Positions 1 to 64,000 of a DNA stretch of 64,000 nucleotides are shown here, one piece after another; within the stretch, counting starts at the first letter, position 1, and every line of letters starts with the position of its first letter. A program made the position numbers and the translations under genes. Source of the DNA: an uncultured Candidatus Saccharibacteria bacterium (GTDB lineage: Bacteria; Patescibacteriota; Saccharimonadia; Saccharimonadales; Saccharimonadaceae); NCBI GenBank assembly GCA_963528575.1, contig CAURUS010000001.1, positions 108,807 through 172,806 of the forward strand, given 5' to 3'. The notes under the pieces were generated by a model. The model had not been told where the DNA came from and did no database searches. It saw nothing but the letters and a program-made list of their open reading frames with translations.

Positions 1-1334
1 CCGAAAGTACCCCAATCAAGCAATTCTTTGGCTAATTTTGTACCAACATGCTCGCCCTCTTTACGCACATATGAACGGGTAGCGTATGACAAAGCTAACT
101 GTTGAGCCACACGCTTATTCGGCGTTACCGCAGCGATTGGCAACTCTGGACGACAGGCAGCAATCCGCGCAGCCGTCGCGCCAGATTTAGTTTCGGCGAT
201 AATCACATCGGCGTCTACTTGGTTAGCTACTACTACCGCAGCATTAGCAATCGCATTACGGCGGCGGTTCTTCTCGCCATATTCAATCGGCATGTCATTC
301 ATCGGCCAGCGCGACTGTGTGTAACGCACCGTCTTGGCCATCATTTTGACTGCCTCGACAGGATAACTACCATTAGCTGTCTCATCAGAGAGCATCACCA
401 CATCAGCACCGAGGATTACTGCTGTTGCTACATCGCTAACTTCGGCGCGAGTAGGCTCTGGATTATCGACCATACTGGCTAACATTTGCGTTGCCACTAT
501 TGATAGTTTACCGTATTTGCGACACAAGCGAATTGCTTCGCGCTCAACAATCGGTACAATCTCGGGACTAGTCTCGACCGCTAAGTCGCCGCGCGCAATC
601 ATCACGCCATCAGCAGCCTTGACTATTTCTTTGAGCGACTCCATCTCGATGGCTGCTTTGGTCTCAACTTTCGCAATAATCTGTGCTGTTGAACCGTGGC
701 TTAGCATAATCTGCCGCAAGTTATTAATATCGTCAGCGCTCTGAATAAAACTGAGGGCTACAAAATCAATATCTTTGTCGGCGCCAAACTCTACGTCAGC
801 CAAATCTTTTGGCGTTAAAATATCGCCGCCAAAGTCGGTGTCTGGCAGATTCAAGCCTTTACGGCTCATCAAAAATCCATCATTCAGAATACGAATCTTG
901 ATTGCTGTATCGCTAACCCGCTCAATCATCTCGCCGCGAATCTTGCCGTCGAACAAGTAAACTGGCTCGCCAACCTTGACTTTGTTAGCTAAATTGTATT
1001 GAATCGGCAAATTCGTACTGCCATCGTGTTCTTGAATTGCATGATCGAGAACGATCTCGTCGCCAGCTTTAACATCTAAGTGGTTGTTCTTTAGAACGCC
1101 GAGACGAATTTTTGGTCCTTGTAAATCTTGCAAGATTGCTACCGTTCGGCCAACTTCGGCGCTAGCATCACGAATCCACTTGATCTGATCGAGCCGTTCT
1201 TCGTACGATCCATGGCTAAAGTTCAAACGAAAGCCATTTGCGCCAGCTTCAATTAATTGTTTGATTTTCTCTGGTGAATTTGTGGCTGGCCCCAGAGTCG
1301 CCAGTATCTTAGTCCTTTTAAATGTATTACTCAT
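1..1334 (-). CDS. pyk: Pyruvate kinase, C-terminus cut by window edge
   Basis: Own translation of minus strand from ATG at 1334: MSNTFKRTKILATLGPATNSPEKIKQLIEAGANGFRLNFSHGSYEERL...KVETKAAIE...MIARGDLAVE...MLSDETANG. Absent from the ORF track because no stop lies inside the window. Confidence 0.9.
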   Translation of the reverse strand, partial: MSNTFKRTKILATLGPATNSPEKIKQLIEAGANGFRLNFSHGSYEERLDQIKWIRDASAEVGRTVAILQDLQGPKIRLGVLKNNHLDVKAGDEIVLDHAIQEHDGSTNLPIQYNLANKVKVGEPVYLFDGKIRGEMIERVSDTAIKIRILNDGFLMSRKGLNLPDTDFGGDILTPKDLADVEFGADKDIDFVALSFIQSADDINNLRQIMLSHGSTAQIIAKVETKAAIEMESLKEIVKAADGVMIARGDLAVETSPEIVPIVEREAIRLCRKYGKLSIVATQMLASMVDNPEPTRAEVSDVATAVILGADVVMLSDETANGSYPVEAVKMMAKTVRYTQSRWPMNDMPIEYGEKNRRRNAIANAAVVVANQVDADVIIAETKSGATAARIAACRPELPIAAVTPNKRVAQQLALSYATRSYVRKEGEHVGTKLAKELLDWGTF

Positions 1335-1418
1335 AGATAGTTATTATACTCTAATGTGTTCCACAAAAATAGTACGCCCAGACTAGGACGTACTTGACAA
1401 GTGCAAGTTTATATTATA

Positions 1419-1493
1419 TGGTGACCTTACCGGGAATCGAACCCGGATTGCCAGGATGAAAACCTGGTGTCCTAACCGTTAGACGATAAGGCC
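1419..1493 (-). tRNA. tRNA-Glu (anticodon TTC), CCA encoded
   Basis: Manual cloverleaf: GGCCTTA/TAAGGTC acceptor, anticodon arm CCAGG-TTTTCAT-CCTGG, T-arm CCGGG-TTCGATT-CCCGG, 75 nt. Confidence 0.9.
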
Positions 1494-1544
1494 GCACTTA
1501 CAGATATATTAACAGATTGACCTTATTTGCGCAATAAACAACTG

Positions 1545-4328
1545 CTAATACCGCGGTGGCAGCTCGGTTGTGGTGTCGGTTGAAATAGAACTGTTTGCGT
1601 TAGCTTTATTATAGGCCCACAAGTACGTATCCATCCGCGCGTTAATAATCTCCGCTGGCGTGGTATAACCATTCTCATTACCAGCCGAACCGTCAGCTCC
1701 GTGAGTACGGCGCAGCTGCAAAACACGCGCCGACACTACCCCATTAATCTGTAACGGCTTGTCACAAACCGTCGATTTCAATCCGCTAGTATAATCAGAT
1801 CGGATCAATGCTGATCGAACACCGCTCTCATCAACTTCGCAGGTAGAAATTACACCGCCCACGCCAGCATTAGTACCCGAAGCAATTAGCCAAGCATCAA
1901 TATTAGTCACACTATCCTTAACAATAATATTGCGTGCATAGATCACAGCCTGCGGCAATTGACTAGCGCTAGAGAAATTACCAGTATCATAACGTATGTC
2001 GCCGTCTACGACCACTGTCTTGTCACCGGCATCAATGATAACCGACCTACCCACCCCAACAGTGCCGCCCGACAAATTCACGATTGGGCGCGACGATGAT
2101 AATTTGTACGAACCATCCAGTCCGTTAAGCGAGATAGTCTCGCCCGCCAACGGACGCTGAGCGCCAAAATAACTAGATTTGACAGTATTTTGCGCGCCGA
2201 TAGTTCCCCATTGCCCATATCTAGCCTTATTATTGGCAAATGTTAGACCATTTAACTCGCTATCTGCCGCTATACCCAACCGCGATGTCGTACCCATGCC
2301 AGAAAGAGCACCTCCTGATGCCGACACAACATTTGACCGGCTATACGAGGAAATTTCTGGCGCAAACATACCATACTCACCCCAGCTGCCGATCGAATGA
2401 GTATTGCCACTCATAGTTAACGTACGCGCGCCGCCAGTATAGATGCCCGACTTATACTGCTGGGTGATTAAAGCATTCGCGATATTGCTCGACCCGACAC
2501 GCACATCGCCACCCCAGATTTGTACCATTGGCCTCTTGGAAATACGGTAGCAACGCGGATACGATACACGGCGTTTTGAAGAATCTCCCGTTGTATCCCA
2601 GTTATACTTATTAACAGTAGCTACCCGGCAAATTACATCGCCAATCTTGTATCGTGCCGTATCAAGCGCCGATGTATCAATAACTTCAGTCCTATCAAAA
2701 GCACTCTGCTTGTTATTTGTTGGTGTACAATCGCTGATTTTACCAGACAACTGGGGCTGAGAATTGAGCCAAGAGCATGTGTTCACGCCTGCACCATAGG
2801 TCGTATCGGCATAATGCCTGTCTCCATCATTCTTATTGAATATGCCATTTAGTATACTGCCCAGTTGACCATCCGACATTTCTGCAGCCGATCCGGTGAA
2901 GGCAAACGTAAAGACATCGGCATCACTACTGCCGCCAGCTTCGCGACGCCCGCCCGTATTGTATATGGCGCTATCTAACGTTGTCGCATTACCTTGTTCT
3001 AGTACGCCAATAGCCGTTGACCCGCCCGCCGAACCAACTCCTGGCACCAAATTAAAGTCCGAAGCCACCCTTGCGCAGGCAGGTTCGCTCGAAGCCCAGT
3101 CCCTACGTACTACCGAGTCTGGCCACGTCCACCATATCTGCGTACATATATAAGACCCCGCTCGGCTACCGTCGTTGGGTACGCGAATCTTCATACAATC
3201 GTCACCATCCCGACCACTCCAAGTATTTGTATTATTAGGACTTTGCACTAAGTTATTAAGCGCTGACCGGCATTTATTATTATAAATATTACTGACCGCT
3301 CCGCGTGCAATGAGAACTCTATGTCCATTATTGCTACCACCGCAATGGCGCCAATCCTTACTGGCACAGCTAGCAACATCGTGCAGATTATTAAAATATG
3401 CCGACTCTATAACTACTTGTACGCTAGAATTTGTATGCTGATAATTTGAATACGGAGTATTCCGAAGAGTCGCTATAAATTCGGCCTGTTTTCCAGGAAA
3501 AACATCTGGTTTACCATCTAGATGCCGTTCAGCGTACGGGCGAGAAGTACCAAAGGCATTGGAATTATTATAATTCGCATAAGTCTTGTTGTCGGAACGA
3601 TTATAGATATAGCTTTCGCCTTGGACTTTCCAGCCGCTAGGTCGCGGCTTACGGCGTACCCACAGCGAGATATTGTCGGTACCGCAGTTAACATGAGAAC
3701 CGCTATAAGTGTATACTTTATTACCTCTCATGACCGCCAAACAGCTTTTCGCACCAAACGTAACTAGCTCTGACGGGCCGCCAGGTTGAGCGACACCGTT
3801 AACGTCAGCTCCTAGATTTAACTGATCCCATTCGCTTTCACCGTTTATCCATTGATATTCAGGACCACCGCCGCCATAATAACCCCTATTAAAGAAATAA
3901 TTGCCATTGCCGTCTATATGACCTGCTGGATTAGTTACCCAAACAGACCTGCCCTGCCCGTTGAAAGTGAAAAGAGAGTAAATTCTAATTGGATTACGAA
4001 ATCGTTGGGTATTCCACGAGCCTCGTATGGTAAAGTATAGTGTTGTTGCATTCCAGTCCATCTCGATCGGGTTGGTCGGTGAAGACCCCACCATACTGAA
4101 ATAGTTTGTATTATGATAAGACGCCCACCAGACAGCGCACGGGTGATTAATATAATCGCCGCAAGGATCGCCGCCCCAAGCTTGCCGTTCCATATCGTTA
4201 CGTCCAGAATTCCAACCATAAACCGCATACGACGTATCACTTCTCAGCAAACAGACAACACCTGCGGCCACTACAATAACAAAACAGCCAAGCCACCACT
4301 TCAAGCCACGCAGCAGCCCCTTGTGCAT
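1545..4328 (-). CDS. Large (927 aa) Cys-rich secreted/surface protein with N-terminal TM anchor, function unknown
   Basis: Long uninterrupted ORF. N-terminal hydrophobic segment WWLGCFVIVVAAGVVCLL. No motif I can assign. TAATG overlap with the upstream 147-aa gene. Confidence 0.75.
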   Translation of the reverse strand: MHKGLLRGLKWWLGCFVIVVAAGVVCLLRSDTSYAVYGWNSGRNDMERQAWGGDPCGDYINHPCAVWWASYHNTNYFSMVGSSPTNPIEMDWNATTLYFTIRGSWNTQRFRNPIRIYSLFTFNGQGRSVWVTNPAGHIDGNGNYFFNRGYYGGGGPEYQWINGESEWDQLNLGADVNGVAQPGGPSELVTFGAKSCLAVMRGNKVYTYSGSHVNCGTDNISLWVRRKPRPSGWKVQGESYIYNRSDNKTYANYNNSNAFGTSRPYAERHLDGKPDVFPGKQAEFIATLRNTPYSNYQHTNSSVQVVIESAYFNNLHDVASCASKDWRHCGGSNNGHRVLIARGAVSNIYNNKCRSALNNLVQSPNNTNTWSGRDGDDCMKIRVPNDGSRAGSYICTQIWWTWPDSVVRRDWASSEPACARVASDFNLVPGVGSAGGSTAIGVLEQGNATTLDSAIYNTGGRREAGGSSDADVFTFAFTGSAAEMSDGQLGSILNGIFNKNDGDRHYADTTYGAGVNTCSWLNSQPQLSGKISDCTPTNNKQSAFDRTEVIDTSALDTARYKIGDVICRVATVNKYNWDTTGDSSKRRVSYPRCYRISKRPMVQIWGGDVRVGSSNIANALITQQYKSGIYTGGARTLTMSGNTHSIGSWGEYGMFAPEISSYSRSNVVSASGGALSGMGTTSRLGIAADSELNGLTFANNKARYGQWGTIGAQNTVKSSYFGAQRPLAGETISLNGLDGSYKLSSSRPIVNLSGGTVGVGRSVIIDAGDKTVVVDGDIRYDTGNFSSASQLPQAVIYARNIIVKDSVTNIDAWLIASGTNAGVGGVISTCEVDESGVRSALIRSDYTSGLKSTVCDKPLQINGVVSARVLQLRRTHGADGSAGNENGYTTPAEIINARMDTYLWAYNKANANSSISTDTTTELPPRY

Positions 4329-4771
4329 TATTGCTTATTCTCCGGAACTGATTGCTTACTGCGCAGTAAATTTAACTGCTCGACATTAACTGGCACCTTC
4401 AGTCTGCCGCTAGCGTATATTCCTTTGTCTGACAGGTTTTTTATTTTGTTATATAACTCGTCCGTCTTCTGGCTATGACCGTTCACATCTGCGGTCGTAT
4501 GATAAAAATACAAAGCAACAACACACGTGGCGTCATCAGCGTAGTGATTCTTTTTTTCTATTTCGCCAGCAATCTTCTTCAGATTATCAGGGGAAGATAT
4601 ACTACCATTAAACTTATCAATGATATCATTTCCGCACACATTATAGTAAACCAGCGCGCGCTGTTCTGGCGTTTTTACGCCGCCGTAAAGATATCCCAGT
4701 GCTGCCGCAGCGACAACAGCTGCTATAACCGCCAGGCCGCCGCCTATGATAAATCCCGTCTTCCTCTTCAT
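4328..4771 (-). CDS. Small membrane-anchored protein, unknown function
   Basis: 147-aa ORF, N-terminal TM (FIIGGGLAVIAAVVAAAALGYLY). Stop overlaps the start of the 927-aa gene (operon). Confidence 0.6.
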   Translation of the reverse strand: MKRKTGFIIGGGLAVIAAVVAAAALGYLYGGVKTPEQRALVYYNVCGNDIIDKFNGSISSPDNLKKIAGEIEKKNHYADDATCVVALYFYHTTADVNGHSQKTDELYNKIKNLSDKGIYASGRLKVPVNVEQLNLLRSKQSVPENKQ

Positions 4772-4788
4772 AAATAAAAGTATACCAT

Positions 4789-6042
4789 TTATGCTTTGCT
4801 GCCGTCTAGAGCTGGCGGCGACTTTAACTCCGCAATCGGTAGCCGAAAGCCAAAAGTACTACCCTTGCCGAGCTCCGATTCGAAAATCATCGTACCGCCA
4901 TGCCCTTCGACTACTTTCTTCGCCAAGAACAAGCCGATTCCCGTGCCGTCCGGCCGCTGCCGCCGAGCGTTATCGCCGCGAAAGAACTTAGTGCCGAGCT
5001 TTTTCTTGGCAGATGGCGATACGCCCATTCCCTTATCGATTACCCGCAAAACTGCCTGGCCATCTTCAATTGACAATCGGACCTTTACCGTATTAGCGTC
5101 TGGTGAATAATAAATAGCGTTATCAATGAAATTCATAATAACTTGGCGAATCTTGGTGTCGTCTAGATACAGCAGCGGAAAGCGCGCTGGCTGGCGATAC
5201 GTGACCTTGACCTTATGCGTATTTGCCACCTGATCTACGTTCGCAACCTCTTCGGCAACCAGCTGCGACAAATTAACCGCTGTACGATTGATAATAAATT
5301 TACCAGTCTGCAAACGGCTCACGTTCAAAAAATCACTAACCAATCGCACCATCCGCTCGCTGCTGCGAAAAGCCTCTTCTAGCAGCTGCCGCTGCGGCGG
5401 TGTAATCTCGCCAGCGTCGCCCTCGAGAACCATACTCAGGTAGCCCTTCACGCTGGTCAGCGGCGTCCGCAGCTGGTGGCTGGCCATACTGACAAACTCA
5501 TCTTTAGTGGCATCCAGGGCCTGCAATCTTTTGTTGGACTGGCGCAGCTGACTGGTCGCCTCATCGACTTCCTTCTCTAAATTTCCAGCTAAGCGGCGAA
5601 TCTCCTCTAGGCGAAACATGTTCAAAAGCGCCACCGATAGATTACGCGCCAAAACATCAAACAGCTCAAATTCCTTACCGCGAATCTCGCAGCCGTCACG
5701 CCGCTCGCCAATTACCAGGCAACCAATTTTCTGATCGGCAACACATAGCGGTAAGATTGCTGCAATACCATATCGAGTATAATCACCAATGTCGCCAGAA
5801 CCAAGCGTCTGCGAATCCAACCATGCCGGCACATTACGCTTGCCAGCAATATACGGCTGGTGATATTGATCGCAAAAAGCCACGCCAGCAAAACGTACTT
5901 GCAGTACACTAACAAAAGTTTCTAAATAGCTATTTAGCAATGTATCAATATCTTTGGCATCAACCATTTTGCGCGTCAGAACGTCCACAACTTGTTGCGA
6001 ACGATACGATGGACGGCGAACTCTACCAAAAAACCGCTTCAT
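4789..6042 (-). CDS. Cytoplasmic sensor histidine kinase (GAF-like N-domain, HisKA, HATPase_c)
   Basis: H-box [14 protein letters not shown]; N box [11 protein letters not shown]; G boxes DKGMGV and [10 protein letters not shown]. No TM segment. Confidence 0.9.
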
Positions 6043-6120
6043 TGCCTTTATAGTACACTTTTCTCGACGATAACGCTAGAGCTTACTCGAAAAGTAACCG
6101 GGATATGCTATTATAAAAGC

Positions 6121-6495
6121 ATGACAACTATCGCTATTATCGAGGACGATCAAGTAATCAACCAAATGTACCGGATGAAGTTCGAGGCGGCTGGATTCGA
6201 TGTGGTTACTGCCAGCGACGGCGAGACTGGCGTCAAAGTGGTTCAGCATGCTAATCCTGACATCATTTTGCTTGATCTGCAAATGCCGAATATGAACGGC
6301 ACCGAAGCGCTGCGAAAAATCCGCCAGCAGCCCGCTAATGCTAATACGCCAGTTATCATTCTAACCAACCTAGGCGAAGAAGAGGCACCTGCCGAGCTGC
6401 GTAACCTAGGTATTCATAGTTATATCGTCAAGGCTAATCTAACACCTAGCCAAGTTGTCATCCACGCCAAAGAAGCACTGAACGATAAGCGATAG
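6121..6495 (+). CDS. Single-domain response regulator (receiver only, CheY-like)
   Basis: MTTIAIIEDD...ILLDLQMPNMNG...VIILTN...KA. Start trimmed from the 5992 ORF to the ATG at 6121, which sits 6 nt after TGcTATTAT (6106-6114). Confidence 0.9.
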   Translation: MTTIAIIEDDQVINQMYRMKFEAAGFDVVTASDGETGVKVVQHANPDIILLDLQMPNMNGTEALRKIRQQPANANTPVIILTNLGEEEAPAELRNLGIHSYIVKANLTPSQVVIHAKEALNDKR

Positions 6496-6500
6496 AATTA

Positions 6501-7316
6501 CTATAACTTACCAACTTGCCGCAAGCACGCCTCAATCAGATGATCAAATAATACTGCGTATGTCAACGGACCGACACCGCCCTTTTGCGGTGTAATCTTA
6601 ATATCGCTGCGCTGGCGAACTGCATCGTCAACATCGCCGACCAACACGCCACCTTCGCTCGCCGTACCAGCATCCACCACTACCGTCTCTGGCGCGATCA
6701 TTTCGGAGGTGATCAAGCGCGGCACGCCGGTCGCTGTTACAATTACGTTACATTTTCGCAAACTATCCGCGGTAGCTGGATTCGCTTTGTCGTAGACCTG
6801 CACGTTTAGACCGCGCTGCTGCCACATTTTTTCGAGCGGTGCTCCGACAAGCTTACCACGGCCCACGATGGCAATTTGCTTATCCGGTAACTCGATATTA
6901 TACCCAGCCAATAGCCAATCGATTGCCTGCGCAGTAGCACTCGGATAGATACTATTAACCCCTAAACCATCAACATCTTTCTCTGGCGCGATTAATTGGC
7001 ACAGCTTTTCGGTCTGCGACACGTCATCAATCGGCAATTGCAAAATTATCCCCTGCACCGCTGAGTCGTTATTAGCTTGCTCAATCGCCACTGCTATATC
7101 AGCTTGCGCGACTGTTTGTACGTCAACATCAATCAGAATATCTGCTGCGTAACGTGTTTTCATCCGAACATACGTTTGAATCGCTTGGCTAGCGTTTTTG
7201 CTCATTATAATAACTAGTTTTGGTACCACACCATATTCTTGGCGTAGATTTCGTACTTGACGCGCTTGGCGCTGCTTAATAAAACCTTGCAGTTCCTTGC
7301 CGTTTAACTCTTTCAT
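6501..7316 (-). CDS. folD: Bifunctional methylene-THF dehydrogenase/methenyl-THF cyclohydrolase
   Basis: 271 aa, ...VIVGRGKLVGAPL...TPQKGGVGPLTYAVL; typical FolD length and motifs. Confidence 0.92.
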   Translation of the reverse strand: MKELNGKELQGFIKQRQARQVRNLRQEYGVVPKLVIIMSKNASQAIQTYVRMKTRYAADILIDVDVQTVAQADIAVAIEQANNDSAVQGIILQLPIDDVSQTEKLCQLIAPEKDVDGLGVNSIYPSATAQAIDWLLAGYNIELPDKQIAIVGRGKLVGAPLEKMWQQRGLNVQVYDKANPATADSLRKCNVIVTATGVPRLITSEMIAPETVVVDAGTASEGGVLVGDVDDAVRQRSDIKITPQKGGVGPLTYAVLFDHLIEACLRQVGKL

Positions 7317-8947
7317 GATATACTGTCCTTTCTATCATCAATAAAAGCTGCCCATTGCCGGATCTTGCGCAAAATGGTTTTGAGCGGTAATTCGATTAAC
7401 ATATCCAACACCATCGACACAATATTAACCTGCGCGTATTTATCACTCATCCACCGGCCAGCGACTACAAACGGCAAATACAGCGTATCGCGTACAAAGG
7501 TAAAGCCGTTGCTAGCACTGCGCACAATCTCGAGATCGCGAATCAACCGGCTCAAGCGAAAGCCTAGGAAGCTCGCCGCCGAGAAAAATACAAAGAAAAT
7601 AATAATATGCACTGGTGAAAAACCAATCAACGTCAGCAGCCAAGTCGCCAGCGCGAACACCGCCAGACTCATTACGCCGTACATAATCGAAAACATCGAG
7701 CCATACGTCCGTCCCGCTAATTGCCGCCGCATCAGTACAGTATTATCGCCGCCGTAGAGCATCTGATCGACTCGTTTAATCAGCGCTTCGGTATTTGCGT
7801 ATCCCGGCACATTCAGCGTTAAGCGCAGCAACACCATGTATATCGGCGGGAAGAACAAATTGATCATCAGCACCAACCACTCAATTTGTCCGTGCGCCCA
7901 TAGGTCATACGGCACTTCAATAGCGATGCCAATCAAAAACTTAGTAATTACCAAGAAGACCACGCTGCGCATAATAGCCCGGTTAATTCGCGCCATCATG
8001 CTAGAATATTCACGGTTCACTTGCCGCTCAAATTCGTCGAGAAATGCCTCGCGCTTTTGTAACAACGCCGGGAAGTCGTCTTGCGTCTCCATCATATGGC
8101 GAATAACGCGCAGCGGCGCCCCCTGCCGATCAACCACGCGGCGCAGTTCTTCAACCGACGCGCTGCGCAGCATCTTATCAATTTTACGATTAAATTCGAC
8201 AAAAGCATCAAGGGATTCAACGCTTGTTCCGTAACGCACCAACAGCCCTGCGCGCACCGTGGCTACGTCGCTCTTCATCAGCGCCTGCTGAATAGCCACA
8301 TAAAGCGCAGCTCCATATTCATCAGCCGAAGTCGATTGCAGCGCATCCCGCGGAATTGCTGTCTCGAAATATTCATACGCAAAATCAATAAACGCATGAT
8401 CGCCTGCGTGATCAACCAATACATTCGCCGCCAATACCGACAGAGTTTCTAACAGCCATGCCGAAGAACGATCTAAATTGATTGAACGATCAGCAATCAG
8501 CTTTTCATACGCTTTATAGTGCGCTGTTGCTAGTTTTGAAATCTCTTTGATTTGGCTGCGCGACACGCTATCGTTGGGCAAATATCCCGCAAAAGTCAAT
8601 TCAACCACCAATTCTTCGCCGCTTTTGCGGACCAACGCCTCATCGCGAACAATAAACGATTGTTTGAAAAACCGCCGGATAGCATTTTGTAGCAGCAAGT
8701 GCTCCTCGGTATTTTCAGCGGCGTTGCGCAGCTGCTCGTAAGCCGCCGTCAACATGCCGCCAGCACCAACGACATTAATTTTATCAGCCTGACTAAGTAT
8801 TTGTTGCCGCTCATCAGACTGCCGCTGTGCACGTATAACACCTGCCCGCAAGTGGGCGCCAATTTGATTCAACTCTGGCATTATTCGTATATTATCGTCG
8901 ATTTTCACAGAATTAGCAAGAGTAAGCGTCATCATTTGACTACCCAA
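7313..8947 (-). CDS. Membrane protein, unknown function (soluble N-half, multi-TM C-half)
   Basis: 544-aa ORF, ATGA overlap with folD. C-terminal hydrophobic helices. Start (TTG 8947 or ATG 8935) uncertain. Confidence 0.7.
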   Translation of the reverse strand: MGSQMMTLTLANSVKIDDNIRIMPELNQIGAHLRAGVIRAQRQSDERQQILSQADKINVVGAGGMLTAAYEQLRNAAENTEEHLLLQNAIRRFFKQSFIVRDEALVRKSGEELVVELTFAGYLPNDSVSRSQIKEISKLATAHYKAYEKLIADRSINLDRSSAWLLETLSVLAANVLVDHAGDHAFIDFAYEYFETAIPRDALQSTSADEYGAALYVAIQQALMKSDVATVRAGLLVRYGTSVESLDAFVEFNRKIDKMLRSASVEELRRVVDRQGAPLRVIRHMMETQDDFPALLQKREAFLDEFERQVNREYSSMMARINRAIMRSVVFLVITKFLIGIAIEVPYDLWAHGQIEWLVLMINLFFPPIYMVLLRLTLNVPGYANTEALIKRVDQMLYGGDNTVLMRRQLAGRTYGSMFSIMYGVMSLAVFALATWLLTLIGFSPVHIIIFFVFFSAASFLGFRLSRLIRDLEIVRSASNGFTFVRDTLYLPFVVAGRWMSDKYAQVNIVSMVLDMLIELPLKTILRKIRQWAAFIDDRKDSIS

Positions 8948-9012
8948 CAGACCGAAAATTCCTAGCGTTCATATTTACTTTTACCTCTATCTATGCTATA
9001 ATGAAAAGATAA

Positions 9013-9089
9013 GGGCCAGTAGCTCAGCTGGTTAGAGCACCTGCCTCTTAAGCAGGGTGTCGAGGGTTCGAGCCCCTCCTGGCCCTCCA
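9013..9089 (+). tRNA. tRNA-Lys (anticodon CTT), CCA encoded
   Basis: GGGCCAG/CTGGCCC acceptor, arm CCTGC-CTCTTAA-GCAGG, T-arm GAGGG-TTCGAGC-CCCTC. TGcTATAAT at 8994-9002 upstream. Confidence 0.9.
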
Positions 9090-9102
9090 CGAAACTCCAT
9101 GT

Positions 9103-9133
9103 AAAAAACTCATCATTGCGATGAGTTTTTATT
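9103..9133 (+). terminator. Intrinsic terminator after tRNA-Lys
   Basis: ACTCATC-ATTGC-GATGAGT followed by TTTTT. Confidence 0.6.
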
Positions 9134-9150
9134 ATCGGCTAGTTGAATAA

Positions 9151-9227
9151 TGGTACCCCGAGCAGGGTTCGAACCTGCGGCCTTGAGCTTAGAAGTCTCC
9201 TGCTCTATCCAGCTGAGCTATCGGGGC
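9151..9227 (-). tRNA. tRNA-Arg (anticodon TCT), CCA encoded
   Basis: GCCCCGA/TCGGGGT acceptor (G1.U72), D-arm GCTC-AGCTGGATA-GAGC, loop CTTCTAA, T-arm GCAGG-TTCGAAC-CCTGC. The anticodon stem has only 3 Watson-Crick pairs (GGAGA/GCTCA). Confidence 0.8.
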
Positions 9228-9328
9228 ACTCTGAAAATGTATTTAGTCGCCCGATTCGCTTAGACAAAAGCTGGATAGAGCTATGCGATTTTTGTCGCTG
9301 AGGGCTCGCCAGCTGAGCTATCGGGGCA
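9209..9328 (-). repeat. Direct repeat: 5' 20 nt of tRNA-Arg(TCT) duplicated exactly 100 nt upstream (displaced tRNA 5' fragment at 9309-9328)
   Basis: ccagctgagctatcggggca occurs at 9209-9228 (inside the tRNA) and 9309-9328. The spacer contains agctggatagagc (9269-9281), the reverse complement of D-arm 9202-9214. Confidence 0.9.
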
Positions 9329-9335
9329 AATATTT

Positions 9336-9410
9336 TGGTGCGGGTGCGGAGAATCGAACTCCGATCTCGAGTTTGGAAAACTCGCATACTAACCGCTGTA
9401 CTACACCCGC
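9336..9410 (-). tRNA. tRNA-Gly (anticodon TCC), CCA encoded
   Basis: GCGGGTG/CACCCGC acceptor, arm CGAGT-TTTCCAA-ACTCG, T-arm CGGAG-TTCGATT-CTCCG. TATAAT lies 9 nt upstream of the mature 5' end. Confidence 0.9.
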
Positions 9411-9451
9411 GCACTATACATTATATCATTACGTTAGTGTATAATAAAAGC

Positions 9452-9871
9452 ATGGGACGTTTATTTGACCGCTTCTCAACTAATAGCACACAGAGCGATG
9501 CTATGCATTCAAGCGGATTAACCAATAACAAGCCACAGATTGGTGGCAGGATTGCCAAAAATAGCTTTCAACAGCGCCAAAGCACCAACACTAACCGGCA
9601 ATATATCGGCGCATACAAGGATTCTGGAGTCAGAAACGCTTATCGCAAAGCGTGGCAAGACCAGAAAATCGCCGCAGCCAGCACCAATGGCACGCAAGCG
9701 ACTAATAGCAACCAGCCGCAAAGCTCGCGGGTCTCTGATGCAAACTCGCGAAGCGCAGGAACCACGCAAACAAATAAATCGTCGCTCATTACACCTACGA
9801 CCGAACCGACTGTTCCGTCGCGTACTTTCACCGAGCCGATCAAGCCGTCGCGCGACCCGTTCAACCGATAG
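9452..9871 (+). CDS. Hypothetical basic, Q/N/S/T-rich, probably disordered protein (139 aa)
   Basis: ATG at 9452 lies 6 nt after TATAAT (9440-9445). A terminator hairpin follows at 9890-9934. No recognisable domain. The longer 9335 ORF start overlaps tRNA-Gly. Confidence 0.45.
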   Translation: MGRLFDRFSTNSTQSDAMHSSGLTNNKPQIGGRIAKNSFQQRQSTNTNRQYIGAYKDSGVRNAYRKAWQDQKIAAASTNGTQATNSNQPQSSRVSDANSRSAGTTQTNKSSLITPTTEPTVPSRTFTEPIKPSRDPFNR

Positions 9872-9889
9872 TATTTATGATTTAGAGTC

Positions 9890-9934
9890 AAATAAAACAC
9901 CCGAGACTAATGAAGAAAACCGGGTGTTTTATTT
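9890..9934. terminator. Bidirectional intrinsic terminator (14-bp stem)
   Basis: aaataaaacacccg ... cgggtgttttattt, between the plus-strand ORF and the 3' end of tRNA-His. Confidence 0.6.
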
Positions 9935-10011
9935 GGGGCGAAAGATGGGATTCGAACCCACGGCCTCCGGAGCCACAATCCAGCGCTCTAACCAACTGAG
10001 CTACTTCCGCC
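9934..10011 (-). tRNA. tRNA-His (anticodon GTG) with encoded G-1 and C73, CCA encoded
   Basis: G(-1)+GCGGAAG/CTTTCGC acceptor, loop TTGTGGC, T-arm GTGGG-TTCGAAT-CCCAT, discriminator C. Confidence 0.9.
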
Positions 10012-10215
10012 ATAATGAATACTACGAAATGTACTAGCAGAATCTTGTCAGTTGGTTAGAGCGAGCGCTATTTTTGATGCTCACGGCTGTCCAACTGAGC
10101 TACTTCCGCCATAATGAATACTACGAAATGTACTAGCAGAATCTTGTCAGTTGGTTAGAGCGAGCGCTATTTTTGATGCTCACGGCTGTCCAACTGAGCC
10201 ACTTCCGCCACATTA
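9992..10215 (-). repeat. 99-nt tandem repeat (2 identical copies plus a diverged partial third), each starting with the 5' 20 nt of tRNA-His
   Basis: Copies at 9992-10090 and 10091-10189 are identical by eye. The third starts at 10190 (gagcCac variant). Each spacer carries tcagttggttagagcg (10048-10063, 10147-10162), the reverse complement of D-arm 9984-9999. Confidence 0.9.
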
Positions 10216-10265
10216 CCCCCTTCTCGGGGTATTTATTACTATAGCAGACAGGCGCTTGATTGTCA

Positions 10266-11789
10266 CTATTCCCAAACGGTTTCGATATCTGCACCTAGCG
10301 AGTTCAGGCGGTTAGCAATATCTTCGTAGCCGCGATTGATATTGTAAACATCGCGCAGTACCGATTTGCCAGGCGCCGCCAACATCGCTAGCAAAATCAC
10401 CACGCTCGGACGCAGTGCGGCTGGCGCTGTGATATCAGCCGGCTTCCAGCGAGTCGGGCCAGAGATATAAACCCGGTGCGGATCGACCATATTTACTTGA
10501 GCATTCATTTTAGTTAGCTCAGTAAAGTAGATTGCTCGATTTTCGTAGCTCCAATCGTGGATCAACGTGCGGCCCTTGGCTACCGTGGCGCATAATCCTA
10601 AGAACGGTAGATTATCCATGTTGATACCCGGAAACGGCAGAGCATGAATCTTATCTTTCGGAGCATGTAATTCGGATTTTTTGAGCACGATATCAACTAG
10701 ACGAGTGCAACCATTGCGCGCCATGTACTCTTCGGAAATATCGTATTGCAGACCCATACCCGCCAAAGTCGCTAGCTCTAGCTCCATAAATTCAATCGGC
10801 ACGCGCCTGATAGTAATTTCTGAACCAGTCACGACACCAGCCGCCACGAAACTCATCGCTTCAATTGGGTCTTCGCTTGGGAAGTACTCGACGTCACAGT
10901 CAATTGATTTTTTGCCAGTAATCTTGAGAACAGTGGTACCGATGCCCTCTATTTTGACACCTAGCTTTTCTAGGAAGAAACAAACATCTTGCACCATATA
11001 GTTCGGGCTAGCATTGCGAATAATAGTCGTACCATCATAAAGCGCCGCCGCCATAACGACATTCTCGGTGACCGTATCGCCGCGCTCGGTCAAAATAATT
11101 GCTCGATCAACTCGCTGCGGTTTAGCCGTGGCAATATAGTTGTCATTGGCTGCTTCGACGCTCAAACCAAACGGTGCTAGACCCGCCATATGCGGTTCAA
11201 CCGTCCGCGTGCCTAGGCTGCAACCGCCAGCAAACGGTATATTGAACGTCTCGTATTGGTGCAATAGCGGACCCAAAAACATAATGATACTGCGCGTTCG
11301 CTTAGCGGCCTCGACATCCATACTGTCGAGCTGCAAGGCTTTCGGCGGATCAATCTCGAGGTCGTGCTCGCTAATCCAGCGGCATCGCACGCCTATACTT
11401 TCCAGAACCTCAATAATTCGATTAACTTCCTCAATCCGTGCTACCCGGCGCAGCGTCGTTTTGCCTTTGTTGAGTAGACTAGCGCATAGCAATCCAACAG
11501 CAGCGTTCTTGCTAGTTTTGATTTCAATTTCACCATGCAATTCCCGGCCGCCGTTGATACGAAAGTTAGTTTTGCCCGAGCTATTAATCCGTACTATTTC
11601 GCTTGACAGTACCTCGCCGATACGCGCGATCATTTCGAGACTGATATTCTGCTTGCCGTTCTCAATTCGATTAATTGCCGACTGGCTAGTGCCAAGCTCC
11701 TCTGCCAGTTCGTTTTGAGTCATATTGCGTGCTTGGCGCGTTTCTTGGATGAGCGCGCCAATATTTTTGAGATACTTCGCCGTTTTCAT
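10266..11789 (-). CDS. murA: XRE-family HTH domain fused to UDP-N-acetylglucosamine 1-carboxyvinyltransferase (MurA)
   Basis: N-term NMTQNELAEELGTSQSAINRIENGKQNISLEMIARI (HTH_3). Then the MurA fold: KTSKNAAVGLLCASLL..., catalytic Cys loop FAGGCSLGTRTVEPH. Start set at ATG 11789, immediately downstream of a consensus promoter. Confidence 0.85.
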   Translation of the reverse strand: MKTAKYLKNIGALIQETRQARNMTQNELAEELGTSQSAINRIENGKQNISLEMIARIGEVLSSEIVRINSSGKTNFRINGGRELHGEIEIKTSKNAAVGLLCASLLNKGKTTLRRVARIEEVNRIIEVLESIGVRCRWISEHDLEIDPPKALQLDSMDVEAAKRTRSIIMFLGPLLHQYETFNIPFAGGCSLGTRTVEPHMAGLAPFGLSVEAANDNYIATAKPQRVDRAIILTERGDTVTENVVMAAALYDGTTIIRNASPNYMVQDVCFFLEKLGVKIEGIGTTVLKITGKKSIDCDVEYFPSEDPIEAMSFVAAGVVTGSEITIRRVPIEFMELELATLAGMGLQYDISEEYMARNGCTRLVDIVLKKSELHAPKDKIHALPFPGINMDNLPFLGLCATVAKGRTLIHDWSYENRAIYFTELTKMNAQVNMVDPHRVYISGPTRWKPADITAPAALRPSVVILLAMLAAPGKSVLRDVYNINRGYEDIANRLNSLGADIETVWE

Positions 11790-11795
11790 GTCACC

Positions 11796-11824
11796 ATAAT
11801 ATACCTGATATGATATATTGTCAA
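11796..11824 (-). promoter_or_regulatory. Sigma70-type promoter TTGACA-17-TATTAT, 6 nt before the ATG (leaderless)
   Basis: Minus strand TTGACA (11824-11819), 17-nt spacer, TATTAT (11801-11796), GGTGAC, ATG 11789. Confidence 0.65.
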
Positions 11825-11912
11825 GAAATTTAATCGCGACCAACTCTATTTCAAAACGTTACAGTAAATGATTATAAGTGCTAAAATATAGATAAGAAAA
11901 AGGAGGATAATC

Positions 11913-13175
11913 ATGACAGACATCGCAGTTGCTGATTGCATCGCCGGCGAAGAAGAGCGCCAGCGCAACGGTTTGGAACTAATACCAAGCGAAAATTACG
12001 TCAGCAAAAACGTTCGCGAAGCGCTTGGCAGCGTTTTTACCAATAAATACAGCGAGGGCTACCCCGGTCGACGCTACTACGGCGGCCAAGAATTCACCGA
12101 CCGCGTCGAACAGCTAGCCATCGACCGCGCCAAAAAATTATTCCGCGCTGACCACGCCAATGTCCAGCCTCACAGCGGTGCGCCAGCTAATGAAGCAGTT
12201 TACAGTGCTTGGTGCCAGCCGGGCGACACTATCTTGGCGATGGACTTGAGCCATGGCGGGCACCTGACGCACGGCTCGCCTGTCACCCGCAGCGCTAACT
12301 TATACAACTTCGTCCCGTACAAAATGAAAAATATCGAAACTGGCGAAATTGATTACGAAGAGATTCGCCGCTTAGCACATGAGCATCAGCCGCGGATTAT
12401 TTTGGCTGGTTTCAGCGCCTACCCGCGCGAACTGGATTGGGCTAAATTTGCCGAAATCGGCCGCGAAATAAATAACTGTCTGCTGATGGCTGATGTAGCA
12501 CATATTGCTGGATTGATCGCTGGCGGCGTAGCCAAGAATCCGCTTGATTACGGCTTTCACGTCATGACTACCACCACCCACAAGACACTGCGCGGTCCTC
12601 GCGGCGGTTTAATACTCAGTATGGGCAAGGTGACTAGTCCGCTCAAAAAACCCGCCAAAACGCTTGAGAACATCCCCACGCTGATAGATCGAGCGGTATT
12701 TCCGGGTATGCAGGGCGGCCCGCATATGAACACCATCGCCGCCAAAGCGGTAGCTTTCGGCGAGGCGCTGCAGCCCGAGTTCCGCGACTACGCGAAAAAT
12801 ATCGTCGCTAACGCCGCACGGCTAGCCGAAGAACTGCAAAAACGCGGCTTCCAATTAGTGACTGGCGGCACCAGCAATCACTTGATATTAGCCGACATCA
12901 ACAAGAGTTTTGGTATCGATGGCAAAACTGCCGAGATCGCTATCGATAAGATCGGTCTAACACTAAACGCCAACGCCGTACCCGACGACCCGCTACCGAT
13001 GTTCCGGCCTAGCGGCATCCGCCTAGGCACGCCCGCTATCACCACCCGCGGCTGCCAACCCGACGACATGTCGCGAATCGCTGAGTGGATCAAGCAAGCG
13101 ATTGACGCTCGTGAGGACGAGGGGAAATTAGGAGTTTTGCGCGAGGAAGTAAGGAAGTTTTGTAGAGAATTATAG
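11913..13175 (+). CDS. glyA: Serine hydroxymethyltransferase
   Basis: 420 aa, ...LIPSENY...[14 protein letters not shown]...; AAAGGAGG RBS 8 nt upstream. Confidence 0.95.
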
Positions 13176-13206
13176 CCATCATTAGTATAACTTTAAGTCT
13201 GTTACA

Positions 13207-13246
13207 ATAGAAACGTCCTGATACACACCAGGACGTTTCTATTTTC
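13207..13246. terminator. Bidirectional intrinsic terminator
   Basis: atagaaacgtcctg-atacaca-ccaggacgtttctat followed by tttc, between glyA and the convergent pilin gene. Confidence 0.6.
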
Positions 13247-13267
13247 AACTGAATCTTCTATAGTTAT

Positions 13268-13726
13268 TTAACAGCCAGAACCAATCTTTCGCTCTCTTGC
13301 CTTGCTCGCTGTGTAGTCATAGTAAGTGATTTTTGCGCCAGTGGCGGGACTACCACAAGTCGCATAGTTCAAGACGTTCTCTTTGCTTGGCTTATTCGCA
13401 TCAGTAATAGCAGTACTGCTTACTGTCAATGCATTGGTATCCACGTGCCAAGGTTTACTAGCATTAGCCGGGTCAACCATTTTACCTGGAGTAGTCGACG
13501 AAGAATCTAGGTCGGCAGGTTTTGGATAGTCGCTCTCATTTGTGAAATAAATCTGAACCTTATCAGCCAGCGTCTTCGCGCTTGATTCTGCAGTTGTTGT
13601 ACGTGCCTGGTTCTGAATACCATTATAAGCAATCAATGAAATCACCGTCAAAATCGCGATGATGACGATCACAATCAAGAGCTCAACAAGGGTGAAACCT
13701 CGGTTTTTAAGTTGTTTTGTTGTCAC
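13268..13726 (-). CDS. Type IV pilin (PilA/PilE-like), prepilin leader MTTKQLKNRG|FTLVELL
   Basis: Class III signal G|FTLVELLIVIVIIAIL with Glu+5. C-terminal Cys pair (ATCGSP...GSGC). GTG start at 13726 preceded by an AGGGGG RBS. The track ORF extends to TTG 13798. Confidence 0.8.
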   Translation of the reverse strand: MTTKQLKNRGFTLVELLIVIVIIAILTVISLIAYNGIQNQARTTTAESSAKTLADKVQIYFTNESDYPKPADLDSSSTTPGKMVDPANASKPWHVDTNALTVSSTAITDANKPSKENVLNYATCGSPATGAKITYYDYTASKARERKIGSGC

Positions 13727-13806
13727 AGTAATGTGCCCCCTATTTATTATGTTAGTTAATTGTAATTTGATAATACTACACCGATAACGAAAGCGCAAGT
13801 GGTTTT

Positions 13807-15570
13807 TTAATAGATGTAGCGGTTCTGCGTCGGGCGCAAGAATAATGATTCGGTTGGTGCGCGGGCATCAATATGGGTACCGTCACCAATCTGCCCGGCG
13901 TCATTCAGACCCCAGCAATACGAGTGTCCGTTTTCTACCACCGCGCATCCACGGTTAGCACCGGCAGCTAGATCAATTATCCGTTGCCCCGCCGGAATCC
14001 CGCCTGGGCCAACCAATATCTCTATCGGTTTTACCGATCGATTGTTAGGAAGCGCGCCAGGAGCAAGATTTGCCCCCAAATGACCATAAGCATTAGTCCC
14101 CCAGCAGAACACTCTACCGCTATTCATAAGCATGCATGAATGCCAAATGCCCACTTCAACCTTCTTCACTTTATCTGACGGCGACAAGCCTGCTGGCCGA
14201 TCAACCTTGACTGGAGTAGCCTTTTTGGCAATATAGCCGATATGCGCCATACCTAATTGCCCAGCGCGACCATTACCCCAGCAGTATGCCTCGCCGTTAG
14301 CAGCAGCACATACGTGAGTAAACCTGTCTGCCTCGCCGCTTTGAGCCAAATATCCATCCTGTGATATATTTGTAACATTAGTCAAACCAGAAACTTTCAT
14401 AGGACTATAAACTGGCTGAGTGGCAGGGCTAGCAGATGTATTATTGCCAATCTGACCAACATTATTCTGGCCCCAGCAATAAGCAAAGCCATTGGCGATA
14501 GCGCACATATTCATAGACCGCGTACCACTGGTCGCTAGCGCAGTTGCCGTATAATTATTCGGCAGACCGCCAGAAACACCTGCTCTAACTAAAGTCGGCC
14601 ATGGGCGCACCTTTGTTTTGTCACCAGTACCAGTCACACCGTGATAACCCTCGCCCCAGCAATATATTTTGCCGCCAGCAATGGCGCACGAAGTATTATA
14701 TGAACCGCCGATGCTAGTTACTGTTTTACCAGCCAGCGCCCCCTTAACCTCAATAGGAACATTTGAATGTTCTTCGTCGCCGGATCGTCCATTACCAAGC
14801 TGACCAGTACCATTGTAGCCCCAGCAATAAACTTTACCTTCAGCTAGAGCGCAGCTATGATACTGAGCGGTAAATAAGTCATCAATTCTCTTACCGTAGA
14901 GAACTCCTGTTTGTTTAACTACTTTGACTGGTATATCGGAATCGACGCTAAGCGCAGCTTTTGCTGGATTGCCTGGATTATGACCAACAGACCTCCCGTT
15001 GCCCAACTGGCCATAACGATTCCTGCCCCAGCACCAAATACTATTGGATAGAATACCGCACGTTCGATAAGTACCGCTAGAAGACTTCGTAGCAACCAGA
15101 CCGGGACGAGTGATAAGCTTTTTAACCGAAACAGTGTACTCTCGCAAAACCATACCGCCAGAGTCCACAAGCTGCGTTTTGCCAACAGCCGAGACATCCG
15201 AATGATGATCATCATGAAAATTAAGGTCGCCAACGGTGAAAATTGTACGGATCGAACCTTCGCTCATAACGTATTTGTTGGTCGGGATCTTGCCGTCTTG
15301 ACCTTTGCAGTCGCTGCTTGGCGTCAGATACAAGCCAGCAGCTCCAGCAACATGACCCCATGTTTGTTTCCAGTTGTTTATATCTAGACACGCATTAGCT
15401 GCCGCCGTCCCCGATTCGCCAGCTTCTTGAGCCAGCTTATAATAATACTCCTCGCGAGAATAAATATACGAACGCGTAGTAACGCGATATGCAGCTGCTA
15501 GCACCGCCAATATAAATGTTGTCATTATAATCATTACTGCTAGAGAATAGCCCTTATCAAAGCGAATCAT
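13807..15570 (-). CDS. PilX-like N-terminal anchor fused to a 7-blade RCC1-repeat beta-propeller
   Basis: N-term DKG|YSLAVMIIMTTFILAV (no Glu+5). Seven CWG-x4-GQLG repeats: CWGRNRYGQLGNG, CWGYNGTGQLGNG, CWGEGYHGVTGTG, CWGQNNVGQIGNN, CWGNGRAGQLG, CWGTNAYGHLG, CWGLNDAGQIGDG. Confidence 0.8.
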   Translation of the reverse strand: MIRFDKGYSLAVMIIMTTFILAVLAAAYRVTTRSYIYSREEYYYKLAQEAGESGTAAANACLDINNWKQTWGHVAGAAGLYLTPSSDCKGQDGKIPTNKYVMSEGSIRTIFTVGDLNFHDDHHSDVSAVGKTQLVDSGGMVLREYTVSVKKLITRPGLVATKSSSGTYRTCGILSNSIWCWGRNRYGQLGNGRSVGHNPGNPAKAALSVDSDIPVKVVKQTGVLYGKRIDDLFTAQYHSCALAEGKVYCWGYNGTGQLGNGRSGDEEHSNVPIEVKGALAGKTVTSIGGSYNTSCAIAGGKIYCWGEGYHGVTGTGDKTKVRPWPTLVRAGVSGGLPNNYTATALATSGTRSMNMCAIANGFAYCWGQNNVGQIGNNTSASPATQPVYSPMKVSGLTNVTNISQDGYLAQSGEADRFTHVCAAANGEAYCWGNGRAGQLGMAHIGYIAKKATPVKVDRPAGLSPSDKVKKVEVGIWHSCMLMNSGRVFCWGTNAYGHLGANLAPGALPNNRSVKPIEILVGPGGIPAGQRIIDLAAGANRGCAVVENGHSYCWGLNDAGQIGDGTHIDARAPTESLFLRPTQNRYIY

Positions 15571-16460
15571 TCCTCATTTCCTTTCCGAACAGTTAATGAC
15601 TGAGATATTTTAGACACTCCCCCCACAGGAGGACTAATTGTTATATCAATTTTAACCTTGTTAGCATTTTCAAACATATGGTCGGAACTGTGAGCAGCAT
15701 CGTACTGGTTGGCTATTGGCGTATCATCCTTAAAATATTGAACATCAAATGCCGAAACGTTGCGAGCAATTGTTTCGTCGCGATAAAGCGATCGCCCTGG
15801 CGTTGCACTGCCAGTAAATTCGGATGACTGCGGAGGTATGGATTGTACTGCTATCTTGCGCCAAAATTCGTTATTTTCATCGCCGGTACCACATATAGCA
15901 GAAGCATTAACACCAAGGGCTTTGTATCTTTCGCTTTTTATATCATCAAATATAACCCTTCGATACAATGTATTGTCCCGCATGAAGTAGACCACCATCT
16001 GTCTGTATTTTGGCTGGAGACGTCTTTCTGTACTGCAATTAAACCTTTTTGTTGCAGCATAAACTACCTCGCGAGAGCCTGCCCCGCGCCGCAAATTAGT
16101 CGCATATTGTATCAGGAGTAAGGCCCGCCTATTACCACCTCCGCCAAAATATTTCCAAGTTTGCAGAGTAGGTGCAGGATTACTTACAGCGCTATATCCG
16201 TATCGATCAAGCATATTCATATCACCCCTTCTAGAAGTAGAAGCAATCTCGACTGAAGCCAAAACATCCATTTCGATAGCGTCCATCGTCACGTGCATGT
16301 CACGCGTCATTGAAGCAAGCGCATCTGCTGCTATAGCTTGACGGTAAGATGCTGATATAATACCGCCAAATACTACAACCACTATAAACATAACAAACGT
16401 CGTCACCATTAGCTCTACGATAGTGAATCCAGATTGGTTAGAATGCCGCATATGCAACAT
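15567..16460 (-). CDS. Minor pilin (PilW-like), prepilin N-terminal methylation motif
   Basis: NQSG|FTIVELMVTTFVMFIVVVV. ATGA overlap with the downstream RCC1 gene. Confidence 0.7.
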   Translation of the reverse strand: MLHMRHSNQSGFTIVELMVTTFVMFIVVVVFGGIISASYRQAIAADALASMTRDMHVTMDAIEMDVLASVEIASTSRRGDMNMLDRYGYSAVSNPAPTLQTWKYFGGGGNRRALLLIQYATNLRRGAGSREVVYAATKRFNCSTERRLQPKYRQMVVYFMRDNTLYRRVIFDDIKSERYKALGVNASAICGTGDENNEFWRKIAVQSIPPQSSEFTGSATPGRSLYRDETIARNVSAFDVQYFKDDTPIANQYDAAHSSDHMFENANKVKIDITISPPVGGVSKISQSLTVRKGNEE

Positions 16461-16866
16461 GAGTTACCCTCTTACCATTACCATATGTTACTACAGACTC
16501 AACACGAATCGGCATACCCAAACTGCTGACGGTGTCGCCGCAACCATACGGCGCCGATGCCACAACTTTTTGCTTGGTATTTCCGGGCAACTCGCTAATA
16601 TGCCCTTCTGAATCAAGCAATACTTGCTGCACAGCGCCTGGCAGCGGATCGGTACACAAAAACCACGTTGGCGGAGCTCCGTTGACATATTTACGCATAT
16701 TATCGTAGGCTAGATAGCTAGCTTTTTGCTCTTGGCGATTGATGATCGAGAGTATGCTAACCTGAGTATGCATTGTTAGTATGCCAAGCGATATTATCGA
16801 AATAAATAACAGTGTAACTACCACCTCAACGATTGTAAAACCTTCGTCCGTTCTCACCTTGACCAT
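16438..16866 (-). CDS. Minor pilin (PilV-like)
   Basis: MVKVRTDEG|FTIVEVVVTLLFISII. Overlaps both neighbours. Confidence 0.7.
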   Translation of the reverse strand: MVKVRTDEGFTIVEVVVTLLFISIISLGILTMHTQVSILSIINRQEQKASYLAYDNMRKYVNGAPPTWFLCTDPLPGAVQQVLLDSEGHISELPGNTKQKVVASAPYGCGDTVSSLGMPIRVESVVTYGNGKRVTHVAYAAF

Positions 16867-17369
16867 ATGCTGTTCACCTGATAAAGCGCATTATCTGATT
16901 CGCTATAGTAATATATTCTGAAACCGACGCAAACATCCTTACCCGAAGCGCCGTAAATTTTATCGCAGTCGGATCTCTCTCTGTCTTGAGCACAATACCT
17001 ATAGAGCATTTTCTGCTCGTCCGTCCAGCCCCAGCTGGCTGGTATCGGGCCAGCCGCCGGGCAGCCCTTGACTAGTCTATTACCAGAACGGGAGGGATCT
17101 TGCACAACTGTAGTGTCACTAAAATATTTGCCTATATCAGCTAACAGCGCGTTGCCAGTTGGGTACTCATGCCCCCTGGAAGTAGTGTTGTATTTATAAT
17201 AACGTTCAAGATCTAGAGCCATGGCTTCAGCGCGAGCTCTACGGGTTGCATCGCGACCTTTCGCCGTCAAGCCATTGAGCGTAGTCATAGCAATTATCAG
17301 CAGCACGCCGATGACGGTAACTGCAATAACCACTTCAACTATAGTAAACCCGCCCTCTTTACGCTTCAT
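16854..17369 (-). CDS. Minor pilin / pseudopilin (FimT/GspH-like)
   Basis: MKRKEGG|FTIVEVVIAVTVIGVLLII. First gene of the pilin operon. Confidence 0.7.
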   Translation of the reverse strand: MKRKEGGFTIVEVVIAVTVIGVLLIIAMTTLNGLTAKGRDATRRARAEAMALDLERYYKYNTTSRGHEYPTGNALLADIGKYFSDTTVVQDPSRSGNRLVKGCPAAGPIPASWGWTDEQKMLYRYCAQDRERSDCDKIYGASGKDVCVGFRIYYYSESDNALYQVNSIWSR

Positions 17370-17401
17370 GACTTAATTGTAGCGCACAATTTATAAAATG
17401 G

Positions 17402-18445
17402 CTATGCTTTTTCTGAGTTTTTACCAGGTATCTCTAACGGCTCTTGCTCAATGGTGATACCAAATTTTTGGTAAACGGTGTCAATAATTTTTTGGCGAGC
17501 TTGCGCTAGATTTTCATAGCTCTGTGCCGACTCATTGATAAGGACTAGCGCGTTTTTGTCGTGAACGCGCATACCATAATGAAGCGTACCTTTGAGCCCG
17601 CATTGATCAATTAGCCAGCCAGTTGGAATTTTGTATGTATCATGCGACATATCATAATGCGGGACATCAGGATACTTCCGCTGCAATTTAGATAATTTAT
17701 CAGCCGAAACAATAGCGTTCTTGAAGAACGAACCAGTGTTTGGGCGGACTTTCGGGTCGGGCAACTTATCAAAGCGAATCTTCATCACAACTTCGCGTAA
17801 TGTTTGCGGTGAATAATCGTGAATATTGTGCTCGTCTAAATAACGCTGAATCGCTGCATAAAACGGCGGTTTAGATTGATACCGCGACAAGTTAAACGTT
17901 ACTGATGTTATAATATAGCGCCCCGCCCAACGACCGCGAAAAATACTATGACGATACGCAAAGTCACACTCAGCATTGCTAATAGTTACAAATTGGTTAT
18001 CGCGCGTATCGTAGGCATTGACCGAGACAATCGTCGAAGCAGCCTCTTGTCCATAAGCGCCAATATTCTGTACAGGCGCCGCACCGACCGTACCAGGAAT
18101 CGCCGACAAGCATTCCACGCCGCTGAGATTCATCTCGACCGTCCGCCGTACGAAGTCATCCCAAACCTCGCCAGCACCAGCTACAATCGTCACCAAATCG
18201 TCAGTTTCGTCAACAACTTCAAAACCTGGGATGCGATTGAGTATAATAAGTCCGTCGAAGCCCTCGTCATGCGCTAACGTATTACTGCCGCCACCGAGAA
18301 CGTATATATCCAGATTGTGCTCATGAGCATAGCGTACTGCTTCGGCGATATCGGCGCGAGTTCTAGCCTCGACAACTTGCCGAGCCACGCCGCCGAGCTG
18401 CATAGTTGTAAGCTTTTTGAGAGAGATGTCCTGCTGTATGTTCAT
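17402..18445 (-). CDS. murB: UDP-N-acetylenolpyruvoylglucosamine reductase
   Basis: MNIQQDISLKKLTTMQLGGVA...YVLGGGSNTL... The track ORF start (18559) runs into tRNA-Arg, so it is trimmed to ATG 18445. Confidence 0.9.
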   Translation of the reverse strand: MNIQQDISLKKLTTMQLGGVARQVVEARTRADIAEAVRYAHEHNLDIYVLGGGSNTLAHDEGFDGLIILNRIPGFEVVDETDDLVTIVAGAGEVWDDFVRRTVEMNLSGVECLSAIPGTVGAAPVQNIGAYGQEAASTIVSVNAYDTRDNQFVTISNAECDFAYRHSIFRGRWAGRYIITSVTFNLSRYQSKPPFYAAIQRYLDEHNIHDYSPQTLREVVMKIRFDKLPDPKVRPNTGSFFKNAIVSADKLSKLQRKYPDVPHYDMSHDTYKIPTGWLIDQCGLKGTLHYGMRVHDKNALVLINESAQSYENLAQARQKIIDTVYQKFGITIEQEPLEIPGKNSEKA

Positions 18446-18481
18446 AGTTTGATTATACAATATGTGATATAATTGCGATAG

Positions 18482-18558
18482 GCGCCCGTAGCTCAGCGGA
18501 TTAGAGTACTTGGCTTCGAACCAAGGGGTCGCAGGTTCGAATCCTGCCGGGCGTACCA
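18482..18558 (+). tRNA. tRNA-Arg (anticodon TCG), CCA encoded
   Basis: GCGCCCG/CGGGCGT acceptor (G1.U72), arm CTTGG-CTTCGAA-CCAAG. TGaTATAAT ends 8 nt before the mature 5' end. Confidence 0.9.
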
Positions 18559-18563
18559 AATGT

Positions 18564-18640
18564 GCCCCGTTAGCTCAACTGGATAGAGCGTTGGTTTCCG
18601 GTACCAAAGGTTGCAGGTTCGATTCCTGTGCGGGGTACCA
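18564..18640 (+). tRNA. tRNA-Arg (anticodon CCG), CCA encoded
   Basis: GCCCCGT/GCGGGGT acceptor, arm TTGGT-TTCCGGT-ACCAA, T-arm GCAGG-TTCGATT-CCTGT. Confidence 0.9.
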
Positions 18641-18643
18641 AAG

Positions 18644-18673
18644 ATAGCAGCAATGACAGCTGTCTATTTTTTT
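18644..18673 (+). terminator. Intrinsic terminator after the tRNA-Arg pair
   Basis: ATAGCAGC-aatgaca-GCTGTCTAT (one bulge) followed by TTTTTT. Confidence 0.55.
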
Positions 18674-18696
18674 AATTTGATCAATCAATTCGTTAT

Positions 18697-18725
18697 TTGA
18701 CTTTCCATATCGCCTATGCTTAAAT
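18697..18725 (+). promoter_or_regulatory. Promoter TTGACT-17-TTAAAT for the surface-protein gene
   Basis: TTGACT 18697-18702, 17-nt spacer, TTAAAT 18720-18725. GAGGAGAGG RBS and ATG 18754 lie downstream. Confidence 0.5.
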
Positions 18726-18753
18726 TGAAGTATTGTATTCTGAGGAGAGGAAT

Positions 18754-20991
18754 ATGGAAAACCAACAAGCGAACCATAGAAAAATAAAAGTTGTTATCGG
18801 GATATTGGCCGTTGTACTAGCAGCAGTTTTGTTGTACTGGCTGTTTACCAGTTTGATTAGCATGAATCAGCATAATCAGACAAATCAAGGACCTAGCCAT
18901 AGTACTACTTCTCAAGTAGACGACGAAAATAGTAAGCCGCAGCGACCAGATTCGGATTCAGAACCAAGCTCAAACCCGGACGGCAAGAACGAGACTAGCC
19001 AGACCAAGACTGACGAGTCCACGAACAGTTCGCCTAGTGATTCTACCAAGACGGCTGGAAATGGCGTCTCGGTTGTCAGAAATCACAATACTTATCATTA
19101 CCGCCAAATAGCGTCGCCGGGCAGGCCGTCAATTCACAATACCGCCAACCATCAACCTGCGAATACTCCGTCCACTAAGCCCAGCAATAACAAACCGACT
19201 ACACCGCCCAATCCATCCAAGCCGCCTAAGCCAACACCCGAACCTGCACAAGCAGCTGTAAAAATCGTCGGCGCCGCAGAAGTCGGCTCAACCCTAATCG
19301 CGCAAATCGACGATCCTGACGGGTTGAAAGACGGCGGTATACGGTATTATCAATGGTTTGCCGACGGCGCGGCTATTCCTGGGGCTAGTTATTTCTCATA
19401 CAAGTTGACACCATCAGAAGTGGGTAAAAAAATCACCGTCAAAACAACTCATGCTAACAACAAAAACGTAATGAAAGATTTAATTAGCTCAGCTACGATA
19501 GCTGTCGGCAACGCCGCATCAAATAATAACCATGGTAGCGTCACCATCGACGGAATAAACCGAGTCGGAAAAATATTCACTGCTTACATTACCGATGCTG
19601 ATGGCGTGCCAGAGAGCGGTATTACTTACAGGTGGTACGAATTTTACGGTAAATTCCTGGGAACTGGCAAAACTCTCGTGCAAACCAAAGACCACCTCGG
19701 TATGCAAGTCATCGTCCAAGCCAGTTACACCGACAAGAAAGGACATAAAGAGAGCGTCACCAGCGGATTTAGCGGGTCAGTCGTTGATGATTTGGGCGGC
19801 GGTACTGGCGCGGGGATAATCAGTCCTGCTGCGACTGCGCCAAAAATTACTCTTCATGGACCAGCCAACGTCAAAGAAGGCGAAACCGCTGTTTACACGG
19901 CAACTTTAGACAAAGCAGCTAGTACCGATGTTAGCGCGGATATCAAAATCACGCACAATACTAGCAATCCGAACAATCTCAATGTCCGTTGGGACAGCCA
20001 GCGAGTGGTTATTAAAGCCGGAGAAACCAGCGCCAAATTCTACGTTGATACCAATGCCGGCACTGGCGGCAAGGGTAAGACTTACACCGTCTCTCTTAGT
20101 AACGCTGTCGCTGGTATGGTTAATAAAACAAATACCAGCCCTTCTACTACAGTCAATGCTCAATCGGTCTTTATGTTATCTTACGTTTATCCGCTCGCTG
20201 AGGCTGGCGGCAGCGAGTTCTCTGACTACTGGAAAGCGGTTCATACAGCAGGCAGCAGCAAAATCCCGTATACACTCATCATGGCAGACGGCAGTCCTGA
20301 CGCCAAGCTCGACCCAGGCTATGTGCGGCTGCTAAAAAAGAACGCCGAGCTTGGTTTCAAAACTGTAGCTTACATCCGCACTATTCATCAAACTCGCCCG
20401 ATTGCCGAAGTTAAAGCCGCCATGGCTAAGTTCATTGAACTTTACGGGGCAGATAAAATTCACGGATTCTATTTCGACGAAGTGTCGTCCAGAAATAACG
20501 GCGCAACGGCTTACATGGCAGAATTATACAACTACACGAAAAGCACCTACGGCAACAAGTTAGTCGTCGCCAATCCTGGTACGCACATCACCGACGCGAT
20601 TGCGCCATACGCCGATATTTTCATGACCAACGAAGGCACTGCTGACGAATATATTAATAACTATAAGACCGCTTACTCTGCCTTTGAAAAAGACCCAGCT
20701 AATTCCCATCGTATTTTCCATACGATTTATGCCGCAAAGGCTAGCGATTACCAAAAAATAATCAATTTATCGCGCCAGCGCAATGCCGGCTGGGTATTTA
20801 TCACCACCGATAGTACGATACCTGATGGCAGGCCGTATAATGATTTGGCGAAAAATTTCCCTAGCCTCGTTGATAGCGTCAACAATTTAGGCCGCCAGCC
20901 GCTTGATCCGAATAGGGTCACGGAACAGCCTTTGCTATCCGGTGCGATAATCAGCGGATCATCTGTCACCACAACTATACTTAGCCAATAA
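18754..20991 (+). CDS. Multidomain surface protein: TM anchor, S/T/P-rich linker, 2 adhesin-type Ig-like repeats, Calx-beta-like domain, C-terminal Spherulin-4-like (GH135-like) domain
   Basis: Anchor IKVVIGILAVVLAAVLLYWLF. Repeats ...VGSTLIAQIDDPDG...YYQWFADGAAIPGA...YKLTPSEVGKKITV and ...YRWYEF.... Calx-like VKEGETAVYTATL...VVIKAGETSAKFYV. C-term YVYPLAE...GFYFDEVS resembles PF12138 from memory. Confidence 0.8.
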   Translation: MENQQANHRKIKVVIGILAVVLAAVLLYWLFTSLISMNQHNQTNQGPSHSTTSQVDDENSKPQRPDSDSEPSSNPDGKNETSQTKTDESTNSSPSDSTKTAGNGVSVVRNHNTYHYRQIASPGRPSIHNTANHQPANTPSTKPSNNKPTTPPNPSKPPKPTPEPAQAAVKIVGAAEVGSTLIAQIDDPDGLKDGGIRYYQWFADGAAIPGASYFSYKLTPSEVGKKITVKTTHANNKNVMKDLISSATIAVGNAASNNNHGSVTIDGINRVGKIFTAYITDADGVPESGITYRWYEFYGKFLGTGKTLVQTKDHLGMQVIVQASYTDKKGHKESVTSGFSGSVVDDLGGGTGAGIISPAATAPKITLHGPANVKEGETAVYTATLDKAASTDVSADIKITHNTSNPNNLNVRWDSQRVVIKAGETSAKFYVDTNAGTGGKGKTYTVSLSNAVAGMVNKTNTSPSTTVNAQSVFMLSYVYPLAEAGGSEFSDYWKAVHTAGSSKIPYTLIMADGSPDAKLDPGYVRLLKKNAELGFKTVAYIRTIHQTRPIAEVKAAMAKFIELYGADKIHGFYFDEVSSRNNGATAYMAELYNYTKSTYGNKLVVANPGTHITDAIAPYADIFMTNEGTADEYINNYKTAYSAFEKDPANSHRIFHTIYAAKASDYQKIINLSRQRNAGWVFITTDSTIPDGRPYNDLAKNFPSLVDSVNNLGRQPLDPNRVTEQPLLSGAIISGSSVTTTILSQ

Positions 20992-21017
20992 TCGCATCAG
21001 TATGCTACACTATGTTT

Positions 21018-21611
21018 ATGGTTACCAAGGCAAATAAATCTCCCAAGAAGACTCGCAAGCAGCGTGTCAAACACATTACAAAAACAGACACTCACTTCAT
21101 GGTGCGCCGAAGCTTACTGGTGTATGCGATATTGGTTTTTGTGCTTTTTTGGCTAACAGCTATGAGCGTATATCTAGTCGACAGAATGGTCGTAGAATAC
21201 ACCAACACTGCCCGCTATAACCAAATTCATAGTATATATAGCAATTTGAAGCTAGATGAATCGTATAGACTGGCGGTTTATAAAAGTAATATTTCAAATG
21301 ATAAGTCTATCACTACAGAGTATGGGCATAATGCTTCCGTAAGTAAAACTCGTATGGATTTAACCAAAAAAATTAAAAAAGCTGGCTTCTCGCTTATCAA
21401 TACAAAAGATAAAGATACTATCGTTCAAAGCGATACATTCAAAGATACTAACGGCCATATTTTATACCTGAGCGTTATACCGCAAGCGCTACATAAAGAT
21501 TATGTATACGGCACCTCCGAGATAGCCAAGCCGTACACGAAGATGACCACTAGTGAATTCGACCATGATCAAACTAGCTACGTCACTATCAAAATAAGCC
21601 TTGGCGACTAG
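21018..21611 (+). CDS. Hypothetical membrane-anchored protein
   Basis: ORF with a basic N-terminus and one TM (LLVYAILVFVLFWLTAMSVYLV). ATG 21018 lies 6 nt after TGcTACACT. Alternative ATG at 21012. Confidence 0.55.
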   Translation: MVTKANKSPKKTRKQRVKHITKTDTHFMVRRSLLVYAILVFVLFWLTAMSVYLVDRMVVEYTNTARYNQIHSIYSNLKLDESYRLAVYKSNISNDKSITTEYGHNASVSKTRMDLTKKIKKAGFSLINTKDKDTIVQSDTFKDTNGHILYLSVIPQALHKDYVYGTSEIAKPYTKMTTSEFDHDQTSYVTIKISLGD

Positions 21612-21647
21612 TGAGATAATTGCCAGCAAAAATACGAAACGCATGCC

Positions 21648-21676
21648 TTGCATTAGATAATTTTTCGTGTTATAAT
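21648..21676 (+). promoter_or_regulatory. Promoter TTGCAT-17-TATAAT, 6 nt before ATG 21683 (leaderless)
   Basis: TTGCAT 21648-21653, TATAAT 21671-21676 preceded by TGt. Confidence 0.6.
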
Positions 21677-21682
21677 ATAAGT

Positions 21683-22396
21683 ATGGAGACTAAAGACAGC
21701 GAGTTGGATTTTGGCGAACTTTCAAAATCGACCGCGCAAGCAACTCGCGATGGATCCTATTACCCTGCTGCGACACTAGCGATAATGGCATACGATACAA
21801 CGTCAGATCCATCCGAAAAGGCTCGGATGGCGCGCGACGCGGGTAATGCCTATAGACATTTAGGCAAGTACGAAGAAGCTGAAAAGTGGCTTACTGAGGC
21901 AGTTAATCAACATGAAACTTTAGCCGAACAAGAACCAAATCGCAGCACGCTGCGCGAGCTGGGAGCTAGCGCAGCCATGCTGGCAACCATGCAATTGTCG
22001 CGCATAGCAAGCGATGAATTTGATACTCCAGAAAATAATACCAAGACTGTTGAAACTTTTCGTTACGGACTAGAGAAACTCAAGGATTCGCACAAACATG
22101 CCGACGGACTAAATCGTATTGATCAATATGATATTAATTTTACCGCTCGAGCCAGCTACGCCGAGACGCTTGCCGGCAATAAAAAGCGAGGCTTGGCACT
22201 CGGCGTCAGAGCGGTGCGGCTAGCATTCTGGTCCGAGTCGCCGCAGCTTGATACCACTAATACGTCCCTCAGCAAAAAAGAACGCTACAAAACCAAAGCA
22301 CGGGCACTCGTGCGCGGTATTGGCGCGCTAGCCGTTGGTATTGTTGCACCTATCAATCGCCGCGCCGCTAAAACTCTTGTTAGAAAACTTTCTTAA
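21683..22396 (+). CDS. Hypothetical protein with a TPR-like segment and C-terminal hydrophobic helix
   Basis: AGNAYRHLGKYEEAEKWLTEAV is TPR-like. Start set at the ATG after the promoter. Confidence 0.55.
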   Translation: METKDSELDFGELSKSTAQATRDGSYYPAATLAIMAYDTTSDPSEKARMARDAGNAYRHLGKYEEAEKWLTEAVNQHETLAEQEPNRSTLRELGASAAMLATMQLSRIASDEFDTPENNTKTVETFRYGLEKLKDSHKHADGLNRIDQYDINFTARASYAETLAGNKKRGLALGVRAVRLAFWSESPQLDTTNTSLSKKERYKTKARALVRGIGALAVGIVAPINRRAAKTLVRKLS

Positions 22397-24855
22397 GCTT
22401 GGTTCTGCTGGTTAGGCACATCGCCTTGCAATGGAGCTACTTGCGATTCAGATTCTTCAAAAATTCGCCGTACTTGCTCGACATCAATGTTCACCGAATC
22501 GCCCGGATTGACCGCCCCCGATAGCATGAGCTTAGCGATAGTATTCTCCACCGCTTTCTGAACGACGCGGCGCATCGGCCGAGCGCCTAGCCGCGGGTCG
22601 TATCCTTGCTGAACGAGAAGCTGTTTCGCGTCGTCATCAACAGTCACTGACACTTTTTGCGGCAATAGAGTTTTGTTGACGCCAGCCAGAATCAGATCAA
22701 GCACTTGCACCAACTCGGCAGGCGTAAACGGACGAAAGAGCACAATTTCGTCGAAGCGATTGAGAAACTCTGGCCGAAACTGGTTCGAACTAATCAATTC
22801 GTTAATAAACTGCTGTTCAAACTGCTCAAGCCGATAGCCGCGCTCGATATATTCGCGGATCCTATCAGCGCCAGCGTTACTAGTAGCAATTACGATGGCA
22901 TCGCGAAAGCTGATCTCACGGTTCTTGGCGTCGCGCAAAATCCCTTCGTCGAGTAATTGCAGGAGTGTAGTTAGCACTTCTGGCGCGGCCTTCTCGATCT
23001 CGTCGAGCAACACCACACTGAAAGGCTGTTTCATTACTTGCGCGGTCAAGCTCATCGGGTCATCCGCGCCATCAGCGATTAAACGAGCGACATCATCGGA
23101 GCGAACAAACTCATTCAAATCTAAGCGGATTAACTTGCCTTCGCCGCCAAAGTATACGTCGGCCAGTGCTTTTGATAGCTCCGTCTTGCCGACACCAGTC
23201 GGCCCCAGAAACAGAAAAGTACCAATCGGCCGATTCTCATTACGCACGCCCGCGCGAGCGCGGCGCAGAGCATCACTGACGACATTAACGGCGCGAACTT
23301 GATTAACCATTCGTTCATGAATTAAATCCTCCATATGCAGCAGCCGCTCGCGGTCTTCGGTCGTATTAGCCACGCTAACCTTAACGTCCATTGTCCGCTC
23401 AATCGCTTGCTGTACAGAATTCATGGTCACGATACCAGACTCGCTGAAACTAGCTGCCGACTCTAGCAATTTAAGCGCCCGGCCAGGCATAGCTATATCA
23501 TGAATGTAACGCTGGCTCAAGCGATAAGCTTCGTTAATCGCTTGTATCATATAAGTAACTTTGCGGTTGAATTCAATAGCAATCAACTGTTCTTGCAGAA
23601 CCTTTTTAGTCTCTGCTTCGTTGGTTTCGGCGACATTAATGCGGTTAAGCGAGCTGGCTAGCGACGGGTTGCGGCGGCTGATCTCTAGATAACGCTGTTC
23701 GTCCATGCTTAAAATTAAGCGTAGTCGGCCAGCATCTAAAATCGGCTGCAAGACATTTGTTAAATCTACTGACCCTACGCCCTCTTCGAAGAATAACTGC
23801 GCGTCATCAAGACAAACAATTATATTCTTGGCATTGTAAGCTTCACCTAGAACCTGCATGATTAAGTTTTCAAGCTCGCCGCGACCTGGCGCTGCCGCAA
23901 TCAACGATGCCGAGTCAAGAATGAAGATCTGGCGGAAGCGAAGATTTTCGGGTACATTCGCATCAGCGTCCAAAATTCGTTCCGCGAAAGCATGAATTAC
24001 TGATGTTTTACCAACACCAGCTTGACCGATAAGAACCGCGTTTTGCCGCCCGCCCGTACCAAAAGCTTCCACTAGCTGATCAATCACCTGAACATGCGAT
24101 GGTACGTCAATCGACAAGGTATTACGGCTAGCACCAATTTGCTCGCTGATATTCTGCCCGAATCGCTCAAGGTGCGGAATCCAGCCAAACGACCAATCAC
24201 GCGCCAAGCCGCCAGTCCGCCGCCGCTGGCCAAAATGCCGAACAATCTCCATCAAATGCTCTTGCCACAAAATACCAGCGTCCAAATCTTCATCTCCTAA
24301 ATGAGTTTGCGCTATTATCGATTGATAATTCGGAAAGCTCCTCACTAGCGCTGTAGCTAATACGGCACCGCTGATACAATCTAGCTGATTGGCTTGGCGA
24401 ATATCGTCAGCTACACTCCACAGTTCGTCAACGGAAATCGTAGAACCCTCAGCGATAGTGGCTAAAAATGACGGCGTCATACCAAGCCGTACCCCCATGA
24501 ATTGACCGCTTGGCACCTCACCAATTACTTTAGCAATCTCTCGCACATTCGGTTCTCGCGACAACCGGCCCAACACGTCGCCAGCTAACAAATCATCAAC
24601 TGAGCCGCCCCTACCAGCCGGCAGATCGTGAACGTGCCAATTATAAAATTTCACCGCCATATATAATACTGCCGCCAGAGCACCGCATAACCAACCTAGC
24701 GACAGACGCTCCATAGTTACTAGCATAGTACCCGATATCACTAGTAATAATGCTAACCATGAAAGACTTTTTGCAATCATCGGCGACAGCAGCCGCCCAA
24801 AGCGCGCTTCGCTGGCTCGCTGAGACGCATATCTAAAAGTACCTAAAGATGCCAT
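22393..24855 (-). CDS. Clp/Hsp100-family double-ring AAA+ ATPase with a 2-TM N-terminal anchor
   Basis: Walker A GQAGVGKTS (NBD1) and GPTGVGKTE (NBD2). Hydrophobic LSWLALLLVISGTMLV and WLCGALAAVLYMAV precede Clp_N-like repeats. No long M-domain and no IGF/IGL ClpP loop seen. Start at ATG 24855 overlaps the upstream stop. Confidence 0.85.
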   Translation of the reverse strand: MASLGTFRYASQRASEARFGRLLSPMIAKSLSWLALLLVISGTMLVTMERLSLGWLCGALAAVLYMAVKFYNWHVHDLPAGRGGSVDDLLAGDVLGRLSREPNVREIAKVIGEVPSGQFMGVRLGMTPSFLATIAEGSTISVDELWSVADDIRQANQLDCISGAVLATALVRSFPNYQSIIAQTHLGDEDLDAGILWQEHLMEIVRHFGQRRRTGGLARDWSFGWIPHLERFGQNISEQIGASRNTLSIDVPSHVQVIDQLVEAFGTGGRQNAVLIGQAGVGKTSVIHAFAERILDADANVPENLRFRQIFILDSASLIAAAPGRGELENLIMQVLGEAYNAKNIIVCLDDAQLFFEEGVGSVDLTNVLQPILDAGRLRLILSMDEQRYLEISRRNPSLASSLNRINVAETNEAETKKVLQEQLIAIEFNRKVTYMIQAINEAYRLSQRYIHDIAMPGRALKLLESAASFSESGIVTMNSVQQAIERTMDVKVSVANTTEDRERLLHMEDLIHERMVNQVRAVNVVSDALRRARAGVRNENRPIGTFLFLGPTGVGKTELSKALADVYFGGEGKLIRLDLNEFVRSDDVARLIADGADDPMSLTAQVMKQPFSVVLLDEIEKAAPEVLTTLLQLLDEGILRDAKNREISFRDAIVIATSNAGADRIREYIERGYRLEQFEQQFINELISSNQFRPEFLNRFDEIVLFRPFTPAELVQVLDLILAGVNKTLLPQKVSVTVDDDAKQLLVQQGYDPRLGARPMRRVVQKAVENTIAKLMLSGAVNPGDSVNIDVEQVRRIFEESESQVAPLQGDVPNQQNQA

Positions 24856-25226
24856 GGTATCCACCCCGATATTGCCGCAACAACCATTACCGCTGGCATC
24901 GCTGGCACCAATGGCCAAATAGCCAAACGCAGTAGACCAATCAACAGCATCAAGCACAAGGCTGCTACACCTATCAGCAGCGTTATTATCCTTATAAAGC
25001 CGCCAATAATCCGCGATACCAAGCGATCAAAAAACGCCCGCAGCTGCACCCCGATTGGTCCGCGCACTTTCCCGGCAGAAATTTGCCGCCACGGCGCGAA
25101 CAGTGTCTTCAGCAATAATCCCAGCGAAAACGTGTCGTATAATCGCTCGATAGATTCCCAAACATCTATTGCTGCCCGCTTCCATCCAACGCTATACCAC
25201 CACGAAATCATGCCCACAATAAACAT
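24843..25226 (-). CDS. Small multi-TM membrane protein, unknown
   Basis: MFIVGMISWWY...; 3-4 hydrophobic helices. Translationally coupled to the Clp-like gene. Confidence 0.5.
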   Translation of the reverse strand: MFIVGMISWWYSVGWKRAAIDVWESIERLYDTFSLGLLLKTLFAPWRQISAGKVRGPIGVQLRAFFDRLVSRIIGGFIRIITLLIGVAALCLMLLIGLLRLAIWPLVPAMPAVMVVAAISGWIPWHL

Positions 25227-25298
25227 ATGCTTTTTATTATAATTCAAAAAGCATTTGGACGCTACTATAATGCGCCAAAAACAGGTATAATGAGTTTT

Positions 25299-26576
25299 AT
25301 GCGTCAAACTCTCACGACTATGCTGGGGAAGACTGTCAAGAAAGCTGCACAGATTCGCGGCGGTAGCGGCTCAGCCTTACCAGGCTTGGTAATTGAAAAA
25401 ATCGACTCAGATTTTGTTAGCCGCACATTACAGCAACTACCAATGGGTATAGCACTCATCAGCGGCACTAATGGCAAAACCACTACCACCAAAATTGTTG
25501 TCGAATTACTAGAAAGCCAAGGCCTGAAAGTATTTACCAACCGTACTGGCAGCAACTTCACGCGCGGCGTGGCAGCAGCGCTATTAGGCGAAGTTGATTT
25601 GCACGGACGAATTAACGCCGATATTGCCGTGCTTGAACTCGACGAAGCCTATGCTGTTCACTTTGTAAAAGCAATCAAGCCAAACTACTGTTTGCTGCTC
25701 AACGTTATGCGCGACCAACTAGACCGCTTCGGCGAAATTGACAATACCGCCAAACTCCTCCATAATGTTGCAATAAACACAACAAAGTGCGTAGTCCTTA
25801 ACCGCGACGACCCGCGACTAAGTAGTCCTGATTTTGTAAACGATATTAAATCACCGCTGCGAAGTTTTGGTGTTAACCCAAAATATTCGCAGACTTTCCC
25901 TTCTGATGATTCTCTACGTAGTAGCGAGCAAAATGCGGCTAAATTGTACGCTGACGACACCAGTCTTGAAGAGTTTAAAGACCAGCACGCCGTTATCGGC
26001 TTCAACGGCAGCGATCACTCGGTGAATTTAAATCTGCGCGGCATCTACAATCTTCAAAATGCTACTGGTGCTGTTGCTTTAGTGCGCGCGATTCTCGGTA
26101 ATAGTCTAAATGTTGATTCTATGCTCAAAGCGCTATCAGGTATTAAGCCAGCTTTTGGCCGCGGCGAGCAATTAATAATAGATGGACAACCCTGCGAGCT
26201 AGTGTTGGTCAAAAACCCGGCTGGCTTCCGTTTGGCCCTAGCTTCGTTCAACCCAGCAAACTACGCCACTATGATAGCTATTAACGATGCTTACGCTGAT
26301 GGCCGCGACATGAGCTGGCTTTGGGATGTAGATTTTGATAGTTTACAAGAACAAGGCGTCGCAGCCGTATCTGGCGTCCGCGCCTATGACATGGCCCTGC
26401 GACTAGAATACGACGAAGTGCCTATCGATTTTGTTGATACCGACCTGGCGGTTGCACTGCGCCAGCTCATCACTAAACACACTCGCCAGCCAAAGCGCAT
26501 TTATTGTAGCTACACCGCGATGTTAGCACTACGACGACTACTAGCCCGTTATACCGACGTGGAGGAAATCCGATGA
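25299..26576 (+). CDS. murT: Lipid II isoglutaminyl synthase, Mur-ligase subunit MurT
   Basis: MRQTLTTMLGK...ISGTNGKTTTTKIV (Mur ligase P-loop). The N-terminus is co-linear with S. aureus MurT as I recall it. ATGA overlap with gatD. Confidence 0.85.
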   Translation: MRQTLTTMLGKTVKKAAQIRGGSGSALPGLVIEKIDSDFVSRTLQQLPMGIALISGTNGKTTTTKIVVELLESQGLKVFTNRTGSNFTRGVAAALLGEVDLHGRINADIAVLELDEAYAVHFVKAIKPNYCLLLNVMRDQLDRFGEIDNTAKLLHNVAINTTKCVVLNRDDPRLSSPDFVNDIKSPLRSFGVNPKYSQTFPSDDSLRSSEQNAAKLYADDTSLEEFKDQHAVIGFNGSDHSVNLNLRGIYNLQNATGAVALVRAILGNSLNVDSMLKALSGIKPAFGRGEQLIIDGQPCELVLVKNPAGFRLALASFNPANYATMIAINDAYADGRDMSWLWDVDFDSLQEQGVAAVSGVRAYDMALRLEYDEVPIDFVDTDLAVALRQLITKHTRQPKRIYCSYTAMLALRRLLARYTDVEEIR

Positions 26577-27301
26577 AAAAGCAACCGCAATCTATCACTA
26601 TCTTGCAACTTTATCCGCGCGATATGAACATTTACGGCGACTGGGGCAATGTTCTGACTCTCAAGCGGCGGCTAGAATGGCGTGGTTTTACTACCAAACT
26701 AATTGAATACAATGTTGGCGACACTTTTCCAGACGATGTTGATTTAATCGTCGGCGGCGGCGGACAGGACTCCGGACAGTTACGAATTAGTGACGACCTG
26801 CAAAAGATTGCCCCTCAGCTCAAACGATTAGCTGACGACGATTTACCAATGTTAGTTATCTGCGGTTTATACCAACTATTCGGCCGCTCGTTCACTACCA
26901 AAGACGACGACATAATTCCTGGTATCGGTATTCTTGACCTAGAGACAATTGGTGGTGACGAGCGCATTGTTGGTAATATTATCGTCAAAAGTCCAGAATT
27001 CGGTGAAATTATCGGTTACGAGAATCACTCCGGGCTAACTACGCTTAGCCAAAATACCACAGCGCTCGGCGACGTCATCAAAGGCATAGGCAACAATAAT
27101 ATTGATGGCCGTGAGGGCGCCCGTTATTGTAACGTTATCGGTACCTATTTGCACGGTCCGCTCTTGCCAAAGAATCCGCACATCGCCGATTGGATGATTT
27201 CGCAAGCTATAATCCGTAAATACGGCGCCGTCGTTTTAGACCCGCTTGAAGATAAATACACTGAACAGGCTCGTAATATCGCCAAAAAACGCCCGCGCTA
27301 G
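26573..27301 (+). CDS. gatD: Lipid II isoglutaminyl synthase, glutaminase subunit GatD
   Basis: CobQ-type GATase: MLVICGLYQLFG (nucleophile Cys), GYENHSG, GTYLHGPLLPKNP. Confidence 0.85.
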   Translation: MKKQPQSITILQLYPRDMNIYGDWGNVLTLKRRLEWRGFTTKLIEYNVGDTFPDDVDLIVGGGGQDSGQLRISDDLQKIAPQLKRLADDDLPMLVICGLYQLFGRSFTTKDDDIIPGIGILDLETIGGDERIVGNIIVKSPEFGEIIGYENHSGLTTLSQNTTALGDVIKGIGNNNIDGREGARYCNVIGTYLHGPLLPKNPHIADWMISQAIIRKYGAVVLDPLEDKYTEQARNIAKKRPR

Positions 27302-27350
27302 CCGCTACTTTTAACACTATCCTCAGATTGGACCTGCTATACTGGTAGAA

Positions 27351-28511
27351 GTGACCAAAATGAGCGCTGTAAAAAAACCAAAAATTAATCGTATTGTCAG
27401 CCTGGATTTAATGAGAGGCTGGTTTTTGGTGATAATCATACTTGATCATTTGAGTTATTTTCCAAACGGCCTCGTGTTCATCAGCGGCGACAGCAGATTA
27501 TACGTCACTGCCGCCGAAGGATTCTTTATTATTTCTGGATTAGTATTAGGTATTGTCCGCGGCGCTAAATTAACAGAGCGCTCGTTTAGATACGCTGCTA
27601 AATTGATCTGGCGGCGAAGCTTCATGCTATATCTAACCAGTATCATCATTACAATATTATCGATTGCGATCGGCTGGCATTTTGTTGGTAACGACGGCGT
27701 CAAATCGCCTTTGCCTCCGCTAGATAGCAATATCTTTAGTCTATTTTGGAGAACAGTTACTTTGCAAGAATTCTACGGCTGGGCCGATTACTTGCGTCTA
27801 TATGCGATATTTTTGGCTCTAACACCAGCTGCGCTTTGGCTACTGCGCCGCGGCAAATGGCACATCGTTCTAGCCGTCAGCACTCTAGTTTGGCTGCTAA
27901 CACCAAAGCCGGTTAACGAATTCACTCAGCCATTTACTTGGCAATTTATTTTTTTCATCGCCTTCACGCTAGGATTTTACTCGCCGCAAATTAAATCATG
28001 GTGGAATAGTTTGTCCGCCAAAACGTGGTGCCGTACTAAAACTGTCATCTTTACCCTGTTTATCATCACTTTTATCGCCAATGTTTTTGCCGAGTTTTTC
28101 GCGCCAGCCTTAAATGATAATCTTTCGACAGCTATTAATAATTTTCGCCCTATCCTAGCGGCCAGCTTCGATAAGCTAGCTCTGACGCCAACGCGCGTAG
28201 CTATGTCTCTACTCTGGTTTATTGGGTTTTTTATGATTTTCCAGCGTTTTGAAAAACAAATTAAACGCTATCTCGGCTGGCTACTTATTCCGTTTGGGAC
28301 TAATTCGCTTTACGTTTATTCAATTCATGCCTTCGTAGTCATGGGAGCGCATCTGATAGTCAATCCGCAATATGGCGCGCCGGCTAGTTATTTTAATTCT
28401 TTTGACCGTCTAGCCGAGGTTCCTCAAAACCTCGCGCTATCGATTTTGGTAATTGCAATTATTTACCTAGCAGTGCGAACCAAATTTTTGATGAAGATTA
28501 TTCCGCGCTAA
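27351..28511 (+). CDS. OpgC/acyltransferase-3-like polytopic membrane protein
   Basis: N-term RIVSLDLMRGWFLVIIILDH, about 10 TM. GTG 27351 lies 7 nt after TGcTATACT. Alternative ATG at 27360. Confidence 0.65.
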   Translation: MTKMSAVKKPKINRIVSLDLMRGWFLVIIILDHLSYFPNGLVFISGDSRLYVTAAEGFFIISGLVLGIVRGAKLTERSFRYAAKLIWRRSFMLYLTSIIITILSIAIGWHFVGNDGVKSPLPPLDSNIFSLFWRTVTLQEFYGWADYLRLYAIFLALTPAALWLLRRGKWHIVLAVSTLVWLLTPKPVNEFTQPFTWQFIFFIAFTLGFYSPQIKSWWNSLSAKTWCRTKTVIFTLFIITFIANVFAEFFAPALNDNLSTAINNFRPILAASFDKLALTPTRVAMSLLWFIGFFMIFQRFEKQIKRYLGWLLIPFGTNSLYVYSIHAFVVMGAHLIVNPQYGAPASYFNSFDRLAEVPQNLALSILVIAIIYLAVRTKFLMKIIPR

Positions 28512-29988
28512 ACTTAGTGATTTTTAGCGGTGATAAATCGATCGTTTCAACCTCTCGATAGCGACCTGACAGACTAGCTTTCATATCGCTATAGTAGACG
28601 TTATAAATATTTTTTGCGTGGGTAAATGTTTTTTTCGTGTCGACAACTTGGCGGCTGCTACCATCTAGCGGAGCATAACCGCCGCCAAGATGTTCGTCAC
28701 TGCTAGCAAAGTATATTTGGCAATTCGGTAGATAGTAGTCTAGCTCAATCGCCACATACGGATCGGCCGCTAACACCACATCGTTTTCGCTACATTTAAC
28801 CATAGAAGCAACGGAGTTAACGTTTGGCTTTTGCATACGCTGAAAGTTATAATTGCCAACCTGACTGAGGTTAGTTGCCCCGACCACCAGAACTACCAGC
28901 AGAACTAACGGTGAGGCTATTCGCCAAACTTCACGACTCTCGTGTTCGGTCGACAGCGCGAGACTAGCTCCCACGAGCATAACTAGGCCAATCGCAACGT
29001 GCGCCAAATAACGCTCGACATACATCGGTTTATACAGAGAAATCACCATCAATAATATTATCGGCACGCTAATATAACTAACTAATAACCACAAAATATC
29101 GTTTTTTTTCTTAATATGAAAAGTAATGACAATCGAGCGGACAGATACAAAAAATATCGCTAACACCAATACCGAAGCAATTACACCCAGTTGCCAAAGT
29201 GGTTGATAGACTGTATTAAATGAGATAACACCAGCTAACTGCTCGAGATTCATTGGCTGTCCAATTGGCGCGAGTGCGCCATTGCCAACCTGTTTCAAAA
29301 ATGATGATAGCCAAGGGAGAAACAACAACAAGCTAAACGCATATACCCCTATCCAACGACACTCTTTCCATGAAGACTTACGCAACCGACCAGCATCCAT
29401 CGCGACTAGCCAGGCTAGATGAGCCAGCCACAAAAGCGCCAAGTAGTATAGAGTGTACATGCCGAGCGCCACCAACGCTCCATAAATAAGCCAGTCAGTC
29501 CACCGCTTGCTAGAGTATGCCCGTACCAACATTGCCGTCGCCGCTACACCGATTAACGACGCCATAGCGTACATGCGAACTTCGAAACCGTAGCGCATTA
29601 ATAATGGCGCCAGAAGCAACATCGTTAATACATAAATGGCTGCTCGCGCATTAAAATGCTTTTTAATAAAACAACCAGCTACCGCAATTGAGGCTCCATA
29701 AAAGATCACGCTTAGCGAGCGCAATGCCAGTTCGCTCCAGCCAAAAACATTCGCCCAAATTTTCAGAACGAGATAATACAGCGGCGGATGAGTATCAAGT
29801 GCCGACAGCCGAATAATCTCGCTGGCAGACCGCTTGGCTACCATTATCGAATATGCTTCATCAAACCAAACGCTCTGCCGCAAGCCAATCCATAAACTAA
29901 GAGCTGCCGCTACTACTGGCACAACAATTATCAGCCACCTATAAACCTTGTCATAGTCATTACTATGCTTCCAAAATAATATTTTCAT
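28498..29988 (-). CDS. GT39/ArnT-like (PMT_2) membrane glycosyltransferase
   Basis: WFDEAYS...LDTHPPLYYLVLKIW motif, more than 10 TM, soluble C-terminal domain. Confidence 0.72.
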   Translation of the reverse strand: MKILFWKHSNDYDKVYRWLIIVVPVVAAALSLWIGLRQSVWFDEAYSIMVAKRSASEIIRLSALDTHPPLYYLVLKIWANVFGWSELALRSLSVIFYGASIAVAGCFIKKHFNARAAIYVLTMLLLAPLLMRYGFEVRMYAMASLIGVAATAMLVRAYSSKRWTDWLIYGALVALGMYTLYYLALLWLAHLAWLVAMDAGRLRKSSWKECRWIGVYAFSLLLFLPWLSSFLKQVGNGALAPIGQPMNLEQLAGVISFNTVYQPLWQLGVIASVLVLAIFFVSVRSIVITFHIKKKNDILWLLVSYISVPIILLMVISLYKPMYVERYLAHVAIGLVMLVGASLALSTEHESREVWRIASPLVLLVVLVVGATNLSQVGNYNFQRMQKPNVNSVASMVKCSENDVVLAADPYVAIELDYYLPNCQIYFASSDEHLGGGYAPLDGSSRQVVDTKKTFTHAKNIYNVYYSDMKASLSGRYREVETIDLSPLKITKFSAE

Positions 29989-30052
29989 GCTTTGATTATA
30001 TTACGACTAGGAAAAACTCGCAAAATAATATATAATAGCTTTGCACATCTAT

Positions 30053-30128
30053 CGGGGTGTGGCGCAGTTGATAGCGCGCGCGGTTTGGGACCGTGAGGTC
30101 GAAGGTTTGAGTCCTTTCACCCCGACCA
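30053..30128 (+). tRNA. tRNA-Pro (anticodon TGG), CCA encoded
   Basis: CGGGGTG/CACCCCG acceptor (C1-G72), loop TTTGGGA. TATAAT at 30031-30036. Confidence 0.9.
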
Positions 30129-30139
30129 TTTGAATTATG

Positions 30140-30165
30140 AACCTGCCGACGAGCGGCAGGTTTTG
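30140..30165 (+). terminator. Intrinsic terminator after tRNA-Pro
   Basis: AACCTGCCG-acgag-CGGCAGGTT followed by TTTG. Confidence 0.55.
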
Positions 30166-30213
30166 CTATTGTCCTATTTTGCCCTCCCATACTCCTCATG
30201 CTATCATAACTAT

Positions 30214-30816
30214 ATGAAAAGCAAACAACACTCGCGCCGCCGCATAGTCGTTAATATTTTTGGCACATTAGGGTATTTGTCAGTATTTTTGCAGTGGACG
30301 TGGACGGCAATTATATTACTATATCCGTTATTCCAATCAGAAGCTGTACAAAAGATTTTTCTACCAGAACGCCAAGCGCCTCGACCCGTCGTGAGCCACT
30401 CTGGATGCTATAGCGACGCCGCCCCCTTCATTGCCATTGTCTCTATTGCCATTACAGCTGCAATTATTGTTATGTCAATAATCACGCTAATAGGATTGCC
30501 AAAGAAAATCGGCAAGACTGGCGCTAAAATCACGCATTCGGCAGCCAACGTGATAGCCGCCAATACCCGCCCGCCAAAACAACAACCAGCAAAAAAATGG
30601 AAATTAAACTTGTCGTACAAACTGATAATTTGCATTAAATTAATATTGACGGTTCTGCCAGTCATTCTATTACTCTTTGCACCGACAATTCCTAAACTAC
30701 CGCACCAAGTTATGACTATCGTCGGTAATTTCTGCTTAGTGGTATCAGCTGTTTATTGGCTTATCCAATATGCCTTAGCCAAAATCCTACGCGTGCCGCA
30801 TAAAGAAATTTGGTAA
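30214..30816 (+). CDS. Hypothetical polytopic membrane protein (200 aa)
   Basis: MKSKQHSRRRIVVNIFGTLGYLSVFLQWTW.... ATG lies 6 nt after TGcTATCAT. The track ORF start overlaps the tRNA/terminator. Confidence 0.5.
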   Translation: MKSKQHSRRRIVVNIFGTLGYLSVFLQWTWTAIILLYPLFQSEAVQKIFLPERQAPRPVVSHSGCYSDAAPFIAIVSIAITAAIIVMSIITLIGLPKKIGKTGAKITHSAANVIAANTRPPKQQPAKKWKLNLSYKLIICIKLILTVLPVILLLFAPTIPKLPHQVMTIVGNFCLVVSAVYWLIQYALAKILRVPHKEIW

Positions 30817-30817
30817 T

Positions 30818-31471
30818 TCAAGCCTTCGGCGGGATGATGTCTATGGTGCGCGTTTGCTTATCTAGCGGCAATTGATGACCAGCATCAAACTTATAGACGA
30901 GCAGTGTACCGAACGGCATTTCCACTTTGCCAATCTCTTCATCAGGAATCTGGTCGAGATACTTCATCAGCGCGCGAATAGTGTTACCGTGCGAAACAAG
31001 CAGGATATTTTCGCCTATTTGCAGCCGCGGCAAGATTTCGCTCTGAAAATATGGAATTGCCCGCGCATAAACATCTTTGAGTGTCTCGCCACCTGGTACT
31101 GGATAATCCCAGCCGCGGCGAATTCCCTGAAATGCCTCACTGCCAATCTCGTCTTTGACTTCCCATTTGTTTTTGCCGGTTAAGTCGCCGTAATCGCGCT
31201 CGTTAAGCGGCTTGGCGATAATCCGTTCGAGATCCGCCTGGTCGCCCTTGCCGCGCAGAATTCCATCGCAAGTCTGCTGCGTACGTTTGAGCTCGCTAGT
31301 ATAAGCGGCATCAAATTGAATATCGCGAATAATTTCACCAAGCTGCTCGGCTTCGCGCATGCCTTTTTCTGTCAAATTGACATCTGTCCAGCCAGTCCAC
31401 TTACCTAATAAATTCCACTCGCTTTCTGCGTGGCGGCTAATAACTAAAATTCCCTGTTTTTGCACTTCCAT
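30818..31471 (-). CDS. gpmA: 2,3-bisphosphoglycerate-dependent phosphoglycerate mutase
   Basis: LVISRHAESEWNLLGKWTGWTDVNLTEKG (RHGE-type motif), ...LLVSHGNTIRAL. Confidence 0.9.
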   Translation of the reverse strand: MEVQKQGILVISRHAESEWNLLGKWTGWTDVNLTEKGMREAEQLGEIIRDIQFDAAYTSELKRTQQTCDGILRGKGDQADLERIIAKPLNERDYGDLTGKNKWEVKDEIGSEAFQGIRRGWDYPVPGGETLKDVYARAIPYFQSEILPRLQIGENILLVSHGNTIRALMKYLDQIPDEEIGKVEMPFGTLLVYKFDAGHQLPLDKQTRTIDIIPPKA

Positions 31472-31566
31472 AAATTCATTATACCGCGAAAATCAAGTTG
31501 CCTGAATATTTTATCCGTGAGATTTCAAACAGTCTAGTCTTCTGCATTAAATGCTATAATATAACT

Positions 31567-32847
31567 ATGAACGATTTCACAATTCAATCAATCAAAGCAA
31601 GACAAATCCTCGACAGCCGCGGCAACCCAACCGTTGAAGCAGACGTTATTTTAAGTAACGGCACGCTTGGCCGTGCTGCCGTACCGAGCGGTGCTAGCAC
31701 TGGCTCGGCTGAAGCGCTTGAATTGCGCGATGGCGGCATTGACTGGTCGGGCAAAGCGGTTTACCAGGCAGTCCGTAATGTTAACAAAGTCATTGCACCA
31801 GCGCTAGCCGGACACGATGCCAGCGACCAAGCTGCTCTCGACCAGATAATGCTCGATTTAGACGGCACCGATAATAAATCCAAACTCGGCGCTAACGCCA
31901 TTCTCAGCGTCAGCCTAGCCGCCGCTAAGGCCGCCGCTAGCGCTAAAAACCAGCCGCCGTGGCGCTACGTCGCAGAAATGACCGACAGCACACCTGTCCT
32001 GCCATTACCAATGATGAACGTGCTCAATGGCGGCGCTCACGCAGCTTTCGCTACCGATATTCAAGAGTTTATGATCATTTGTAAAGGTGCGCAGACTTTT
32101 GCAGACACACTCAAAATGGGCACCGAGATCTTTCATGCGCTAGCCAAAGTGCTAAAAAATTATGATTATCCAACTACTGTCGGCGATGAAGGCGGCTACG
32201 CACCGCGCGTCCGCAACGGCAACCGCGAAGCGCTGGCCTTATTGTCCGAAGCTATTCAAAACGCTGGCTACGAACTCGGCCGCGACGTTGTCTTTGCAAT
32301 GGATGCTGCGTCAAGCGAATTCTATCAAGAAGGACGCTACGAGCTTAAATGCGAAGGCAAGTCGCTAGCAAGCAGCGAAATGGTTGATTGGCTAGAAGCC
32401 TTGACAAATGAATTTCCAATTGTCTCAATCGAGGATGGTCTAGCCGAAAATGATTGGGATGGCTGGAAGCTGCTGCGCGAACGGCTCGGCGACCGCATCC
32501 AGCTAGTCGGCGACGATTTGCTTGTCACGAACACCTCGCTGATTGAACGGGCTATCGCTGAACAAACTGCCAACGCGCTGCTAGTTAAACCAAATCAAAT
32601 TGGCTCGCTGACCGAGACTATTCAAGCTGTTAAAATGGCGCAAAATGCTGGCTGGCGCACCGTCATGAGCCATCGCTCTGGCGAAACCGAAGACACGACA
32701 ATCAGCCACTTGGCCGTTGGCCTGGGTTGCGGCCAGATTAAAACTGGATCGCTATCGCGAACCGATCGTGTCGCTAAATATAACGAGTTATTACGTATCG
32801 CCGAAGCTGACCAATCATTGACGCTAGCGCAGCCATTTAGCGAATAA
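31567..32847 (+). CDS. eno: Enolase
   Basis: [27 protein letters not shown]...[12 protein letters not shown].... ATG lies 6 nt after TGcTATAAT (31552-31560). Confidence 0.95.
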
Positions 32848-32882
32848 ATAAAACTGTAGGTTTTACTTCTAACAAAGCGAAA

Positions 32883-32913
32883 AACGCCTCTTCTTTGTCA
32901 AGAGGTGTTTTTC
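32883..32913 (+). terminator. Intrinsic terminator after eno
   Basis: AACGCCTCTT-ctttgtc-AAGAGGTGTT followed by TTTC. Confidence 0.6.
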
Positions 32914-32966
32914 ATATCAAACTAATTATGTTATACTACTAACGAATAATCGTTTTAGGAGGTTAG

Positions 32967-33557
32967 TTGCTCTCGATCAAACAAAAAAAGCACCGCCGTC
33001 CATATGCTATTTTTGCAGTGGCGATATGCCTGATTAGCACTGGCGTGTATTTTATGATGCTGACCTTATCGCCGTCGGTAGCGCCTCTGATTTTTACCAA
33101 GCCGATTGATGCTAAATCGCTGCCAAAAGCCAAAATCGGCGAGAACCGTATTGTTATACCGCGCATCGGCGTCAATATTCACTACGACAAAGGCCGCACC
33201 GCACTCGATCGCGGTGCTGAATGGCGACAGCCAAACCATGGCAACCCCAAAGATGGCGGTAATTTCATTATTGCTGCCCACCGCTTCAGTATCCAGCCAA
33301 CACCGCAGGGTACTGTTGAGAAATCGCCTTTTTATAACATTGATAAGATGAAACTAGGCGATAACATTGTAGTCGATTACGAAGGTGCTCGCTATGCTTA
33401 CGAAATCACTAAAATATTTGATGTCAAACCAGACCAGACTGAAATCGAAGCTCCATCCCAAGAAGCAAAGCTGACTCTATACAGTTGTGAACTTGGTGGC
33501 TCTGATGCCGGACGTATCGTCATCACAGGCAAACTGCTCGGTCAAGTCGAACAATAA
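32967..33557 (+). CDS. Sortase (transpeptidase), N-terminal TM anchor; class-E-like by inferred substrate motif
   Basis: Catalytic triad context IIAAHR, TLYSCE (TLxTC), GRIVITG. TTG start 4 nt after AGGAGG. Confidence 0.85.
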   Translation: MLSIKQKKHRRPYAIFAVAICLISTGVYFMMLTLSPSVAPLIFTKPIDAKSLPKAKIGENRIVIPRIGVNIHYDKGRTALDRGAEWRQPNHGNPKDGGNFIIAAHRFSIQPTPQGTVEKSPFYNIDKMKLGDNIVVDYEGARYAYEITKIFDVKPDQTEIEAPSQEAKLTLYSCELGGSDAGRIVITGKLLGQVEQ

Positions 33558-33593
33558 AATACTCTACCAGTTATCATACGGTAGAGTATTTTG
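33557..33593. terminator. Bidirectional terminator between sortase and rny
   Basis: aaatactctacc-agttatcatac-ggtagagtattt. Confidence 0.6.
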
Positions 33594-33623
33594 ATTATAA
33601 ATTACAGGCAGATAAAAAGGTAG

Positions 33624-35114
33624 TTATTTGGCGAACTCAACCGCGCGAGTTTCACGGATAACATTTACCTTGATAGTTCCAGGATACTGCATAGTTGACT
33701 CAATCTTAGTCGCAATATCACGCGCCAGCTTGATAGCGCTAAGGTCATCGATTTTCTCTGGCGTGACAATCACGCGAATCTCGCGGCCGGCGCTTATGGC
33801 GTATGCTTTCTCGATTCCTTGGAAACCAGTCGCAACATTTTCGAGATCACGCATGCGCTCAGCGAAATTCTCAGCAGAGATATTACGCGCACCCGGCCGA
33901 GCAGCACTGATTGCATCGCAAATACGAACGACGATGGCCTCTGGCGTAGTCGCTTCAATGTCGTCGTGATGAGCCTCAATCGCATGACAGATACCCTCGC
34001 TCAGGCCAGCTTTGCGAGCCAGCTCGGCACCGATATGGTGATGTTTGCCTTCAATTTTGTGGGTAACCGCCTTGCCCATATCGTGCAGCAGCGTCGCTAT
34101 TTTGGAGGTGCGGACATCAGCGCCAATCTCGCTAGCAATCATACCGGCCATATGCGCCATTTCGGTCGAATGCTTAAGAACATTTTGACCATAGCTAGTT
34201 CGAAATTTCAGCTCGCCAAGTAGCTTTAACAAATCGCGCGGGATACCGGTAACGCCAACTTCGCGCGCCGCATCTTCGCCAGCACGCTGGGTTTCCCTGT
34301 CGATTTGCTTTTCAGCTTTCGCAAAGACTTCTTCGATACGCCCTGGGTGAATACGACCGTCTTTCATAAGCATCTCGAGACCGAGACGCGCTACCTGGCG
34401 GCGAATTGGGTCAAAGCTCGATAAAACTACCATGCCTGGCGTGTCATCAACCAAAAAGTCCACGCCAGTAACGCGCTGCATCGCTTGAATATTACGGCCT
34501 TCTTTGCCGATAATTCGACCTTTCATGTCGTCGTCTGGCAGTTTAACTGCAGTGACCGTGCGCTCAGCAGTCACCTCGCTAGCCATGCGTTCCATCGTTT
34601 CGACGAGGATAGTTTGCGCCCGCTCCTCGGCGTCAGCTTCGACGTCTTGCTGCATTTTGGCAACCAGATTTAGTAGATCACCTTTGATGTCGCGTTCAGT
34701 CATCTTCATCAGCTTGTCAGCAGCGTCTTTTTTCTTGAGACCAGCAATTTTCTCAAGCTTTTCCTGCTGACGCGTACGAATGTCACGGATCTCATTCTTC
34801 AATTCTTCAACTTCGTCTTCTTGCTTGCGTAATTTTTCACTGCGTTTATCAAGCTGGTCAAGCTTTTTGTCAAGCGACTCCTCGCGGTCCGCCAGACGAT
34901 TCTCGGTTTTTTGAAGCTCTTTGCGGCGCTCTTTCTCGATTCGCAGCGCTTCATCTTTAGCTTTGAGTACGATATCGCTAGCTTTGCGCTCAGCTTGCGC
35001 TATGACCTGTTCAGCCGTATTTTTGCTCTTGATCTCTTGTTGGCGATCATATACCACTTTACCGCCCACGCCAGCAATAATACCAACAATCGCGGCAATA
35101 ATTCCCTCAACCAT
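33624..35114 (-). CDS. rny: Ribonuclease Y
   Basis: N-terminal TM, coiled coil, KH (GRIIGKEGRNI) and HD (LLHDMGKA...HH) domains. Confidence 0.92.
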   Translation of the reverse strand: MVEGIIAAIVGIIAGVGGKVVYDRQQEIKSKNTAEQVIAQAERKASDIVLKAKDEALRIEKERRKELQKTENRLADREESLDKKLDQLDKRSEKLRKQEDEVEELKNEIRDIRTRQQEKLEKIAGLKKKDAADKLMKMTERDIKGDLLNLVAKMQQDVEADAEERAQTILVETMERMASEVTAERTVTAVKLPDDDMKGRIIGKEGRNIQAMQRVTGVDFLVDDTPGMVVLSSFDPIRRQVARLGLEMLMKDGRIHPGRIEEVFAKAEKQIDRETQRAGEDAAREVGVTGIPRDLLKLLGELKFRTSYGQNVLKHSTEMAHMAGMIASEIGADVRTSKIATLLHDMGKAVTHKIEGKHHHIGAELARKAGLSEGICHAIEAHHDDIEATTPEAIVVRICDAISAARPGARNISAENFAERMRDLENVATGFQGIEKAYAISAGREIRVIVTPEKIDDLSAIKLARDIATKIESTMQYPGTIKVNVIRETRAVEFAK

Positions 35115-35244
35115 ATTTTTCCTTTCTTTCGCGGTAATTAGTCAACGCATCAAGTCAAAAAACCGCAAAATTATCAAAATTAAACTTATCAATGTCACAT
35201 TCGTAGACATTACCATTGTACCGCGTTTATAACAAAATAAGCAA

Positions 35245-35631
35245 CTATTTACGCGGTTTGGTGACGCGAGCCTCAGCGCCATATTCTGGCAAAACTATTT
35301 CATCATTGCGGCCATTCTGCAACCGCTCCAAGCACTCTTCACGCCAAGCATCGCCGGTAACTCCGACGATCGGAATACGTTGTTCGTGCGCTATCGTATT
35401 CAACACTGCCAGACCAATCCTCAAACCAGTGAAACTCCCTGGACCGCGAAATACGCCAATGCCCGAGATATCAGCAAAACTGGCCCCATTCTCTGCTAAG
35501 CGGTCGCGCAAATAAGCTAGCATGTCGCGCGCGAGATTGCGTTCAGCCGCCCATTCGTAGTCGGTTCGTTTGTCACCATCAACCAACGTTAATTGAACAG
35601 TCATTTCAGCGCTATTCCACAATACAATCAT
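35245..35631 (-). CDS. tsaB: t6A biosynthesis protein TsaB, short form (128 aa)
   Basis: GIGVFRGPGSFTGLRIGLAVLNTIA. ATGA overlap with tsaE. Confidence 0.8.
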   Translation of the reverse strand: MIVLWNSAEMTVQLTLVDGDKRTDYEWAAERNLARDMLAYLRDRLAENGASFADISGIGVFRGPGSFTGLRIGLAVLNTIAHEQRIPIVGVTGDAWREECLERLQNGRNDEIVLPEYGAEARVTKPRK

Positions 35632-36104
35632 CGCATTTTCTCCACAATTCGATAAGATTTTTCACCGCTGCTCTTCAAAGTTAGCTTACGACTATCATCA
35701 GGCTGCACCTGGATGACGATCTGTAATACGTCCGTTGGCAGTACGTTATTTACTACATCGCTCCACTCAATCACAGTAATTGTATGCGAATCGTGAATCG
35801 CTTCATCAAGTTCCATTTTCATAATACCAGCATCTGGTAAGCGATAAAAATCATAATGAGCCAACCGCAAGCCGTCCGCAGCCTCGTAATTGCGGCTAAT
35901 CGTAAACGTCGGACTCTGAACCTCGTCGTCAATCTGCAAGCCGCGCGCCAATCCCTTGGTCAGTGTAGTTTTGCCAGCGCCAATATCGCCGACAAGCTCG
36001 AGCGTCTCGCCGCCATGTAATAAGCCGCCAAGCTTCGCGCCAAACTGTATCAAATCATCCGCCGTCTGCAAGCTCACCTCTAATATCATATATTTATTAT
36101 ACAA
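35628..36104 (-). CDS. tsaE: t6A biosynthesis ATPase TsaE
   Basis: LVGDIGAGKTTLTKGLARGL, SPTFTI, HYDFYRL motifs. Confidence 0.85.
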   Translation of the reverse strand: MYNKYMILEVSLQTADDLIQFGAKLGGLLHGGETLELVGDIGAGKTTLTKGLARGLQIDDEVQSPTFTISRNYEAADGLRLAHYDFYRLPDAGIMKMELDEAIHDSHTITVIEWSDVVNNVLPTDVLQIVIQVQPDDSRKLTLKSSGEKSYRIVEKMR

Positions 36105-36140
36105 TATCGGACAGGGTTACTGTGTTAAAATACGTTTATT

Positions 36141-36638
36141 ATGAGTAATTTCTTTTGTAAATACCAATCGCCGCTGGACGAAATTACCATAGCAAGCAAC
36201 GGCAGCGCTATCACTGGCCTGTGGTTCGCTAAGCAAAAACATTTTGATGCTGAGCTAGGCGAGAATAACGCAAATTCTGATTTACCGATTTTCACTAAGG
36301 CAATGCGCTGGCTTGATGTGTATTTCGCTGGCAAAAATCCTGGAGAAATCCCGCCAATACAGCTTGATGGAACGCCTTTTCAGTTGGAGGTCTGGCGTAT
36401 CTTGCAAACCATACCGTACGGCGAGCGCACTACCTACGGAGAAATTGCTAAAAATATCGCCAAGAAACGCGGTATCGCCAAAATGTCGGCACGAGCCGTC
36501 GGCGGAGCAGTCGGACGCAATCCAATTTCAATTTTCGTACCGTGCCATCGGGTTGTCGGCAGTAATGGTAAACTGACGGGGTATGCTAGCGGAATCGAAA
36601 AGAAAATTAAATTGTTGAAGCTAGAAAATATACTTTAA
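36141..36638 (+). CDS. ogt: Methylated-DNA-protein-cysteine methyltransferase
   Basis: Active site VPCHRVVGSNGKLTGYASG. Confidence 0.9.
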   Translation: MSNFFCKYQSPLDEITIASNGSAITGLWFAKQKHFDAELGENNANSDLPIFTKAMRWLDVYFAGKNPGEIPPIQLDGTPFQLEVWRILQTIPYGERTTYGEIAKNIAKKRGIAKMSARAVGGAVGRNPISIFVPCHRVVGSNGKLTGYASGIEKKIKLLKLENIL

Positions 36639-36741
36639 TCTAAAAGAAAGACGCTACCTTTTCGGACTTTATACTTACTCATCAAACCTGACCAACAACG
36701 TCTCTGTGTATAGATTATTACCTCACTGTCAGAGTCGGGCC

Positions 36742-39700
36742 CTATTTCTTTGCAACTTTTTTCTGCTTATTCCTCTGTCCTTTGGCTACCACAACCACCA
36801 CTGCCGTGATAATCGATAGTCCGGCTAAAATAGCCAGCGCGTAGGCATAGCCTGACAGCAAGTAAATTAAGGCCAGCGTCACGCCGACAGCACCCCAGAT
36901 AGTAATCAGCCGCCTGCCGAGCGCCAAGCCGATGATAACCATCAGCGAATGCTCGACTAAGAACAATATCTTCATAACATTGTCCCCCGCTAGCGCCAGG
37001 ACAAGGGTCGATAAACTAAACACAGCGAGTGCCAGCACCAAGTGCGCAATGGTGTATACATGAGCATATCCTAGCCAGCGCCACGACATCACCGCCCCTG
37101 AAAGAATTGCTGCTGACCATAGATACGGCACCACTATGTCGTGAACAGGCGCAATTAGCATATGGATAGCAAATAAAATACCGCACAATATTAAAAGGAC
37201 GCCCGAGTCGAAATATGGAATATTCTTTTTCGGCATCCCCTCGGCTATTAGGGCGCTGCCGTTGACCGCCCACATTAGTGTTACTAGCAGTACCGCCTCG
37301 GTTGTGACGCTAGCTGGCATAGCCATCAGCAGTAAAAGTATCGACCAGCCAATGGCGCTCCAAAATGATGCATAATACCAATAAACTGATAATTTTCTAG
37401 TTCGTGCGACCACGGCGGCGCCATAAAACACCGCAAAGATAATCAGCGAAATAATCGACATAAACTCAAGTTTAATGCCGAGCCATTGTGCAGTTAAGTA
37501 GAATAATAACACCAAACTTGGATGTGCCATTGCTGCCATCAACCACCAATACCGCTTAGCATATACTGCCATATAAAGTGCCGCGACAGCTGCTAACCAG
37601 CCCAAAATTTTGAATGGTAATTCGTATGTCGTCGACAAATTTATCATCGGTAATATCACCGCTGGTACCGTAGCAGCCAATAGAGTCATATCGCTAGCGA
37701 TTGACGCTCGCTTATTCATCGCTAATGACCAATATACTATCCCGAAGCCAACGAGCGCCACCCAAGCAGTGATGGTGAAATTGTCGCTTAGCGGTACGCT
37801 CAACCAATGCAAGAATAACAGCACCAAAGTAATCGTCGCCAAGTATGCTCCGCCCATATAACCATCCTCACGCCGCCGATAAAACGCATAATACAGCAGC
37901 GCTACTAATGGCAGCCAAACCGCTGGATGAATAGACGAAAAGATGATCAGGCCAGCCGCGCCAATAGCAGAATATAACAACAATTCGCGGCACTTAACCG
38001 CCGCCTCTTTGCGGTAATTGTACAGCCACTCTACTAATAACAGCAACGACAAGCCGTTCAACCACGCCATCAAAATAGCAAGATTTTCGCCAGCCATCTT
38101 GAAATACAAAGCCATCAGCAGTGCCATCAGAAGTAGAGAAGTATGAATACCAATCACTAAGCCATAAACCTTCTCACGCCACGCAGCGATACCCATGATG
38201 ACAGCAGCAACCGCCACCGAATCTGACAGATACAGCAAACCTTCTCCTGCTGGATGAGCAGTCAAAAAAGCTAAGGCTATAAACACCGTCATTAACCACC
38301 AAGCGGTCGCCGCGCCGTACACTAGTATTGCTTGACTTTTCGTAATATTTGGACGTTTCAAAACTAATAATCGGCAGATAACCGGCAGAAAAGCCATAAG
38401 CATAAAGATAGAGTAATGTGTATGCAAGGTTGTTATGGGTTCGAGGCCAAATAGCCTGACGCCAGCTGGCACTAACAAAATTCCAGACATTACTACCATA
38501 CCGCCAAAACGAGCGCGGCGCAGCAATGAAAGCGCCATAAAACTCACTGCCGATATCATACTCAGCAGGATAAATATGATCATATCTCTTAGCGGGCTTT
38601 CGACGCCAGCTATGACCAAGAAAGCAGCCAGCGACACGACAAAACTAACCCACAGTACTATTTCGTGCTGCTTGTCGGGCTGCTTTTGGACATACGTCGA
38701 TCTGACAGACCAAACCATATTACCAAGTGCCACTACCCCAAGCGCTACACCCATAACCAGCCTGTCGTTATTCGATAAGTAAAGCGCAAAACTAGCAGTC
38801 ATCGCCATCAGCAGCACGCGCGCCGTCGTTAGTTCATACGTGCGCATATCCTTTGATTTTTCGACAATAGCCACAGTAAAATAATATATAACGCTAATGA
38901 GCAGCAGCATACTGACGTCAAGCGTTCCCATATGCACCGACGAACCGATAGCGAGAAGCAAAGTAGACGGGACGATAAATGGATTAACCAGCGTCAACGG
39001 CTCGGTGAATTGGCGTGGAAAACGACTAGAAAAATACGCAGCCAAGGTCATCAGGCATCCAAACAATAGCACCGCAGCATAATACCACACCAACTGAGCA
39101 TGCATGACAGCTGGCAAGCTGGTCGTCATCGTAAACATCGACAGCAGCGAAATATAGGCGAGCGGCTGGCTATTGAGCCTGACCGTAGCATCAACGCATA
39201 GGAAAGTACCGATGAAGGAGGTAACAAGCCAGCACAGCGCCGGATCAATCCCCAAAAGCAAATGCATGCTCCACCCGCCAATCGGCACAGCAGCCAGCGC
39301 CGTACCAATAAACGCCGTTGAGGCCGGCTTTAAGATTGGGAGGCGGGCATATAACACCTGGCCAGTGGCATAATAGACAAAAATAAACAGCCACACCAAA
39401 CCAAACCTGAGCTGCGCCGAAAGTTCAATCGTTTGTGCCAATAATAATATACCGGCGGTTAGCAATAATGATGCCGTATAGAGCGCCACATTGATGGTAG
39501 TTTGACGATTTTTCTCTTTATCTTTATTACTGGCTGGAGATAGCCACTTGACAATCTGCGTCTTTTCGTCAGGAGTATTTGTATCTTCTTCAATTGGCAC
39601 AGCATTAGTAGGCAATACTACATCAGGCTCGTTCGATTCGTTGCGAGTTACTACAAAACCAGCAAATTGTGAAGCTGCAGCCTGATTCTCGGTAATAAGT

Positions 39701-39870
39701 TTGACCTGACCGTCGCTACCTTCAATTTTCGCACGGCCATTCTGCGCATCGCACACGCCGTCCCAGTAACCGCGCCGGTAACCCTCGGATTGACAAGGTA
39801 GTCGATTATTACCTCTCTGCGCCACCTTAATTATCACGATGACAATCACTAACAGAAAAATTAATTCCAT
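36742..39870 (-). CDS. Giant polytopic membrane protein (1042 aa, about 30 predicted TM helices), unknown function
   Basis: Uninterrupted ORF almost entirely of hydrophobic helices after a ~130-aa N-terminal region. DUF2339-like by appearance only. Confidence 0.75.
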   Translation of the reverse strand: MELIFLLVIVIVIIKVAQRGNNRLPCQSEGYRRGYWDGVCDAQNGRAKIEGSDGQVKLITENQAAASQFAGFVVTRNESNEPDVVLPTNAVPIEEDTNTPDEKTQIVKWLSPASNKDKEKNRQTTINVALYTASLLLTAGILLLAQTIELSAQLRFGLVWLFIFVYYATGQVLYARLPILKPASTAFIGTALAAVPIGGWSMHLLLGIDPALCWLVTSFIGTFLCVDATVRLNSQPLAYISLLSMFTMTTSLPAVMHAQLVWYYAAVLLFGCLMTLAAYFSSRFPRQFTEPLTLVNPFIVPSTLLLAIGSSVHMGTLDVSMLLLISVIYYFTVAIVEKSKDMRTYELTTARVLLMAMTASFALYLSNNDRLVMGVALGVVALGNMVWSVRSTYVQKQPDKQHEIVLWVSFVVSLAAFLVIAGVESPLRDMIIFILLSMISAVSFMALSLLRRARFGGMVVMSGILLVPAGVRLFGLEPITTLHTHYSIFMLMAFLPVICRLLVLKRPNITKSQAILVYGAATAWWLMTVFIALAFLTAHPAGEGLLYLSDSVAVAAVIMGIAAWREKVYGLVIGIHTSLLLMALLMALYFKMAGENLAILMAWLNGLSLLLLVEWLYNYRKEAAVKCRELLLYSAIGAAGLIIFSSIHPAVWLPLVALLYYAFYRRREDGYMGGAYLATITLVLLFLHWLSVPLSDNFTITAWVALVGFGIVYWSLAMNKRASIASDMTLLAATVPAVILPMINLSTTYELPFKILGWLAAVAALYMAVYAKRYWWLMAAMAHPSLVLLFYLTAQWLGIKLEFMSIISLIIFAVFYGAAVVARTRKLSVYWYYASFWSAIGWSILLLLMAMPASVTTEAVLLVTLMWAVNGSALIAEGMPKKNIPYFDSGVLLILCGILFAIHMLIAPVHDIVVPYLWSAAILSGAVMSWRWLGYAHVYTIAHLVLALAVFSLSTLVLALAGDNVMKILFLVEHSLMVIIGLALGRRLITIWGAVGVTLALIYLLSGYAYALAILAGLSIITAVVVVVAKGQRNKQKKVAKK

Positions 39871-40054
39871 GCTTAATTCCCCTTATGCTAATTTTAGTAT
39901 AGCATGTGAGGGCTTGTTCGTAGAGAAATTTTCGAAAGAGGCACCGAACTATCGTAGCGATAACGTTTTTGCTCGCCTTTCAGAGCCTCGCCTTAGTCTA
40001 TCGTACGCCACCGACTACCGAAATTCCACCACTCAACTGTGTCGTCCAGCGAAA

Positions 40055-40088
40055 AATATAATACCCCAGAGACTTGGGGTATTATATT
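40055..40088 (-). terminator. Intrinsic terminator after dnaK
   Basis: 13-bp stem aatataatacccc / ggggtattatatt. Confidence 0.6.
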
Positions 40089-40110
40089 AGCCTAAATTAG
40101 ATAGACTCTG

Positions 40111-42003
40111 CTATTTCTCGTCGACCACTTCGCCTTCGACTGGTTCGTCCTTGTCAGACTTTTTGTCATCCTTAGATTCGTCAGTCTTTTTGTCCTCGGC
40201 AGCTTGCTGGTACATTTTGGCGCCGATCGGCATGATGGCATCCTGCAAGGCTTTGGCTGCTGCCTCCAGCTCGTCTTTGTTGTCAGCGTCTTTGTGTTTT
40301 TCTGCTTCTTTGACCGCTTCGTCAATCGCCTTCTTGTCGTCGTCAGAAATCTTATCTTTGAACTCATCCGGCATTTTCTTTGCTTGGTAGATGGCGTTTT
40401 CTAGCTGGTTTTTAGCGTCAACAGTTTCGCGCTTTTTCTTATCCTCGTCAGCGTGCAGTTCGGCTTCTTTCTGGGCTTTTTCGATATCTTCCTTGCTCAT
40501 GTTGCCTGAGTTTTGGATGGTAATTGATTGCTCCTTGCCAGTGCCCTTATCCTTGGCAGTGACATTGAGGATACCATTCGCGTCGATATTGAAGGTCACT
40601 TCAATCTGCGGCACGCCGCGCGGTGCTGGCGCGATGCCGTCAAGCACAAAGCGCCCCAAACTCTTGTTGTCATTGGCAAATTCGCGCTCGCCCTGCAAAA
40701 CGTGGATCTCCACTTGCGGCTGATTGTCGGCAGCGGTTGAGAACACTTCGCTCTTGCTGGTCGGCACAGTAGTGTTGCGCTCGATCAGCTTGGTTGACAC
40801 GCCGCCCATTGTCTCAATACCAAGAGACAAAGGCGTTACGTCCAGCAACAGCACATCCTTGACGTCGCCGGCCAACACGCCGCCCTGAATGGCTGCACCA
40901 ACAGCCACCACTTCGTCTGGGTTAACACCTTGCATTGGGTCTTTGCCAAACAATTTCTTCACCCGCTCAACCACCGCTGGCATACGAGTCATACCGCCAA
41001 CCATCACCACGTTTTGGATGTCTGATTTAGAGAGTTTGGCGTCTTTGAGCGCTTTTTCAACTGGGCCGTCGAGGCGCGCTAGCAGATCTTTTACCAAATC
41101 TTCCAACTTGGCCCGCGTCAAGCTCAATTCAAAGTGCTTTGGCCCGTCAGCATCAGCGGTGATAAACGGAATATTGACTTCATATTCAGTAACCGTTGAC
41201 AGCTCCTTCTTAGCCTTTTCAGCTTCGTCCTTTAGTCGCTGCATGGCAGCGTTGTCTTTACGCAGGTCAATGCCTTCTTTAGACTTAAAGTCATCCAGGA
41301 AGTAGTTGACGATGGCATTGTCAAAGTCCTCACCACCGAGGTGAGTGTCACCATTGGTGGCTTTCACTTCAAACACGCCGTCGCCAAGCTCCAGGATGGA
41401 AACGTCAAAGGTACCACCACCGAGGTCGAAGACCACGATAGTTTCGTCATTTTTGCCTTTTTCCAGGCCGTACGCCAAAGCGGCGGCCGTCGGCTCATTA
41501 ATGATGCGCTTAACTTCCAGGCCAGCAATTTTACCAGCGTCTTTGGTGGCTTGACGCTGCGAATCGTCAAAGTAGGCCGGCACGGTGATGACCGCTTCGG
41601 TGACTTTTTCACCGAGGAAGGCTTCAGCATCAGCTTTGATTTTACTGAGGATCATCGCTGAAACTTCTTCTGGCGTGTATTCCTTGTCGCCCATTTCCAC
41701 GGCCACGCCGGTGCCTTTTTTAACAATTTTGTACGGCATGATGTCCAAATCTTTTTGGACTTCCTTGTCGTTAAACTTACGGCCAATTAAACGCTTCACC
41801 CCGTAAATAGTGTTCTTTGGATTGGTCACGCGCTGGCGCTGCGCCACTTGTCCAACCAAGCGCTCGCCCTTTTTATTAATCGCCACCACTGACGGCGTGG
41901 TACGGTTACCTTCGGCGTTAGCGATAACTTCTGGCTTGCCGGCCAGCATGTACGCAAATGCGCTGTTGGTTGTACCAAGGTCAATTCCGATAATTTTACT
42001 CAT
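40111..42003 (-). CDS. dnaK: Chaperone DnaK (Hsp70)
   Basis: [14 protein letters not shown]...DLGGGTFD...; AAAGGGG RBS. The track ORF starts 27 nt upstream at a GTG. Confidence 0.97.
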
Positions 42004-42054
42004 ATGATTCCCCTTTCTTGTTTCGATCACATCTGGTTTTTGCTTATATCCATT

Positions 42055-42081
42055 TTAGCACTCTTTATTCACGAGTGCCAA
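42055..42081. promoter_or_regulatory. CIRCE operator (HrcA site), proximal copy
   Basis: TTAGCACTC-N9-GAGTGCCAA (one mismatch to TTAGCACTC-N9-GAGTGCTAA). Confidence 0.85.
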
Positions 42082-42088
42082 CTATTTC

Positions 42089-42117
42089 AGTATAAATAAT
42101 TAGCACTCCCATGTCAA
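42089..42117 (-). promoter_or_regulatory. dnaK promoter TTGACA-17-TATACT
   Basis: On the minus strand, TTGACA (42117-42112) lies inside the spacer of the distal CIRCE. TATACT at 42094-42089. Confidence 0.65.
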
Positions 42118-42126
42118 GAGTGCTAA
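42100..42126. promoter_or_regulatory. CIRCE operator, distal perfect copy
   Basis: TTAGCACTC-ccatgtcaa-GAGTGCTAA. Confidence 0.9.
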
Positions 42127-42145
42127 TTTGTTTTTACATCACCGC

Positions 42146-42934
42146 TTATTTTACAGTATTCGACCGATCCGACAATGCTGTCGCCGTATTTCTGGCTAGT
42201 ATAATATATCGTAAGATCGAACTTACATAAGCTGCTAAACCAATCAAAATCAATCCGTAAGCAACTGTATAAGTACCGCCTGCATTACTAGCCAGCATAA
42301 ACGTCACATACGTGACAACAGCACCGGCCAGCGGAATCAGCGACGAAAGAGCAACTGCTTTACGCGCTACTAGAAGGCCAGAACTCAACTGCTTACTCCT
42401 ACCAATAGCAAACCAAACAAACGATCCGACCGTCATGGCTGCTGCAGCAATTGTCACCAGCAAGAAAAAATATTCCGCATAAGAATTAGCTTCGCTAGCA
42501 GCCTTATTCACCTCTTCAATTGCTGCAGAATATTTTTTGACAGAGTTACGGGTTTTCTCCAAATATTGGTTTACAGCGTTATAGTCTCTTTCGCGCAAAA
42601 CGACAGCAATCTTGTCAAGTAACACCTTAATTTCTCCAGCATACTTTTTAACTTCCGCTGACTTTTTGATGTATTTGACACCTAGTTTAGAGGAGAAATT
42701 ATGGCTAGCAACATTATTGAATGCCGAAGATGCAGCGACGGTCTGAGCAATAACCGTACCATCAGCCACAGACTTCTCGTCATTTATTGCTTTTATAAAA
42801 TCTACATAAGCCTTGTTCGAAGTGGCGATTATATCAATGTCCGATTGGTTTGCATAACTAGCGGCGCTAGCAAATGAGCCTCCAGCCGATGTTACAACAA
42901 ACATAGCTAAAATTATCTTGAAAATTTTACGCAT
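42146..42934 (-). CDS. Secreted/membrane protein with signal peptide and C-terminal TM helices, unknown
   Basis: MRKIFKIILAMFVVTSAGGSFASA signal. Last gene of the lemA-TPM operon. Confidence 0.55.
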   Translation of the reverse strand: MRKIFKIILAMFVVTSAGGSFASAASYANQSDIDIIATSNKAYVDFIKAINDEKSVADGTVIAQTVAASSAFNNVASHNFSSKLGVKYIKKSAEVKKYAGEIKVLLDKIAVVLRERDYNAVNQYLEKTRNSVKKYSAAIEEVNKAASEANSYAEYFFLLVTIAAAAMTVGSFVWFAIGRSKQLSSGLLVARKAVALSSLIPLAGAVVTYVTFMLASNAGGTYTVAYGLILIGLAAYVSSILRYIILARNTATALSDRSNTVK

Positions 42935-42963
42935 GATTAGAATTATATACGCAAGTTCTAGTT

Positions 42964-43728
42964 TTACCAACCGCCGCTGGCGCCGCCGCCCGAGAATCCG
43001 CCGCCGCCAAAGCTGCCGCCAGACGAGCTGCCTGAACTGTTAGAACTACCGCCCGAACCGATACCGCCAATCCACCACCAGCGATTTGATCGGCGTTTGC
43101 CAGATTGGGCGCCCCTCCTTGTAGCTATTATTACAACAATAAATATGAGGATTATAATCAGTACTAAGGAGACTATCGATTCCATGTCCTCGCTATCGGC
43201 TGATTGGTCTTTACCTTCCGCGGCGTCGATGATTCGTTTCACGCCAGCCTCAACGCCGCCAGCATAATCGCCGCTGCGAAACTTTGGTGCGATTGTGTTA
43301 CGTATAATTTGGCTAGCTCGCGCATCGGTTAACGAACCTTCCATACCATTGCCGACCTCGATTCGCATTTTACGATCGTTCTTGGCGATAAGTAACAATA
43401 CGCCATTGCTGTTTTTCTTGTCGCCGACACCCCATTGGCGAGCTACTTTGAGACTATATTCCTCTAGACTATCATCACTGCCAAGCGTCGGAATCATCAA
43501 CACGCCAATTTGGAATGATTTTTTCTGGCGCTCAGCATTAATCAGCTGCGCAATGCGGTCAATATCTTCATTTGCCAAACTTTCCGTCTGGTCAATTATA
43601 GGACGTTCAAGCGGCGGCGCAGCTGGCACTTCTAGTTTAGCGAAAGCCGTATTACTAAACAGGCAGCCAAATAACACTGCCAATGACAACAATCCAACTA
43701 AACTAATTACAGAGCTTCGCCAACGCAT
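42964..43728 (-). CDS. TPM-domain (TLP18.3/Psb32/MOLO-1) protein with TM and Gly-rich tail
   Basis: ...IIDQTESL...IGVLMIPTLG...VARQWGVGDKK..NGVLLLIAKNDRKMRIEVG.G.E..LTD... Confidence 0.8.
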   Translation of the reverse strand: MRWRSSVISLVGLLSLAVLFGCLFSNTAFAKLEVPAAPPLERPIIDQTESLANEDIDRIAQLINAERQKKSFQIGVLMIPTLGSDDSLEEYSLKVARQWGVGDKKNSNGVLLLIAKNDRKMRIEVGNGMEGSLTDARASQIIRNTIAPKFRSGDYAGGVEAGVKRIIDAAEGKDQSADSEDMESIVSLVLIIILIFIVVIIATRRGAQSGKRRSNRWWWIGGIGSGGSSNSSGSSSGGSFGGGGFSGGGASGGW

Positions 43729-43730
43729 AT

Positions 43731-44342
43731 CTAGTTTTCTTGTTTGGTTGAATTTGCAGCGCTGAAATCAACCGACGGAGCTTTATTAGCACCAGCATCC
43801 GACTCAAAATACGGTCGCTCCTTGAAACCGAACATGCCCGCTAACAAATTTGTCGGGAAAGATTTAATTTTCGTGTTATATGATTTAGCAGCGTCATTAA
43901 AGTCATTGCGCGCCACCGTTATACGATTTTCTGTACCTTCTAACTGCGATTGCAAATCTTTAAAGTTTTCCGTTGCTTTGAGCTGCGGATAATTTTCAGC
44001 GACCGCCAACAGCCGGCTAAGCGACGAGCTAACCTCACTTTGAGCCTGCTGGAATTTGGCTATATCATCTGGATTATTAGCATCGACTTTAATTTGCGTA
44101 GCTTTAGCGCGCGCCTCGACTACCTTCGTTAATGTCTCTTGCTCGAAATTAGCCGCACCCTTTACGGTGTTCACGAGATTAGGAATTAAATCGCTGCGCC
44201 GTTGATATTGCGACTCAACCTTGCTCCATGCTGTATTAACCGACTCGCGGCTAGCCACCATGCTATTATAAGATCCAGCGACTATCATTATTAGCAGCAA
44301 CACCACGCCGCCGATGACTGCTGGGATTTTCCAATTTTTCAT
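43731..44342 (-). CDS. lemA: LemA family protein
   Basis: N-terminal TM then NSMVASRESVNTAWSKVESQYQRRSDLIPNLV..., typical LemA. Confidence 0.85.
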   Translation of the reverse strand: MKNWKIPAVIGGVVLLLIMIVAGSYNSMVASRESVNTAWSKVESQYQRRSDLIPNLVNTVKGAANFEQETLTKVVEARAKATQIKVDANNPDDIAKFQQAQSEVSSSLSRLLAVAENYPQLKATENFKDLQSQLEGTENRITVARNDFNDAAKSYNTKIKSFPTNLLAGMFGFKERPYFESDAGANKAPSVDFSAANSTKQEN

Positions 44343-44441
44343 TCCAACCTCCTACTTGCTGATAGCCCTTATTTTATAGACAATTAGCCAAAAGTGCAAC
44401 AAAAGCGACTGTCGCCGTGAATTCCGCGTCAAAAAGGCAGT

Positions 44442-45857
44442 TTACTGCGGCAGCTGCCAAATCCGGACCCAGTCAACTTCCATCGGCCAGGTTTTGCCCG
44501 TGCCCAATATGACATCCATCGCTGTCTCTGAATCAAATATCGCGAGCGGGTTACTAATTGGCGATGGACCACCGGCTTGCGTCACCGGGTCTTGCCGAGG
44601 GTCGTTCGGCGCTAGCTGATCGCGGGTAGCACCCCAATAGTAGCGTATAGTTAATTTACCATCAATATACCACTCAATTTTTTCGGTAGTCCATAAACAT
44701 CCGTATGTATGCCATTGCGACACATCTAGCCCTGCCTGCGAAGTATAATGTCCTCGGTTGCGTATAATTTTAGTTTGATCCATTGAATCATAATACGCCC
44801 ATGCCGACCCTAACATCTCGCCCGGCCGCATGATTTCAACCATATCAAGTTCAGCAGACGGTATGGCGTTATTGCGATGCCTGGAATGCGATTGCGCCCA
44901 AAATGCCGGCCATGAAGAATTTTCCGGCGGCACATTGCGCACGCCATTAGCGTCAACGCGCATCCGCACTTCGTAATAGCCATGTTCAAACGACTGTCCT
45001 GCATACGTATTCGGGTCGCGCGTCATGAAATTACGGTTGTAAGTACTGTGCGTCGGAGCAATCCGCAGCACCGAATTATTCACGGAATACTCGTTGGGCT
45101 GGGTATCGGGCTTGCCCCATTTGTGTACGCCCGCCGGGTACCACTTGAAGCCTGGCGCGCCAGTATTGCCGGTGTCGATGGTGCTGATTGAGTCAAAATC
45201 ATCTTCAAAAGCCAAGCGATTATATTTGCCAGCTGCTGCCGGGACGGTTGGTGACGGAGTCGGTGTAGGTGTAGGTGTAGGTGTAGGTGTAGGCGTAGGA
45301 GTTGGTGTCGGATTTGGAGTTGTGTTATTATTTGCCGAAGCCGCAGAAACCGGTCTCTTGGCATAACCCAGATACTCATAGCCGTCGATCTTTGGTGGCA
45401 AATACTCAACACTTTCGCCGTCTTGCACGGTCACCGTGTCGGTTGCGCCGATACTATCAATGATAGCCGAAGCCGCTTGATTGTTAAGCGCCAACCCGCC
45501 AACGCTAACCGCTAGTAACAGCAGAGCTCGGCCCTTTTTGCTGCGCAGCAAGAAATAGCCGCCCAGCGCCGCCAGCAAGCCACCAACAGCAAAATACGCT
45601 ACCAAAATCCTCGCATCGCTGCCTGTCTCAGCCAAGCGTCCGCCGCCTTGGTACGCCAGCAAAAATTCCGAATTGGCGTCGTTAGTAGTCAACGTTATTT
45701 TTCCTGAGGCGATGGAATTCTGTTCGGTTTTCGATAGCGAACTTTTGACCACACTGCGAAGCCGAATAGTTTTTGAACCGGCATGCGCAGCCGGCGGCGC
45801 GACAAAATTCACCGCAACAACAGCGGCGATGAATAATCCTACTATTTTCTTTTTCAT
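44442..45857 (-). CDS. GH16 beta-glucanase-like surface protein with an internal LAETG sorting signal and (TP)n linker
   Basis: GH16 catalytic motif AELDMVE (ExDxxE), WPAFW, WHTYGCLW..IEWYIDG. N-terminal signal peptide. LAETG+TM+RSKKGR lies ~75-110 residues from the ATG 45857 start. ATG 45857 follows a GAGGGA RBS. Confidence 0.85.
   Translation of the reverse strand: MKKKIVGLFIAAVVAVNFVAPPAAHAGSKTIRLRSVVKSSLSKTEQNSIASGKITLTTNDANSEFLLAYQGGGRLAETGSDARILVAYFAVGGLLAALGGYFLLRSKKGRALLLLAVSVGGLALNNQAASAIIDSIGATDTVTVQDGESVEYLPPKIDGYEYLGYAKRPVSAASANNNTTPNPTPTPTPTPTPTPTPTPTPSPTVPAAAGKYNRLAFEDDFDSISTIDTGNTGAPGFKWYPAGVHKWGKPDTQPNEYSVNNSVLRIAPTHSTYNRNFMTRDPNTYAGQSFEHGYYEVRMRVDANGVRNVPPENSSWPAFWAQSHSRHRNNAIPSAELDMVEIMRPGEMLGSAWAYYDSMDQTKIIRNRGHYTSQAGLDVSQWHTYGCLWTTEKIEWYIDGKLTIRYYWGATRDQLAPNDPRQDPVTQAGGPSPISNPLAIFDSETAMDVILGTGKTWPMEVDWVRIWQLPQ
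45250..45312 (-). repeat. Hexanucleotide (ggtgta)n tract encoding a (Thr-Pro)n linker
   Basis: Five perfect ggtgta units from 45262 plus degenerate flanks. Translates to TPNPTPTPTPTPTPTPTPTPTPSPT. Confidence 0.9.
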
Positions 45858-45957
45858 TGAATCCCTCAACTCTTTTTGTTTTAACGCCTGATGACGCTTA
45901 TGATTATATAGCTAATGACGATACAATGCAAGCGAAATAAGTACGGGAATGCTGGAT

Positions 45958-46428
45958 TTATTGGCGCGTAACTTTGACCATCGCGTCGCGAATCACTACA
46001 CCGTCTAGCGTGTAGCCAGCACGCAGTTCCTCGGCAATCACTTCTTTGTCGCCTTCTGTTTCTTCGTCAAATTGAATAGCTTGGTGCAGTTCAGGGTTAA
46101 ACGGCGTACCGGGTTTGGCGTCAATTTTCTCGAGGCCGATTTCTTTGAGTTGCTTGTCGAGCTGTTTATTCAGGCCAGCCACGCCTTTCGCCCACGGATT
46201 ATCTTTCAGCTCCTCCGGCACATTGGCAATCGCCCGCTCAATCGTATCGATCACTGGCAGCAGTTTCATCACCGACTTCGCCTGGCCCATTTGGTGTGCC
46301 GATTGCTTTTCCGCCTCGACACGCTTGCGATAGTTCTCGAAATCCGCCCGCGTCCGCTGCAAGTCCAGCGTCAACTCGCCCAATTGCTGCTCTAAGTCTT
46401 CAGTTTTGTTAGTCTTATTCTTTGTCAT
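45958..46428 (-). CDS. grpE: Nucleotide exchange factor GrpE
   Basis: 156 aa, ...RTRADFENYRKR...LLPVIDTIERA... Confidence 0.9.
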   Translation of the reverse strand: MTKNKTNKTEDLEQQLGELTLDLQRTRADFENYRKRVEAEKQSAHQMGQAKSVMKLLPVIDTIERAIANVPEELKDNPWAKGVAGLNKQLDKQLKEIGLEKIDAKPGTPFNPELHQAIQFDEETEGDKEVIAEELRAGYTLDGVVIRDAMVKVTRQ

Positions 46429-46437
46429 TTTTTCCTC

Positions 46438-47148
46438 CTACAACATTCCCTCTAGCATAGCACCGGTTCGGCGCACCAGCTCCATCGTTCGGCGATAATT
46501 TTGCCGCGTCGGGCCAATCACGCCAATATAGCTATCATCGCTAAACGGCGAACGGAATTTACTGATAATCAGCGTAGCGCCGCTTGCTTTACCAATCGGG
46601 TTTTCGCTGCCGATAAATACATTCAGCGGCTGGTTGGGCGCGGCTTCGGCCAGCCATGGCTCGATATTATCAATTAGCCTAGCAATCGCCTGCACATGAT
46701 CGCCGCCAGCGAACTCCGGCTGAGAAAAAAGCTGCGTCATACCATTCATGTATAGCTGCGCGCCAAACGATGCGAAACCAAAGTTGCCCGTCAGTTCTAC
46801 CAAGCTATCGACGGCGCTGCGAATCGCCCGATCCGACTTATCAACATGCGAATTAACGTGCGCCTCGATCGCTCTCGCACTGCGATCGATACCACTGGGC
46901 AGTTCAGTCATCTGCGCGTCAGTAATGCCGTTAACGTAGAATCGGTAACCCTTATCAGTCGGGATGCGGCCGGCGCTAGTATGCGGCGCTTCGATAAAGC
47001 CCATCTCTTCCAGCTTAGCCATTTCGCTGCGAATCGTCGCGCTACTCACGCCAAACAATTTCGCCAGCGTCACACTGCCTACTGGCGCAGCAATTTCAGC
47101 ATACTGCTCAATGATAGCGGCGAGAATAGCCTGTTGACGTTCGGTCAT
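46438..47148 (-). CDS. hrcA: Heat-inducible repressor HrcA (short, 236 aa)
   Basis: [72 protein letters not shown]. Confidence 0.88.
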
Positions 47149-47154
47149 GAGCTA

Positions 47155-47195
47155 ATTATAGCGCACTTTTAGCACTCATGCAAGGCGAGTGCTAA
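47155..47195 (-). promoter_or_regulatory. hrcA-grpE promoter TTGCAT-17-TATAAT overlapped by a perfect CIRCE (47169-47195); ATG 6 nt after the -10
   Basis: TTAGCACTC-atgcaaggc-GAGTGCTAA. On the minus strand, TTGCAT (47183-47178) lies in the CIRCE spacer. TATAAT at 47160-47155. Confidence 0.85.
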
Positions 47196-47905
47196 CTACT
47201 CGCTTTCAATTGCTCTAGCAAATCTCGCGCCGCCAGTCTAGCTTCATCGTCTTTACGGTTATAGACGTCTGGCTTTAGAGCGATTGCCCGCACAATCCGC
47301 GCCGTCTCATCAATATCATCATTAATGACGAAATGATAATACGGCACTTCAAGCGCATGGGTAATTTCGCGAATCGCACTATTGTAACGCTTCGGCCATT
47401 CGCGATCAAATTCTTCCTGCGAAGCATAACGCACGCTAAGACGGCGGCGCCATTCTTGATAATTTGGCGGTAACAAGAATATCGCCACCACACCAGGCGA
47501 AAGCTTCTTATATTCATCGACACCTTGCACATCAATATCAGTAACCGCAATTTTACCAGCATCGCGAATATCTTCAATCTGTTTGACACCGGTTCCGTAA
47601 ACCGTACCGTGCACAAATTTCGCCTCGACAAAAGCATGACTTTCCAACAATCTAGCGGCAGTCGCTTCATCAATATAGTTATAATCAATACCTTCACGCT
47701 CCCATATACCTTTATTTTGACGCGGCTGGCGAGTCGTATACGACACAATATCAGCAAACTCCGACGACTGCATTAATCGCTGCTTGGTCGTATCCTTGCC
47801 TGCGCCCGATATACCGACGAGCAACACAATTTTAGTTTGAATAACAAGCTGGCGAACCGACTCGCTAGGTTGATATTCTTTGATAAGCTTTTCGATCTTT
47901 GACAT
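47192..47905 (-). CDS. Guanylate kinase-family protein
   Basis: P-loop GISGAGKDT, ...SYTTRQPR...GIDYNYI...HGTVYGT...DIDVQG. The stop codon lies inside the CIRCE. Confidence 0.7.
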   Translation of the reverse strand: MSKIEKLIKEYQPSESVRQLVIQTKIVLLVGISGAGKDTTKQRLMQSSEFADIVSYTTRQPRQNKGIWEREGIDYNYIDEATAARLLESHAFVEAKFVHGTVYGTGVKQIEDIRDAGKIAVTDIDVQGVDEYKKLSPGVVAIFLLPPNYQEWRRRLSVRYASQEEFDREWPKRYNSAIREITHALEVPYYHFVINDDIDETARIVRAIALKPDVYNRKDDEARLAARDLLEQLKASS

Positions 47906-47914
47906 AATATCTGC

Positions 47915-48382
47915 TTATAATAACTCATCCAGCACCGATTGCCAATCAGGAAATTCGGGAGTGCCAAAATGAATATGCCGGCCGACAAACTCAGCAGCGC
48001 CTTTAGTTGTCCGGTCATCAATCAAAATATCACCGCGACTCAGCTGCTTGACCGACGAAAATACGACTTTGCGAAAGAAAATATTTTCTTGGCCATCGCC
48101 GCCAAAGTGCTTCTTTACCCACGCCAGCTTATCATCCAGCGCTGTCGGATTTTCCCATGGCGACGACGACAAGATGTATAGATCGTACTTTTCTTTCAAT
48201 GCATCTACCGCCTCAAGGGCGCCTGGCATCGGATCCATTAGCGCGAAAATGCCCGGAATATTGTCGTACTCACCCGCAAACTTCTCAAGCATCTCGGGCG
48301 GAATCTTCGTCAAAGCTGATTCAAAATCAACCAGCACGCCATCCATATCGATGTAGATGATTGGTTTGCTATTTAATTTCAT
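47915..48382 (-). CDS. HAD-superfamily 5'(3')-deoxyribonucleotidase (NT5C-like)
   Basis: IIYIDMDGVLVDF (DxDGV nucleophile motif), 155 aa. Confidence 0.75.
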   Translation of the reverse strand: MKLNSKPIIYIDMDGVLVDFESALTKIPPEMLEKFAGEYDNIPGIFALMDPMPGALEAVDALKEKYDLYILSSSPWENPTALDDKLAWVKKHFGGDGQENIFFRKVVFSSVKQLSRGDILIDDRTTKGAAEFVGRHIHFGTPEFPDWQSVLDELL

Positions 48383-48426
48383 AAATTACTTCACCAATTA
48401 TAGCACTTTTGTAGTACAATAAAGAC

Positions 48427-48545
48427 GTCTACATCTAGAACATGTCCAATCGGGAGTTGATTCACACGCATAATGGGCAGCCGTTATCGGACGTGTGAAT
48501 TTACGTTCTAGGTGTAGACAGCCAATTTAACGGCTGTCCTTTTTG
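48427..48545 (+). ncRNA. Candidate structured RNA (sRNA or riboswitch-like leader), class unknown
   Basis: TACAAT at 48415-48420 places a TSS at about 48427. 15-bp P1 (48427-48441/48505-48519), 9-bp P2 (48460-48468/48492-48500), 7-bp P3 AUAAUGG-GCAG-CCGUUAU, 18-nt asymmetric loop, then a terminator. Confidence 0.55.
48517..48545 (+). terminator. Intrinsic terminator closing the structured RNA
   Basis: GACAGCC-aatttaac-GGCTGTC then CTTTTTG. Shares 3 nt with the P1 3' strand. Confidence 0.6.
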
Positions 48546-48572
48546 TTGGGCAGCATTCCTAAAGGAGGGATT

Positions 48573-49025
48573 ATGAATACAAAAGAGAAAAAGCCAATTT
48601 ACAAAAAGGTTTGGTTTTGGGTATTGGCTGTTGTCATCATAGGCGCAATTGGCGCTGGCATGAACGGCACAAAGAATCAAGCCAATGAAACGACCAAATC
48701 AACCAATAACTCGACAAGCCAACCACAACCGGAGCAAAAAACCAGTGAAAACAAAGCACGCTTGACACTGGATGACGGCTGGAAAATTGATAAAAGCAAT
48801 CAATATCTCACAAAGGTTGTCGGCACGGTTTCAAATAATTCTAACCAGGCAATTAATGGCTATATTCAAATTACTTTTTCAGGACTTGATGCTAGTGGCG
48901 CTAATGTCGGAGATTGTCTTGCTAATGCTAATACTGTTGATGCCAATGGCAAGTGGAAGTTTGAAGCAATGTGTTCTGGTCAAAATATCGAGACAGTACG
49001 GTTCAAAGAAATTACTGGGTTCTAA
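48573..49025 (+). CDS. Small membrane-anchored secreted protein, FxLYD-domain-like
   Basis: AAAGGAGGG RBS. One TM, then GTVSNNSNQAINGYIQITFSGLDASGANVG...NGKWKFEAM, resembling FxLYD domains from memory. Confidence 0.65.
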   Translation: MNTKEKKPIYKKVWFWVLAVVIIGAIGAGMNGTKNQANETTKSTNNSTSQPQPEQKTSENKARLTLDDGWKIDKSNQYLTKVVGTVSNNSNQAINGYIQITFSGLDASGANVGDCLANANTVDANGKWKFEAMCSGQNIETVRFKEITGF

Positions 49026-49055
49026 TTAATTATATAGACCGCAGCATGCAATAAT

Positions 49056-49083
49056 AAATAGTCCGACGTTTGCGGACTATTTT
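49056..49083. terminator. Bidirectional terminator
   Basis: aaatagtccg-acgtttg-cggactattt. Confidence 0.6.
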
Positions 49084-50056
49084 AATCTCTCTTTAACATC
49101 ACCATAAACGCTTCACTCGGAATGTCAACCTTGCCGAAGCGTTTCATACGCTTTTTGCCGCGAGCTTGTTTGGCGAGAAGTTTCTTTTTGCGGCTGACAT
49201 CGCCGCCGTAGAGGTAGCCGGTGACATCTTTGCGGTAAGCGCCGATGTTTTCGCGGGCGATAAATTTGCCGCCGATTGCCGCCTGTAATGCCACTTCAAA
49301 GCTCTGGCGCGGCACCACGTCTTTCAATTTCTTGACGATTTCGCGACCCAAACCTGGTGCCTCCGAACGGTGACACATCACGCTCAGCGCATCAACCATT
49401 TCGCCCGCTACATAAAAATCAACGCGCACCAAATCTTCCGGCTGATAGCCCGCCAGCTCATAATTAAACGAACCGTAGCCGCTGGTCACCGACTTCAATT
49501 GATCATAAAAATCCGTCAGCAGATTTGCCAGCGGCGCCGTAAAGGAAATCAGCGCCCGCTCGTCGATGTAGCTGAGGTTTTTCTGCCGGCCGCGCTTGGC
49601 GACAATCAGCTGAATCACCGCACCGATGTAGTCCTGCGGCACCACAATTTCACCGTCAATCCACGGCTCGCGAATTTCTTTGATCTGCGCTGGGTCAGGT
49701 AGTTCGCTGGCCGATTTGATATCCAACTCCTCGCCGTTCGTCAAACTAACTTGATAATCCGTACTCGGATTGGTGACGATGAGATCCAAATTATACTCGC
49801 GCTCCAGCCGCTCGCGAATGATATCCATGTGTAGAAGCCCCAAAAAGCCAATCCGCACACCATACCCCAACACTGGTGAATTCTCCGGCTCAAACTGCAG
49901 CGCTGAATCGCTCAGACTCAGCTTTTCAATAGCCTCTTTCAGGTCATTATAATCTTCGTTAGACACCGGAAAAAAGCCCGCGTAGACGAAGGGTTTAACT
50001 TCTTTGTAGCCGGGGAGGGGTTGGATGGTGATATGAGACATATTAGTAAAGTGCAT
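49082..50056 (-). CDS. lepA: Elongation factor 4 (LepA), C-terminal fragment (domains III, V, CTD) of a split gene
   Basis: ...ITIQPLPGYKEVKPFVYAGFFPV...GFLGLLHMDIIRERLEREY...YGGDVSRKKKLL..QARGKKRMK. Continues exactly where ORF 53912..54898 stops. Confidence 0.9.
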   Translation of the reverse strand: MHFTNMSHITIQPLPGYKEVKPFVYAGFFPVSNEDYNDLKEAIEKLSLSDSALQFEPENSPVLGYGVRIGFLGLLHMDIIRERLEREYNLDLIVTNPSTDYQVSLTNGEELDIKSASELPDPAQIKEIREPWIDGEIVVPQDYIGAVIQLIVAKRGRQKNLSYIDERALISFTAPLANLLTDFYDQLKSVTSGYGSFNYELAGYQPEDLVRVDFYVAGEMVDALSVMCHRSEAPGLGREIVKKLKDVVPRQSFEVALQAAIGGKFIARENIGAYRKDVTGYLYGGDVSRKKKLLAKQARGKKRMKRFGKVDIPSEAFMVMLKRD

Positions 50057-50111
50057 TATAACATTTTTGTCCGAAGACGTCGATTAAGCAACGTATTTCA
50101 CAAAAACCACG

Positions 50112-50831
50112 CTAATTGATATACCGCTCAATACGCTTAGCTCGCAGAGTTAGCACCTCAGTCAAGCCTTGCAAATATGCCGTATACTGCTCAACAGTCT
50201 GAGGTAACGGTGACGATTGAAAATCATCAAAATCTGTTAGTATTTTAACTTGGTATTTATCATCAACAAAATCTTGCAACAAGAAAAAATCGACATAGCC
50301 CTGAAAATCACCAAACCACTCAAAAAAGTCACGATAACGATCAAAAACATTAGCGAGTGGGCTGTCTTTACCTTGATACCAGCGGGCAATACATTCTAAA
50401 GTCAGGTCAAACCGATCACCAATTTTGCGGTGCCAACCTCTCGCACGATTGATGGTCTGCGTTCCGCCGCGTAGTTCGCTGGGGAAAATAATCTCTGAGC
50501 CGATGCGCCAATCAATATTATCTATTGCCGTCAAAGTATCTCGTGATGTCTGCTCAACAATCAGCTTATTGCGCTTCCAAGTTTCAAAAGTAGCTACCAT
50601 ATTATCACTTGAAACAGGAATCTGGCGCCGACCATCACTAGCCATCAAGTACGCTCCTTGATCCAACATAGTCAGCTGACGACCGTCAGGCAGTGGTTTA
50701 GTCCATAATTCAGCATGATAGCGCTTTAACGTCGGGCTGTGCTGATCTGGATCTTTATTGTTAGCGTCTTGACGACAATCAAACCAAACATCAATCATTA
50801 GTGTCGCTCCTTTCTTGGTACTAATTTGCAT
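50112..50831 (-). CDS. Hypothetical protein (239 aa), unknown family
   Basis: ORF trimmed to ATG 50831 because the 50990 start overlaps the upstream gene by 130 nt. Acidic C-terminus FFEWFGDFQGYVDFFLLQDFVDD. Confidence 0.6.
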   Translation of the reverse strand: MQISTKKGATLMIDVWFDCRQDANNKDPDQHSPTLKRYHAELWTKPLPDGRQLTMLDQGAYLMASDGRRQIPVSSDNMVATFETWKRNKLIVEQTSRDTLTAIDNIDWRIGSEIIFPSELRGGTQTINRARGWHRKIGDRFDLTLECIARWYQGKDSPLANVFDRYRDFFEWFGDFQGYVDFFLLQDFVDDKYQVKILTDFDDFQSSPLPQTVEQYTAYLQGLTEVLTLRAKRIERYIN

Positions 50832-50859
50832 ATCGCATACAATATACAAATTAAAATAC

Positions 50860-51843
50860 TCAATCCGCCGCAATAACGTCCCCAACAGACCGCCGCTTGG
50901 AATAAGCCTGCCGCTCGCCATAGCCGATGCGTAGCAAAATAGTCGGGTATTCTCCAGCCAGACCCAGCGTCCTTGCCATCTCTGAGGCAATCTCTGCTTC
51001 TTCGTTTGGCTGGTTCAGATAGGCATGAGCGATCCCAAGTTCCGTGGCAGTCAGTAAGAAACGCTGCAGCGTCCGACCCAAGTTCACCCATTCGCGCCGA
51101 CTATTTTCTCTCGTCGTAAAAAGAACCAGATGAGAAGCCGATGCTATCTTTTCGCGATCGGCCTTATTCTGCATCTTAGCATTGATAGCCATCGACATGA
51201 TTGGCTCAGCCATCCAGCGCGGCACATTAGGCGCGCCAAACACGGCGTAACTCAGCCCATCAAGTGTTTGATCTTGATGCTTCTTATTAAATCGCATCCA
51301 GCTTTTCAATTCAGCCTTAAACGCCTCTTTTTGCATTTGACGCGTATTGCCCTGAAGAACGTATTGCTCAATATCATTAAACTGTTTAGTTTGACGCGCG
51401 TAATAATGAACCGAGATACCCTTTTCACTGCGGATAGATTGTAATTTCTTTAGTACATCTAAGGCAATTTCCTCACCGTTATAAACACTGCGGTTAGTCT
51501 GCCGCGCGTCTATCTGATTGAACAATGGATTTGGCTTAATATCCGCCTTTTCCATGAGCGAAACCGTGATAACCCCCTTATCACCAACCGAAACGGCAGA
51601 TTTATAGCCCTTAGTTTGCGCCGCCAAGCAAAGATTCTCTACTGCACAGCCCAAACTCACAAACAACTCCCTGTCATCAGGATCAACTACCGGCAGCCTT
51701 CTGTCAAAATCAGGGTGAATTTCTACTGCCGACTCGTTCTGACGAAAGCGCCACGGCTGAGTATTATGACCTGATGGCGCCTTGACAGCTTGCGCAACCA
51801 AAAATTCAAAGTTAGCTGATGATATATTGTTACTGCGAGACAT
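50860..51843 (-). CDS. Nitroreductase-family (tandem-domain, Acg-like) FMN oxidoreductase
   Basis: AVKAPSGHNTQPWRF motif, about 330 aa. Alternative starts at 51852 and 51864. Confidence 0.75.
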   Translation of the reverse strand: MSRSNNISSANFEFLVAQAVKAPSGHNTQPWRFRQNESAVEIHPDFDRRLPVVDPDDRELFVSLGCAVENLCLAAQTKGYKSAVSVGDKGVITVSLMEKADIKPNPLFNQIDARQTNRSVYNGEEIALDVLKKLQSIRSEKGISVHYYARQTKQFNDIEQYVLQGNTRQMQKEAFKAELKSWMRFNKKHQDQTLDGLSYAVFGAPNVPRWMAEPIMSMAINAKMQNKADREKIASASHLVLFTTRENSRREWVNLGRTLQRFLLTATELGIAHAYLNQPNEEAEIASEMARTLGLAGEYPTILLRIGYGERQAYSKRRSVGDVIAAD

Positions 51844-51899
51844 TCTTACCATAATTCTACCCAATACGCGAGCCTTCCCATCTCGTTAGCTACTTCTTA

Positions 51900-52010
51900 T
51901 GACCAAGTATACTCGCCCTATAGGAGCGAGGTCAATCAATATCACCAAGACTAAGCTTTCAGCCATTCTTCTTGAAATCATTGTAATCTTCGTTGGATGC
52001 CAGGAAAAAT
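51900..52010 (-). pseudogene. lepA: Degenerate duplicate of a lepA segment (corresponds to FFPVSNEDYNDLKEAIEKLSLSD of the C-fragment)
   Basis: 51978-52009 tcattgtaatcttcgttggatgccaggaaaaa versus lepA 49944-49975 tcattataatcttcgttagacaccggaaaaaa (26 of 32 identical). Translates FFLASNEDYNDFKKNG*, then KLSLGD after a frameshift. Confidence 0.7.
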
Positions 52011-52135
52011 ATTATTAGATTCTAACTATTTGGTATTATATCAGCTCAGCGTTTTCGTATAAACGCACAATAAATCGCTCCTTGCACGCCTATTTATTCT
52101 CAGCGAATTATTCCTTGCGCATACTGCGGCCTAAT

Positions 52136-52606
52136 TTATAACTGCTCAAAAATCTTATGAGCTTGATTCTTGCCAATAGTCTGAATCAATTCAGCGTAGC
52201 CCATCCACCGCCCGCGTTTAGTTTTGTCGCGACGATAATCCTTCTCATCGGTGATATCGCCCTTAACTATCGCATCAACATTATGCCAAGCAATCCAAGG
52301 TGTATCATCGCTCATAAAGCTATAATCTAGATGAACATGATTTTCGTTGATTAGTTTATAGTCTGACGACGAAAATCCGCGTGCGTACAACTCACGTAGA
52401 ATAACGTCTGCCAGCTCGACAAAACTGTCAGCCGTAACGTATAAAAAGTCATCATACTCCTCGCCAAGCTCGTACGATCGACCATTCATAAAAACACAAT
52501 GCAAATCATCGTCGACAACTTTTTCATCCAGCCACACGCGGCGGTCGCGTGCTATCGGAATCACCCGGCAGCTAATTTTCTCTGTAAAATTTTTGAAGTT
52601 ATTCAT
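52136..52606 (-). CDS. Hypothetical cytosolic protein (156 aa)
   Basis: ORF 19 nt downstream of the preceding gene. No motif recognised. Confidence 0.55.
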   Translation of the reverse strand: MNNFKNFTEKISCRVIPIARDRRVWLDEKVVDDDLHCVFMNGRSYELGEEYDDFLYVTADSFVELADVILRELYARGFSSSDYKLINENHVHLDYSFMSDDTPWIAWHNVDAIVKGDITDEKDYRRDKTKRGRWMGYAELIQTIGKNQAHKIFEQL

Positions 52607-52625
52607 TCTGTATCCAATTTCCGCC

Positions 52626-53264
52626 TCATGCGCTTTGCGTATCTATATACGATGCGCTATTTAATATTTCTTCAAATACTTTACTATTTTGTTTCCAATA
52701 TTCATTGTAAGAGAATACCGATATGTAACGAAGACATCCGTCTTCGCGGCCAACAGCTAAGCGTGTTACCATTTTAGTATTTTCAGGTCGAGAACCGCAA
52801 CTTGATGTAATTCTAACAATACCAACTAAACCATTTTGTTCCAAAGTATCGTCCTTGATATCGACAGTCGCTTGACAATTTTCCAATCCCTTAATAGTAA
52901 AGAATCTTTTCGCGTCTTCGCGCAACTCTTTGCTATCATAAGCCATTTTGCGCACTAATTCATAAGCTTCATCAGGCGCAGCTGGTAACACCAACCGCTC
53001 CGAATCCTGAGTCACGCCAACACCGCTAATTGACTTATTATCCTTGCCCAGTTTATCGCCGTAACCTTCAGTTTTACCGTTTTTTACATCAATCCTTTGC
53101 CACTGCTTTGGTATTAGAAAACGGGTTTTCTGAGTTCTTGCTTCAACCAAATTTTTACTTTTCAGATAGACTGGCACTTCATGCAGCAAATAATCATACG
53201 AAGTATAAGCGCTTACACTGAAACACACTAAAGCTAAGATTAATTTGAGTATTTTTGTTTTCAT
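52626..53264 (-). CDS. Hypothetical secreted protein/lipoprotein candidate (212 aa)
   Basis: Signal-like MKTKILKLILALVCFSVSAYT. TAAAAT lies 6 nt upstream of the ATG. Confidence 0.55.
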   Translation of the reverse strand: MKTKILKLILALVCFSVSAYTSYDYLLHEVPVYLKSKNLVEARTQKTRFLIPKQWQRIDVKNGKTEGYGDKLGKDNKSISGVGVTQDSERLVLPAAPDEAYELVRKMAYDSKELREDAKRFFTIKGLENCQATVDIKDDTLEQNGLVGIVRITSSCGSRPENTKMVTRLAVGREDGCLRYISVFSYNEYWKQNSKVFEEILNSASYIDTQSA

Positions 53265-53292
53265 TTGTACATTTTAATAATAGCACACGTTC

Positions 53293-53901
53293 CTACAGTT
53301 CTACATCCGGCAAGTCCTTCAATTTCTTGCCATCAAAACAAAAGTAGGCTGCACCCTGGTACGCGCCGCTATCATTAACTTGATTCCTGTCCTCAAATAT
53401 TTTTCGCACCAGCGGCGACAAAAACCACCTCTGCCCGCCGTACTCAACTTCGCGTTCACCGACAACTTTAGCGACAATCGTCTGGTCTTTACTAAAGACA
53501 ATTTTATCGCCGTTTTTGAGGCCTTTTCGATAAAAGCTAAACTTTTGATTACTGTTCTTGGCTTTGGTGATTTTATCAAATTCCGCTTCTTTATTTTTCT
53601 GCTCCGGAAAGACCACCTCGCCCTCAAACGACAGCAACAGTTGTCGCACCAAATCATAATCAAGCGCAAAAAGCTCGCTACTACCGACTCGATGCTTGGC
53701 AAATATTTCGTGCAATAGCGTTTCTTTTTCGGAATAATCAGCCACCTCGATCGCAAACAACCGCTTCAAACCAACCACATTGTAGTAGCCGTTCGCCTCG
53801 AGAAAGCGCATCCGCTCTGGGTACTGCTTGGTTTGTGTCTTGCCGATTTTGATAAGACCTGACACTGCAGTGGTCATGACGTAGATGATACCTTTGCTCA
53901 C
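53293..53901 (-). CDS. T5orf172 (GIY-YIG superfamily) domain protein with C-terminal DUF4357/RAMA-like domain
   Basis: GIIYVMTT...GLIKIGKTQT...RMRFL...EKETLLHEIFAKHRV..SELFAL. GTG start 6 nt after AGGAGG, 10 nt downstream of the lepA N-fragment stop. Confidence 0.75.
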   Translation of the reverse strand: MSKGIIYVMTTAVSGLIKIGKTQTKQYPERMRFLEANGYYNVVGLKRLFAIEVADYSEKETLLHEIFAKHRVGSSELFALDYDLVRQLLLSFEGEVVFPEQKNKEAEFDKITKAKNSNQKFSFYRKGLKNGDKIVFSKDQTIVAKVVGEREVEYGGQRWFLSPLVRKIFEDRNQVNDSGAYQGAAYFCFDGKKLKDLPDVEL

Positions 53902-53911
53902 TTCTAGCCTC

Positions 53912-54898
53912 CTATTTGGTCTCTTTCGTGAAGTACTTCTTCAGCGTCACCGTATCACCCACCCGCGCTTCACGCGTGGTTTTTAGGTTGGTGACGATGT
54001 AGCCAATTTCACCAGTATCCAGCGATGGGTCGGCAATCATACCGGGGCTAAGGTGACCAACTTCTAGTGCCAAACCATTAGCACTGGTCGCCATCATGTG
54101 AATCGCTTCGCCTTTTTTAATCTGGCCGTCAACCACTCGCACGTACAAAATCACACCGCGGTAATCATCATAATAACTATCAAAAATCAGCGCCCGTGTC
54201 GGATCGTCCGGCTGGCCAGTTGGTGCTGGGATTCGCTCAACAATCGCCTCCAAAACCTGATCGACATTCTGCCCGGTTTTAGCAGAAATATGAATAATTT
54301 CGCTTTCATCACAGCCCAGCAAATTGATCACCTGCTTGGACACCCGTGGTACATCGGCAGCCGGCAAATCAACCTTGTTGAGCACTGGGATAATCGTGAG
54401 ATCTTGCTCCATCGCCAGGTACACATTCGCCAGCGTCTGCGCCTGAATGCCCTGGCTGGCGTCAACCACCAACAACGCGCCCTCGCACGCCTGCAGGCTG
54501 CGCGATACTTCGTAGCTAAAATCGACATGGCCGGGCGTATCGATAAGGTTGAGATCGTAAGTAACCGACCGCAACGGCCTGTTAGCATCGACTTCGCTGG
54601 CACTTTTCTCTTCAGGCCGCTCGGCCGCCAACTGATCTAGCTTGCGCTCTTGGCCTCGCTTTGCCGGAAAGGCAAAGCCTTCAGAGAAAAGACCAGCAGC
54701 AGTCGACTGATATCTCATCCGCACCGGCGCGAGCTTAATGGTGATGCCCTTTTCACGCTCCAAATCCATCGAATCCAGCAGTTGCGACTTCATCTCGCGC
54801 TTCTCCACCGTCCCCGTCATCTCCATCATCCGATCCGCCAGCGTCGATTTGCCGTGATCGATATGAGCAATGATGCAAAAATTACGGATACGCTCCAC
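53912..54898 (-). CDS. lepA: Elongation factor 4 (LepA), N-terminal fragment (G domain plus domain II) of a split gene
   Basis: [37 protein letters not shown]. Ends ...[21 protein letters not shown]. Confidence 0.9.
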
Positions 54899-54899
54899 T

Positions 54900-56537
54900 C
54901 TAACGCCTCACTCTGCCGAATAGCAGCTGTCGTAATTTCGCAACAATCGGATCCGCCTCTTCAAGCTTAAATACTTTGCTTAAAGCTATATATACCGCAA
55001 AACTCACCACCACAATAACGGTAAACTTCGGGAAAACCGCCATAAAATTCATATCGCGCGACTGCAGCTGTAACATCTGTACTACAAAATAAGTCACCAC
55101 ACCCATAATTGCACTGGCAATCATCATAGTAATAATACTGCGCAGTGTCTTGCGATTAAAAATACCTGGTGTACGTACGTGCAATATAGTTAGCAAAATC
55201 GCAATCTCTACCACCGAAACAATTGATTGCGCCCAGGCCAAACCAAACACCCCCCAGCCGAACAGCTGCGTGAAAATTATTGCCAATACAATATTCAATG
55301 ATATCGTCGCTATCGAAATATACAGAGGCGTTCGCGTGTCTTGCTGTGCATAGAATGTTCGCGCCATAATATGATAAAGCGTCCGGAAGAATATTGATAT
55401 CACCAACGCGCCGAGAACACTAGCAATCGCCGGCTGCCCGCCGTTCTTGATAAACGCCACCACATAACCACGCGCAAAGAAAGTAATCACAGCAATCGGC
55501 AAGGCCAACCAGACAATCCAGCGGAAAACCGAGCGCAACTCTTTCTTGAAGAGGTCAACTCGCCCTTCCGCTAGCCGTTCAGTCATCCGCGGAAAAGCCG
55601 CATTGCTAATAGCTACGCCGACTAGATTTACCGGCATCAAACTCAAGCTTGACGCCTGCTGGTAAACACGCATAATTCCGTCGCCCATCCGTGACGCTAG
55701 ATTAATTTCAACAATTCCATTAAAATAATCAATCCCTTGATCAATTGAGCGCGGCGGTAGAAGTTTCAAAACTTGGCGAAAACCTTTGTTACGCCAAGAA
55801 ATCACCGGGCGATAGTCAAAGTTTACGCCAACCAGACCAATTGAACTAACCACCAGCTGCAAAATTGCCCCTAGCACCACGCCAAGAGCCACGCCCATAA
55901 TGCCGCCTTCAAAAATCTGCCAGCCAAAAATATTAATGCCGTTAGTGAAATACTTAGCACCGACGACGATACCTAGATTATAGATGGTTGGTGCAAGCGC
56001 CAAAAAAGTAAACCGGCCGATTGCCTGCTGCATACTCGATACTACTGTCGCAATCGCAAACAAAAACGGATTGACGGCAATTATACGCATCATACTCACC
56101 GCCAAAGCATGTCCTTGTTCGCCAAAGCCCGGGCCAACAACATAGCGCACCAGCGGGTCGGCAAAGATGATAATCAGCACGCTAGTGATTAACGTCAATA
56201 CCGCAAAGAGATTCAGTAAGCTTGAACTCAGCTCCCACGCCGATCGCTTATTGCCGCTCGCCAAACGCTGATTAAACACTGGGATAAACGATACGCTCAA
56301 AGCGCCCGACACTAGCAGGAAATACATAAAATCCGGCACGGTAAACGCCGCTACATAGGCATCAGCACCCACTTTATAAGTGTCTAGGTACATGCCATTA
56401 ATTAAACGATCGCGGTAAATCCCCAGCAAGCTTGACAGCATTGTCGATCCAGACAGCAGAATTGCCGCCCACTGTACTGACAATTTGCTATTCGCTTTCG
56501 CAACAACCGACCGTACTCGACTTCCTCGCCCCGCCAT
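54900..56537 (-). CDS. murJ: Lipid II flippase MurJ (MviN)
   Basis: 545 aa, 14-TM MOP-family pattern, N-term ...[14 protein letters not shown]...[18 protein letters not shown]. Confidence 0.88.
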
Positions 56538-56540
56538 AGT

Positions 56541-58400
56541 TTATGCGTGTAGTTTTACTTCCTTTGGCAGCACCGCATCCTTCATGTATTTAGCGGCGTC
56601 TTCTTCTTCGAGAGTTTCGTTTTTAAGCAAAGCATCCTTGAGCTTTTCAAGCACTGCCCGATTCTTGCTGAGTATTGTCTCGGCACGAACCGACGCTTCC
56701 TTAATCAGCGCCTCGACCTCGTTGTCAATCTCTTGTGCTGTCGCCTCTGAATATGGCCGGTCGTGGGTAATTTTGTCAAAAACCATGCCGCCATTGTCCT
56801 CGTGGAAGACTTGGTCGCGCAGTTTCGAGCCCATGCCTTGTTCAATTATCATATTGCGGGCAACTTTAGCGGCGTGGCGCAAATCACTGCCAGCGCCAGT
56901 AGTGATACCATCATCACCGTAAATCAGCTTCTCGGCAATCCGGCCGCCCAGCGCTCGCGCTAGAATATCTTTGAACTCGTAAACATTAGTGTAGCTTCTG
57001 TCTTCTGGAGGCAAGAACCACGTCACGCCGCCCGTACCGCCGCGCGGAATGATAGTGATTTTGTGTACTGGATCGCTATCTGGCAAGACATGACCAACAA
57101 TGGCATGGCCAGCTTCGTGATAAGCAGTTAATTCCTTTTCGTGGTCGTTCATTACTTTAGCTTTACGTTCTGGGCCGATAGCCACTTTTTCAAAAGCTTC
57201 GGTCAGGTCGTCATTCGACACTTTCTTGGAGTTGCGCCGCGCTGCGATGATTGCTGCCTCGTTAGCAATATTCGCCAAATCGGCACCGCTGGAGCCAGCC
57301 GTCTTAGCTGCTAATTTATCGAGATCAACCGTGTCGTCAGTCGGCTTATTTTTGAAATGAACTTTCAAAATAGCTTCGCGATCTTTGCGCTCCGGCAAAC
57401 TAATCGTCACGTGCCGGTCAAAGCGGCCTGGTCTGAGTAGTGCCGGATCAAGCACATCAGCCCGGTTGGTCGCCGCGATTACAATCACATTGGTGTCCGC
57501 TTCAAAACCGTCCATCTCTACCAAAATCTGATTCAATGTCTGCTCGCGCTCGTCATGACCGCCGCCCATACCACTGCCGCGTTTGCGCCCGACGGCGTCA
57601 ATCTCATCGATAAAAACAATCGCCGGCGCGTTTTTCTTGGCCTTCTGGAAAAGGTCGCGCACACGGCTGGCACCAACACCGACAAACATTTCAACAAATT
57701 CTGAACCAGAAATCGAGAAGAAAGGTACATCCGCCTCGCCAGCGACTGCTCGCGCTAGCATCGTCTTGCCAGTACCTGGATCGCCAACTAGCAGCACGCC
57801 CTTCGGGATTTTGGCACCGAGACTTTGATATTTTTTCGGATGCTTGAGAAAGTCAACGACCTCTTGTAAATCCTGTTTAGCATTATCATTGCCAGCAATA
57901 TCGTCAAATACCACGCGTTCTTTATCGAGGCCGTATAACCTAGCCTTACTCTTACCAAAACTCATCGCCTGGCTATTCTGGCCCTGAGCTTGCCGCATCA
58001 TAAAAACAAACAGCGCGCCGATCAGCAATACTGGCAAAACCACCGTCATCAAAGTCAGCATCACAGAATTATCAACTGGCGCGCTATCTGAAACGACTGC
58101 ACGGCCTTTTTCGTTAAGTATATTGTCTTTCAGCAGCGACGAAACCCCGCCGCCTAAGTATGTCCGCTTAGACGGCTTATTTTCACCTTTCATGGTCACC
58201 TGAAGGTCGCCGCCTTGGCCTTCGATCTTGGCTACTTTGCCTTCGTTGGCGTCTCGAATCACCTGAGCGATTGGTACTTCCTGGAGCGGCTTAGCCGGCA
58301 TAAATGCCGCATATAGCGACAGTCCTATCAAAACGATAATTGCCCAGAATAAACCGAGCCGAACTTTATTACTCACCTTTTGTTTACGAGGTTTAGGCAT
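56541..58400 (-). CDS. ftsH: ATP-dependent zinc metalloprotease FtsH
   Basis: [34 protein letters not shown] zinc motif. Confidence 0.97.
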
Positions 58401-58453
58401 TGAAATATGTATCCTTTCGTGGTTTTATAATCAAATTCAGAATATCTCTGTAA

Positions 58454-59299
58454 TTATACCACCTTCGCGCAGTAAGTTCGAGAGGTAATTTCTAATTGCA
58501 CGCCATCGCCGACATCAATTTTAGCACCCGGCCGCGCCGTCTTGATAGCCAACAAAACCAGTTGAGTACGCGGCCGAGTCGGGCGCAGTCCGCCAGTTTG
58601 CCTGGCAATATCGCTCGCTAGTAACTCTAACGCTACATCATCATCAATCTGCGACAAAAAATACCGCGAACCACTATTGCGCAGCGTGATCCGCTCAGTT
58701 TCGCGTTCAATATCTTTCCGTAAAGCTAGCTGTCTAGCGCGCAACTGCAATAGTTTTATAATTGTGCGTCGATTAACAACACTTTTTAGTGCTTTTCTGA
58801 CACGATTGCGTTGATAAAGACCGCTTACGTTCGTTGCGTCCTCAACCCACTCCAAGCGATGCTGCAGCGCATAATCGTACAATTGCGTCTTGGTAAAAGA
58901 AATCAGCGGACGTTTAATTCCTGCGCGCGCTAGCACAGCCAACCCGCGCCATCCCGTACCTCGCTCAATATTGATAGCAATTGTTTCGGCAACATCTTCA
59001 GCATGATGCGCCGTAACCAGCACCGCGCCAAACTTCTGTGCCTGTGCTAGCAAAAAGTCATACCGCTTCTGGCGCGCTAATTCTTCGCTAGCATTTGACC
59101 CGAGATTAAGCGACACCGAGACAAACGGCAAATTATATTTCTGCGCTAACGCTGCCACAAACCGCGCATCAGCGCGCGAAGCCTCGCCGCGGATTCCATG
59201 TTCGACATGCGCTACAATTAGCCGATGCTCTGACCGGCTCAGTATATCCAATAAGCACACGCTATCCACACCGCCAGAAACTGCCACTAGGTACGTCAT
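58454..59299 (-). CDS. tilS: tRNA(Ile)-lysidine synthase
   Basis: PP-loop VAVSGGVDSVCLL, 281 aa. Confidence 0.88.
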   Translation of the reverse strand: MTYLVAVSGGVDSVCLLDILSRSEHRLIVAHVEHGIRGEASRADARFVAALAQKYNLPFVSVSLNLGSNASEELARQKRYDFLLAQAQKFGAVLVTAHHAEDVAETIAINIERGTGWRGLAVLARAGIKRPLISFTKTQLYDYALQHRLEWVEDATNVSGLYQRNRVRKALKSVVNRRTIIKLLQLRARQLALRKDIERETERITLRNSGSRYFLSQIDDDVALELLASDIARQTGGLRPTRPRTQLVLLAIKTARPGAKIDVGDGVQLEITSRTYCAKVV

Positions 59300-59360
59300 A
59301 TTACTTTTTATTATAATCTATCAAGATACTAGCGTTAACCGACACCACTAATAATATATT

Positions 59361-60686
59361 TTATAAATAGCGCGTACTACCAAACGGAATCTTGGTGCGA
59401 ACCGCCTCGGTATTAAGCGTACTAGCAGCGTGAATAGTCCGAGCGCCGTACCGCTGATTAATCTCGTCAATCGCCCAAGTGGTTTGCCGCTCGCGCGCTA
59501 ATTCGTCGCCAAACAAACTCAGTTGATCGCTGGTGCTGTTATACAGATTATAACAATGCACGCCTATCTCGCGTATATCGCCAGCCGGCGCCTGGCAGAA
59601 TAGCTCTTCGGCCACGCGCCACAACGCAGCATCGCTAAACATTGGCAGCGGCGCTAAATATTTACGCTGCCAGTAATTACCCACGCGACCCCAGCGTCCA
59701 TTATTCGACGATAGCTTTGAGCTGCTACCCACACCCGCCATTCGCACATAAATACCGACGCCGCGCACCGACTTGCGCTGCGAACGCAATTTTTGTCCAA
59801 CCGCCTCGACTAAATTATGTAATCGAGCGGCTATTTGTTGCCGCGGCATATTGCGCTCCTCTAGTACGTATTGGCGGCCGCATGTTTTAACGTCGCTTAT
59901 CAAATCATCGACTTCCCAGCCATGCAGACGTTGATACCATTTTTCACCATTAATACTATGAAAAGCAGCATGAAGCGCCTCTGGCGACGATTCATACATT
60001 TGCAACGGCGTAAAAATACCCACCGCGTTCAGCCGCTGCTCGTTGTGCCGCGCAATTCCCGTCAGATCGCGTAAAGTTAAGCTAGATAACACCGCTTGCA
60101 CATTTTGCGCCGTCACGACATCAAGCCCGTCAGGTTTGTGCAAGCTAGCCGCCATCTTGGCCCAAAAACGATTAGTACCGATACCGATATTACAACGCAT
60201 GTACGAGCCTACTTCGGTGCACAATCGCTGCTTTATCTCTTTGCCGATGGCTTCTAAGCCGCGCGACCGCATTGATTCGGGCGCTACTGCAAAATCAATT
60301 ATACCTTCATCAATGCTTTTCATTACCACCGACGGACTGTAGCTGTTCATAATTCGTAGCAGCTGCCGATATACCCAGCGATACTTCGGCGGATCGCTGT
60401 CGAGCGCTACTAGCTCGGGACACAGGCGTTTAGCTTGGCGGTATTTCATGCCAGCCTTAACACCGTAAGCTTTCGCTTCGTAACTCACGGTGATAACCGA
60501 AGTGTTCTCGACCAAACGATTAACTACCGCCACTGGCCGCCCGCGCAGCAGCGGCCGCGACTGCTGTTCAATAGTCGCAAAACAACTATTGAGATCTATA
60601 TGCATAATCAGCGGTAATGTTTGACTATGTTTCAAGTTTAAGCCATTCGAGAAGGATTGCTTTCTTTGGCTAGCTGATTCAGCCAC
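59361..60686 (-). CDS. Y-family DNA polymerase (DinB/UmuC-like)
   Basis: MHIDLNSCFATIEQQ..LRGRPVAV...SIDEGIIDF. The start overlaps the upstream 87-aa ORF by 8 nt. Confidence 0.85.
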   Translation of the reverse strand: MAESASQRKQSFSNGLNLKHSQTLPLIMHIDLNSCFATIEQQSRPLLRGRPVAVVNRLVENTSVITVSYEAKAYGVKAGMKYRQAKRLCPELVALDSDPPKYRWVYRQLLRIMNSYSPSVVMKSIDEGIIDFAVAPESMRSRGLEAIGKEIKQRLCTEVGSYMRCNIGIGTNRFWAKMAASLHKPDGLDVVTAQNVQAVLSSLTLRDLTGIARHNEQRLNAVGIFTPLQMYESSPEALHAAFHSINGEKWYQRLHGWEVDDLISDVKTCGRQYVLEERNMPRQQIAARLHNLVEAVGQKLRSQRKSVRGVGIYVRMAGVGSSSKLSSNNGRWGRVGNYWQRKYLAPLPMFSDAALWRVAEELFCQAPAGDIREIGVHCYNLYNSTSDQLSLFGDELARERQTTWAIDEINQRYGARTIHAASTLNTEAVRTKIPFGSTRYL

Positions 60687-60942
60687 GCTCCGCCTCGCGC
60701 GTCAATCGCCAAGTCAACCGCTCGCTATCGAATTCCAGCCGATAATCAGCTTGCCCGTCCGTCACATCAAAAACATGTATTGTTCGCCGTCCTTTAGCTA
60801 CTGGATGCCGCAAGCCTAGCTCACTTACTTCAACCTCACGCCCGTTCGGACGCCTAAACCGCCGCGGCACGCACAATTCTAAACCGCTGCCAAACGTTGC
60901 AATAACTTCTACTCGTTCATTCAACTCTAGCTCATCGTTCAC
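60679..60942 (-). CDS. Small hypothetical protein (87 aa) translationally coupled to the Y-family polymerase
   Basis: GTG start 6 nt after TGcTATAAT (60949-60957 on the minus strand). No recognisable domain. Confidence 0.5.
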   Translation of the reverse strand: MNDELELNERVEVIATFGSGLELCVPRRFRRPNGREVEVSELGLRHPVAKGRRTIHVFDVTDGQADYRLEFDSERLTWRLTREAERG

Positions 60943-61071
60943 GGCAAAATTATAGCACAGAATAGCAAACCGCCCTTGACACAGAAGGGCGGCTCACTAG
61001 AGAAGTACGGGAAATATTTCTCGAAGCATATTGTCCGCCAGCTTCATTAAATTATCCTTAAAAAACCTAGC

Positions 61072-61101
61072 TTGCCACCGATTACTGTTATCTGCTATAA
61101 T
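61072..61101 (+). promoter_or_regulatory. Promoter TTGCCA-18-TGcTATAAT for the CAT-anticodon tRNA
   Basis: TTGCCA 61072-61077, TATAAT 61096-61101. Confidence 0.6.
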
Positions 61102-61121
61102 CTACAGTGCTTTACTCTTGC

Positions 61122-61198
61122 GGCACTGTAGCTCAGTTGGTTAGAGCGTAGGACTCATAAGCCTAAGGTCACTGGTTCGATCCCAGTCAGTGCTACCA
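61122..61198 (+). tRNA. tRNA with CAT anticodon (elongator Met or Ile2/lysidine; not resolvable by eye)
   Basis: GGCACTG/CAGTGCT acceptor (G1.U72), loop CTCATAA, T-arm ACTGG-TTCGATC-CCAGT. No 3-GC initiator stem. Confidence 0.85.
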
Positions 61199-61206
61199 AA
61201 GAAAGC

Positions 61207-61233
61207 TCCCCGCCTTTGCCGCGGGGATTTTTC
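61207..61233. terminator. Bidirectional terminator
   Basis: TCCCCGC-ctttgcc-GCGGGGA then TTTTT, with an A-run upstream. Confidence 0.6.
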
Positions 61234-61251
61234 TTTGCGCTTAAACTGCCG

Positions 61252-61386
61252 CTAAAACGCAAAATCCTCAACGTCTAACAGGTCATTACGGCGATTAATA
61301 AATTCGCGCAGTTCAACCGTTGTACGCGGCCGATTCCAGGTGGCATTCTCGTTATGTAATGAGTTATTTGATTCGGTGACTTCCAT
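61252..61386 (-). CDS. Candidate small ORF (44 aa), below the ORF-track cutoff
   Basis: Own translation MEVTESNNSLHNENATWNRPRTTVELREFINRRNDLLDVEDFAF. AAAGGAAAAA lies upstream and a terminator downstream. Confidence 0.3.
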   Translation of the reverse strand: MEVTESNNSLHNENATWNRPRTTVELREFINRRNDLLDVEDFAF

Positions 61387-61531
61387 TTTTATTTTTCCTT
61401 TTTGTATAAGTTAATTACTTATACTTTTAGTATAACACAAACTTGCCAAAAAAGCAATAGCTTTTTACAAAATCTTTTGACTTCGCCAGACCGCTTATGG
61501 TATAAATAAGATAAGGATTATCAAGACAAAC

Positions 61532-62245
61532 ATGAATACTCTCATCGCTGTTAGCATCATCGCCCTGGCAGGACTTATCCACGCTAGCTTTCAGTTAAGC
61601 GTTAGTATGGCTACGTCTCTATCGGGGCATGCCTTAGGACGCAAGCTGGCCGCTCGGCGCACGTTACGGCTGTTATTTAGCTTTGTAGCTGGCGCCTTTA
61701 CTATGACGCTTTTGTGCGTTAGTTTCGCTAGCTATGCTATCGGCGTATTCGCGCCGCACAGTAATTTGTTGTGGATCACTTTGACTGCTGGTCTGATGAT
61801 CGTTGGCTTGGCAGTTATCCTTTTTTACTATCGTAAAACCGAAGGTACCGAATTGTGGATTTCACGCAGTTTTGCCCGATTCTTGCGTAAACGCACTGCC
61901 AAAGCCAGCCTTGCCGCCGAAGCGTTTAGTCTAGGATTGACTAGCGTTGTTGCAGAACTACTATTTACTATCGTGCCAATCATTACCGCAGCCTGCGCCA
62001 TCATCGGGCTGCCGCCGATTTGGCAAATCGTTGGCGCAGCAGGTTATACGCTAGCTGCTTCGCTCGGGCTGCTCATCGTTACCCTATTGATTGGCAGCGG
62101 ACGCCAACTGAGCCGCATCCAGCGCTGGCGCGAACAAAACAAATACTTTTTACAATTCGCTGCCGGGCTGGGTTTGATTATCCTTGGCTTTTATATATAT
62201 GTTAATACTGTTTCCGACTTAATCATTCAGGTGAACGCTGTATGA
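61532..62245 (+). CDS. Hypothetical 6-TM membrane protein
   Basis: 237-aa hydrophobic ORF. ATGA overlap with the next gene. Confidence 0.6.
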   Translation: MNTLIAVSIIALAGLIHASFQLSVSMATSLSGHALGRKLAARRTLRLLFSFVAGAFTMTLLCVSFASYAIGVFAPHSNLLWITLTAGLMIVGLAVILFYYRKTEGTELWISRSFARFLRKRTAKASLAAEAFSLGLTSVVAELLFTIVPIITAACAIIGLPPIWQIVGAAGYTLAASLGLLIVTLLIGSGRQLSRIQRWREQNKYFLQFAAGLGLIILGFYIYVNTVSDLIIQVNAV

Positions 62246-62517
62246 AAGTTACTGTTTTCAAACGAGGCAAGCGCCCGCCAGAAGATTTCGATGCCAAAAA
62301 GCTGCGCGCTAGCCTGTACGCCGCCTGCCTTAGTGCTAAAAGCCCCGAGGGGTTAGCTCGCAATTTAGCCGATCAAGCTGCTCGCGAGGTCGAAGCTTGG
62401 AGCGGCCAAAAATCAGATATCACCACCACCGATATTCGCGCGCAAGCTGGACGATTTCTAGAACATAATCATCCTGACGCAGCATATTTATATAAACACC
62501 ACAAAAAAATGATGTAG
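62242..62517 (+). CDS. Stand-alone ATP-cone domain protein
   Basis: MKVTVFKRGKRPPEDFDAKKLRASLYAA...TTTDIRAQAGRFL...AYLY. ATP-cone pattern without an NrdR zinc ribbon. Confidence 0.6.
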   Translation: MKVTVFKRGKRPPEDFDAKKLRASLYAACLSAKSPEGLARNLADQAAREVEAWSGQKSDITTTDIRAQAGRFLEHNHPDAAYLYKHHKKMM

Positions 62518-62526
62518 GAGACATGA

Positions 62527-63903
62527 ATGGCGAAGAGACACAATAAATTTGATTACGATTTAGTAGTTATCGGTAGCGGAGCTGGCGGATCAGCCGCTGC
62601 CACTATCGCCGCTCGCAATGGCGCGCGCGTAGCAATTATCGAGGAAGATACCTTCGGCGGCGATTCGCCTAACTGGAGCGATGTACCAACCAACGCTTTA
62701 TTACACGTCGCGCACCTCTATGATCAAGCACGCCACGGCGCCAAGTTCGGCTTACGCTCTAACACGCTTGGCTACAATTATCCGAGTATTCGCGCCTGGA
62801 AAGATCTCGCCGTCAAGCGAACTGGGGCTGCTGGTAATCGCAAATTTTACGAAAACCAAGGCATTACTACCTATACTGGACATGCCCACTTTCTGTCGCC
62901 CAATGAAATCTCCGTTCGACGCAAACACATCAGCGCCGAAAGATTCTTGGTCGCTACGGGCTCGCACTGGGTAGCGCCAGAAGTGCCAGGATTAGACGAA
63001 ATCCCATTTTTGACAGCGCGCACCATTTTAGAGTCGATGCGTCCACCGAAGAGCCTTTACATCATAGGTGCTGGCAGCGTTGGCGTCGAGATTGCGCAGC
63101 TGATGGCTACTTTCGGTACTAGGGTTTATTTGACTGATATCGCTGCCCGCATTTTGCCAAAAGAAGACGAAGAAGTTGGCGAGCTGCTAGAAGCCTACCT
63201 CAAGAAGCATAAAGGCATTACGTCATTGACACAGACACGGACAGTCGCAGCAGTCAAAGACGGACTCGGCTACCGCGTATCATTCCTGCGCGGCGGTGTC
63301 GAAAAGTCGGTACGCGTCGAGGATATCTTGGTGGCGACTGGACGTCGGCCAAACCTTGATTTAGGACTAGAGAACGCCAGCGTCCAATACGACCCAACCG
63401 GCATCCATGTTAACGAATATTTACAGACAAGCGCTCGCCACATTTATGCAGCTGGGGATATTATCGGCAACTCTGAGCACACGCATACTGCGCTGCTAGA
63501 ATCGCGGATTGCTGCTCATAACCTTTTTTCAAAGAATCAAATCGCGCCAGATTATACTGCTACGCCGCGGACAACTTTCACCTTTCCGGAGGTATCGTCT
63601 GTCGGCCTAACCGAAGACGATTGTATCAAACGCGACCTCAAAATCAACAAAGCCATGGCACCGCTATCAATCATCGGCCGCTCAAATACTAGCGATTTCC
63701 GCGACGGCTTCGTCAAACTAGTATGCGACAAGAAAGGCGTTATAGCCGGCGGTACTATTGTCGCGCCGAATGCTAGTGATAGTATCCACGAAATTGCCCT
63801 AGCTGTGCGGCACGGCCTAACCGCCAAAGACTTAGCAGACACGCCGCACGTTTTCTTGAGCTGGAGTGAAGCTATTCGGGTCGCTGCCAGCAAATTAGCT
63901 TAA
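62527..63903 (+). CDS. Class I pyridine nucleotide-disulfide oxidoreductase family protein, SthA/Lpd-like, lacking the redox-active Cys pair
   Basis: FAD GxGxxG VVIGSGAGGSAAA, NAD site IIGAGSVGVE, ATGRRPN, AAGDI. The disulfide site reads GGDSPNWSDVPTNALLH instead of GGTCLNVGCIPSKALL. Confidence 0.8.
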   Translation: MAKRHNKFDYDLVVIGSGAGGSAAATIAARNGARVAIIEEDTFGGDSPNWSDVPTNALLHVAHLYDQARHGAKFGLRSNTLGYNYPSIRAWKDLAVKRTGAAGNRKFYENQGITTYTGHAHFLSPNEISVRRKHISAERFLVATGSHWVAPEVPGLDEIPFLTARTILESMRPPKSLYIIGAGSVGVEIAQLMATFGTRVYLTDIAARILPKEDEEVGELLEAYLKKHKGITSLTQTRTVAAVKDGLGYRVSFLRGGVEKSVRVEDILVATGRRPNLDLGLENASVQYDPTGIHVNEYLQTSARHIYAAGDIIGNSEHTHTALLESRIAAHNLFSKNQIAPDYTATPRTTFTFPEVSSVGLTEDDCIKRDLKINKAMAPLSIIGRSNTSDFRDGFVKLVCDKKGVIAGGTIVAPNASDSIHEIALAVRHGLTAKDLADTPHVFLSWSEAIRVAASKLA

Positions 63904-63916
63904 ACCAGTCAGTTAA

Positions 63917-63957
63917 CCAAGAGAAAAGCTCAACCAAAAGTTGAGCTTTTCTCTTGG
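63917..63957. terminator. Bidirectional terminator, 18-bp perfect stem
   Basis: ccaagagaaaagctcaac-caaaa-gttgagcttttctcttgg. The right arm overlaps the CCA end of the edge tRNA. Confidence 0.65.
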
Positions 63958-64000
63958 TAGCGGGGGCTGGATTTGAACCAGCGACCTCTTGGTTATGAGC
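63955..64000 (-). tRNA. tRNA with CAT anticodon, 3' part only (window edge); initiator-like T-loop
   Basis: Reverse complement ...GCTCATAACCAAGAGGTCGCTGGTTCAAATCCAGCCCCCGCTACCA. Closely resembles the 3' half of E. coli tRNA-fMet (TTCAAAT loop, CCCCCGC). Confidence 0.7.

Follow-up and report, generated by a model that had tools for sequence, protein, structure and literature searches.

A short cassette at the D-loop of tRNA genes in Saccharibacteria carries an antisense copy of the D-arm of the resident tRNA

Two tRNA genes of the window (the whole stretch of Saccharibacteria DNA analysed here, 64 kb in length) are preceded by displaced copies of their own 5' ends, from which they are separated by short spacers. 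One of these genes encodes tRNA-Arg(TCT) and has a tRNA-Gly gene as its upstream neighbour; the other encodes tRNA-His and is preceded by two such spacers in tandem. Each spacer contains a segment, referred to below as anti-D, that is antisense to the D-arm of the adjacent tRNA. The features of both loci, in window coordinates, are as follows:

9151-9227, minus strand: intact tRNA-Arg(TCT) (ARAGORN; Rfam tRNA, 59.8 bits), with tRNA positions 1-19 at 9209-9227
9228-9268, minus strand: right part (linker) of the Arg cassette, nearly neutral (pi 0.040 vs. 0.050 at third codon positions)
9269-9281, minus strand: Arg anti-D, matching the reverse complement of tRNA-Arg positions 14-26 (9202-9214) at 13/13 nt
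9282-9308, minus strand: left end and module of the Arg cassette (CGAGCCCTCAGCGACAAAAATCGCATA); joined to the displaced fragment, it restores a D-arm-like GCTC...GAGC hairpin
9309-9327, minus strand: displaced copy of tRNA-Arg positions 1-19, starting 8 nt past the CCA of tRNA-Gly
9336-9410: tRNA-Gly, upstream neighbour of the Arg cassette
9934-10011, minus strand: intact tRNA-His including G-1 at 10011 (ARAGORN, Rfam); its 5' 20 nt are 9992-10011, and the gene without G-1 is 9934-10010
10012-10047, minus strand: right part (linker) of His unit 1, with homology to the Arg-CCG cassette of L087 at the right ends (p=0.001)
10048-10063, minus strand: anti-D of His unit 1, a 16/16 reverse complement of the tRNA-His D-arm at 9984-9999
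10064-10090, minus strand: left end and module of His unit 1 (ACAGCCGTGAGCATCAAAAATAGCGCT)
10091-10110, minus strand: middle copy of the tRNA-His 5' end (positions -1 to 19), with no difference from the gene
10111-10189, minus strand: second His unit, with its linker at 10111-10146, anti-D at 10147-10162, and module at 10163-10189; 100% identity with unit 1
10190-10209, minus strand: outermost displaced copy of tRNA-His positions -1 to 19, with a single A>G difference
10238-10266, minus strand: consensus sigma-70-type promoter (GTGACA-17-TGcTATAGT) upstream of the outermost His fragment, kept at the empty L085 site

At the Arg locus, the spacer between the intact gene and the displaced 19-nt copy occupies 81 nt (9228-9308) and is unrelated to its own upstream sequence, i.e., tRNA-Gly. 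The His array over 9992-10210 comprises 2.2 tandem repeats of a 99-nt unit, and its two anti-D segments (10048-10063 and 10147-10162) are both complementary to 9984-9999 at 16 of 16 positions. The His copy number in the source genome is assembly dependent, as a gap of 100 N interrupts the second His unit in the ENA scaffold (L001); independent assemblies do contain two His units, which are the same in L031 and plainly differ from each other in L014, L015, L019, and others. Repeat units of this kind break assemblies, and contig ends and scaffold gaps fall there. The leftover tRNA fragments may also be miscalled by annotation pipelines.

A sequence-only reading of this DNA had claimed that the two spacers share a module and that each carries an antisense copy of its own D-arm. 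The displaced fragments, the 13-nt Arg anti-D, and the 16-nt His anti-D all lie where that reading had placed them, and the complementarity is indeed locus specific, each spacer holding the exact reverse complement of its own D-arm. By chance, a match of this kind in the 100 nt upstream of a tRNA would be expected about 3e-5 times for the 13-mer and 4e-7 times for the 16-mer. The shared module also withstood scrutiny: the starts of the two spacers agree at 17 of 22 aligned positions, and local-alignment shuffling gave p=0.002 for the 27-nt modules and p=0.0002 for the whole spacers.

The same arrangement recurs across Saccharibacteria. A 19-base search pattern, derived solely from the two window spacers, gave 34 matches in a scan of 185,579 species-representative genomes; 29 of the 34 belong to Saccharibacteria, and all 29 have the same architecture and lie at tRNA 5' fragments. 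One match (L017) lies at a third tRNA, Arg-CCT, and a metagenome scan agreed with these results. Cassettes with a diverged module were met by chance in relatives fetched for other reasons, at Arg-CCG (L087 and L088), Lys-CTT (L093), and Arg-TCT (L090 and L098). The search for further tRNAs with the module, which the earlier reading had proposed, was therefore successful, and orthologous loci in relatives likewise have the module. The occupied tRNA species number five (His, Arg-TCT, Arg-CCT, Arg-CCG, and Lys-CTT), and the right ends are homologous across tRNAs and lineages (p=0.001 for His vs. Arg-CCG; p<0.0002 for Arg-CCG vs. Lys). Units are present in over 80 independent assemblies, including the complete genomes CP065017.1 and CP064995.1, with one to three copies per genome where the cassette is present. 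The hosts comprise both human-associated and environmental Saccharibacteria. The cassette had no match in RNA-family, virus, or literature searches. A cmscan of the units against 4227 Rfam families (E<=10) gave tRNAs alone, and four viral scans, which revealed no viral or larger parent element, returned only chance matches in coding sequence.

In all five tRNA species, the insertion point lies in the D-loop, directly 3' of G18-G19. The cassette is flanked on either side by the first 19 nt of the tRNA (20 where tRNA-His has its G-1), and the intact gene stays downstream; this duplication would allow the cassette to be tolerated inside a gene. Across families, the direct repeat measures 19 to 24 nt and starts at tRNA +1 or no more than 5 nt from it in seven of the seven cassette families compared. 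The insert is 79-81 nt in the window and a defined 79-100 nt in every lineage, and it carries no genes in any of them. It comprises a conserved left end (N-GAGCC-N-TCAGC...A-rich...GC), which forms a D-arm-like hairpin with the displaced fragment; an internal anti-D of 13-18 nt, which is the reverse complement of the resident tRNA spanning the insertion point; and a more variable right part, the end of which is common to cassettes at different tRNAs. By inspection, there are no terminal inverted repeats (Arg, TGAGCC vs. ACTCTG; His, ACAGCC vs. ATAATG). Every occupied tRNA has the D-arm TAGCTCARYTGGWTAGAGC, i.e., TAGCTCA(G/A)(C/T)TGG(A/T)TAGAGC, and only such tRNAs are occupied, the cassette being absent from those with other D-arms (Gly, Glu, Pro, Arg-TCG, and Thr). 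Among about 170 tRNAs of the fetched loci that lack a cassette (54-64 Gly, 44 Lys, Glu, Arg-TCG, and others), none has such an antisense match upstream.

The distribution of the cassette is patchy. The orthologous tRNA-His site is empty in the sister lineage L085 (murA 86% identical), which has the same promoter, and the same tRNAs occur without a cassette in sister lineages. The Arg unit has been precisely lost in L024, the nearest relative of which, only 0.2% distant, has it; the His units number one or two between genomes 0.2% apart, and copy number is 0, 1, or 2 among near-identical genomes. On the host tree, which was built from one protein (murA), the occupancy requires several gains or many losses. 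The cassette may also have an old origin followed by many precise losses, given a host tree of one protein. Most copies are orthologous and vertically inherited, and only five targets are seen; hence, its activity must be very low or extinct.

Nucleotide diversity (pi) is 0.005-0.011 in the fragment, module, and anti-D, compared with 0.040 in the linker and 0.050 at third codon positions. The possibility that the spacer is exceptionally conserved throughout was considered and rejected: once non-homologous sequences had been removed, the linker proved to evolve almost neutrally, and conservation was confined to the fragment, module, and anti-D, at about the level of other functional intergenic DNA. 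L090 and L098 still share the left end, the anti-D, and the terminal portion of the right part, whereas their flanking intergenic DNA is unalignable. The two units of L017 show 0 differences at 46 positions of the anti-D and linker vs. about 8 at 64 positions of the fragment and module. Displaced fragments are decaying in L017 and L076.

With regard to expression, the earlier reading had placed a promoter-like stretch after the anti-D. This part of it is not supported in the window: a consensus scan finds no promoter on the tRNA strand within the spacers, and the sole sigma-70-type promoter of tRNA-His lies upstream of the outermost fragment. Given this position, the cassette is probably transcribed as a leader. 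At least in L017, the sole cassette with a perfect TATAAT within its right end, the tRNA may instead be transcribed from inside the cassette, as judged from this motif. Two stable, mutually exclusive pairings are predicted, one between the fragment and anti-D and one between anti-D and the real D-arm. Both structures that the earlier reading had envisaged are thus feasible: the fragment and spacer are predicted to fold into a hairpin, and the anti-D is predicted to trap the real D-arm when the fragment is missing or at equilibrium (z -3.3 to -5.0). Substitutions in the paired regions within families were wobble compatible in six cases and disruptive in three, which is not significant; as an argument for RNA-level selection, this split was rejected, since six vs. 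three is what neutral transitions would give. The apical stem has several disruptive variants. The closing stem covaries between families, although copying from the tRNA alone gives such covariation.

The anti-D appears to have a different source from that of the remainder of the spacer. It extends by target-specific bases into the anticodon stem, up to 18 nt in L017 and L090, and in L017 and L093 it adjoins a short sense copy, forming 6+6 palindromes with a loop of 0-1 nt. Template switching is a documented source of reverse-complement copies (PMC8794818), and these fold-back junctions support templating of the anti-D from the resident tRNA. The proposal of template-switch duplication in the earlier reading would account for the anti-D, with its variable 5' boundary and fold-back palindromes, but not for the conserved left and right ends, which are neither local nor tRNA derived. 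The rest of the spacer resembles neither the tRNA, in either orientation, nor the old leader (p>0.09); the one exception is in L017, where 8 nt are antisense to tRNA positions 4-11 (p=0.0045). Several simpler derivations were tried and set aside. Derivation of the entire spacer, by divergence, from the reverse complement of tRNA positions about 50-1 fails because outside the anti-D there is no further significant similarity in either orientation, and a decayed tandem tRNA pseudogene is contradicted by the Rfam tRNA model, which gives no match to the units. A right part copied from the promoter or leader by simple tandem duplication gave p=0.14-0.43 and is excluded for Arg, where the upstream sequence is tRNA-Gly. 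Likeness to an integron attC core site was seen in the His D-loop and was absent in Arg.

Taken together, the cassette may be an insertion of about 80-100 nt that is non-autonomous and specific for the tRNA D-loop, and the anti-D of which was templated from the resident tRNA; we give this explanation roughly an even chance (about 0.5). Among the possibilities raised by the sequence-only reading, a D-loop-targeting mini-element that rebuilds the tRNA 5' end is the one that fits best, given the insertion after G18-G19 in five tRNA species, the lineage-patchy occurrence, and the empty sister site. No enzyme or mechanism for its spread was identified, including any recombinase. Under this explanation, the original upstream promoter, or the upstream tRNA, would drive the cassette as a leader or inter-tRNA spacer, and RNase P would cut at the intact copy to release a normal tRNA. 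The anti-D would be taken up first by the displaced fragment, and hence the real D-arm would not be trapped. Fold-back template switching at the DNA level may template or re-template the anti-D from the resident tRNA, whereas rare spread to new tRNA genes would depend on a near-identical D-arm sequence. Unequal recombination between the direct repeats of 19-20 nt could alter the copy number. Sites with and without the cassette were observed, as were gains on the murA tree, and the losses are compatible with such repeat recombination. Against this explanation, the start of the repeat at or near +1 in all seven families would not be predicted by untargeted template switching, and the conserved left end and anti-D could instead reflect function.

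Such a function is central to the idea that the cassette is a selected, cis-acting pre-tRNA leader, either a two-state switch that times or tunes tRNA folding and RNase P processing or a stable leader-derived hairpin RNA. The anti-D would transiently pair with, or compete for, the nascent D-arm, and the upstream fragment would act as an anti-anti-D. The two exclusive predicted pairings agree with this idea, as do the tRNA-like conservation of the left end, anti-D, and fragment beside a drifting linker, the segments retained in L090 and L098 despite unalignable flanks, and the unchanged anti-D and linker (0/46 vs. about 8/64) of the L017 units. However, the substitutions follow a neutral-transition pattern, the apical stem tolerates disruptive variants, the unit is dispensable in L024, sister lineages do without it at the same tRNAs, displaced fragments decay in L017 and L076, and there is no Rfam family, so that we regard a selected leader as unlikely. 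Similarly doubtful is a guided, site-specific mobile mini-element, the conserved ends of which would be recognised by a trans-acting enzyme (a recombinase, a Cas1-like integrase, a reverse transcriptase, or another), while the anti-D, as RNA or single-stranded DNA, would find the D-arm and direct insertion after G19 with duplication of the 19-20 nt to the tRNA start. The identical insertion point in five tRNAs, the direct repeat beginning at or near +1 in all families, the conserved ends flanking a target-matched segment centred on the insertion point, the D-arm specificity, the tandem arrays, and the patchy occupancy would all be expected of such an element. Nevertheless, none of the about 50 ORFs of the 64-kb window has a Phage_integrase, Resolvase, transposase, reverse-transcriptase, or Cas domain, and neither a larger parent element nor a viral copy was found; terminal inverted repeats are absent, the repeat varies in length from 19 to 24 nt, copy number per genome is very low, and the fold-back palindromes suggest replication or repair rather than a designed guide. 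That the element is, in addition, programmable and self-restoring, i.e., that its anti-D guides a trans-acting enzyme to the D-arm of a tRNA gene and that 19 nt are duplicated upon insertion after G19 so that the essential gene survives, seems quite unlikely.

The cassettes might also be regarded as scars of classical integrase-mediated integration, namely attL/attR sites left in the 5' part of tRNA genes by an island that has since been lost. The hallmark of att sites is a directly repeated tRNA segment whose end coincides with the gene boundary, the fragment and left end form a symmetric, D-arm-like core, and in relatives this tRNA cluster is a hot spot for integration, with islands that carry serine and tyrosine recombinases and a scar at the 3' end of tRNA-His. 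However, the insert is of a defined 79-100 nt and without genes in every lineage, the 5' part rather than the 3' part is restored, an internal anti-D is foreign to att sites, and five tRNA species are used, although att-carrying elements cannot switch targets without producing chimeric tRNAs; an att origin is therefore highly improbable. Independent local duplications or assembly artefacts without a common origin, for which the scaffold gap inside the His array of the source genome could be cited, are already refuted by the pattern scan, by left and right ends that recur in the cassettes of different tRNAs, and by the right-end homology. The occurrence of units in more than 80 independent assemblies, two complete genomes among them, and an Arg insert unrelated to the upstream tRNA-Gly point the same way.

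tRNA genes are classic landing sites for mobile DNA. To our knowledge, the known insertions are always on the 3' side and are made by large, integrase-bearing elements. Here, a cassette of approx. 100 nt sits in the 5' third of essential tRNA genes, duplicates their first 19 nt, and carries the antisense of its own target. A guided element, if true, would represent a new insertion mechanism and possibly a tool, as well as a new self-restoring, tRNA-homing class in ultra-small bacteria. A leader switch would be a new control of tRNA maturation in organisms with minimal regulation, whereas a by-product of fold-back repair would be an unusually clear natural record of template switching that builds and maintains hairpins beside structured RNA genes.

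Each of the known systems shares some properties with the cassette. Integrative elements (phages, ICEs, and genomic islands) also lie inside a tRNA gene, have a repeat that reaches the exact gene end, leave the gene intact, and form tandem copies, and only this classical type of tRNA-targeting integrative element is described in PMC9897764. In their case, it is the 3' part that is duplicated, and an integrase is carried along with kilobases of cargo, whereas the cassette duplicates the 5' 19 nt, is geneless, measures 79-100 nt, uses five tRNA species, and has an internal antisense copy of its target; of the features of an att duplication, both loci thus show the direct repeat of a tRNA segment (19-20 nt), but not the integrase, the 3' duplication, or a stable target tRNA. 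Template-switch or quasipalindrome mutations (PMC8794818) resemble it in the nearby, perfectly complementary reverse-complement copy, the variable boundary, and the zero-loop fold-back junctions. They account for the anti-D alone, as the novel sequence does not derive as a whole from nearby DNA, and they leave the conserved ends, the 19-nt repeat, and the fixed insertion point unexplained. Non-canonical tRNA introns and split or permuted tRNA genes (Archaea and red algae) likewise involve short, related inserts at the D-loop or other positions and pairing between insert and exon. They have no duplicated exon and need a splicing endonuclease and a bulge-helix-bulge, whereas the bacterial cassette has a duplicated 5' exon and leaves a contiguous, intact tRNA that needs no splicing, and Rfam gives no match to a group I or other intron. 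CRISPR-type arrays and Cas1 (casposon) integration share the regular 19-20-nt repeat with a 79-81-nt spacer beside a leader and the duplication of the repeat upon insertion; however, the "spacers" of the cassette are mutually homologous, its "repeat" is a functional tRNA start, and the window has no cas genes, with no Cas domain among its ORFs. Known cis-regulatory leaders (T-box and others) and small RNAs were not recovered by cmscan, which gave tRNAs alone. Finally, miniature inverted-repeat and other non-autonomous insertion sequences are, like the cassette, near 100 nt in length and noncoding, with conserved ends and flanking direct repeats, and form families that have spread within a phylum. 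Their repeat is a short one of 2-10 nt, whereas the cassette has a repeat of 19-24 nt that is not of fixed length, no terminal inverted repeats, and one to three copies per genome, and it is found strictly at the tRNA D-loop, with an internal segment matched to its target.

The window belongs to a Saccharibacteria genome, homologues of the murA gene adjoining the locus are annotated as Candidatus Saccharibacteria, and the same sequence is present in a 719-kb ENA scaffold. ARAGORN placed nine tRNA genes in it, among them a minus-strand cluster (tRNA-His, tRNA-Gly and tRNA-Arg(TCT)) and, after it, a plus-strand tRNA-Lys. The sequence-only reading had described, at tRNA-Arg and tRNA-His, displaced 5' fragments, spacers and antisense copies of each tRNA's own D-arm (anti-D), and this observation was confirmed. 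Read in the tRNA direction, the features are as follows.

Cassette features at the Arg and His loci
9151-9227, minus strand: tRNA-Arg(TCT), intact gene
9228-9308, minus strand: Arg spacer, 81 nt, preceding tRNA-Arg(TCT)
9269-9281, minus strand: Arg anti-D, 13 nt, exact reverse complement of its own D-arm
9309-9327, minus strand: second copy of the first 19 nt of tRNA-Arg, upstream of the spacer
9934-10011, minus strand: tRNA-His with G-1, intact gene
10048-10063 and 10147-10162, minus strand: His anti-D, 16 nt, two copies, exact reverse complement of its own D-arm
10266-10238, minus strand: consensus sigma-70-type promoter, upstream of the outermost His fragment

The outer Arg copy begins just 8 nt past the CCA end of tRNA-Gly. 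Upstream of tRNA-His there are two identical 99-nt units, each comprising a 79-nt spacer and a 20-nt copy of positions -1 to 19, and then a third, outermost copy of these positions with one A>G change. Antisense matches of this length are expected by chance at approx. 3e-5 (Arg) and 4e-7 (His). The similarity that had been noticed between the two spacers held when formally aligned, both at their starts (17 of 22 aligned positions, p=0.002) and over their whole length (p=0.0002). Because the ENA scaffold of the same genome (L001 4047-4146, around window 10140) has 100 N within the second His unit, the His copy number in this genome depends on the assembly; many other assemblies resolve two-unit His arrays unambiguously. 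In close strains, short contigs likewise terminate in the repeat (locus L003), and the units thus break short-read assemblies. Two loci on BNJU01 contigs (L060 and L067) carry the same units with many single-base insertions and deletions, even inside tRNAs, which suggest a noisy, error-prone assembly and not real biology.

The cassettes are not confined to these two genes. A pattern of 19 bases, taken from positions common to both window spacers, plus the preceding GG, was scanned against one genome per species (185,579 species) and matched 34 loci, of which 29 are in Saccharibacteria, each immediately 3' of a tRNA 5' fragment; five matches in other phyla are isolated and due to chance. One Saccharibacteria match (L017) lies at a different tRNA, Arg-CCT, with two tandem units, and a metagenome scan returned the same three target tRNAs. 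Fetching loci from further lineages via murA added cassettes with diverged modules that the pattern had missed, at Arg-CCG (L087/L088), Lys-CTT (L093) and Arg-TCT (L089-L092 and L098/L099, two complete genomes among them). A covariance model of the left half recovered all of these cassettes at E<1e-15, with no other match in 427 kb.

All cassettes share a common anatomy. The displaced fragment comprises tRNA positions 1-19 and ends right after G18-G19; the left end, N-GAGCC-N-TCAGC, restores the D-stem partner, so that fragment and left end together form a D-arm-like sequence with a shortened loop. An A-rich stretch follows, and then the antisense segment, which spans positions 12/14 to 25-31 with the insertion point at its centre. 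At its variable 5' boundary, this segment follows the sequence of its own tRNA as far as the anticodon stem (length 18 nt in L017 and in L090, an Arg-TCT locus). In L017 and L093 this segment adjoins a short sense copy, forming 6+6 palindromes with a 0-1-nt loop, and a similar 5+5 junction (GCATC|GATGC) is seen by eye in L087; such junctions are a fold-back signature. The right part is variable overall, its end being homologous among the His (window clade), Arg-CCG (L087) and Lys (L093) cassettes (p=0.001 and p<0.0002). The D-arm of every occupied tRNA reads TAGCTCA(G/A)(C/T)TGG(A/T)TAGAGC. No cassette was found at tRNAs with other D-arms (64 Gly, 9 Arg-TCG, 6 Glu, plus Pro and Thr), and not every tRNA with a target-type D-arm is occupied.

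Unit number differs among close relatives. Among about 50 loci of the window clade, His has one or two units and Arg zero, one or two, with differences even where the neighbouring region of two genomes diverges by just 0.2%; the Arg unit is precisely lost in L024 and kept in its nearest relative. Module and linker variants are shuffled among His units, as expected from unequal recombination. A sister lineage (L085, murA 86% identical) has the same murA-promoter-tRNA-His order without a unit, i.e., an empty site. On a tree of a single protein, MurA, Arg-TCT is occupied in the window clade and L090/L098 and unoccupied in L004, L087, L093 and L096, whereas cassettes at Lys, Arg-CCG and His are each confined to one lineage (L093, L087 and the window clade, respectively); such a distribution requires either several gains or many losses.

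Several features of the surroundings should also be mentioned. MurA (10266-11843, minus strand) is fused to an N-terminal helix-turn-helix domain, also in all relatives sampled, and its longest ORF extends 18 codons further upstream than the start chosen in public gene calls. In the anticodon stem of tRNA-Arg(TCT) (9151-9227; L014 3364-3440), pairs 27-43 and 31-39 are non-Watson-Crick, and paired substitutions occur between species (GGAGA/GCTCA vs. GAGGA/GCCTA). A 139-aa ORF between tRNA-His and tRNA-Gly (9452-9871, plus strand), rich in Ser, Thr, Asn and Gln and without a Pfam match, evolves far faster than its nearly invariant flanks (per-site diversity up to 0.16, pairwise distances up to 0.17). 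Finally, lepA (EF4; 49082-54898, minus strand) is apparently split:

53912-54898, minus strand: lepA N-terminal GTPase part
49082-50056, minus strand: lepA C-terminal LepA_C part

Approx. 3.85 kb with a T5orf172/MUG113 (GIY-YIG-like) gene, a nitroreductase, a DUF6994 gene and two ORFs without clear family lie between the two parts, and a mobile element may thus have inserted into an essential gene.

A consensus scan of the tRNA strand found a single sigma-70-type promoter (GTGACA-17-TATAGT with a TG extension), located upstream of the outermost His fragment, and none in the spacers; the promoter-like stretch proposed after the anti-D was thus not borne out. Given this promoter position, and since the Arg fragment is directly downstream of tRNA-Gly, the His units are most likely transcribed as a 5' leader and the Arg unit as an inter-tRNA spacer, judging from sequence. 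The original tRNA-His leader contains, between promoter and outermost fragment, a small hairpin (10214-10231, minus strand), TACCCCGAGAAGGGGGTA, whose variants in relatives, CCCTGGGAAGGGG and CCCCGAGAAAGGGG, keep most of the stem. Fragment and spacer are predicted to form a hairpin, with the D-loop portion of the fragment paired to anti-D. When the fragment is omitted, anti-D is predicted to pair with the real D-arm, destroying the cloverleaf (z -4.7 and -3.3). The full precursor is predicted to reach its energy minimum when anti-D is paired to the real tRNA and the outer fragment to the 3' acceptor strand (z -4.5 and -5.0); the fragment-antisense hairpin, being transcribed first, would likely be the kinetic product.

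Nucleotide diversity (pi), truly homologous loci only
Third codon positions: 0.050
Arg linker: 0.040
Flanking intergenic DNA: 0.020-0.025
Module positions not fixed by the search pattern: 0.011
Displaced fragment: 0.008
Antisense segment: 0.005
tRNAs: 0-0.010

We consider a non-autonomous insertion cassette specific for one type of tRNA D-arm the best fit, at a probability of about 0.5. The cassette would be tolerated since the 5' 19 nt are duplicated and the displaced fragment could neutralise the antisense segment. The fold-back marks of that segment suggest that it arises by template switching, a process that creates and maintains hairpins (PMC8794818). The earlier interpretation is thus partly supported: a D-loop-targeting insertion fits best, and template switching explains the antisense segment; the latter does not extend to the rest of the spacer, for which neither the tRNA (in either orientation) nor the old leader is the source. 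The insertion-cassette reading does not account for the route by which conserved ends arrive at new tRNA genes or for the fact that the direct repeat of every family starts at tRNA position +1 (within 0-5 nt), and this leaves room for a guided or enzyme-driven mechanism and for a selected leader function. As regards enzymes, no integrase, transposase, reverse-transcriptase or Cas domains occur in approx. 50 window ORFs, and viral contigs gave no unit-like context. In relatives, islands with serine and tyrosine recombinases lie near the cluster, as does a classical scar of the tRNA-His 3' end; the islands are ordinary and unrelated to the cassette ends. As regards a leader function, the diversity values indicate that the left half is conserved about as well as other functional intergenic DNA while the linker drifts. 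Between the two units of L017, leader, fragment and module differ at approx. 8 of 64 positions, antisense segment and linker at none of 46. Paired-position substitutions (six wobble-compatible vs. three disruptive) show no excess over neutral transitions and thus do not demonstrate selection on RNA structure; the conservation pattern would be the same if the tRNA gene served as a template for correction.

The tRNA-His scar is seen among the Arg-TCT loci. There, L089/L091 (approx. 12260-12450) and L090/L092 have identical MurA, yet differ by an insert of approx. 190 nt directly after tRNA-His, which terminates in a second tRNA-His 3' end, GACCCCCATCATTCGCCCCA, and is thus an att-type scar of the classical 3'-end kind. 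Downstream, L091 and L092 carry genes for large serine recombinases; in L096 and L097, tRNA-Arg(TCT) directly borders a tyrosine integrase. Rfam holds no family matching the cassette, and literature searches found no counterpart, the only sources of tRNA fragments found being the classical ones, namely integrated elements and CRISPR spacers (PMC9897764). As a variant of tRNA-gene-associated insertion, the cassette seems not to have been described before.

Follow-up and report, generated by a model that had tools for sequence, protein, structure and literature searches.

The histidine tRNA locus

The window, the whole 64,000-nt stretch of DNA analysed here, comes from an uncultured Candidatus Saccharibacteria bacterium of oral type and carries on its minus strand a histidine tRNA gene preceded by two tandem 99-nt units, each containing a copy of the 5' part of that gene. 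The features of the locus are listed below, 5' to 3' on that strand; the parts of a unit are abbreviated as S1 (sense copy of the tRNA 5' part), INS (insert), S2 (second, short sense copy), A (antisense segment) and X (spacer).

10238..10266, minus strand: promoter-like GTGACA-17-TATAGT with a TG extension (10/12 matches), 5' of the first partial copy
10214..10231, minus strand: short leader hairpin, UACCCCGAGAAGGGGGUA, between the promoter-like site and the first partial copy
10190..10209, minus strand: distal S1, tRNA-His G-1 to G19 with A9G at 10200
10169..10189, minus strand: distal INS, ACAGCC (closes the D-stem) followed by GTGAGCATCAAAAAT, a conserved non-tRNA module
10147..10168, minus strand: S2 (AGCGCT, sense copy of tRNA nt ~23-28) abutting A (CGCTCTAACCAACTGA, 10147-10162)
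10111..10146, minus strand: distal X spacer, TTCTGCT (10135-10141) and the block GCTAGTACATTTCG
10091..10110, minus strand: proximal S1, exact tRNA-His G-1 to G19
10012..10090, minus strand: proximal body, the same as the distal body (INS 10070-10090, S2 10064-10069, A 10048-10063, X 10012-10047)
9934..10011, minus strand: functional tRNA-His(GTG) with genome-encoded G-1 (10011), C73 and CCA (ARAGORN and Rfam, 68.5 bits)
9889..9935, minus strand: 15-bp hairpin overlapping the tRNA-His 3' end by 2 nt and continuing downstream

ARAGORN and Rfam agree on a single tRNA-His(GTG) gene at 9934-10010 on the minus strand (68.5 bits), as the initial annotation had proposed. With G-1 at 10011, C73 and CCA, the gene is contiguous and is neither split nor permuted. 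The upstream copies were not called as tRNAs by ARAGORN, nor by Rfam even at E<=10. The promoter-like site lies directly 3' of the murA stop codon and is kept in relatives L001-L016; its score assumes sigma-70-like rules, from which the Saccharibacteria phylum may differ. The stem of the leader hairpin is retained in relatives through C/U and A/G changes. The hairpin at 9889..9935, which gives a weak alignment to an ohsC-like terminator in Rfam, probably terminates transcription of the tRNA-His unit, possibly in both directions.

Anatomy of the 99-nt units

The first 20 nt of tRNA-His, GGCGGAAGTAGCTCAGTTGG, occupy 10011-9992 in the gene and recur, as had been observed in the initial annotation, 99 nt upstream at 10110-10091 and 198 nt upstream at 10209-10190, the latter copy bearing one change, A to G at 10200, which is tRNA position 9 (numbering is linear from +1). 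A search of the 64 kb that allowed up to three mismatches gave no further match, and 100 shuffles gave none. Units 9992-10090 and 10091-10189 are indeed 100% identical, and Tandem Repeats Finder reports a period of 99, 2.2 copies and 99% matches. The GGCT/AGCC pairing that the A9G change would create, to which attention had been drawn, is not a feature of the family; the change is a rare variant that recurs only in locus L108.

Both upstream copies part from the tRNA-His gene at the same D-loop point, after ...GTTGG. The break had been correctly placed; the divergence beyond it is less complete than had been supposed, as the bases that follow G19 (ACAGCC) keep an AGC able to close the D-stem, and they do likewise in all relatives. 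Rather than simple restarts of the tRNA, the units consist of the sense 5' part, a conserved insert and a perfect antisense of the D-arm. The antisense segment A, CGCTCTAACCAACTGA, present at 10048-10063 and 10147-10162, is a perfect reverse complement of tRNA-His nt 12-27 (16/16), and S2 and A together form a zero-loop palindrome, AGCGCT running directly into CGCT. The 36-nt X spacer contains a TTCTGCT able to pair with the acceptor 5' strand of tRNA-His. Successive repeats are separated by 79 nt, within which there is no ORF, integrase or cargo. A conserved reading frame through the units was considered and rejected, the frames differing between the window and L087.

A second module at tRNA-Arg

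The arrangement had been presented as a peculiarity of tRNA-His, but modules of this kind precede at least seven tRNA species in many Saccharibacteria, including tRNA-Arg(TCT) in the window itself:

9336..9410, minus strand: tRNA-Gly(TCC), upstream member of the Gly-module-Arg unit
9228..9327, minus strand: single 100-nt module between tRNA-Gly and tRNA-Arg(TCT) (covariance model, 66.9 bits)
9309-9327, minus strand: S1 of this module, GCCCCGATAGCTCAGCTGG, a 19/19 sense match to tRNA-Arg
within 9228..9327, minus strand: INS of this module, CGAGCCCTCAGCGACAAAAATCGC
9269-9281, minus strand: antisense of this module, GCTCTATCCAGCT, a 13/13 antisense match to tRNA-Arg
within 9228..9327, minus strand: spacer of this module, carrying AATCGGGC
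9151..9227, minus strand: tRNA-Arg(TCT), served by this second module (ARAGORN, Rfam)

S1 of the Arg module begins 8 nt beyond the CCA of tRNA-Gly. The only promoter-like motif of the Gly-module-Arg unit is TGaTATAAT at 9420-9428, and no promoter or terminator was found between tRNA-Gly and tRNA-Arg. A covariance model built from 20 diverse units and run with filters off over the 64 kb returned exactly three modules, at 67-72 bits (the proximal tRNA-His module matching at 10047-10109 with 72.2 bits), while real tRNAs scored at most 17 bits.

A family of modules across Saccharibacteria

The 99-nt units are a tandem pair of a foldback leader module belonging to a family that precedes certain Saccharibacteria tRNA genes. 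The module is found downstream of the promoter, or of an upstream tRNA, and ahead of the mature 5' end of the tRNA. Its five parts are S1, which reproduces its own tRNA exactly from the mature 5' terminus (G-1 in the case of tRNA-His) through G19; a non-tRNA insert, which completes a D-arm-like hairpin and supplies a further hairpin that is GC-clamped and AU-rich; S2, which briefly repeats approximately nt 21-30 in the sense orientation; A, which is exactly antisense to approximately nt 12-30; and a spacer 24-65 nt in length. The exact prefix of S1 has a median length of 18-19 nt and always matches the acceptor strand of its own downstream tRNA, the antisense is exact over a median of 16 nt (range 8-20), and the left edge of the direct repeat coincides with the mature 5' end in 33 of 38 lineages.

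Metagenome and genome loci combined yield 95 distinct units, which precede tRNAs for His(GTG), Arg(TCT), Arg(CCG), Lys(CTT), Asp(GTC) and Thr(TGT) and tRNAs with a CAT anticodon; an initiator-like tRNA is preceded by a partial form. The metagenome scan sought a D-arm 5' strand followed on the same strand by an antisense D-arm, a pattern chosen because two real tRNA genes cannot produce it. It returned 56 loci, a set selected by our own pattern and thus biased to one D-arm sequence. Many of these loci encode proteins 50-80% identical to those of Saccharibacteria loci, an assignment that leaves out the Asp-type loci and some others. Nearly all of the 80 related genome loci bear a Saccharibacteria or Saccharimonadales label; the others comprise a few with a generic label (for instance "uncultured bacterium") and L017, labelled Acidobacteriota, which is probably mis-binned because its MurA is 83% identical to that of the window's clade.

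The comparison of tRNA-His loci in related genomes that the initial annotation had called for shows tRNA-derived units in 45 assemblies of the window's clade; the relative L001 has 100% MurA identity to the window. The more distant L028 (MurA 76%) and L079 (MurA 71%) each have one unit of the same architecture before their own tRNA-His. Presence is patchy: a site may have no unit, one or two, and in most Saccharibacteria the same tRNA genes show the plain order of promoter, leader and tRNA.

A search of Rfam 15, T-box included, gave no match to the units in the window at E<=10 or in eight related loci at E<=0.05, the long leader likewise matched no family at either gathering or permissive thresholds, and neither inspection nor Rfam revealed hammerhead or other small ribozyme cores. 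Literature searches found no prior description of such modules.

The insert

The insert is itself conserved as a module, (N)AGC-C followed by the GC-clamped, AU-rich hairpin. It exists as several types, and cores such as CAGCCTTGAGCGA are common to His, CAT and Arg modules across lineages; one genome, L121, has three different types at three tRNAs. Local alignment of the insert with its own tRNA, sense and antisense, revealed no similarity (mean z ~0), and its derivation from a decayed anticodon, variable or T region was rejected, as an ungapped 10-mer test did no better than shuffles. Since both tests were null, the matches of AGCCGTGAGC to AGGCCGTGGG and of GCCTTGAGC to the reverse complement of tRNA-Arg are taken as chance. 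Cores that are shared across loci yet not detectably of local derivation point to transfer between loci.

Copy number and sequence change

Within the window's clade (MurA 98-100%), 25 assemblies have one unit before tRNA-His, 20 have two and none has more, and near-identical strains differ in having one or two; L016 (MurA 95%) has none. At least two sequence types of the unit exist, A and B, which occur in either order and also as hybrids. The two units are only ~83-95% identical in 17 of the 20 two-unit genomes, and identical or near-identical pairs are confined to the window (99% when the S1 change is counted), L010 and L012. This agrees with the view that perfect identity reflects recent duplication or conversion. 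Concerted homogenisation within genomes was rejected, identity within genomes being no higher than between them (permutation p = 0.96). The clade-wide occurrence of one- and two-unit assemblies, the prevalence of non-identical units and the presence of units in the distant L028 and L079 establish that the tRNA-His array is real and old, and that only the doubling in the window genome is recent.

Among 65 units of the oral clade, S1 has a nucleotide diversity of 0.025 and the S2-A block, in which the core of A is invariant, one of ~0.07; the variable stretches of insert and spacer reach 0.21-0.36. The diversity of murA four-fold sites, calculated from 18 sites only, is 0.086 and exceeds that of S1 and A. 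At nt 27-30, A, S2 and tRNA-His co-vary as GCTG, GTCG or GTCT, each matched. A further comparison is provided by L117 and L025, whose flanks are ~95% identical. L025 has lost the insert and antisense through a 64-nt deletion between TTGG and TTTGG, and its orphan S1 has four mismatches in 16 nt, whereas S1 of L117 is perfect. At acceptor nt 5, S1 of each member of this pair agrees with its own tRNA, and the change there is compensated in the 3' strand of the tRNA. The S2-A junctions are palindromic with loops of 0-3 nt, as in AGCGTCGACGCT of L096 and GCGTCTgcaAGACGC of L120.

Transcription and predicted folding

A strong sigma-70-type promoter lies within 40 nt of 91% of module-free tRNA-His and tRNA-Arg genes. 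At module-bearing loci, only 10% have such a promoter in the spacer adjoining the real tRNA, against 6% in shuffles, and a promoter carried by the element in its spacer was therefore rejected. These promoter-poor spacers, together with the uninterrupted interval between tRNA-Gly and the Arg module, indicate that the modules are most probably part of the pre-tRNA leader. On the plus strand, each tRNA-His unit carries TTGTCA-18-TATTTT; its reading as an antisense promoter was rejected because the -35 part is not kept outside the oral clade.

The prediction for a unit folded alone is a rod-like hairpin held together by pairing between S1 and A (-30.6 kcal/mol, z = -3.6), and in silico A pairs with S1 in 34 of 38 lineages. 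A general helix of acceptor and anti-acceptor strands closing the rod was rejected, a 7/7 match occurring in 13% of units and in 5.5% of non-cognate controls; the helix is weakly enriched and is held by a subset that includes the window. When folds were computed for the growing chain, each A paired first with its upstream S1, and once the real D-arm was present the minimum-energy fold moved the last A onto the tRNA. For the full window precursor this trapped fold is predicted at -116.2 kcal/mol and the modular fold at -100.0 kcal/mol; for the A-X-tRNA segment, from which S1 is excluded, the values are -52.7 kcal/mol for the trapped fold and -27.9 kcal/mol for the cloverleaf. Pairing of A with the real D-arm is the minimum-energy fold in 37 of 38 lineages, with a mean advantage of 15.8 kcal/mol over the modular fold, and a direct-path estimate places the refolding barrier at ~18 kcal/mol. 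All of these energies are predictions that leave out tRNA tertiary structure and modification. The predicted folding would thus be bistable, with A pairing first with the decoy and thermodynamically preferring the real tRNA, and on this ground the module may have a regulatory role.

Proposed origin and competing explanations

We tentatively favour, at somewhat less than even confidence, a reading in which the module is a co-transcribed leader hairpin, created and kept perfect by template switching, whose copy number changes by recombination in S1. Judging from the positions of the promoter and terminator, a promoter upstream of S1 would transcribe the module within the pre-tRNA leader, where the emerging A, in the computed folds, would pair with S1 and the short sense copy into a rod-like hairpin and so be kept off the real tRNA. 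RNase P cleavage at the mature 5' end frees a tRNA from its leader; here the cut at the genuine 5' end would discard the whole leader. Template switching during replication would have created the sense-antisense-sense arrangement, and quasipalindrome correction with short-tract conversion would keep the arms perfect, the selected tRNA serving as master copy. Recombination between the 20-nt S1 repeats would shift the copy number among 0, 1 and 2, and the identical pair in the window would be a recent duplication of a type-A unit. What argues for a template-switch origin is the sense-antisense-sense order, the junctions with little or no loop, and the arms and tRNA changing together; published work documents that template switching can generate perfect hairpins and preserve them (PMC8794818; PMC7202029; PMC8604942). 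Two observations fit this reading poorly. The antisense segment is predicted to be costly, its minimum-energy partner being the real D-arm, and a neutral by-product should decay, yet diversity in S1 and A is lower than at the murA four-fold sites; and template switching alone does not predict a conserved, shared insert.

The constraint on S1 and A and the predicted bistability are what favour an alternative that we regard as unlikely but worth serious attention, namely that the module is a cis-acting RNA switch. Here A would capture the nascent D-arm and acceptor 5' strand, S1, with S2, would act as anti-antisense, and the balance between a productive S1:A state and a trapped A:tRNA state, in which the precursor is left unprocessed or degraded, would tune the output of a single-copy tRNA. 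Mutually exclusive pairing among three segments is predicted in 37 of 38 lineages, with kinetic order favouring S1:A and thermodynamics favouring A:tRNA. The trapped fold would lie 25 kcal/mol below the cloverleaf when S1 is absent, and the estimated barrier of ~18 kcal/mol would separate the states. A is exact and tracks lineage-specific bases of the tRNA, S1 and A are more constrained than synonymous sites, and S1 has decayed in L025, where A is deleted. Against such a switch, most Saccharibacteria do without the module at the same tRNA genes and near-identical strains have one unit or two; there is no known or suggested effector and no matching Rfam family, and the energy model omits tertiary structure and modification of the tRNA. 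A related proposal, which we consider doubtful, is that of a pro-tRNA leader, in which A would be an antisense lock on tRNA folding that the S1 decoy disarms during transcription. Removing, occupying or outrunning the decoy would divert the precursor into a dead-end duplex.

The boundaries of the repeats, the arrays of mixed type and the shared inserts favour instead a miniature cassette or att scar, a reading to which we give a rather low probability. Site-specific or hairpin-dependent recombination at D-loop G19/U20 would rebuild the gene with a 5' part that the element itself supplies, mirroring the duplication of 3' parts by tRNA-targeting integrases, and repeated rounds of integration would produce the tandem units. 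In 33 of 38 lineages the direct repeat spans precisely the stretch between the mature 5' end and G19, which resembles an att identity block, and the insert starts with an imperfect 3' half of a D-stem (A[G/C]AGC), a feature expected of an attP core. Most tandem pairs combine units of different types, presence is patchy, insert cores are common to several tRNA species, the variable segments exceed synonymous sites in diversity, and a displaced fragment beside a regenerated gene is an established principle (PMC4383910). The 79 nt between the repeats, however, contain neither an ORF nor an integrase nor cargo, the loci share no conserved linked gene, and no larger element lies between S1 and A in ~140 loci. 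Pattern scans of IMG/VR in both arrangements and blastn searches of INPHARED phages and PLSDB plasmids gave no matches, so that a phage or plasmid origin through attP was rejected. The A/B hybrids also imply exchange inside units, beyond the repeats. To our knowledge, no integrase that duplicates the 5' part of a tRNA has been described. Patchiness, and the failure to find a recombinase or an extrachromosomal counterpart, weaken the switch and the cassette alike.

That the array is a one-off, recent tandem duplication at the tRNA-His gene with no wider meaning is very improbable. The two units are identical, as they are in L010 and L012, but the recent event is the last doubling step only; the unit itself is old and widespread, present in L028 and L079 (MurA 71-76%), at other tRNA species and at a second site in the window. 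The relatives, the other tRNA loci and the three modules found by the covariance model refute such an accident as a complete explanation. An assembly artefact, raised in the initial annotation as what could undo its observation, has a negligible chance of being correct: short-read assemblers can create or collapse perfect tandem repeats and no assembly has more than two units, but the 45 clade assemblies are independent, come from different studies and assemblers and carry one or two units, and mis-assembly cannot yield the non-identical units found in most two-unit arrays.

Comparison with known systems

Displaced tRNA-gene fragments were reportedly noted at the ends of islands and prophages by Williams in 2002. 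The principle that such fragments mark the ends of genomic islands underlies Islander (PMC4383910). Like the att scars that tyrosine-integrase islands and prophages leave in tRNA genes, the modules set an intact tRNA gene beside an exact partial copy, the repeat ends at a defined intragenic point and at the mature end of the gene, and tandem arrays and presence/absence polymorphism are found. Those scars duplicate the 3' part, from the anticodon loop, T-loop or 3' end, whereas the modules duplicate the 5' part with a break in the D-loop. The scars have an integrase and cargo between the repeats, in contrast to 79 nt with neither, and they differ from the modules further in that the latter carry an antisense copy of the target and have no attP-like sequence in phage, viral or plasmid collections. 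The conclusion of the initial annotation that this is not the usual scar of an integrase is borne out by the duplicated 5' part, the missing integrase and cargo, and the lack of phage and plasmid matches.

Products of template switching (Ripley; Lovett lab; Roth lab; PMC8794818, PMC7202029, PMC8604942) share with the modules the sense-antisense-sense order, a palindromic, near-loopless inverted junction at microhomology, and arms that stay perfectly complementary and change together. They derive wholly from the local template, whereas the modules hold a 20-45 nt insert shared across unrelated tRNA loci. The left boundary of the modules at the mature 5' end of an RNA and their specific recurrence at tRNA genes also set them apart.

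REP/BIME elements and MITEs such as Correia and RUP resemble the modules in being non-coding, ~100 nt long, folded as imperfect-palindrome hairpins, located in transcribed intergenic DNA and variable in copy number between strains. Their arms are element-specific terminal inverted repeats, whereas those of the modules are copies of the local target tRNA; and their copies are dispersed at unrelated sites, in contrast to the three covariance-model matches in 64 kb, all at tRNAs.

Leader switches, including trp-type attenuators, riboswitch platforms and the T-box, pit 1:2 against 2:3 pairing in a mutually exclusive manner with the upstream pairing forming first, as is predicted for the three segments of the modules. 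They act on a terminator or ribosome-binding site, whereas the regulated product of the module would be the fold of the tRNA itself. The modules differ also in having no ligand- or tRNA-sensing domain, no Rfam match and a patchy distribution.

In Nanoarchaeum equitans, split tRNA genes encode 5' and 3' halves that are joined through complementary flanks. The modules recall these in having a stand-alone 5' portion followed by sequence complementary to a tRNA transcript elsewhere, and differ in the intact contiguous gene, the bacterial host and the lack of a bulge-helix-bulge or separate 3' half.

Each family compared, leader switches aside, has one or more defining features that the module lacks; for leader switches the comparison covers the alternative helices predicted in 37 of 38 lineages. 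We regard the modules as akin to known partial-tRNA repeats and template-switch foldbacks, with a real chance that they are more than that.

Significance

Saccharibacteria have tiny genomes and single-copy tRNA genes, and an essential tRNA whose precursor contains its own perfect complement is relevant to tRNA production in these cells. Should the modules be tolerated foldbacks, they provide a clear natural case of template switching building and preserving long perfect hairpins beside a selected master copy, and a new kind of partial-tRNA repeat that island-finding and tRNA-annotation software will misread. If they are mobile cassettes, they would represent tRNA-targeted elements of a new class, able to restore the 5' end of the gene they target. 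If they are switches, they would constitute a new way of regulating tRNA maturation, and, should the pro-tRNA lock prove true, single-copy tRNA genes would possess a built-in, tRNA-specific control or quality timer on their maturation.

A Second Foldback Module Precedes tRNA-Arg(TCT)

The initial annotation had described repeated units before tRNA-His only. Those units stand, but a module of the same family, likewise about 100 nt long, had been missed in the same window:

9228-9327, minus strand: second foldback module, between tRNA-Gly(TCC) and tRNA-Arg(TCT)

Its S1, the sense decoy copied from the downstream tRNA, starts 8 nt past the tRNA-Gly CCA and consists of 19 nt identical to the tRNA-Arg 5' end. 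The non-tRNA insert is CGAGCCCTCAGCGACAAAAATCGC, and the antisense part, 13 nt long, is perfectly complementary to the tRNA-Arg D-arm. An Arg-TCT module is also present on JBLMYW010000081.1 (L017), a contig labelled as part of an Acidobacteriota MAG. The MurA encoded there is 83% identical to that of the window's Saccharibacteria clade, and the contig is probably mis-binned.

A Conserved Leader RNA

A leader RNA of some 85-190 nt is conserved among several related loci, where it is joined without a gap to real tRNAs (at position +1/-1) or to the S1 decoy. Fusions to a real tRNA involve tRNA-His in L034 and tRNA-Gly in L122.

Leader RNA found upstream of modules in related loci
L034, about 4560-4708: leader RNA
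L122: two copies
L083, L084, L086, L087, L089, L096, L120, L127, L129, L132 and L135: leader RNA

In order, it comprises a long hairpin (..AAACCAAGC-loop-GCTGTTTG..), the sequence TTGAGAGGAGG, another hairpin and finally a tail (..AGTGAATTCCGACGAG). Searches against Rfam returned no match to this RNA, even at permissive thresholds.

Neighboring Protein-Coding Genes

10266-11843, minus strand: murA product, EPSP_synthase fold at residues 97-513
9452-9871, plus strand: 139-aa ORF, in the seemingly empty 520-nt gap from tRNA-Gly to the tRNA-His terminator

MurA bears an N-terminal Cro/C1-type HTH_3 domain (residues 32-79), an extension common to related Saccharibacteria loci. Q, N, S and T are abundant in the product of the 139-aa ORF, which has no match in Pfam; an imperfect direct repeat, ACCGAACCGACTGTTCCGTCGCG / ACCGAGCCGATCAAGCCGTCGCG, lies within the ORF at 9800-9852. 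With 6 nt separating the ORF's ATG from a TGTATAAT motif upstream, its transcript is possibly leaderless.

tRNA Variants and Possible Module Traces

Two tRNA-Arg(TCT) alleles circulate in the oral clade, the relatives whose MurA is 98-100% identical to that of the window. Comparison of L001 (5609-5685) with L003 (5518-5594) and the window (9151-9227) revealed compensatory anticodon-stem changes (GAGGA...GCCTA vs GGAGA...GCTCA) and a variable loop of AGGTC vs AGGCC. In L099, the tRNA-Asp downstream of a module has a D-arm mismatch and a T-loop interrupted by a 32-nt insertion, GAGTTCG[CTTGCCTTGAACGAACGTAGAGAGTTGAAAGG]AGTCC; this copy would be either a pseudogene or a tRNA with a small intervening sequence. 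On the L089 contig, which has a module-bearing tRNA(CAT), a match to the group I intron family (Rfam RF00028) scores 73.6 bits at 7704-7894, plus strand.

61102-61110, plus strand: CTACAGTGC, in the leader of tRNA(CAT) at 61122
10045-10074 and 10144-10173, plus strand: promoter-like TTGTCA-18-TATTTT, on the strand opposite each His unit

CTACAGTGC, 9 nt long, is the complement of the acceptor 5' strand plus positions 8-9 of the tRNA(CAT) that follows. It may be what is left of a lost module's anti-acceptor part, or a chance match. The −35 part of TTGTCA-18-TATTTT is not conserved beyond the oral clade. This predicted promoter would produce an antisense transcript of the decoy 5' copy.

Follow-up and report, generated by a model that had tools for sequence, protein, structure and literature searches.

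Control of gene expression by a terminator placed in the leader of the transcript has been described in several systems in which one RNA loop pairs with another. In the rep leaders of the plasmids pT181, pIP501 and pAMbeta1, an antisense RNA decides the fate of the leader terminator by pairing through bases displayed in a loop, and it is the concentration of a small terminated RNA that counts. Similarly, in the guanidine-IV (mepA) riboswitch termination hinges on two loops, one of an upstream hairpin and one of the terminator, that touch each other; this contact is a short kissing loop, conserved in sequence and stabilised by the ligand.

In Saccharibacteria and other Patescibacteria, which live as ultrasmall epibionts, few regulators can be recognised. 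We found no cis-regulatory RNA for Saccharibacteria/Patescibacteria in Rfam 15 or in the literature that we searched. Here, we analyse a leader RNA encoded in a 64,000-nt stretch of Saccharibacteria DNA (the whole stretch is called the window below). This leader is a conserved, strand-specific structured RNA that runs from a promoter to a terminator and is linked to a dependent gene. In our judgement it probably belongs to an undescribed Saccharibacteria family whose members act as transcription attenuators before genes for small envelope proteins. Our chief new result is that the apical motif of the leader hairpin is complementary to the loop and the 3' arm of the terminator. As in the plasmid leaders and in guanidine-IV, a hairpin loop would meet a terminator, here with its target on the same sense transcript.

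Results

The leader in the window

A reading of the window made from the sequence alone had proposed a structured RNA on the plus strand, from promoter to terminator. Coordinates, fold and terminator scan agree with this proposal, the terminator being picked up independently by a consensus terminator scan. The features of the locus are the following:

48415-48420, plus strand: -10 box TACAAT, read from the sequence, with a 6-nt spacer to the G at 48427
48427, plus strand: predicted transcription start (G), placed from the spacing to the -10 box
48427-48441, plus strand: 5' strand of the outer helix P1, GUCUACAUCUAGAAC, from RNAfold, starting at the predicted +1
48442-48459, plus strand: asymmetric internal loop of 18 nt, belonging to the variable middle of the family
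48460-48468 with 48492-48500, plus strand: inner helix P2, 9 bp, from RNAfold, enclosing the apical hairpin
48470-48476 with 48481-48487, plus strand: apical helix, 7 bp, from RNAfold, with the loop GCAG at 48477-48480
48475-48486, plus strand: A-region, GGGCAGCCGUUA, the conserved apical motif and its locus-specific flank, complementary to 48528-48539
48505-48519, plus strand: 3' strand of the outer helix P1, GUUCUAGGUGUAGAC, from the sequence and RNAfold
48517-48538, plus strand: stem-loop of the intrinsic terminator, GACAGCC/GGCUGUC, followed by C and U5 (48540-48544), from the terminator scan
48528-48539, plus strand: T-region, UAACGGCUGUCC, comprising the 3' half of the terminator loop, the 3' arm and the next C; partner of the A-region
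48548-48554, plus strand: GGGCAGC, third motif copy, just 3' of the U-run, able to pair with the 3' arm at 48533-48539
48564-48569, plus strand: ribosome-binding site (RBS) GGAGGG, from the sequence
48573 (ATG), stop at 49025, plus strand: FxLYD-domain gene, from the ORF list and NCBIfam

P1 has 15 bp in the window (48427-48441 with 48505-48519), one of them a U.G pair. As DNA, the terminator reads GACAGCC-AATTTAAC-GGCTGTC (48517-48538) with T5 at 48540-48544, and its loop comprises 8 nt, AAUUUAAC. The GAC at 48517-48519 forms both the last 3 nt of the 3' strand of P1 and the first 3 nt of the terminator stem, while pairing of the third motif copy with the terminator 3' arm would place the U-run in a loop. 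For 48427-48545, RNAfold returns exactly the fold that had been proposed from the sequence, with a minimum free energy of -50.3 kcal/mol against -26.3 +/- 3.2 kcal/mol for 200 dinucleotide shuffles (z = -7.4), and 0/200 shuffles match the native energy; the hairpin alone reaches -43.5 kcal/mol (z = -8.2). In the minimum-energy structure the full P1 takes the GAC, and the residual terminator is a 4-bp hairpin that stands four nucleotides from the U-run. Since this 4-bp residual hairpin would be a poor terminator, the P1 and terminator states count as nearly isoenergetic.

The gene behind the leader encodes a protein of 150 aa with an N-terminal membrane helix, and its suspected FxLYD-like character is borne out by a domain match to NCBIfam NF038353 (E = 3.9e-17). 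Only 28 nt separate the end of the U-run from the ATG. The upstream gene (47915-48382, minus strand), which encodes an NT5C-like nucleotidase, is divergent from the FxLYD gene. Because the upstream gene is divergent and there is no room for another promoter, expression of the FxLYD gene needs read-through of the terminator, as had been suspected from the sequence. The arrangement is that of an attenuator, with a promoter just upstream and an intrinsic terminator before an ORF that has no promoter of its own. Logan contigs on the locus are few, single and of low depth, and some reach the promoter or the flanks of related strains and may be DNA; one 142-nt Logan insert (48474-48615), possibly DNA carry-over, covers the terminator.

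A family of leaders in Saccharibacteria

We reached the family through homologues of the FxLYD protein (143 at E <= 0.001, the best 120 of the 143 listed) and their loci in Saccharibacteria metagenome-assembled genomes. In these loci the same leader precedes FxLYD genes, and its P1 and terminator show compensatory changes. A DNA pattern made of the end of P1 and the terminator was then run on IMG/VR, where it retrieved 4 true copies, and on metagenome contigs, where at least 120 loci match it, mostly true copies among the matches listed. The family comprises at least 113 copies with at least 92 unique sequences, which fall into at least 58 clusters below 90% identity. This terminator-based pattern partly imposes the invariance of UAGAC and GUCC and biases the set toward the canonical terminator; the apical motif, its complementarity to the terminator loop, P1 and the promoter are not imposed by it.

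From 57 representatives we built an alignment (A4) and a covariance model (R1). R1 gives the window copy 76.5 bits, and the remaining full-length canonical copies score about 56-99 bits, on a single strand; in the comparison of strands, one scores 75-98 bits and the other about 22. There is one copy of the element in the 64-kb window and usually one per 5-15 kb locus elsewhere, with an occasional second copy (L042, L087, L032). The named relatives of the downstream proteins come from Candidatus Saccharibacteria, Saccharimonadales or Patescibacteria. Some Saccharibacteria FxLYD genes lack the leader upstream (L035-L037, L015, L017), and the Actinomycetota loci that encode FxLYD homologues (L006-L027) gave no R1 match at E <= 0.01.

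The fold had not been assignable to a known class from the sequence, and the Rfam covariance models leave it so. Rfam 15 run on the whole window at the gathering threshold reports only tRNAs elsewhere, and for 48350-48620 at E <= 10 it yields two chance miRNA matches only (14 and 11 bits). Among 15 further members searched at E <= 1, the sole match is a tRNA on L068 that stays below threshold (27.4 < 29 bits). Moreover, the literature that we searched in full text contains no description of the leader RNA or of the FxLYD proteins. The leader is apparently a widespread family in Saccharibacteria that has not been described before.

Other identities were considered and rejected. A tRNA-like element is suggested by the L068 match, which overlaps the leader; ARAGORN, applied to eight members, reports none, and the 'T-arm' of L068 is the 3' strand of the inner helix. 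A T-box leader has no Rfam T-box match, and the downstream genes are unrelated to the aminoacyl-tRNA synthetase or amino-acid genes that such leaders precede. As for a leader peptide, the window copy has AUGs at 48442 and 48473, and neither an AUG nor a frame is conserved: AUGGGC is replaced by AUAGGGC in L030 and L031 and by AUUGGGC in L005.

Genes downstream of the leader

An RBS and a same-strand ORF follow the leader in 82/92 unique copies, nearly all within about 60 nt; the spacing from the U-run to the RBS/ORF is about 20-60 nt, most commonly 20-40 nt. The remaining 10/92 unique copies have no ORF nearby, and neither has L032:3754-3600. Most of the ORFs code for small proteins of the membrane or surface, 50-200 aa long and with an N-terminal membrane helix. 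FxLYD accounts for 7/50 of the downstream genes, and the other products carry DUF4352, DUF5067, DUF4190, DUF805, bPH_2, SHOCT or DUF4429. One family consists of proteins of 51-59 aa with SPNHYWH at the end, and many of the membrane proteins (50-200 aa) have no domain at all. Our domain survey of the 50 genes found no common metabolic or transport theme. Neighbouring genes vary between loci, and the leader stays with its downstream gene.

Conserved anatomy of the leader

Upstream of the RNA, a hexamer that matches TATAAT in at least 4/6 positions ends 6-7 nt before the start of GUCUA in 52/53 representatives, and in 45/53 the match is at least 5/6. An extended -10 (TGn) is present in 39/53 representatives, the window copy being without it, and the -35 is weak throughout. 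Judged from this spacing, the RNA most likely starts at the G of the invariant GUCUA.

P1 has 13-19 uninterrupted base pairs in most members. It is 90.7% paired in A4, with double-sided changes at 9 pairs; together with the compensatory changes in the terminator helices, this shows that the structure is conserved in relatives of the window copy. The recurrent U.G wobbles of P1 carry the U on the 5' strand, which marks the plus strand as the functional one and excludes a DNA palindrome. Transcription from the opposite strand alone, which had been named as a finding that would speak against the RNA, is likewise disfavoured, as these wobbles fit a plus-strand RNA only.

Inside P1, the middle of the leader varies in length, in sequence and in the number of hairpins (0-2 extra), and it is not alignable across the 57 members. 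Every member has an inner helix of the P2 kind, whose position and sequence differ. A pseudoknot between GUCC and GGAC (48444-48447 with 48489-48492), put forward as a possibility in the sequence-only reading, does not hold as a family feature: it is confined to close relatives, and in the closest ones the 5' loop forms a small hairpin of its own in place of the GUCC/GGAC pairing.

At the tip, the apical motif reads AAAAU-GGGCRRCC, with A at 67-84% of positions -5 to -2 of its A-rich run. Conservation in the apical hairpin is limited to its two outer G-C pairs and its GCRR loop (GCAA, GCAG or GCGA); the whole hairpin is 70.5% paired and its remainder is not conserved. In A4, invariant columns occur only in GUCUA, GGGC, UAGAC and the terminator.

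The last 2-5 nt of P1 serve at the same time as the start of the terminator stem, behind which comes a run of U5-8. Divergent copies keep this overlap with other letters: GAU in L032, GC in L042:5550-5663 and UGGAC in L087:6782-6919. Outside the overlap, the stem pairs are 99% paired in A4 and show compensatory changes. In addition, a third copy of the motif follows the U-run in part of the family. Pairing of the 3' arm with the first 16 nt past the U-run reaches at least 6 consecutive pairs in 21/58 representatives against 14% of shuffles, and at least 7 pairs in 17/58 against 3% of shuffles. The third motif copy is a subfamily feature, present in about a third of the members, including the window copy.

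The apical motif is complementary to the terminator

In the window, 12 nt of complementarity link GGGCAGCCGUUA (48475-48486) to UAACGGCUGUCC (48528-48539). An unbiased scan finds 11-14 uninterrupted complementary nucleotides in 55/58 representatives, and the stretch consists of the apical motif and the next 4-6 nt, a locus-specific flank. The flank and the terminator loop change together from locus to locus: the tip flank GUUA faces the loop sequence UAAC, AUUGC faces GCAAU, UCGCG faces UGCGG, CUCUC faces GAGGG, CACUC faces GAGUG, ACGU faces GCGU and CCUAC faces GUAGG.

Across A4, the first 12 pairs between tip and terminator are 93-100% paired, with 107 double-sided changes. The covariation score of this helix is 0.393 against 0.169 +/- 0.010 for shuffled controls, 0/500 of which score as high, and the helix is 91.7% paired against 36-56% for slid controls. 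RNAalifold, given the alignment alone, predicts it as the consensus structure. The pairing also extends to copies that the terminator pattern could not have selected. In L042:5550-5663 the tip pairing spans 12 bp, one base having been lost from each of the two sides, while L087:6782-6919 has 19 consecutive pairs, which continue through the A-tract and U-tract, and a compensatory C-G pair where most members show U opposite U. Changes in the 3' arm of the terminator follow the apical motif no less closely than they follow the 5' arm of the same stem, and in L039 and L091 an A.C mismatch in the terminator stem stands beside a perfect tip pairing.

The complementarity between apical motif and terminator, the decisive feature of the locus, had been missed in the sequence-only reading.

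Which helices can coexist

Three selected helices share strands. The base of P1 and the terminator compete for GAC, and the apical motif and the 5' arm compete for the 3' arm; the tip pairing and the terminator stem, which exclude each other at the terminator, both covary. Moreover, the tip/terminator helix crosses P1. In most members, 4-6 nt of linker separate the end of P1 from the pairing partner, a distance unrelated to P1 length (Spearman rho -0.08). With so short a linker, the tip of an intact rod of 20-30 bp would be out of reach in cis, and a pseudoknot with an intact rod is ruled out by a linker that does not scale with P1.

Energy estimates point the same way. Forcing the tip/terminator helix into a nested fold costs +11.9 kcal/mol on average. 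Keeping P1 and melting the middle costs a mean of +5.0 kcal/mol (range -3 to +14), a rough value that includes an arbitrary pseudoknot penalty of 9 kcal/mol, and pairing between two molecules, net of opening costs, gives a likewise rough mean of -8.0 kcal/mol per contact (range -16 to -2). On these models, the tip/terminator pairing would be incompatible with an intact hairpin in one molecule, and pairing between transcripts would be thermodynamically the sole unassisted option.

Discussion

We picture the leader as an attenuator in which the 3' arm of the terminator would be the contested strand. The first roughly 95 nt fold as a rod composed of P1, the variable middle and the apical hairpin that displays AAAAU-GGGCRRCC. 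Rod and terminator would be the default co-transcriptional fold, so that most transcripts would stop after about 118 nt and the mRNA would come from the read-through fraction. The 3' arm has alternative partners. One is its own 5' arm, which has to take GAC from the base of P1. Another is the apical motif, whose pairing covers 12-14 nt and extends into the terminator loop, or up to 19 bp where A-tract and U-tract pair as well. In a third of the copies, the downstream motif copy is a further partner. Because the tip/terminator pairing cannot form within a molecule whose rod is intact, one of two routes would be needed: (a) a completed leader uses its exposed tip to pair with the terminator region of a second transcript from its own locus, or (b) a factor, protein or chaperone, opens the middle of the rod and allows a switch in cis. 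By either route, occupancy of the 3' arm would set the amount of read-through or of usable mRNA. The input signal would more probably be the concentration or stability of the leader RNA, or an RNA-binding protein, than a small molecule in a pocket.

It is tempting to speculate, tentatively, that the leader is a self-addressed RNA, whose tip would bind a second transcript from its own locus along terminator loop, 3' arm and U-tail and set up an autoregulation that depends on concentration. Such control would act through a duplex of 12-19 bp, of which 4-6 nt form a locus-specific 'address', and it would be carried by RNA only, with neither protein nor ligand. Since loop and target lie on the same sense transcript, any action in trans would be between identical molecules, and pairing between transcripts would leave the length of the rod free to vary. 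This kind of control is plausible in an ultrasmall cell, as one molecule there is already on the order of 100 nM. To our knowledge, no regulatory mechanism has been established in which identical leaders pair with one another. Tip pairing with the 3' arm up to the U-run may, by analogy, promote rather than prevent termination: judging by termination experiments with oligonucleotides supplied in trans, pairing of this kind could mimic the hairpin and favour termination. If so, the leader RNA would exert negative feedback instead of antitermination.

Other explanations for the conserved leader have to be weighed against attenuation by RNA pairing. One invokes a protein that binds the GUCUA/UAGAC base of P1 or the AAAAU-GGGCRRCC tip and, by stabilising or opening the rod, frees or hides GAC and the 3' arm, with a logic of the BglG/LicT, PyrR or ANTAR type. 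Conservation of sequence at the base of P1 and at the tip, beyond pairing alone, fits this idea, as does the conserved P1/terminator overlap; one to few copies per genome before coherent envelope genes would suit a dedicated regulon, and the rod is too stable for unaided switching. We consider such a regulator rather unlikely, given that the loci inspected offer no candidate protein and no conserved neighbouring regulator gene. The invariance of GUC, GAC, GUCC and GGGC could also be explained by a chain of mutually dependent pairings, and a protein alone leaves the locus-specific complementarity between tip and terminator loop unexplained. A small-molecule or ion riboswitch, in which the long hairpin would be an aptamer whose ligand state picks terminator or read-through, seems improbable to us. 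The structure does lie near the promoter, overlaps the terminator by 3 nt through P1 and precedes a dependent gene; the terminator 3' arm is common to two alternative helices, and a ligand could bridge the gap of about 5 kcal/mol (a rough value) by which the pseudoknotted alternative lies above the ground state. However, A4 has no conserved internal-loop nucleotides and no conserved ligand pocket, a P1 of 13-19 bp is far more stable than a ligand-gated one, no theme of metabolism or transport unites the downstream genes, and no Rfam aptamer class matches. The sequence-only reading had left the choice between riboswitch and attenuator logic; the attenuator half survives as the best description, and the riboswitch half is made unlikely by the missing pocket and the heterogeneity of the genes.

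That reading had also allowed for a stand-alone sRNA. An abundant sRNA, possibly a tip-to-tail homodimer, with the downstream gene living on leak-through, would account for the strong consensus -10 and the terminator, for a rod and a tip/terminator helix that are both selected and compatible only between molecules, and for the few copies with no ORF close by (10/92; L032:3754-3600). As a sole role we hold it to be very improbable: 82/92 unique copies continue into an RBS and a same-strand ORF, nearly all within about 60 nt and with no promoter room, the leader accompanies its downstream gene through different genomic contexts, and divergence outside the paired parts is fast, unlike that of typical trans-acting seed regions. 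Finally, the long near-perfect inverted repeat with its conserved ends GTCTA...TAGAC could be taken for a palindromic DNA element, such as a REP/MITE-like repeat or an operator, and not for an RNA at all. This is hardly credible for an element with a single copy in 64 kb and roughly one per locus elsewhere, with compensatory changes, with an R1 score of 75-98 bits on one strand and about 22 on the other, and with a fixed polarity of promoter, U-run and RBS; its U.G wobbles would be A.C mismatches on the other strand, and these strand-specific wobbles, as read from the alignment, effectively refute it.

Attenuation by the leader family, if it operates as we suggest, would give these organisms a control point after initiation for a set of small proteins of the membrane and surface, the kind of proteins expected at the host interface. 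The architecture is unusual: the alternative pairing partner is aimed at the 3' arm, loop and U-tract of the terminator, and a rigid rod keeps this partner at a distance. The leader therefore lends itself well to studying how intrinsic termination can be controlled over long range or between molecules. Strong covariation makes experiments with compensatory mutations straightforward. Moreover, the leader could serve as a native expression-control part in the emerging genetic tools for Saccharibacteria/Patescibacteria.

Like classical attenuators and riboswitch platforms, the leader is proximal to its promoter and has its terminator just before the RBS; as in classical attenuators, its alternative helices share one terminator strand and both are kept by covariation. 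It differs from them in that the alternative partner binds the 3' arm, the loop and the U-tract instead of the 5' arm, and in that this partner sits at the tip of a 20-30 bp rod, unreachable in cis. Furthermore, the Saccharibacteria leader has no leader peptide, no tRNA-binding elements and no ligand pocket. With the BglG/LicT RAT, PyrR and ANTAR targets it shares a hairpin that overlaps the 5' arm of the terminator by a few nucleotides and a small regulon; in contrast to them, it carries neither a RAT consensus, nor ARUCCAGAGAGGYU, nor paired hexaloops with A1/G4, and no cognate protein genes of the kind that accompany targets of protein antiterminators were seen near the leader loci inspected.

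Closer parallels come from the systems with which we began. The guanidine-IV riboswitch likewise brings the loop of an upstream hairpin into contact with the loop of the terminator hairpin, whereas the leader has a locus-specific duplex of 12-19 bp that consumes the 3' arm, and no conserved ligand-site nucleotides. In pT181, pIP501 and pAMbeta1, RNA pairs with RNA through a loop presented on a stable hairpin, as would also be the case for the leader; the plasmid regulator comes from the opposite strand, whereas the loop and the target of the leader are on the same sense transcript. By analogy, then, we would place the nearest conceptual relatives of the Saccharibacteria leader in the countertranscript attenuation of pT181/pIP501 and in the loop-loop logic of guanidine-IV.

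The FxLYD gene and its relatives in Actinomycetota

Among the matches listed from the protein homologue search, the closest relatives of the FxLYD protein (48573-49025, +) outside Saccharibacteria come from Actinomycetota, namely Propionibacteriaceae, Leucobacter, Cutibacterium and Aestuariimicrobium, with 40-60% identity across almost the entire protein. The known Saccharibacteria hosts are members of Actinomycetota. This pattern suggests that genes have been exchanged between Saccharibacteria and Actinomycetota. The leader RNA is absent beside the Actinomycetota copies, since the covariance model gave no match at E <= 0.01 on the loci that encode them (L006-L027).

Variation within the leader family

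In one subfamily (L056, L133 and relatives), the sequences show that AUGGACNCCG, directly 3' of the U-run, could base-pair with CGGAGGUCCAU in the region of the RBS, so that the Shine-Dalgarno sequence would lie within a hairpin. This pairing, as read from the sequences, suggests that these leaders may carry an extra translational layer of control.

Locus L032 has a second leader copy on the opposite strand (3600-3754, -), in the interval that separates its FxLYD gene from a SIR2_2 gene. Its P1 (outer helix) is degenerate at the base and the canonical terminator is missing; an unrelated strong hairpin with a U-run follows (AAAUAGCCGG-GGCAA-CCGGCUAUUU), with no ORF close behind. This copy is possibly decaying or repurposed. 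Four further members (L044, L047, L048 and L049) are found on IMG/VR contigs classed as viral, with small ORFs of 53-114 aa downstream of them, including those of the QKGHS...SPNHYWH membrane-protein family. These contigs could be either Saccharibacteria phages or misclassified cellular contigs.

On the contig L068, an Rfam tRNA match overlaps the leader (323-413, -) at 27.4 bits, below the gathering score of 29. We reject this assignment, as ARAGORN found no tRNA at this leader and the GGGUUCAAUCCC stretch responsible for the match makes up the 3' side of the inner helix.

A metatranscriptome contig over the window leader

One metatranscriptome contig of 151 nt, from run X26, covers 48381-48531 of the window. 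It begins 46 nt before the predicted start of the leader, where the divergent nucleotidase gene has its start codon. The contig could be DNA carry-over, or it could be an antisense 5' UTR of the nucleotidase gene, overlapping the leader.

Neighbouring genes and repeats

Next to the FxLYD gene, the window contains:

49082-50056 (-), LepA-like ORF, 324 aa; EFG_III, EFG_C and LepA_C by domain scan
50112-50990, DUF6994 gene, next ORF upstream of the LepA-like ORF
50860-51864, ORF of 334 aa, upstream of the LepA-like ORF, beyond the DUF6994 gene

Only domains III to C-terminal are present in the LepA-like ORF, and the domain scan found no GTPase domain in it. This would be either a truncated lepA or a break in the assembly or annotation.

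On the other side of the leader, 45958-47148 holds a short ORF of 236 aa that looks HrcA-like by sequence, together with a putative GrpE-like ORF. Two inverted repeats lie side by side at 42055-42126, TTAGCACTC-N9-GAGTGCCAA and TTAGCACTC-N9-GAGTGCTAA, which we take to match CIRCE, the operator bound by HrcA.

Follow-up and report, generated by a model that had tools for sequence, protein, structure and literature searches.

EF4 (LepA) encoded by two separate genes flanking a variable accessory-gene island in Saccharibacteria

The window (the whole 64,000-nt stretch of DNA that was analysed) belongs to a Saccharibacteria (TM7) genome in which EF4/LepA is encoded by two separate minus-strand genes, here termed lepN and lepC, with a 3.85-kb island of five ORFs on the same strand between them. 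Dozens of related species have this two-gene arrangement as well. Read from murJ to the end of lepC, the locus contains the following features.

54900..56537, minus strand: murJ, the conserved neighbour upstream of lepN (ftsH-murJ-lepN synteny)
53912..54898, minus strand: lepN, encoding the G domain and domain II, 328 aa, with a GTG start one base past the murJ stop
54563..54703, minus strand: in-frame insertion of 47 aa in a G-domain loop (aa 66–112 of lepN), lineage-specific, located after VRMRY
53293..53901, minus strand: cargo gene 1, T5orf172/MUG113 (GIY-YIG-like), 202 aa; Pfam T5orf172, E 1.8e-6
52626..53264, minus strand: cargo gene 2, 212 aa with a hydrophobic N-terminus; weak PsbP match, below the Pfam cut-off
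52136..52606, minus strand: cargo gene 3, 156 aa; homologues lie between lepA halves in 7 loci
51941..52063, minus strand: decayed lepC 5′ end, FFLASNEDYNDFKKNG*KLSLGD at 52009..51941, behind a promoter-like site and upstream of the nitroreductase gene
50860..51864, minus strand: cargo gene 4, Acg-family FMN-binding nitroreductase; Pfam Nitroreductase, E 5e-16; NCBIfam NF047509, E 3e-95
50112..50798, minus strand: cargo gene 5, DUF6994; Pfam DUF6994, E 1e-76, positions 1–226 of 226; ATG at 50798
50055..50083, minus strand: promoter-like site directly upstream of lepC, TCGACG-17-TATAAT with TG; consensus match only
49082..50041 (ORF open to 50056), minus strand: lepC, encoding domains III and V and the LepA C-terminal domain, 319 aa from ATG 50041

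The product of lepN matches Pfam GTP_EFTU over positions 1–187 of 188 (E 1e-54) and GTP_EFTU_D2 over positions 1–73 of 73, and that of lepC matches EFG_III (weakly), EFG_C and LepA_C (positions 2–107 of 107; E 4e-43). On the TIGR01393 profile (NCBIfam lepA, 595 positions), the best-scoring stretch of lepN stops at position 282 and lepC spans positions 280–594; as the halves meet at positions 280–282, nothing has been lost from EF4. When joined, the two halves align end to end with the Aquifex LepA 2ywe, the only extras being ~14 junction residues and the 47-aa G-domain loop, and no conserved block is missing from either this alignment or the TIGR01393 profile; together they match solved LepA with an E value of about 1e-190. 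Against the curated TIGR01393 cut-off of 533.9 bits, lepN (423.1) and lepC (438.4) each score below, and their simple sum lies above. The G motifs of lepN are kept (G1, G3 DTPGH and G4 NKVD), and neither gene contains a frameshift or an internal stop, with all motifs intact. The 47-aa loop is not in Aquifex LepA, varies in length from 0 to about 75 aa in relatives, and in the version of the window is unlike any DNA of the other loci compared. The C-terminus of lepN is the old inter-domain linker KKYFTKETK, followed by TAG, and the break site is a natural hinge between two rigid blocks of EF-G-type GTPases.

These Pfam and TIGR01393 matches bear out the sequence-only reading of this DNA, which had placed lepA in two minus-strand ORFs (53912..54898 and 49082..50056) broken at the domain II/III linker with no conserved block missing; the five same-strand ORFs that it saw between the halves lie at 50112–53901. 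It had also begun lepC at 50056, to which the ORF is indeed open (324 aa when counted from there), but the true start is probably ATG 50041, because the ATG at 50056 falls within the TATAAT box and the lepC products of relatives begin at the equivalent of Met6 (MSNITIQP, MSLITVQP and MTEKITVQP). The promoter-like site matches 10 of 12 hexamer positions and implies a leader of ~7 nt before ATG 50041, and promoters may be used at the locus, as judged from such consensus matches.

Of 86 related Saccharibacteria loci, 37 are broken at this point and share its junction peptides; in 33 of them both halves are visible, and in four, near a contig end, the split-type lepC head only. The lepC of split loci is 80–99% identical to that of the window, both halves lie in N-to-C order behind murJ wherever the upstream sequence suffices, and the distance between lepN and lepC ranges from about 0.15 kb (149 nt) to more than 9.8 kb. 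Split alleles all end with GDTVTL-[KR][KR]Y[FIVM].. and restart with M..[IV].[VI][QE]P-LPGY, where the tail past domain II has 4–20 residues and the head before LPGY has 4–12 residues; this tail is similar to the unbroken linker in relatives such as L064 (KRNFTKRQ). Almost all of the 120 best database matches to each half are half-length (those to lepC are C-half-only, about 304–345 aa). N-half-only proteins of 326–331 aa with at least 97% identity form more than 120 clusters and come from hundreds of independent contigs, some of 0.7–0.9 Mb; the split is thus no product of misassembly.

In the closed genome of the cultured Southlakia epibionticum ML1, murJ is followed by SEML1_0727 (N-half), SEML1_0726 (hypothetical) and SEML1_0725 (C-half), and no second LepA of this strain appears in the same tables (PMC10633639 Tables S1, S2). 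Both EF4 halves were non-essential by Tn-seq in laboratory co-culture of S. epibionticum (PMC10633639). No published description of a two-gene EF4 was found. L049, L051–L053 and L069 have a second, independent break that separates the G domain from domain II (TAATG or TAA-GTG with a Shine-Dalgarno sequence), which suggests that EF4 tolerates fission. In phylogenetic trees split and intact alleles are interleaved, with split L047 and intact L041 grouped at 100% bootstrap, and the window, L019 and intact L070 at 98%; a single ancient event followed by simple vertical descent would thus need additional gains, losses or allele exchange to account for these trees.

Both lepN and lepC are under strong purifying selection, as in intact relatives. 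Between the window and split relatives, NG86 dN/dS, taken where synonymous sites were not saturated, is 0.03–0.08 for lepN and 0.01–0.065 for lepC, and comparisons with intact relatives give matching values. Split-split pairs have a median pN/pS of 0.15 in the N-half and 0.12 in the C-half, and intact-intact pairs one of 0.18 and 0.14, respectively. No sign of faster or directional change was seen in either gene. The sequence-only reading had proposed comparing the murJ-lepA region in relatives and testing each half for purifying selection; both comparisons agree with a functional two-piece EF4, one of its two alternatives, as the halves are conserved in many species.

The gap between lepN and lepC is best read as a site where accessory and defence genes change rapidly. 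The 31 split loci compared carry 126 cargo ORFs from 48 families, 119 of them on the lepA strand, and the families include NUDIX, DUF218, GrpB, MazG, SDR, SWEET, glycosyltransferases, a restriction-modification system, GmrSD and HEPN. In many cases the cargo genes are closely spaced, the stop of one overlapping the start of the next, or come with a promoter-like site of their own. The minimal loci contain only a 143-nt spacer (L006) or an unrelated 130-aa gene (L005, L036 and L043), and the genes in such minimal versions overlap at their stops and starts as in an operon. No tRNA gene is found at the lepN-lepC locus. As the spacing varies, the cargo is unrelated between loci, and strains with an identical N-half display four cargo layouts (including 1.9-, 3.0- and 6.8-kb versions), the insert is later cargo rather than the cause of the split, which revises the earlier proposal that a 3.85-kb insertion had divided lepA.

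Within the window, the island has a GC content of 0.40–0.46 against 0.50–0.55 for lepA. Cargo gene 1 starts 10 nt past the lepN stop, with a GGAGG ribosome-binding site directly after that stop; besides T5orf172 it matches MUG113 (E 7e-5), and its best match is the PADLOC candidate defence family PDC-S57 (E 8e-59). Among the loci compared, it is common only to the window, L008 and L010, and it is also carried by the same-species strains L088–L095. Cargo gene 2, which has no match in NCBIfam or PADLOC, moves together with cargo genes 1 and 3 within the same species, and cargo gene 3 has no family match in Pfam, PADLOC or NCBIfam. Some same-species strains have the nitroreductase gene and others lack it. 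The DUF6994 gene, whose ATG at 50798 is preceded by AAAGGAG and whose Pfam match begins at residue 66 of the long ORF, is not in L010 or L088–L095. The relic upstream of the nitroreductase gene retains the former lepC promoter-like site (TTTATA-17-TATAAT, TG-extended), and its spacer, when aligned, continues straight into live lepC in strain L088. The island is thus best read as a stable trio (the T5orf172/PDC-S57 gene with cargo genes 2 and 3), to which the nitroreductase and DUF6994 genes were later added, leaving the lepC 5′ relic behind.

Relic lepC heads occur within the islands of the window, L007, L010, L019 and L025, and L030 has a lepC-head relic with a lepN-tail relic immediately behind it. 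The decayed lepC 5′ copy inside the island suggests that the island grew through recombination in the lepA halves, and such relic copies of the flanks favour homologous recombination over site-specific integration. Saccharibacteria are naturally competent and recombine with arms of about 1 kb (PMC10633639), and cargo turnover probably follows this route.

These results are probably explained by a functional two-piece EF4, in which an old split is kept by selection and the gap is an accessory-gene hotspot. The EF4 of this Nanosynbacter-like Saccharibacterium would be made as two polypeptides from two genes, where lepN contributes the G domain, domain II and the old II/III linker, while lepC contributes a short new head (M-x-x-I-T-I-Q-P), domains III and V and the LepA C-terminal domain. 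The two proteins are predicted to associate non-covalently, in solution or on the ribosome, and would thereby rebuild a working EF4. The split would have been inherited or exchanged among many Saccharibacteria species, and the gap would have become a permissive slot whose cargo turns over quickly, probably via homologous recombination with the conserved lepN and lepC sequences as arms in naturally competent cells; the 3.85-kb island of the window would be one such cargo set.

Subfunctionalisation, in which the products have taken separate roles (e.g. a stand-alone GTPase and a ribosome- or tRNA-binding protein) and no longer form one EF4, is an unlikely explanation. Each half is an independently folding domain block, up to nearly 10 kb may separate the halves, and a promoter-like site precedes lepC, all of which would suit separate roles. 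The non-essentiality of both halves in Tn-seq could be read in the same way; lepA is dispensable in E. coli too, however, so that this result is neutral on function. Against separate roles, the halves always co-occur in N-to-C order at one locus, are under equally strong constraint like that on intact LepA with no sign of faster or directional change, and are tightly packed in an operon-like manner in their minimal versions.

It is improbable that a mobile nuclease gene made the split, with the T5orf172 (GIY-YIG-like) gene of the window as its agent or descendant. The position of this gene immediately past the lepN stop agrees with such an origin, as does the alternation of split and intact alleles between sister species when all split alleles have the same junction peptides, the pattern that site-specific spread would give; nucleotide identity near the junction is also slightly higher for split-split than for split-intact comparisons (0.66 vs 0.58 and 0.78 vs 0.735). 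However, T5orf172 lies beside the N-half in only 3 of the 31 split loci compared, the minimal loci are devoid of any nuclease, the closest match to the protein of the window is a candidate defence family, and a scan of roughly 30 cargo families turned up neither a recombinase nor an integrase. The analogy with genes split by homing endonucleases, which the sequence-only reading had drawn, is accordingly weak.

Its other alternative, a very recent disruption that inactivated lepA and left decaying pseudogene fragments, could draw on the lower-GC, foreign-looking island and the dispensability of lepA in laboratory culture, but is already contradicted by the same split in the 37 related loci and the closed S. 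epibionticum genome, dN/dS of about 0.05 with synonymous sites near saturation, and reading frames and motifs that are intact, and is highly implausible. Equally implausible is a one-chain EF4 whose halves are rejoined post-transcriptionally or post-translationally, by intron splicing, intein trans-splicing or ribosomal bypass: other genes offer precedents, such as the split inteins of dnaE and the ribosomal bypass of T4 gene 60, but no intron family was matched, Rfam scans returned only tRNAs at the gathering threshold across the window and a chance-level AsrC match at E≤1 across 48900..55000, lepN has a stop codon and lepC its own start with a Shine-Dalgarno sequence or promoter-like site, the gap contents are unrelated between species, and a 4–20-residue tail and a 4–12-residue head are far too short for intein halves.

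Beyond the functional two-piece EF4 itself, it is possible, and is put forward tentatively, that the lepN/lepC pair is a natural cassette-exchange platform, where the split allele spreads horizontally with its cargo and EF4 is a non-covalent two-chain enzyme. If so, the halves of a highly conserved gene would act as universal homology arms, through which strains and species could swap accessory and defence genes that are co-oriented and co-expressed, and EF4 would be the first known translational GTPase to work as a non-covalent two-chain enzyme.

Canonical EF4/LepA (TIGR01393; 3CB4, 2YWE and 4W2E) has the same five domains in the same order, with the G motifs and the LepA-specific C-terminal domain, but is a single chain, whereas the protein described here is encoded by two genes with a II/III linker break, a 47-aa loop in lepN and a new 8-residue head in lepC. 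In Nanoarchaeum equitans, likewise an ultrasmall episymbiont with a reduced genome, normally single genes occur as two conserved ORFs, cut at a domain boundary, whose products are presumed to reassemble; the EF4 halves differ in staying at one locus, ordered and on one strand, in being patchy among relatives, and in enclosing a cargo slot. In Aeromonas phage Aeh1, nrdA is reportedly split by the free-standing homing endonuclease gene mobE, which resembles the present case in that a gene of a putative nuclease family lies directly between the halves of a conserved gene, both apparently functional. The lepA locus, in contrast, is on a bacterial chromosome rather than in a phage, has a nuclease-like gene in few of its split versions, and carries large, varied and mostly metabolic or defence cargo. 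Chromosomal hotspots and defence islands share with the lepN-lepC gap the conserved flanks, strain-level turnover, lower GC, and restriction-modification, GmrSD, HEPN and candidate defence genes, but here the cargo families scanned include no integrase, no tRNA gene is present, nearly all cargo ORFs are co-oriented, and both flanks come from a single, divided gene.

lepA is present in the window as two separate ORFs:

53912..54898, minus strand: N-half ORF (lepN), 328 aa, with the full translational-GTPase G domain and domain II according to domain profiles.
49082..50056, minus strand: C-half ORF (lepC), 324 aa, with domain III (weak match), domain V (EFG_C) and the LepA-specific C-terminal domain.

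In a profile search with TIGR01393, the curated lepA model of 595 positions, the best-scoring stretch of the N-half stops at position 282 and the C-half spans positions 280–594, while the joined halves align with Aquifex aeolicus LepA (2ywe) over the whole length (E 1e-192), the only extras relative to 2ywe being about 14 junction residues and a 47-residue insertion in a G-domain loop. The sequence-only reading, which placed a split lepA here with no conserved block missing, is thus borne out, except that ATG 50041 is the likely lepC start (49082..50041), as ATG 50056 sits inside a TATAAT box and homologue starts correspond to Met6. No second lepA is present in the window, where the only other lepA-like sequence is a 23-codon relic between the halves. 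Neither half alone reaches the TIGR01393 cut-off, and annotation pipelines therefore call them 'GTP-binding protein' or 'hypothetical'.

The two-gene form is widespread among Saccharibacteria. The best 120 database matches of the N-half (at least 97% identity) are all 326–331 aa long, the N-half-only matches stemming from hundreds of independent contigs, some of 0.7–0.9 Mb, and the best 120 matches of the C-half (87–98% identity) are nearly all C-half-only, with about 304–345 aa (mostly 316–323). Related lepA loci (handles beginning with L) were compared, 80 of them belonging to GTDB species representatives and six to other assemblies; among these 86, 33 have the halves parted by a stop codon with a fresh start after it, four more show a split-type lepC head close to a contig end, and 49 have no interruption at the II/III site. 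Split loci are found in Nanosynbacter genomes and in more distant Saccharibacteria, with C-half identity as low as 80%. The cultured Southlakia epibionticum ML1, whose genome is closed, has the order tilS-ftsH-murJ, N-half (SEML1_0727), hypothetical gene (SEML1_0726) and C-half (SEML1_0725); its annotation tables list no LepA beyond SEML1_0727 and SEML1_0725, and LepA is unmentioned in the main text of the paper (PMC10633639). The split is no artefact and is not recent, the proposal of a very recent disruption being contradicted by its recurrence in these loci and in the closed genome. Half-length matches checked among 50%-identity representatives are gene fragments or chimeras and are uninformative on splits outside Saccharibacteria. 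One 322-aa database protein (P0241), in which an unrelated membrane/cytochrome-like N-terminus is joined to lepC residues 79–319, is probably an assembly or gene-call chimera.

Purifying selection on each half, a check suggested with the original proposal, is evident from Nei-Gojobori estimates over 267 ungapped codon columns for the N-half and 303 for the C-half. Where synonymous sites are unsaturated, dN/dS between the window and other split alleles is 0.03–0.08 for the N-half and 0.01–0.065 for the C-half; in many distant pairs synonymous sites are saturated and dN is still near 0.1. Median pN/pS is 0.15 (N-half) and 0.12 (C-half) in split-split pairs, and 0.18 and 0.14, respectively, in intact-intact pairs. 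As the GTPase motifs of the N-half are also unaltered, selection since the split has maintained both halves with the same strength as intact lepA.

All split N-halves finish with GDTVTL-[KR][KR]Y[FIVM] and 0–16 more residues (mostly 1–5), and all split C-halves open with a start codon and a few residues followed by [IV]x[VI][QE]P-LPGY. Intact relatives have a linker of 8–12 residues, such as GDTVTT-KRNFTKRQ-LPGY (L064) or GDTIVI-EKRESPETVIA-LPGY (L029). The window tail KKYFTKETK looks like the old linker retained on the N-half, and the ITIQP head of the C-half is similar to the end of longer intact linkers. Intein halves are rejected, as the junction peptides are far too short, and the lepN-lepC gap matches no intron or other structured RNA family. 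A sub-threshold match (23.5 bits, gathering score 111) to Rfam AsrC, an antisense RNA of the rseC region adjoining lepA in enterobacteria, lies at 54828-54889 (plus strand); it probably just mirrors the conserved 5' coding sequence of lepA.

Neighbor-joining (NJ) trees built from the C-half and from FtsH plus MurJ mix split with intact species, for example L047 (split) with L041 (intact) at 100% bootstrap, and the window with L019 and with L070 (intact) at 98%. Independent identical splits appear unlikely, because the junction peptides are common to all split alleles. The split junction would thus either travel between species by recombination or be lost repeatedly in the same way. Close to the junction, split alleles resemble one another only slightly more in nucleotide identity, an excess that seems too small to settle a single against a repeated origin.

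The gap between the halves is a hotspot for unrelated genes. In the window it holds five same-strand ORFs, namely a T5orf172/MUG113 gene, a 212-aa and a 156-aa gene (both without assigned function), a nitroreductase of the Acg family and DUF6994, where the T5orf172 protein hits PDC-S57, a PADLOC candidate defence family (E 8e-59); GC is 0.40–0.46 in this island versus 0.50–0.55 in lepA. The lepN-lepC distance is as short as 149 nt in L006 and exceeds 9.8 kb in L007, and in the smallest loci one gene fills the gap, with stop and start codons that overlap. Across 31 split loci, 126 cargo ORFs of at least 70 aa fall into 48 families, 119 of them on the lepA strand. These families include DUF218, three NUDIX families, peptidase S51, GrpB, MazG/dUTPase-like, SDR, SWEET, DNA-alkylation repair, a poly(A)-polymerase/Schlafen fusion and glycosyltransferases, as well as an AlwI-type restriction-modification pair with GmrSD and HEPN. 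Strains sharing one identical N-half protein (99% identical to that of the window) show three layouts, and the window adds a fourth, all beginning with the same trio (T5orf172, 212-aa and 156-aa genes):

Layout A, 1.9 kb: trio (L088-L091, L094, L095).
Layout B, 3.0 kb: trio and nitroreductase (L093).
Layout C, 6.8 kb: trio, 1096-aa protein and nitroreductase (L092).
Window, 3.85 kb: trio, nitroreductase and DUF6994.

With four layouts beside a near-identical N-half, the 3.85-kb island is composite and younger than the split, and it is therefore later cargo rather than, as had been supposed, the insertion that divided the gene; gap size and cargo also differ among loci.

Traces of recombination are found within the gap. 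At 52063..51941 of the window, a promoter-like site precedes a degenerate copy of the lepC 5' end, and alignment with L088 shows that this segment equals the spacer leading straight into live lepC in layout A. L007, L010, L019 and L025 also carry lepC-head relics of this kind, and L030 (5362-5675) has a frameshifted lepC-head relic of about 85 codons and, immediately after it, a 23-codon lepN-tail relic, 100% identical to the lepN tail of the window. This pair looks like the scar between two tandem-added islands, and such an order would be left by single-crossover integration of a circularised lepN-tail/cargo/lepC-head fragment. The cargo that was scanned contained no recombinase, and searches for terminal direct or inverted repeats around the island gave chance-level matches only. 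Saccharibacteria are naturally competent and recombine with arms of about 1 kb (PMC10633639). Over window positions 44000-58400, the FtsH and MurJ proteins of the window, L008 and L010 are 100% identical (DNA 96–97%), yet DNA identity of the lepA halves and shared cargo is only 92–95%, with a dS against L008 of about 0.5 in both halves, and a dS against L010 of about 0.5 in the N-half and 0.23 in the C-half, which suggests a separate recombination history of the lepA block. Cargo exchange through homologous recombination inside the conserved halves would best account for these traces.

The 3' flank of lepC may be a second variable site, as suggested by a chimeric ORF in L001 (19828-20442) and L003 (19822-20436), some 8.8 kb downstream of lepC, in which the first ~95 aa are guanylate-kinase-like and run on into a copy of the final ~108 aa of lepC; this suggests a duplicative insertion between lepC and gmk. 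The window carries, in the interval from lepC to the NT5C gene, an ORF for a secreted-looking 160-aa protein (48543-49025, plus strand; GC 0.41), and same-species strains have other genes or none there (241-aa ORF, ParB-CE, direct lepC-NT5C).

A second, independent fission is present in another Saccharibacteria lineage (L049, L051 and L052 at 9640-9790, L053 at 8073-8223, L069 at about 570-660), where the II/III junction is intact. The last residues of the G-domain ORF before its stop are PAP[KE]EI, and domain II starts anew immediately afterwards (TAATG overlap or TAA-GTG), preceded by a Shine-Dalgarno site (AAGGAG or GGAGGAG), giving a G-domain protein and a II-III-V-CTD protein; lepA is therefore divided at two different domain boundaries within the phylum. 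Separately, in-frame G-domain loop insertions vary from 0 to ~75 aa (window 54563-54703, L008 2666-2915, L005 8790-8894, L036 8755-8861), with a second insertion after RIPAP. The insert of the window is unique. The L008-type insert shares 86–89% DNA identity with those of L005 and L036, two distant species in which the lepA codons on either side have diverged far more, and this suggests a small mobile in-frame element.

In EF4 and EF-G structures, domains I-II and III-V form two blocks with a flexible linker between them, and the lepA break falls exactly at this linker; from this position, a non-covalent two-chain EF4 is proposed. lepA is known to be dispensable in E. coli. In agreement with this, N-half, C-half and cargo gene are all non-essential in Tn-seq of S. 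epibionticum (PMC10633639), a result that does not separate the models. If the halves cooperate, the G-domain/domain II and III/V/C-terminal blocks of an EF-G-family factor communicate without a covalent hinge, which is directly testable in two cultured, transformable genera, Nanosynbacter and Southlakia. As the gap accepts unrelated genes and a cargo gene is non-essential in Tn-seq, it could be an insertion site with ready-made conserved arms for Saccharibacteria engineering. lepA is in use as a single-copy marker; if this use holds, completeness estimates and marker trees for the phylum could be affected. The split lepA is of interest to researchers on translation factors and on candidate-phyla genomes.

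Literature searches on split lepA/EF4, Saccharibacteria hotspots, elongation-factor fission and Patescibacteria split genes yielded no relevant account, and no paper describing a two-gene lepA with a cargo gap was found. The likeness to a homing-endonuclease-split gene, originally proposed, is not upheld, as just 3 of 31 split loci contain a nuclease-like gene. Classical islands carry an integrase and att-site features, whereas the lepN/lepC island has neither; in very small genomes, the two halves of a core gene have come to border a fast-changing slot for accessory genes, with no integrase involved, and the traces point to homologous recombination. Among known systems, the split lepA comes closest to canonical LepA, to conserved gene fissions in reduced genomes, to phage genes divided by homing endonucleases, and to integration hotspots flanked by core genes.
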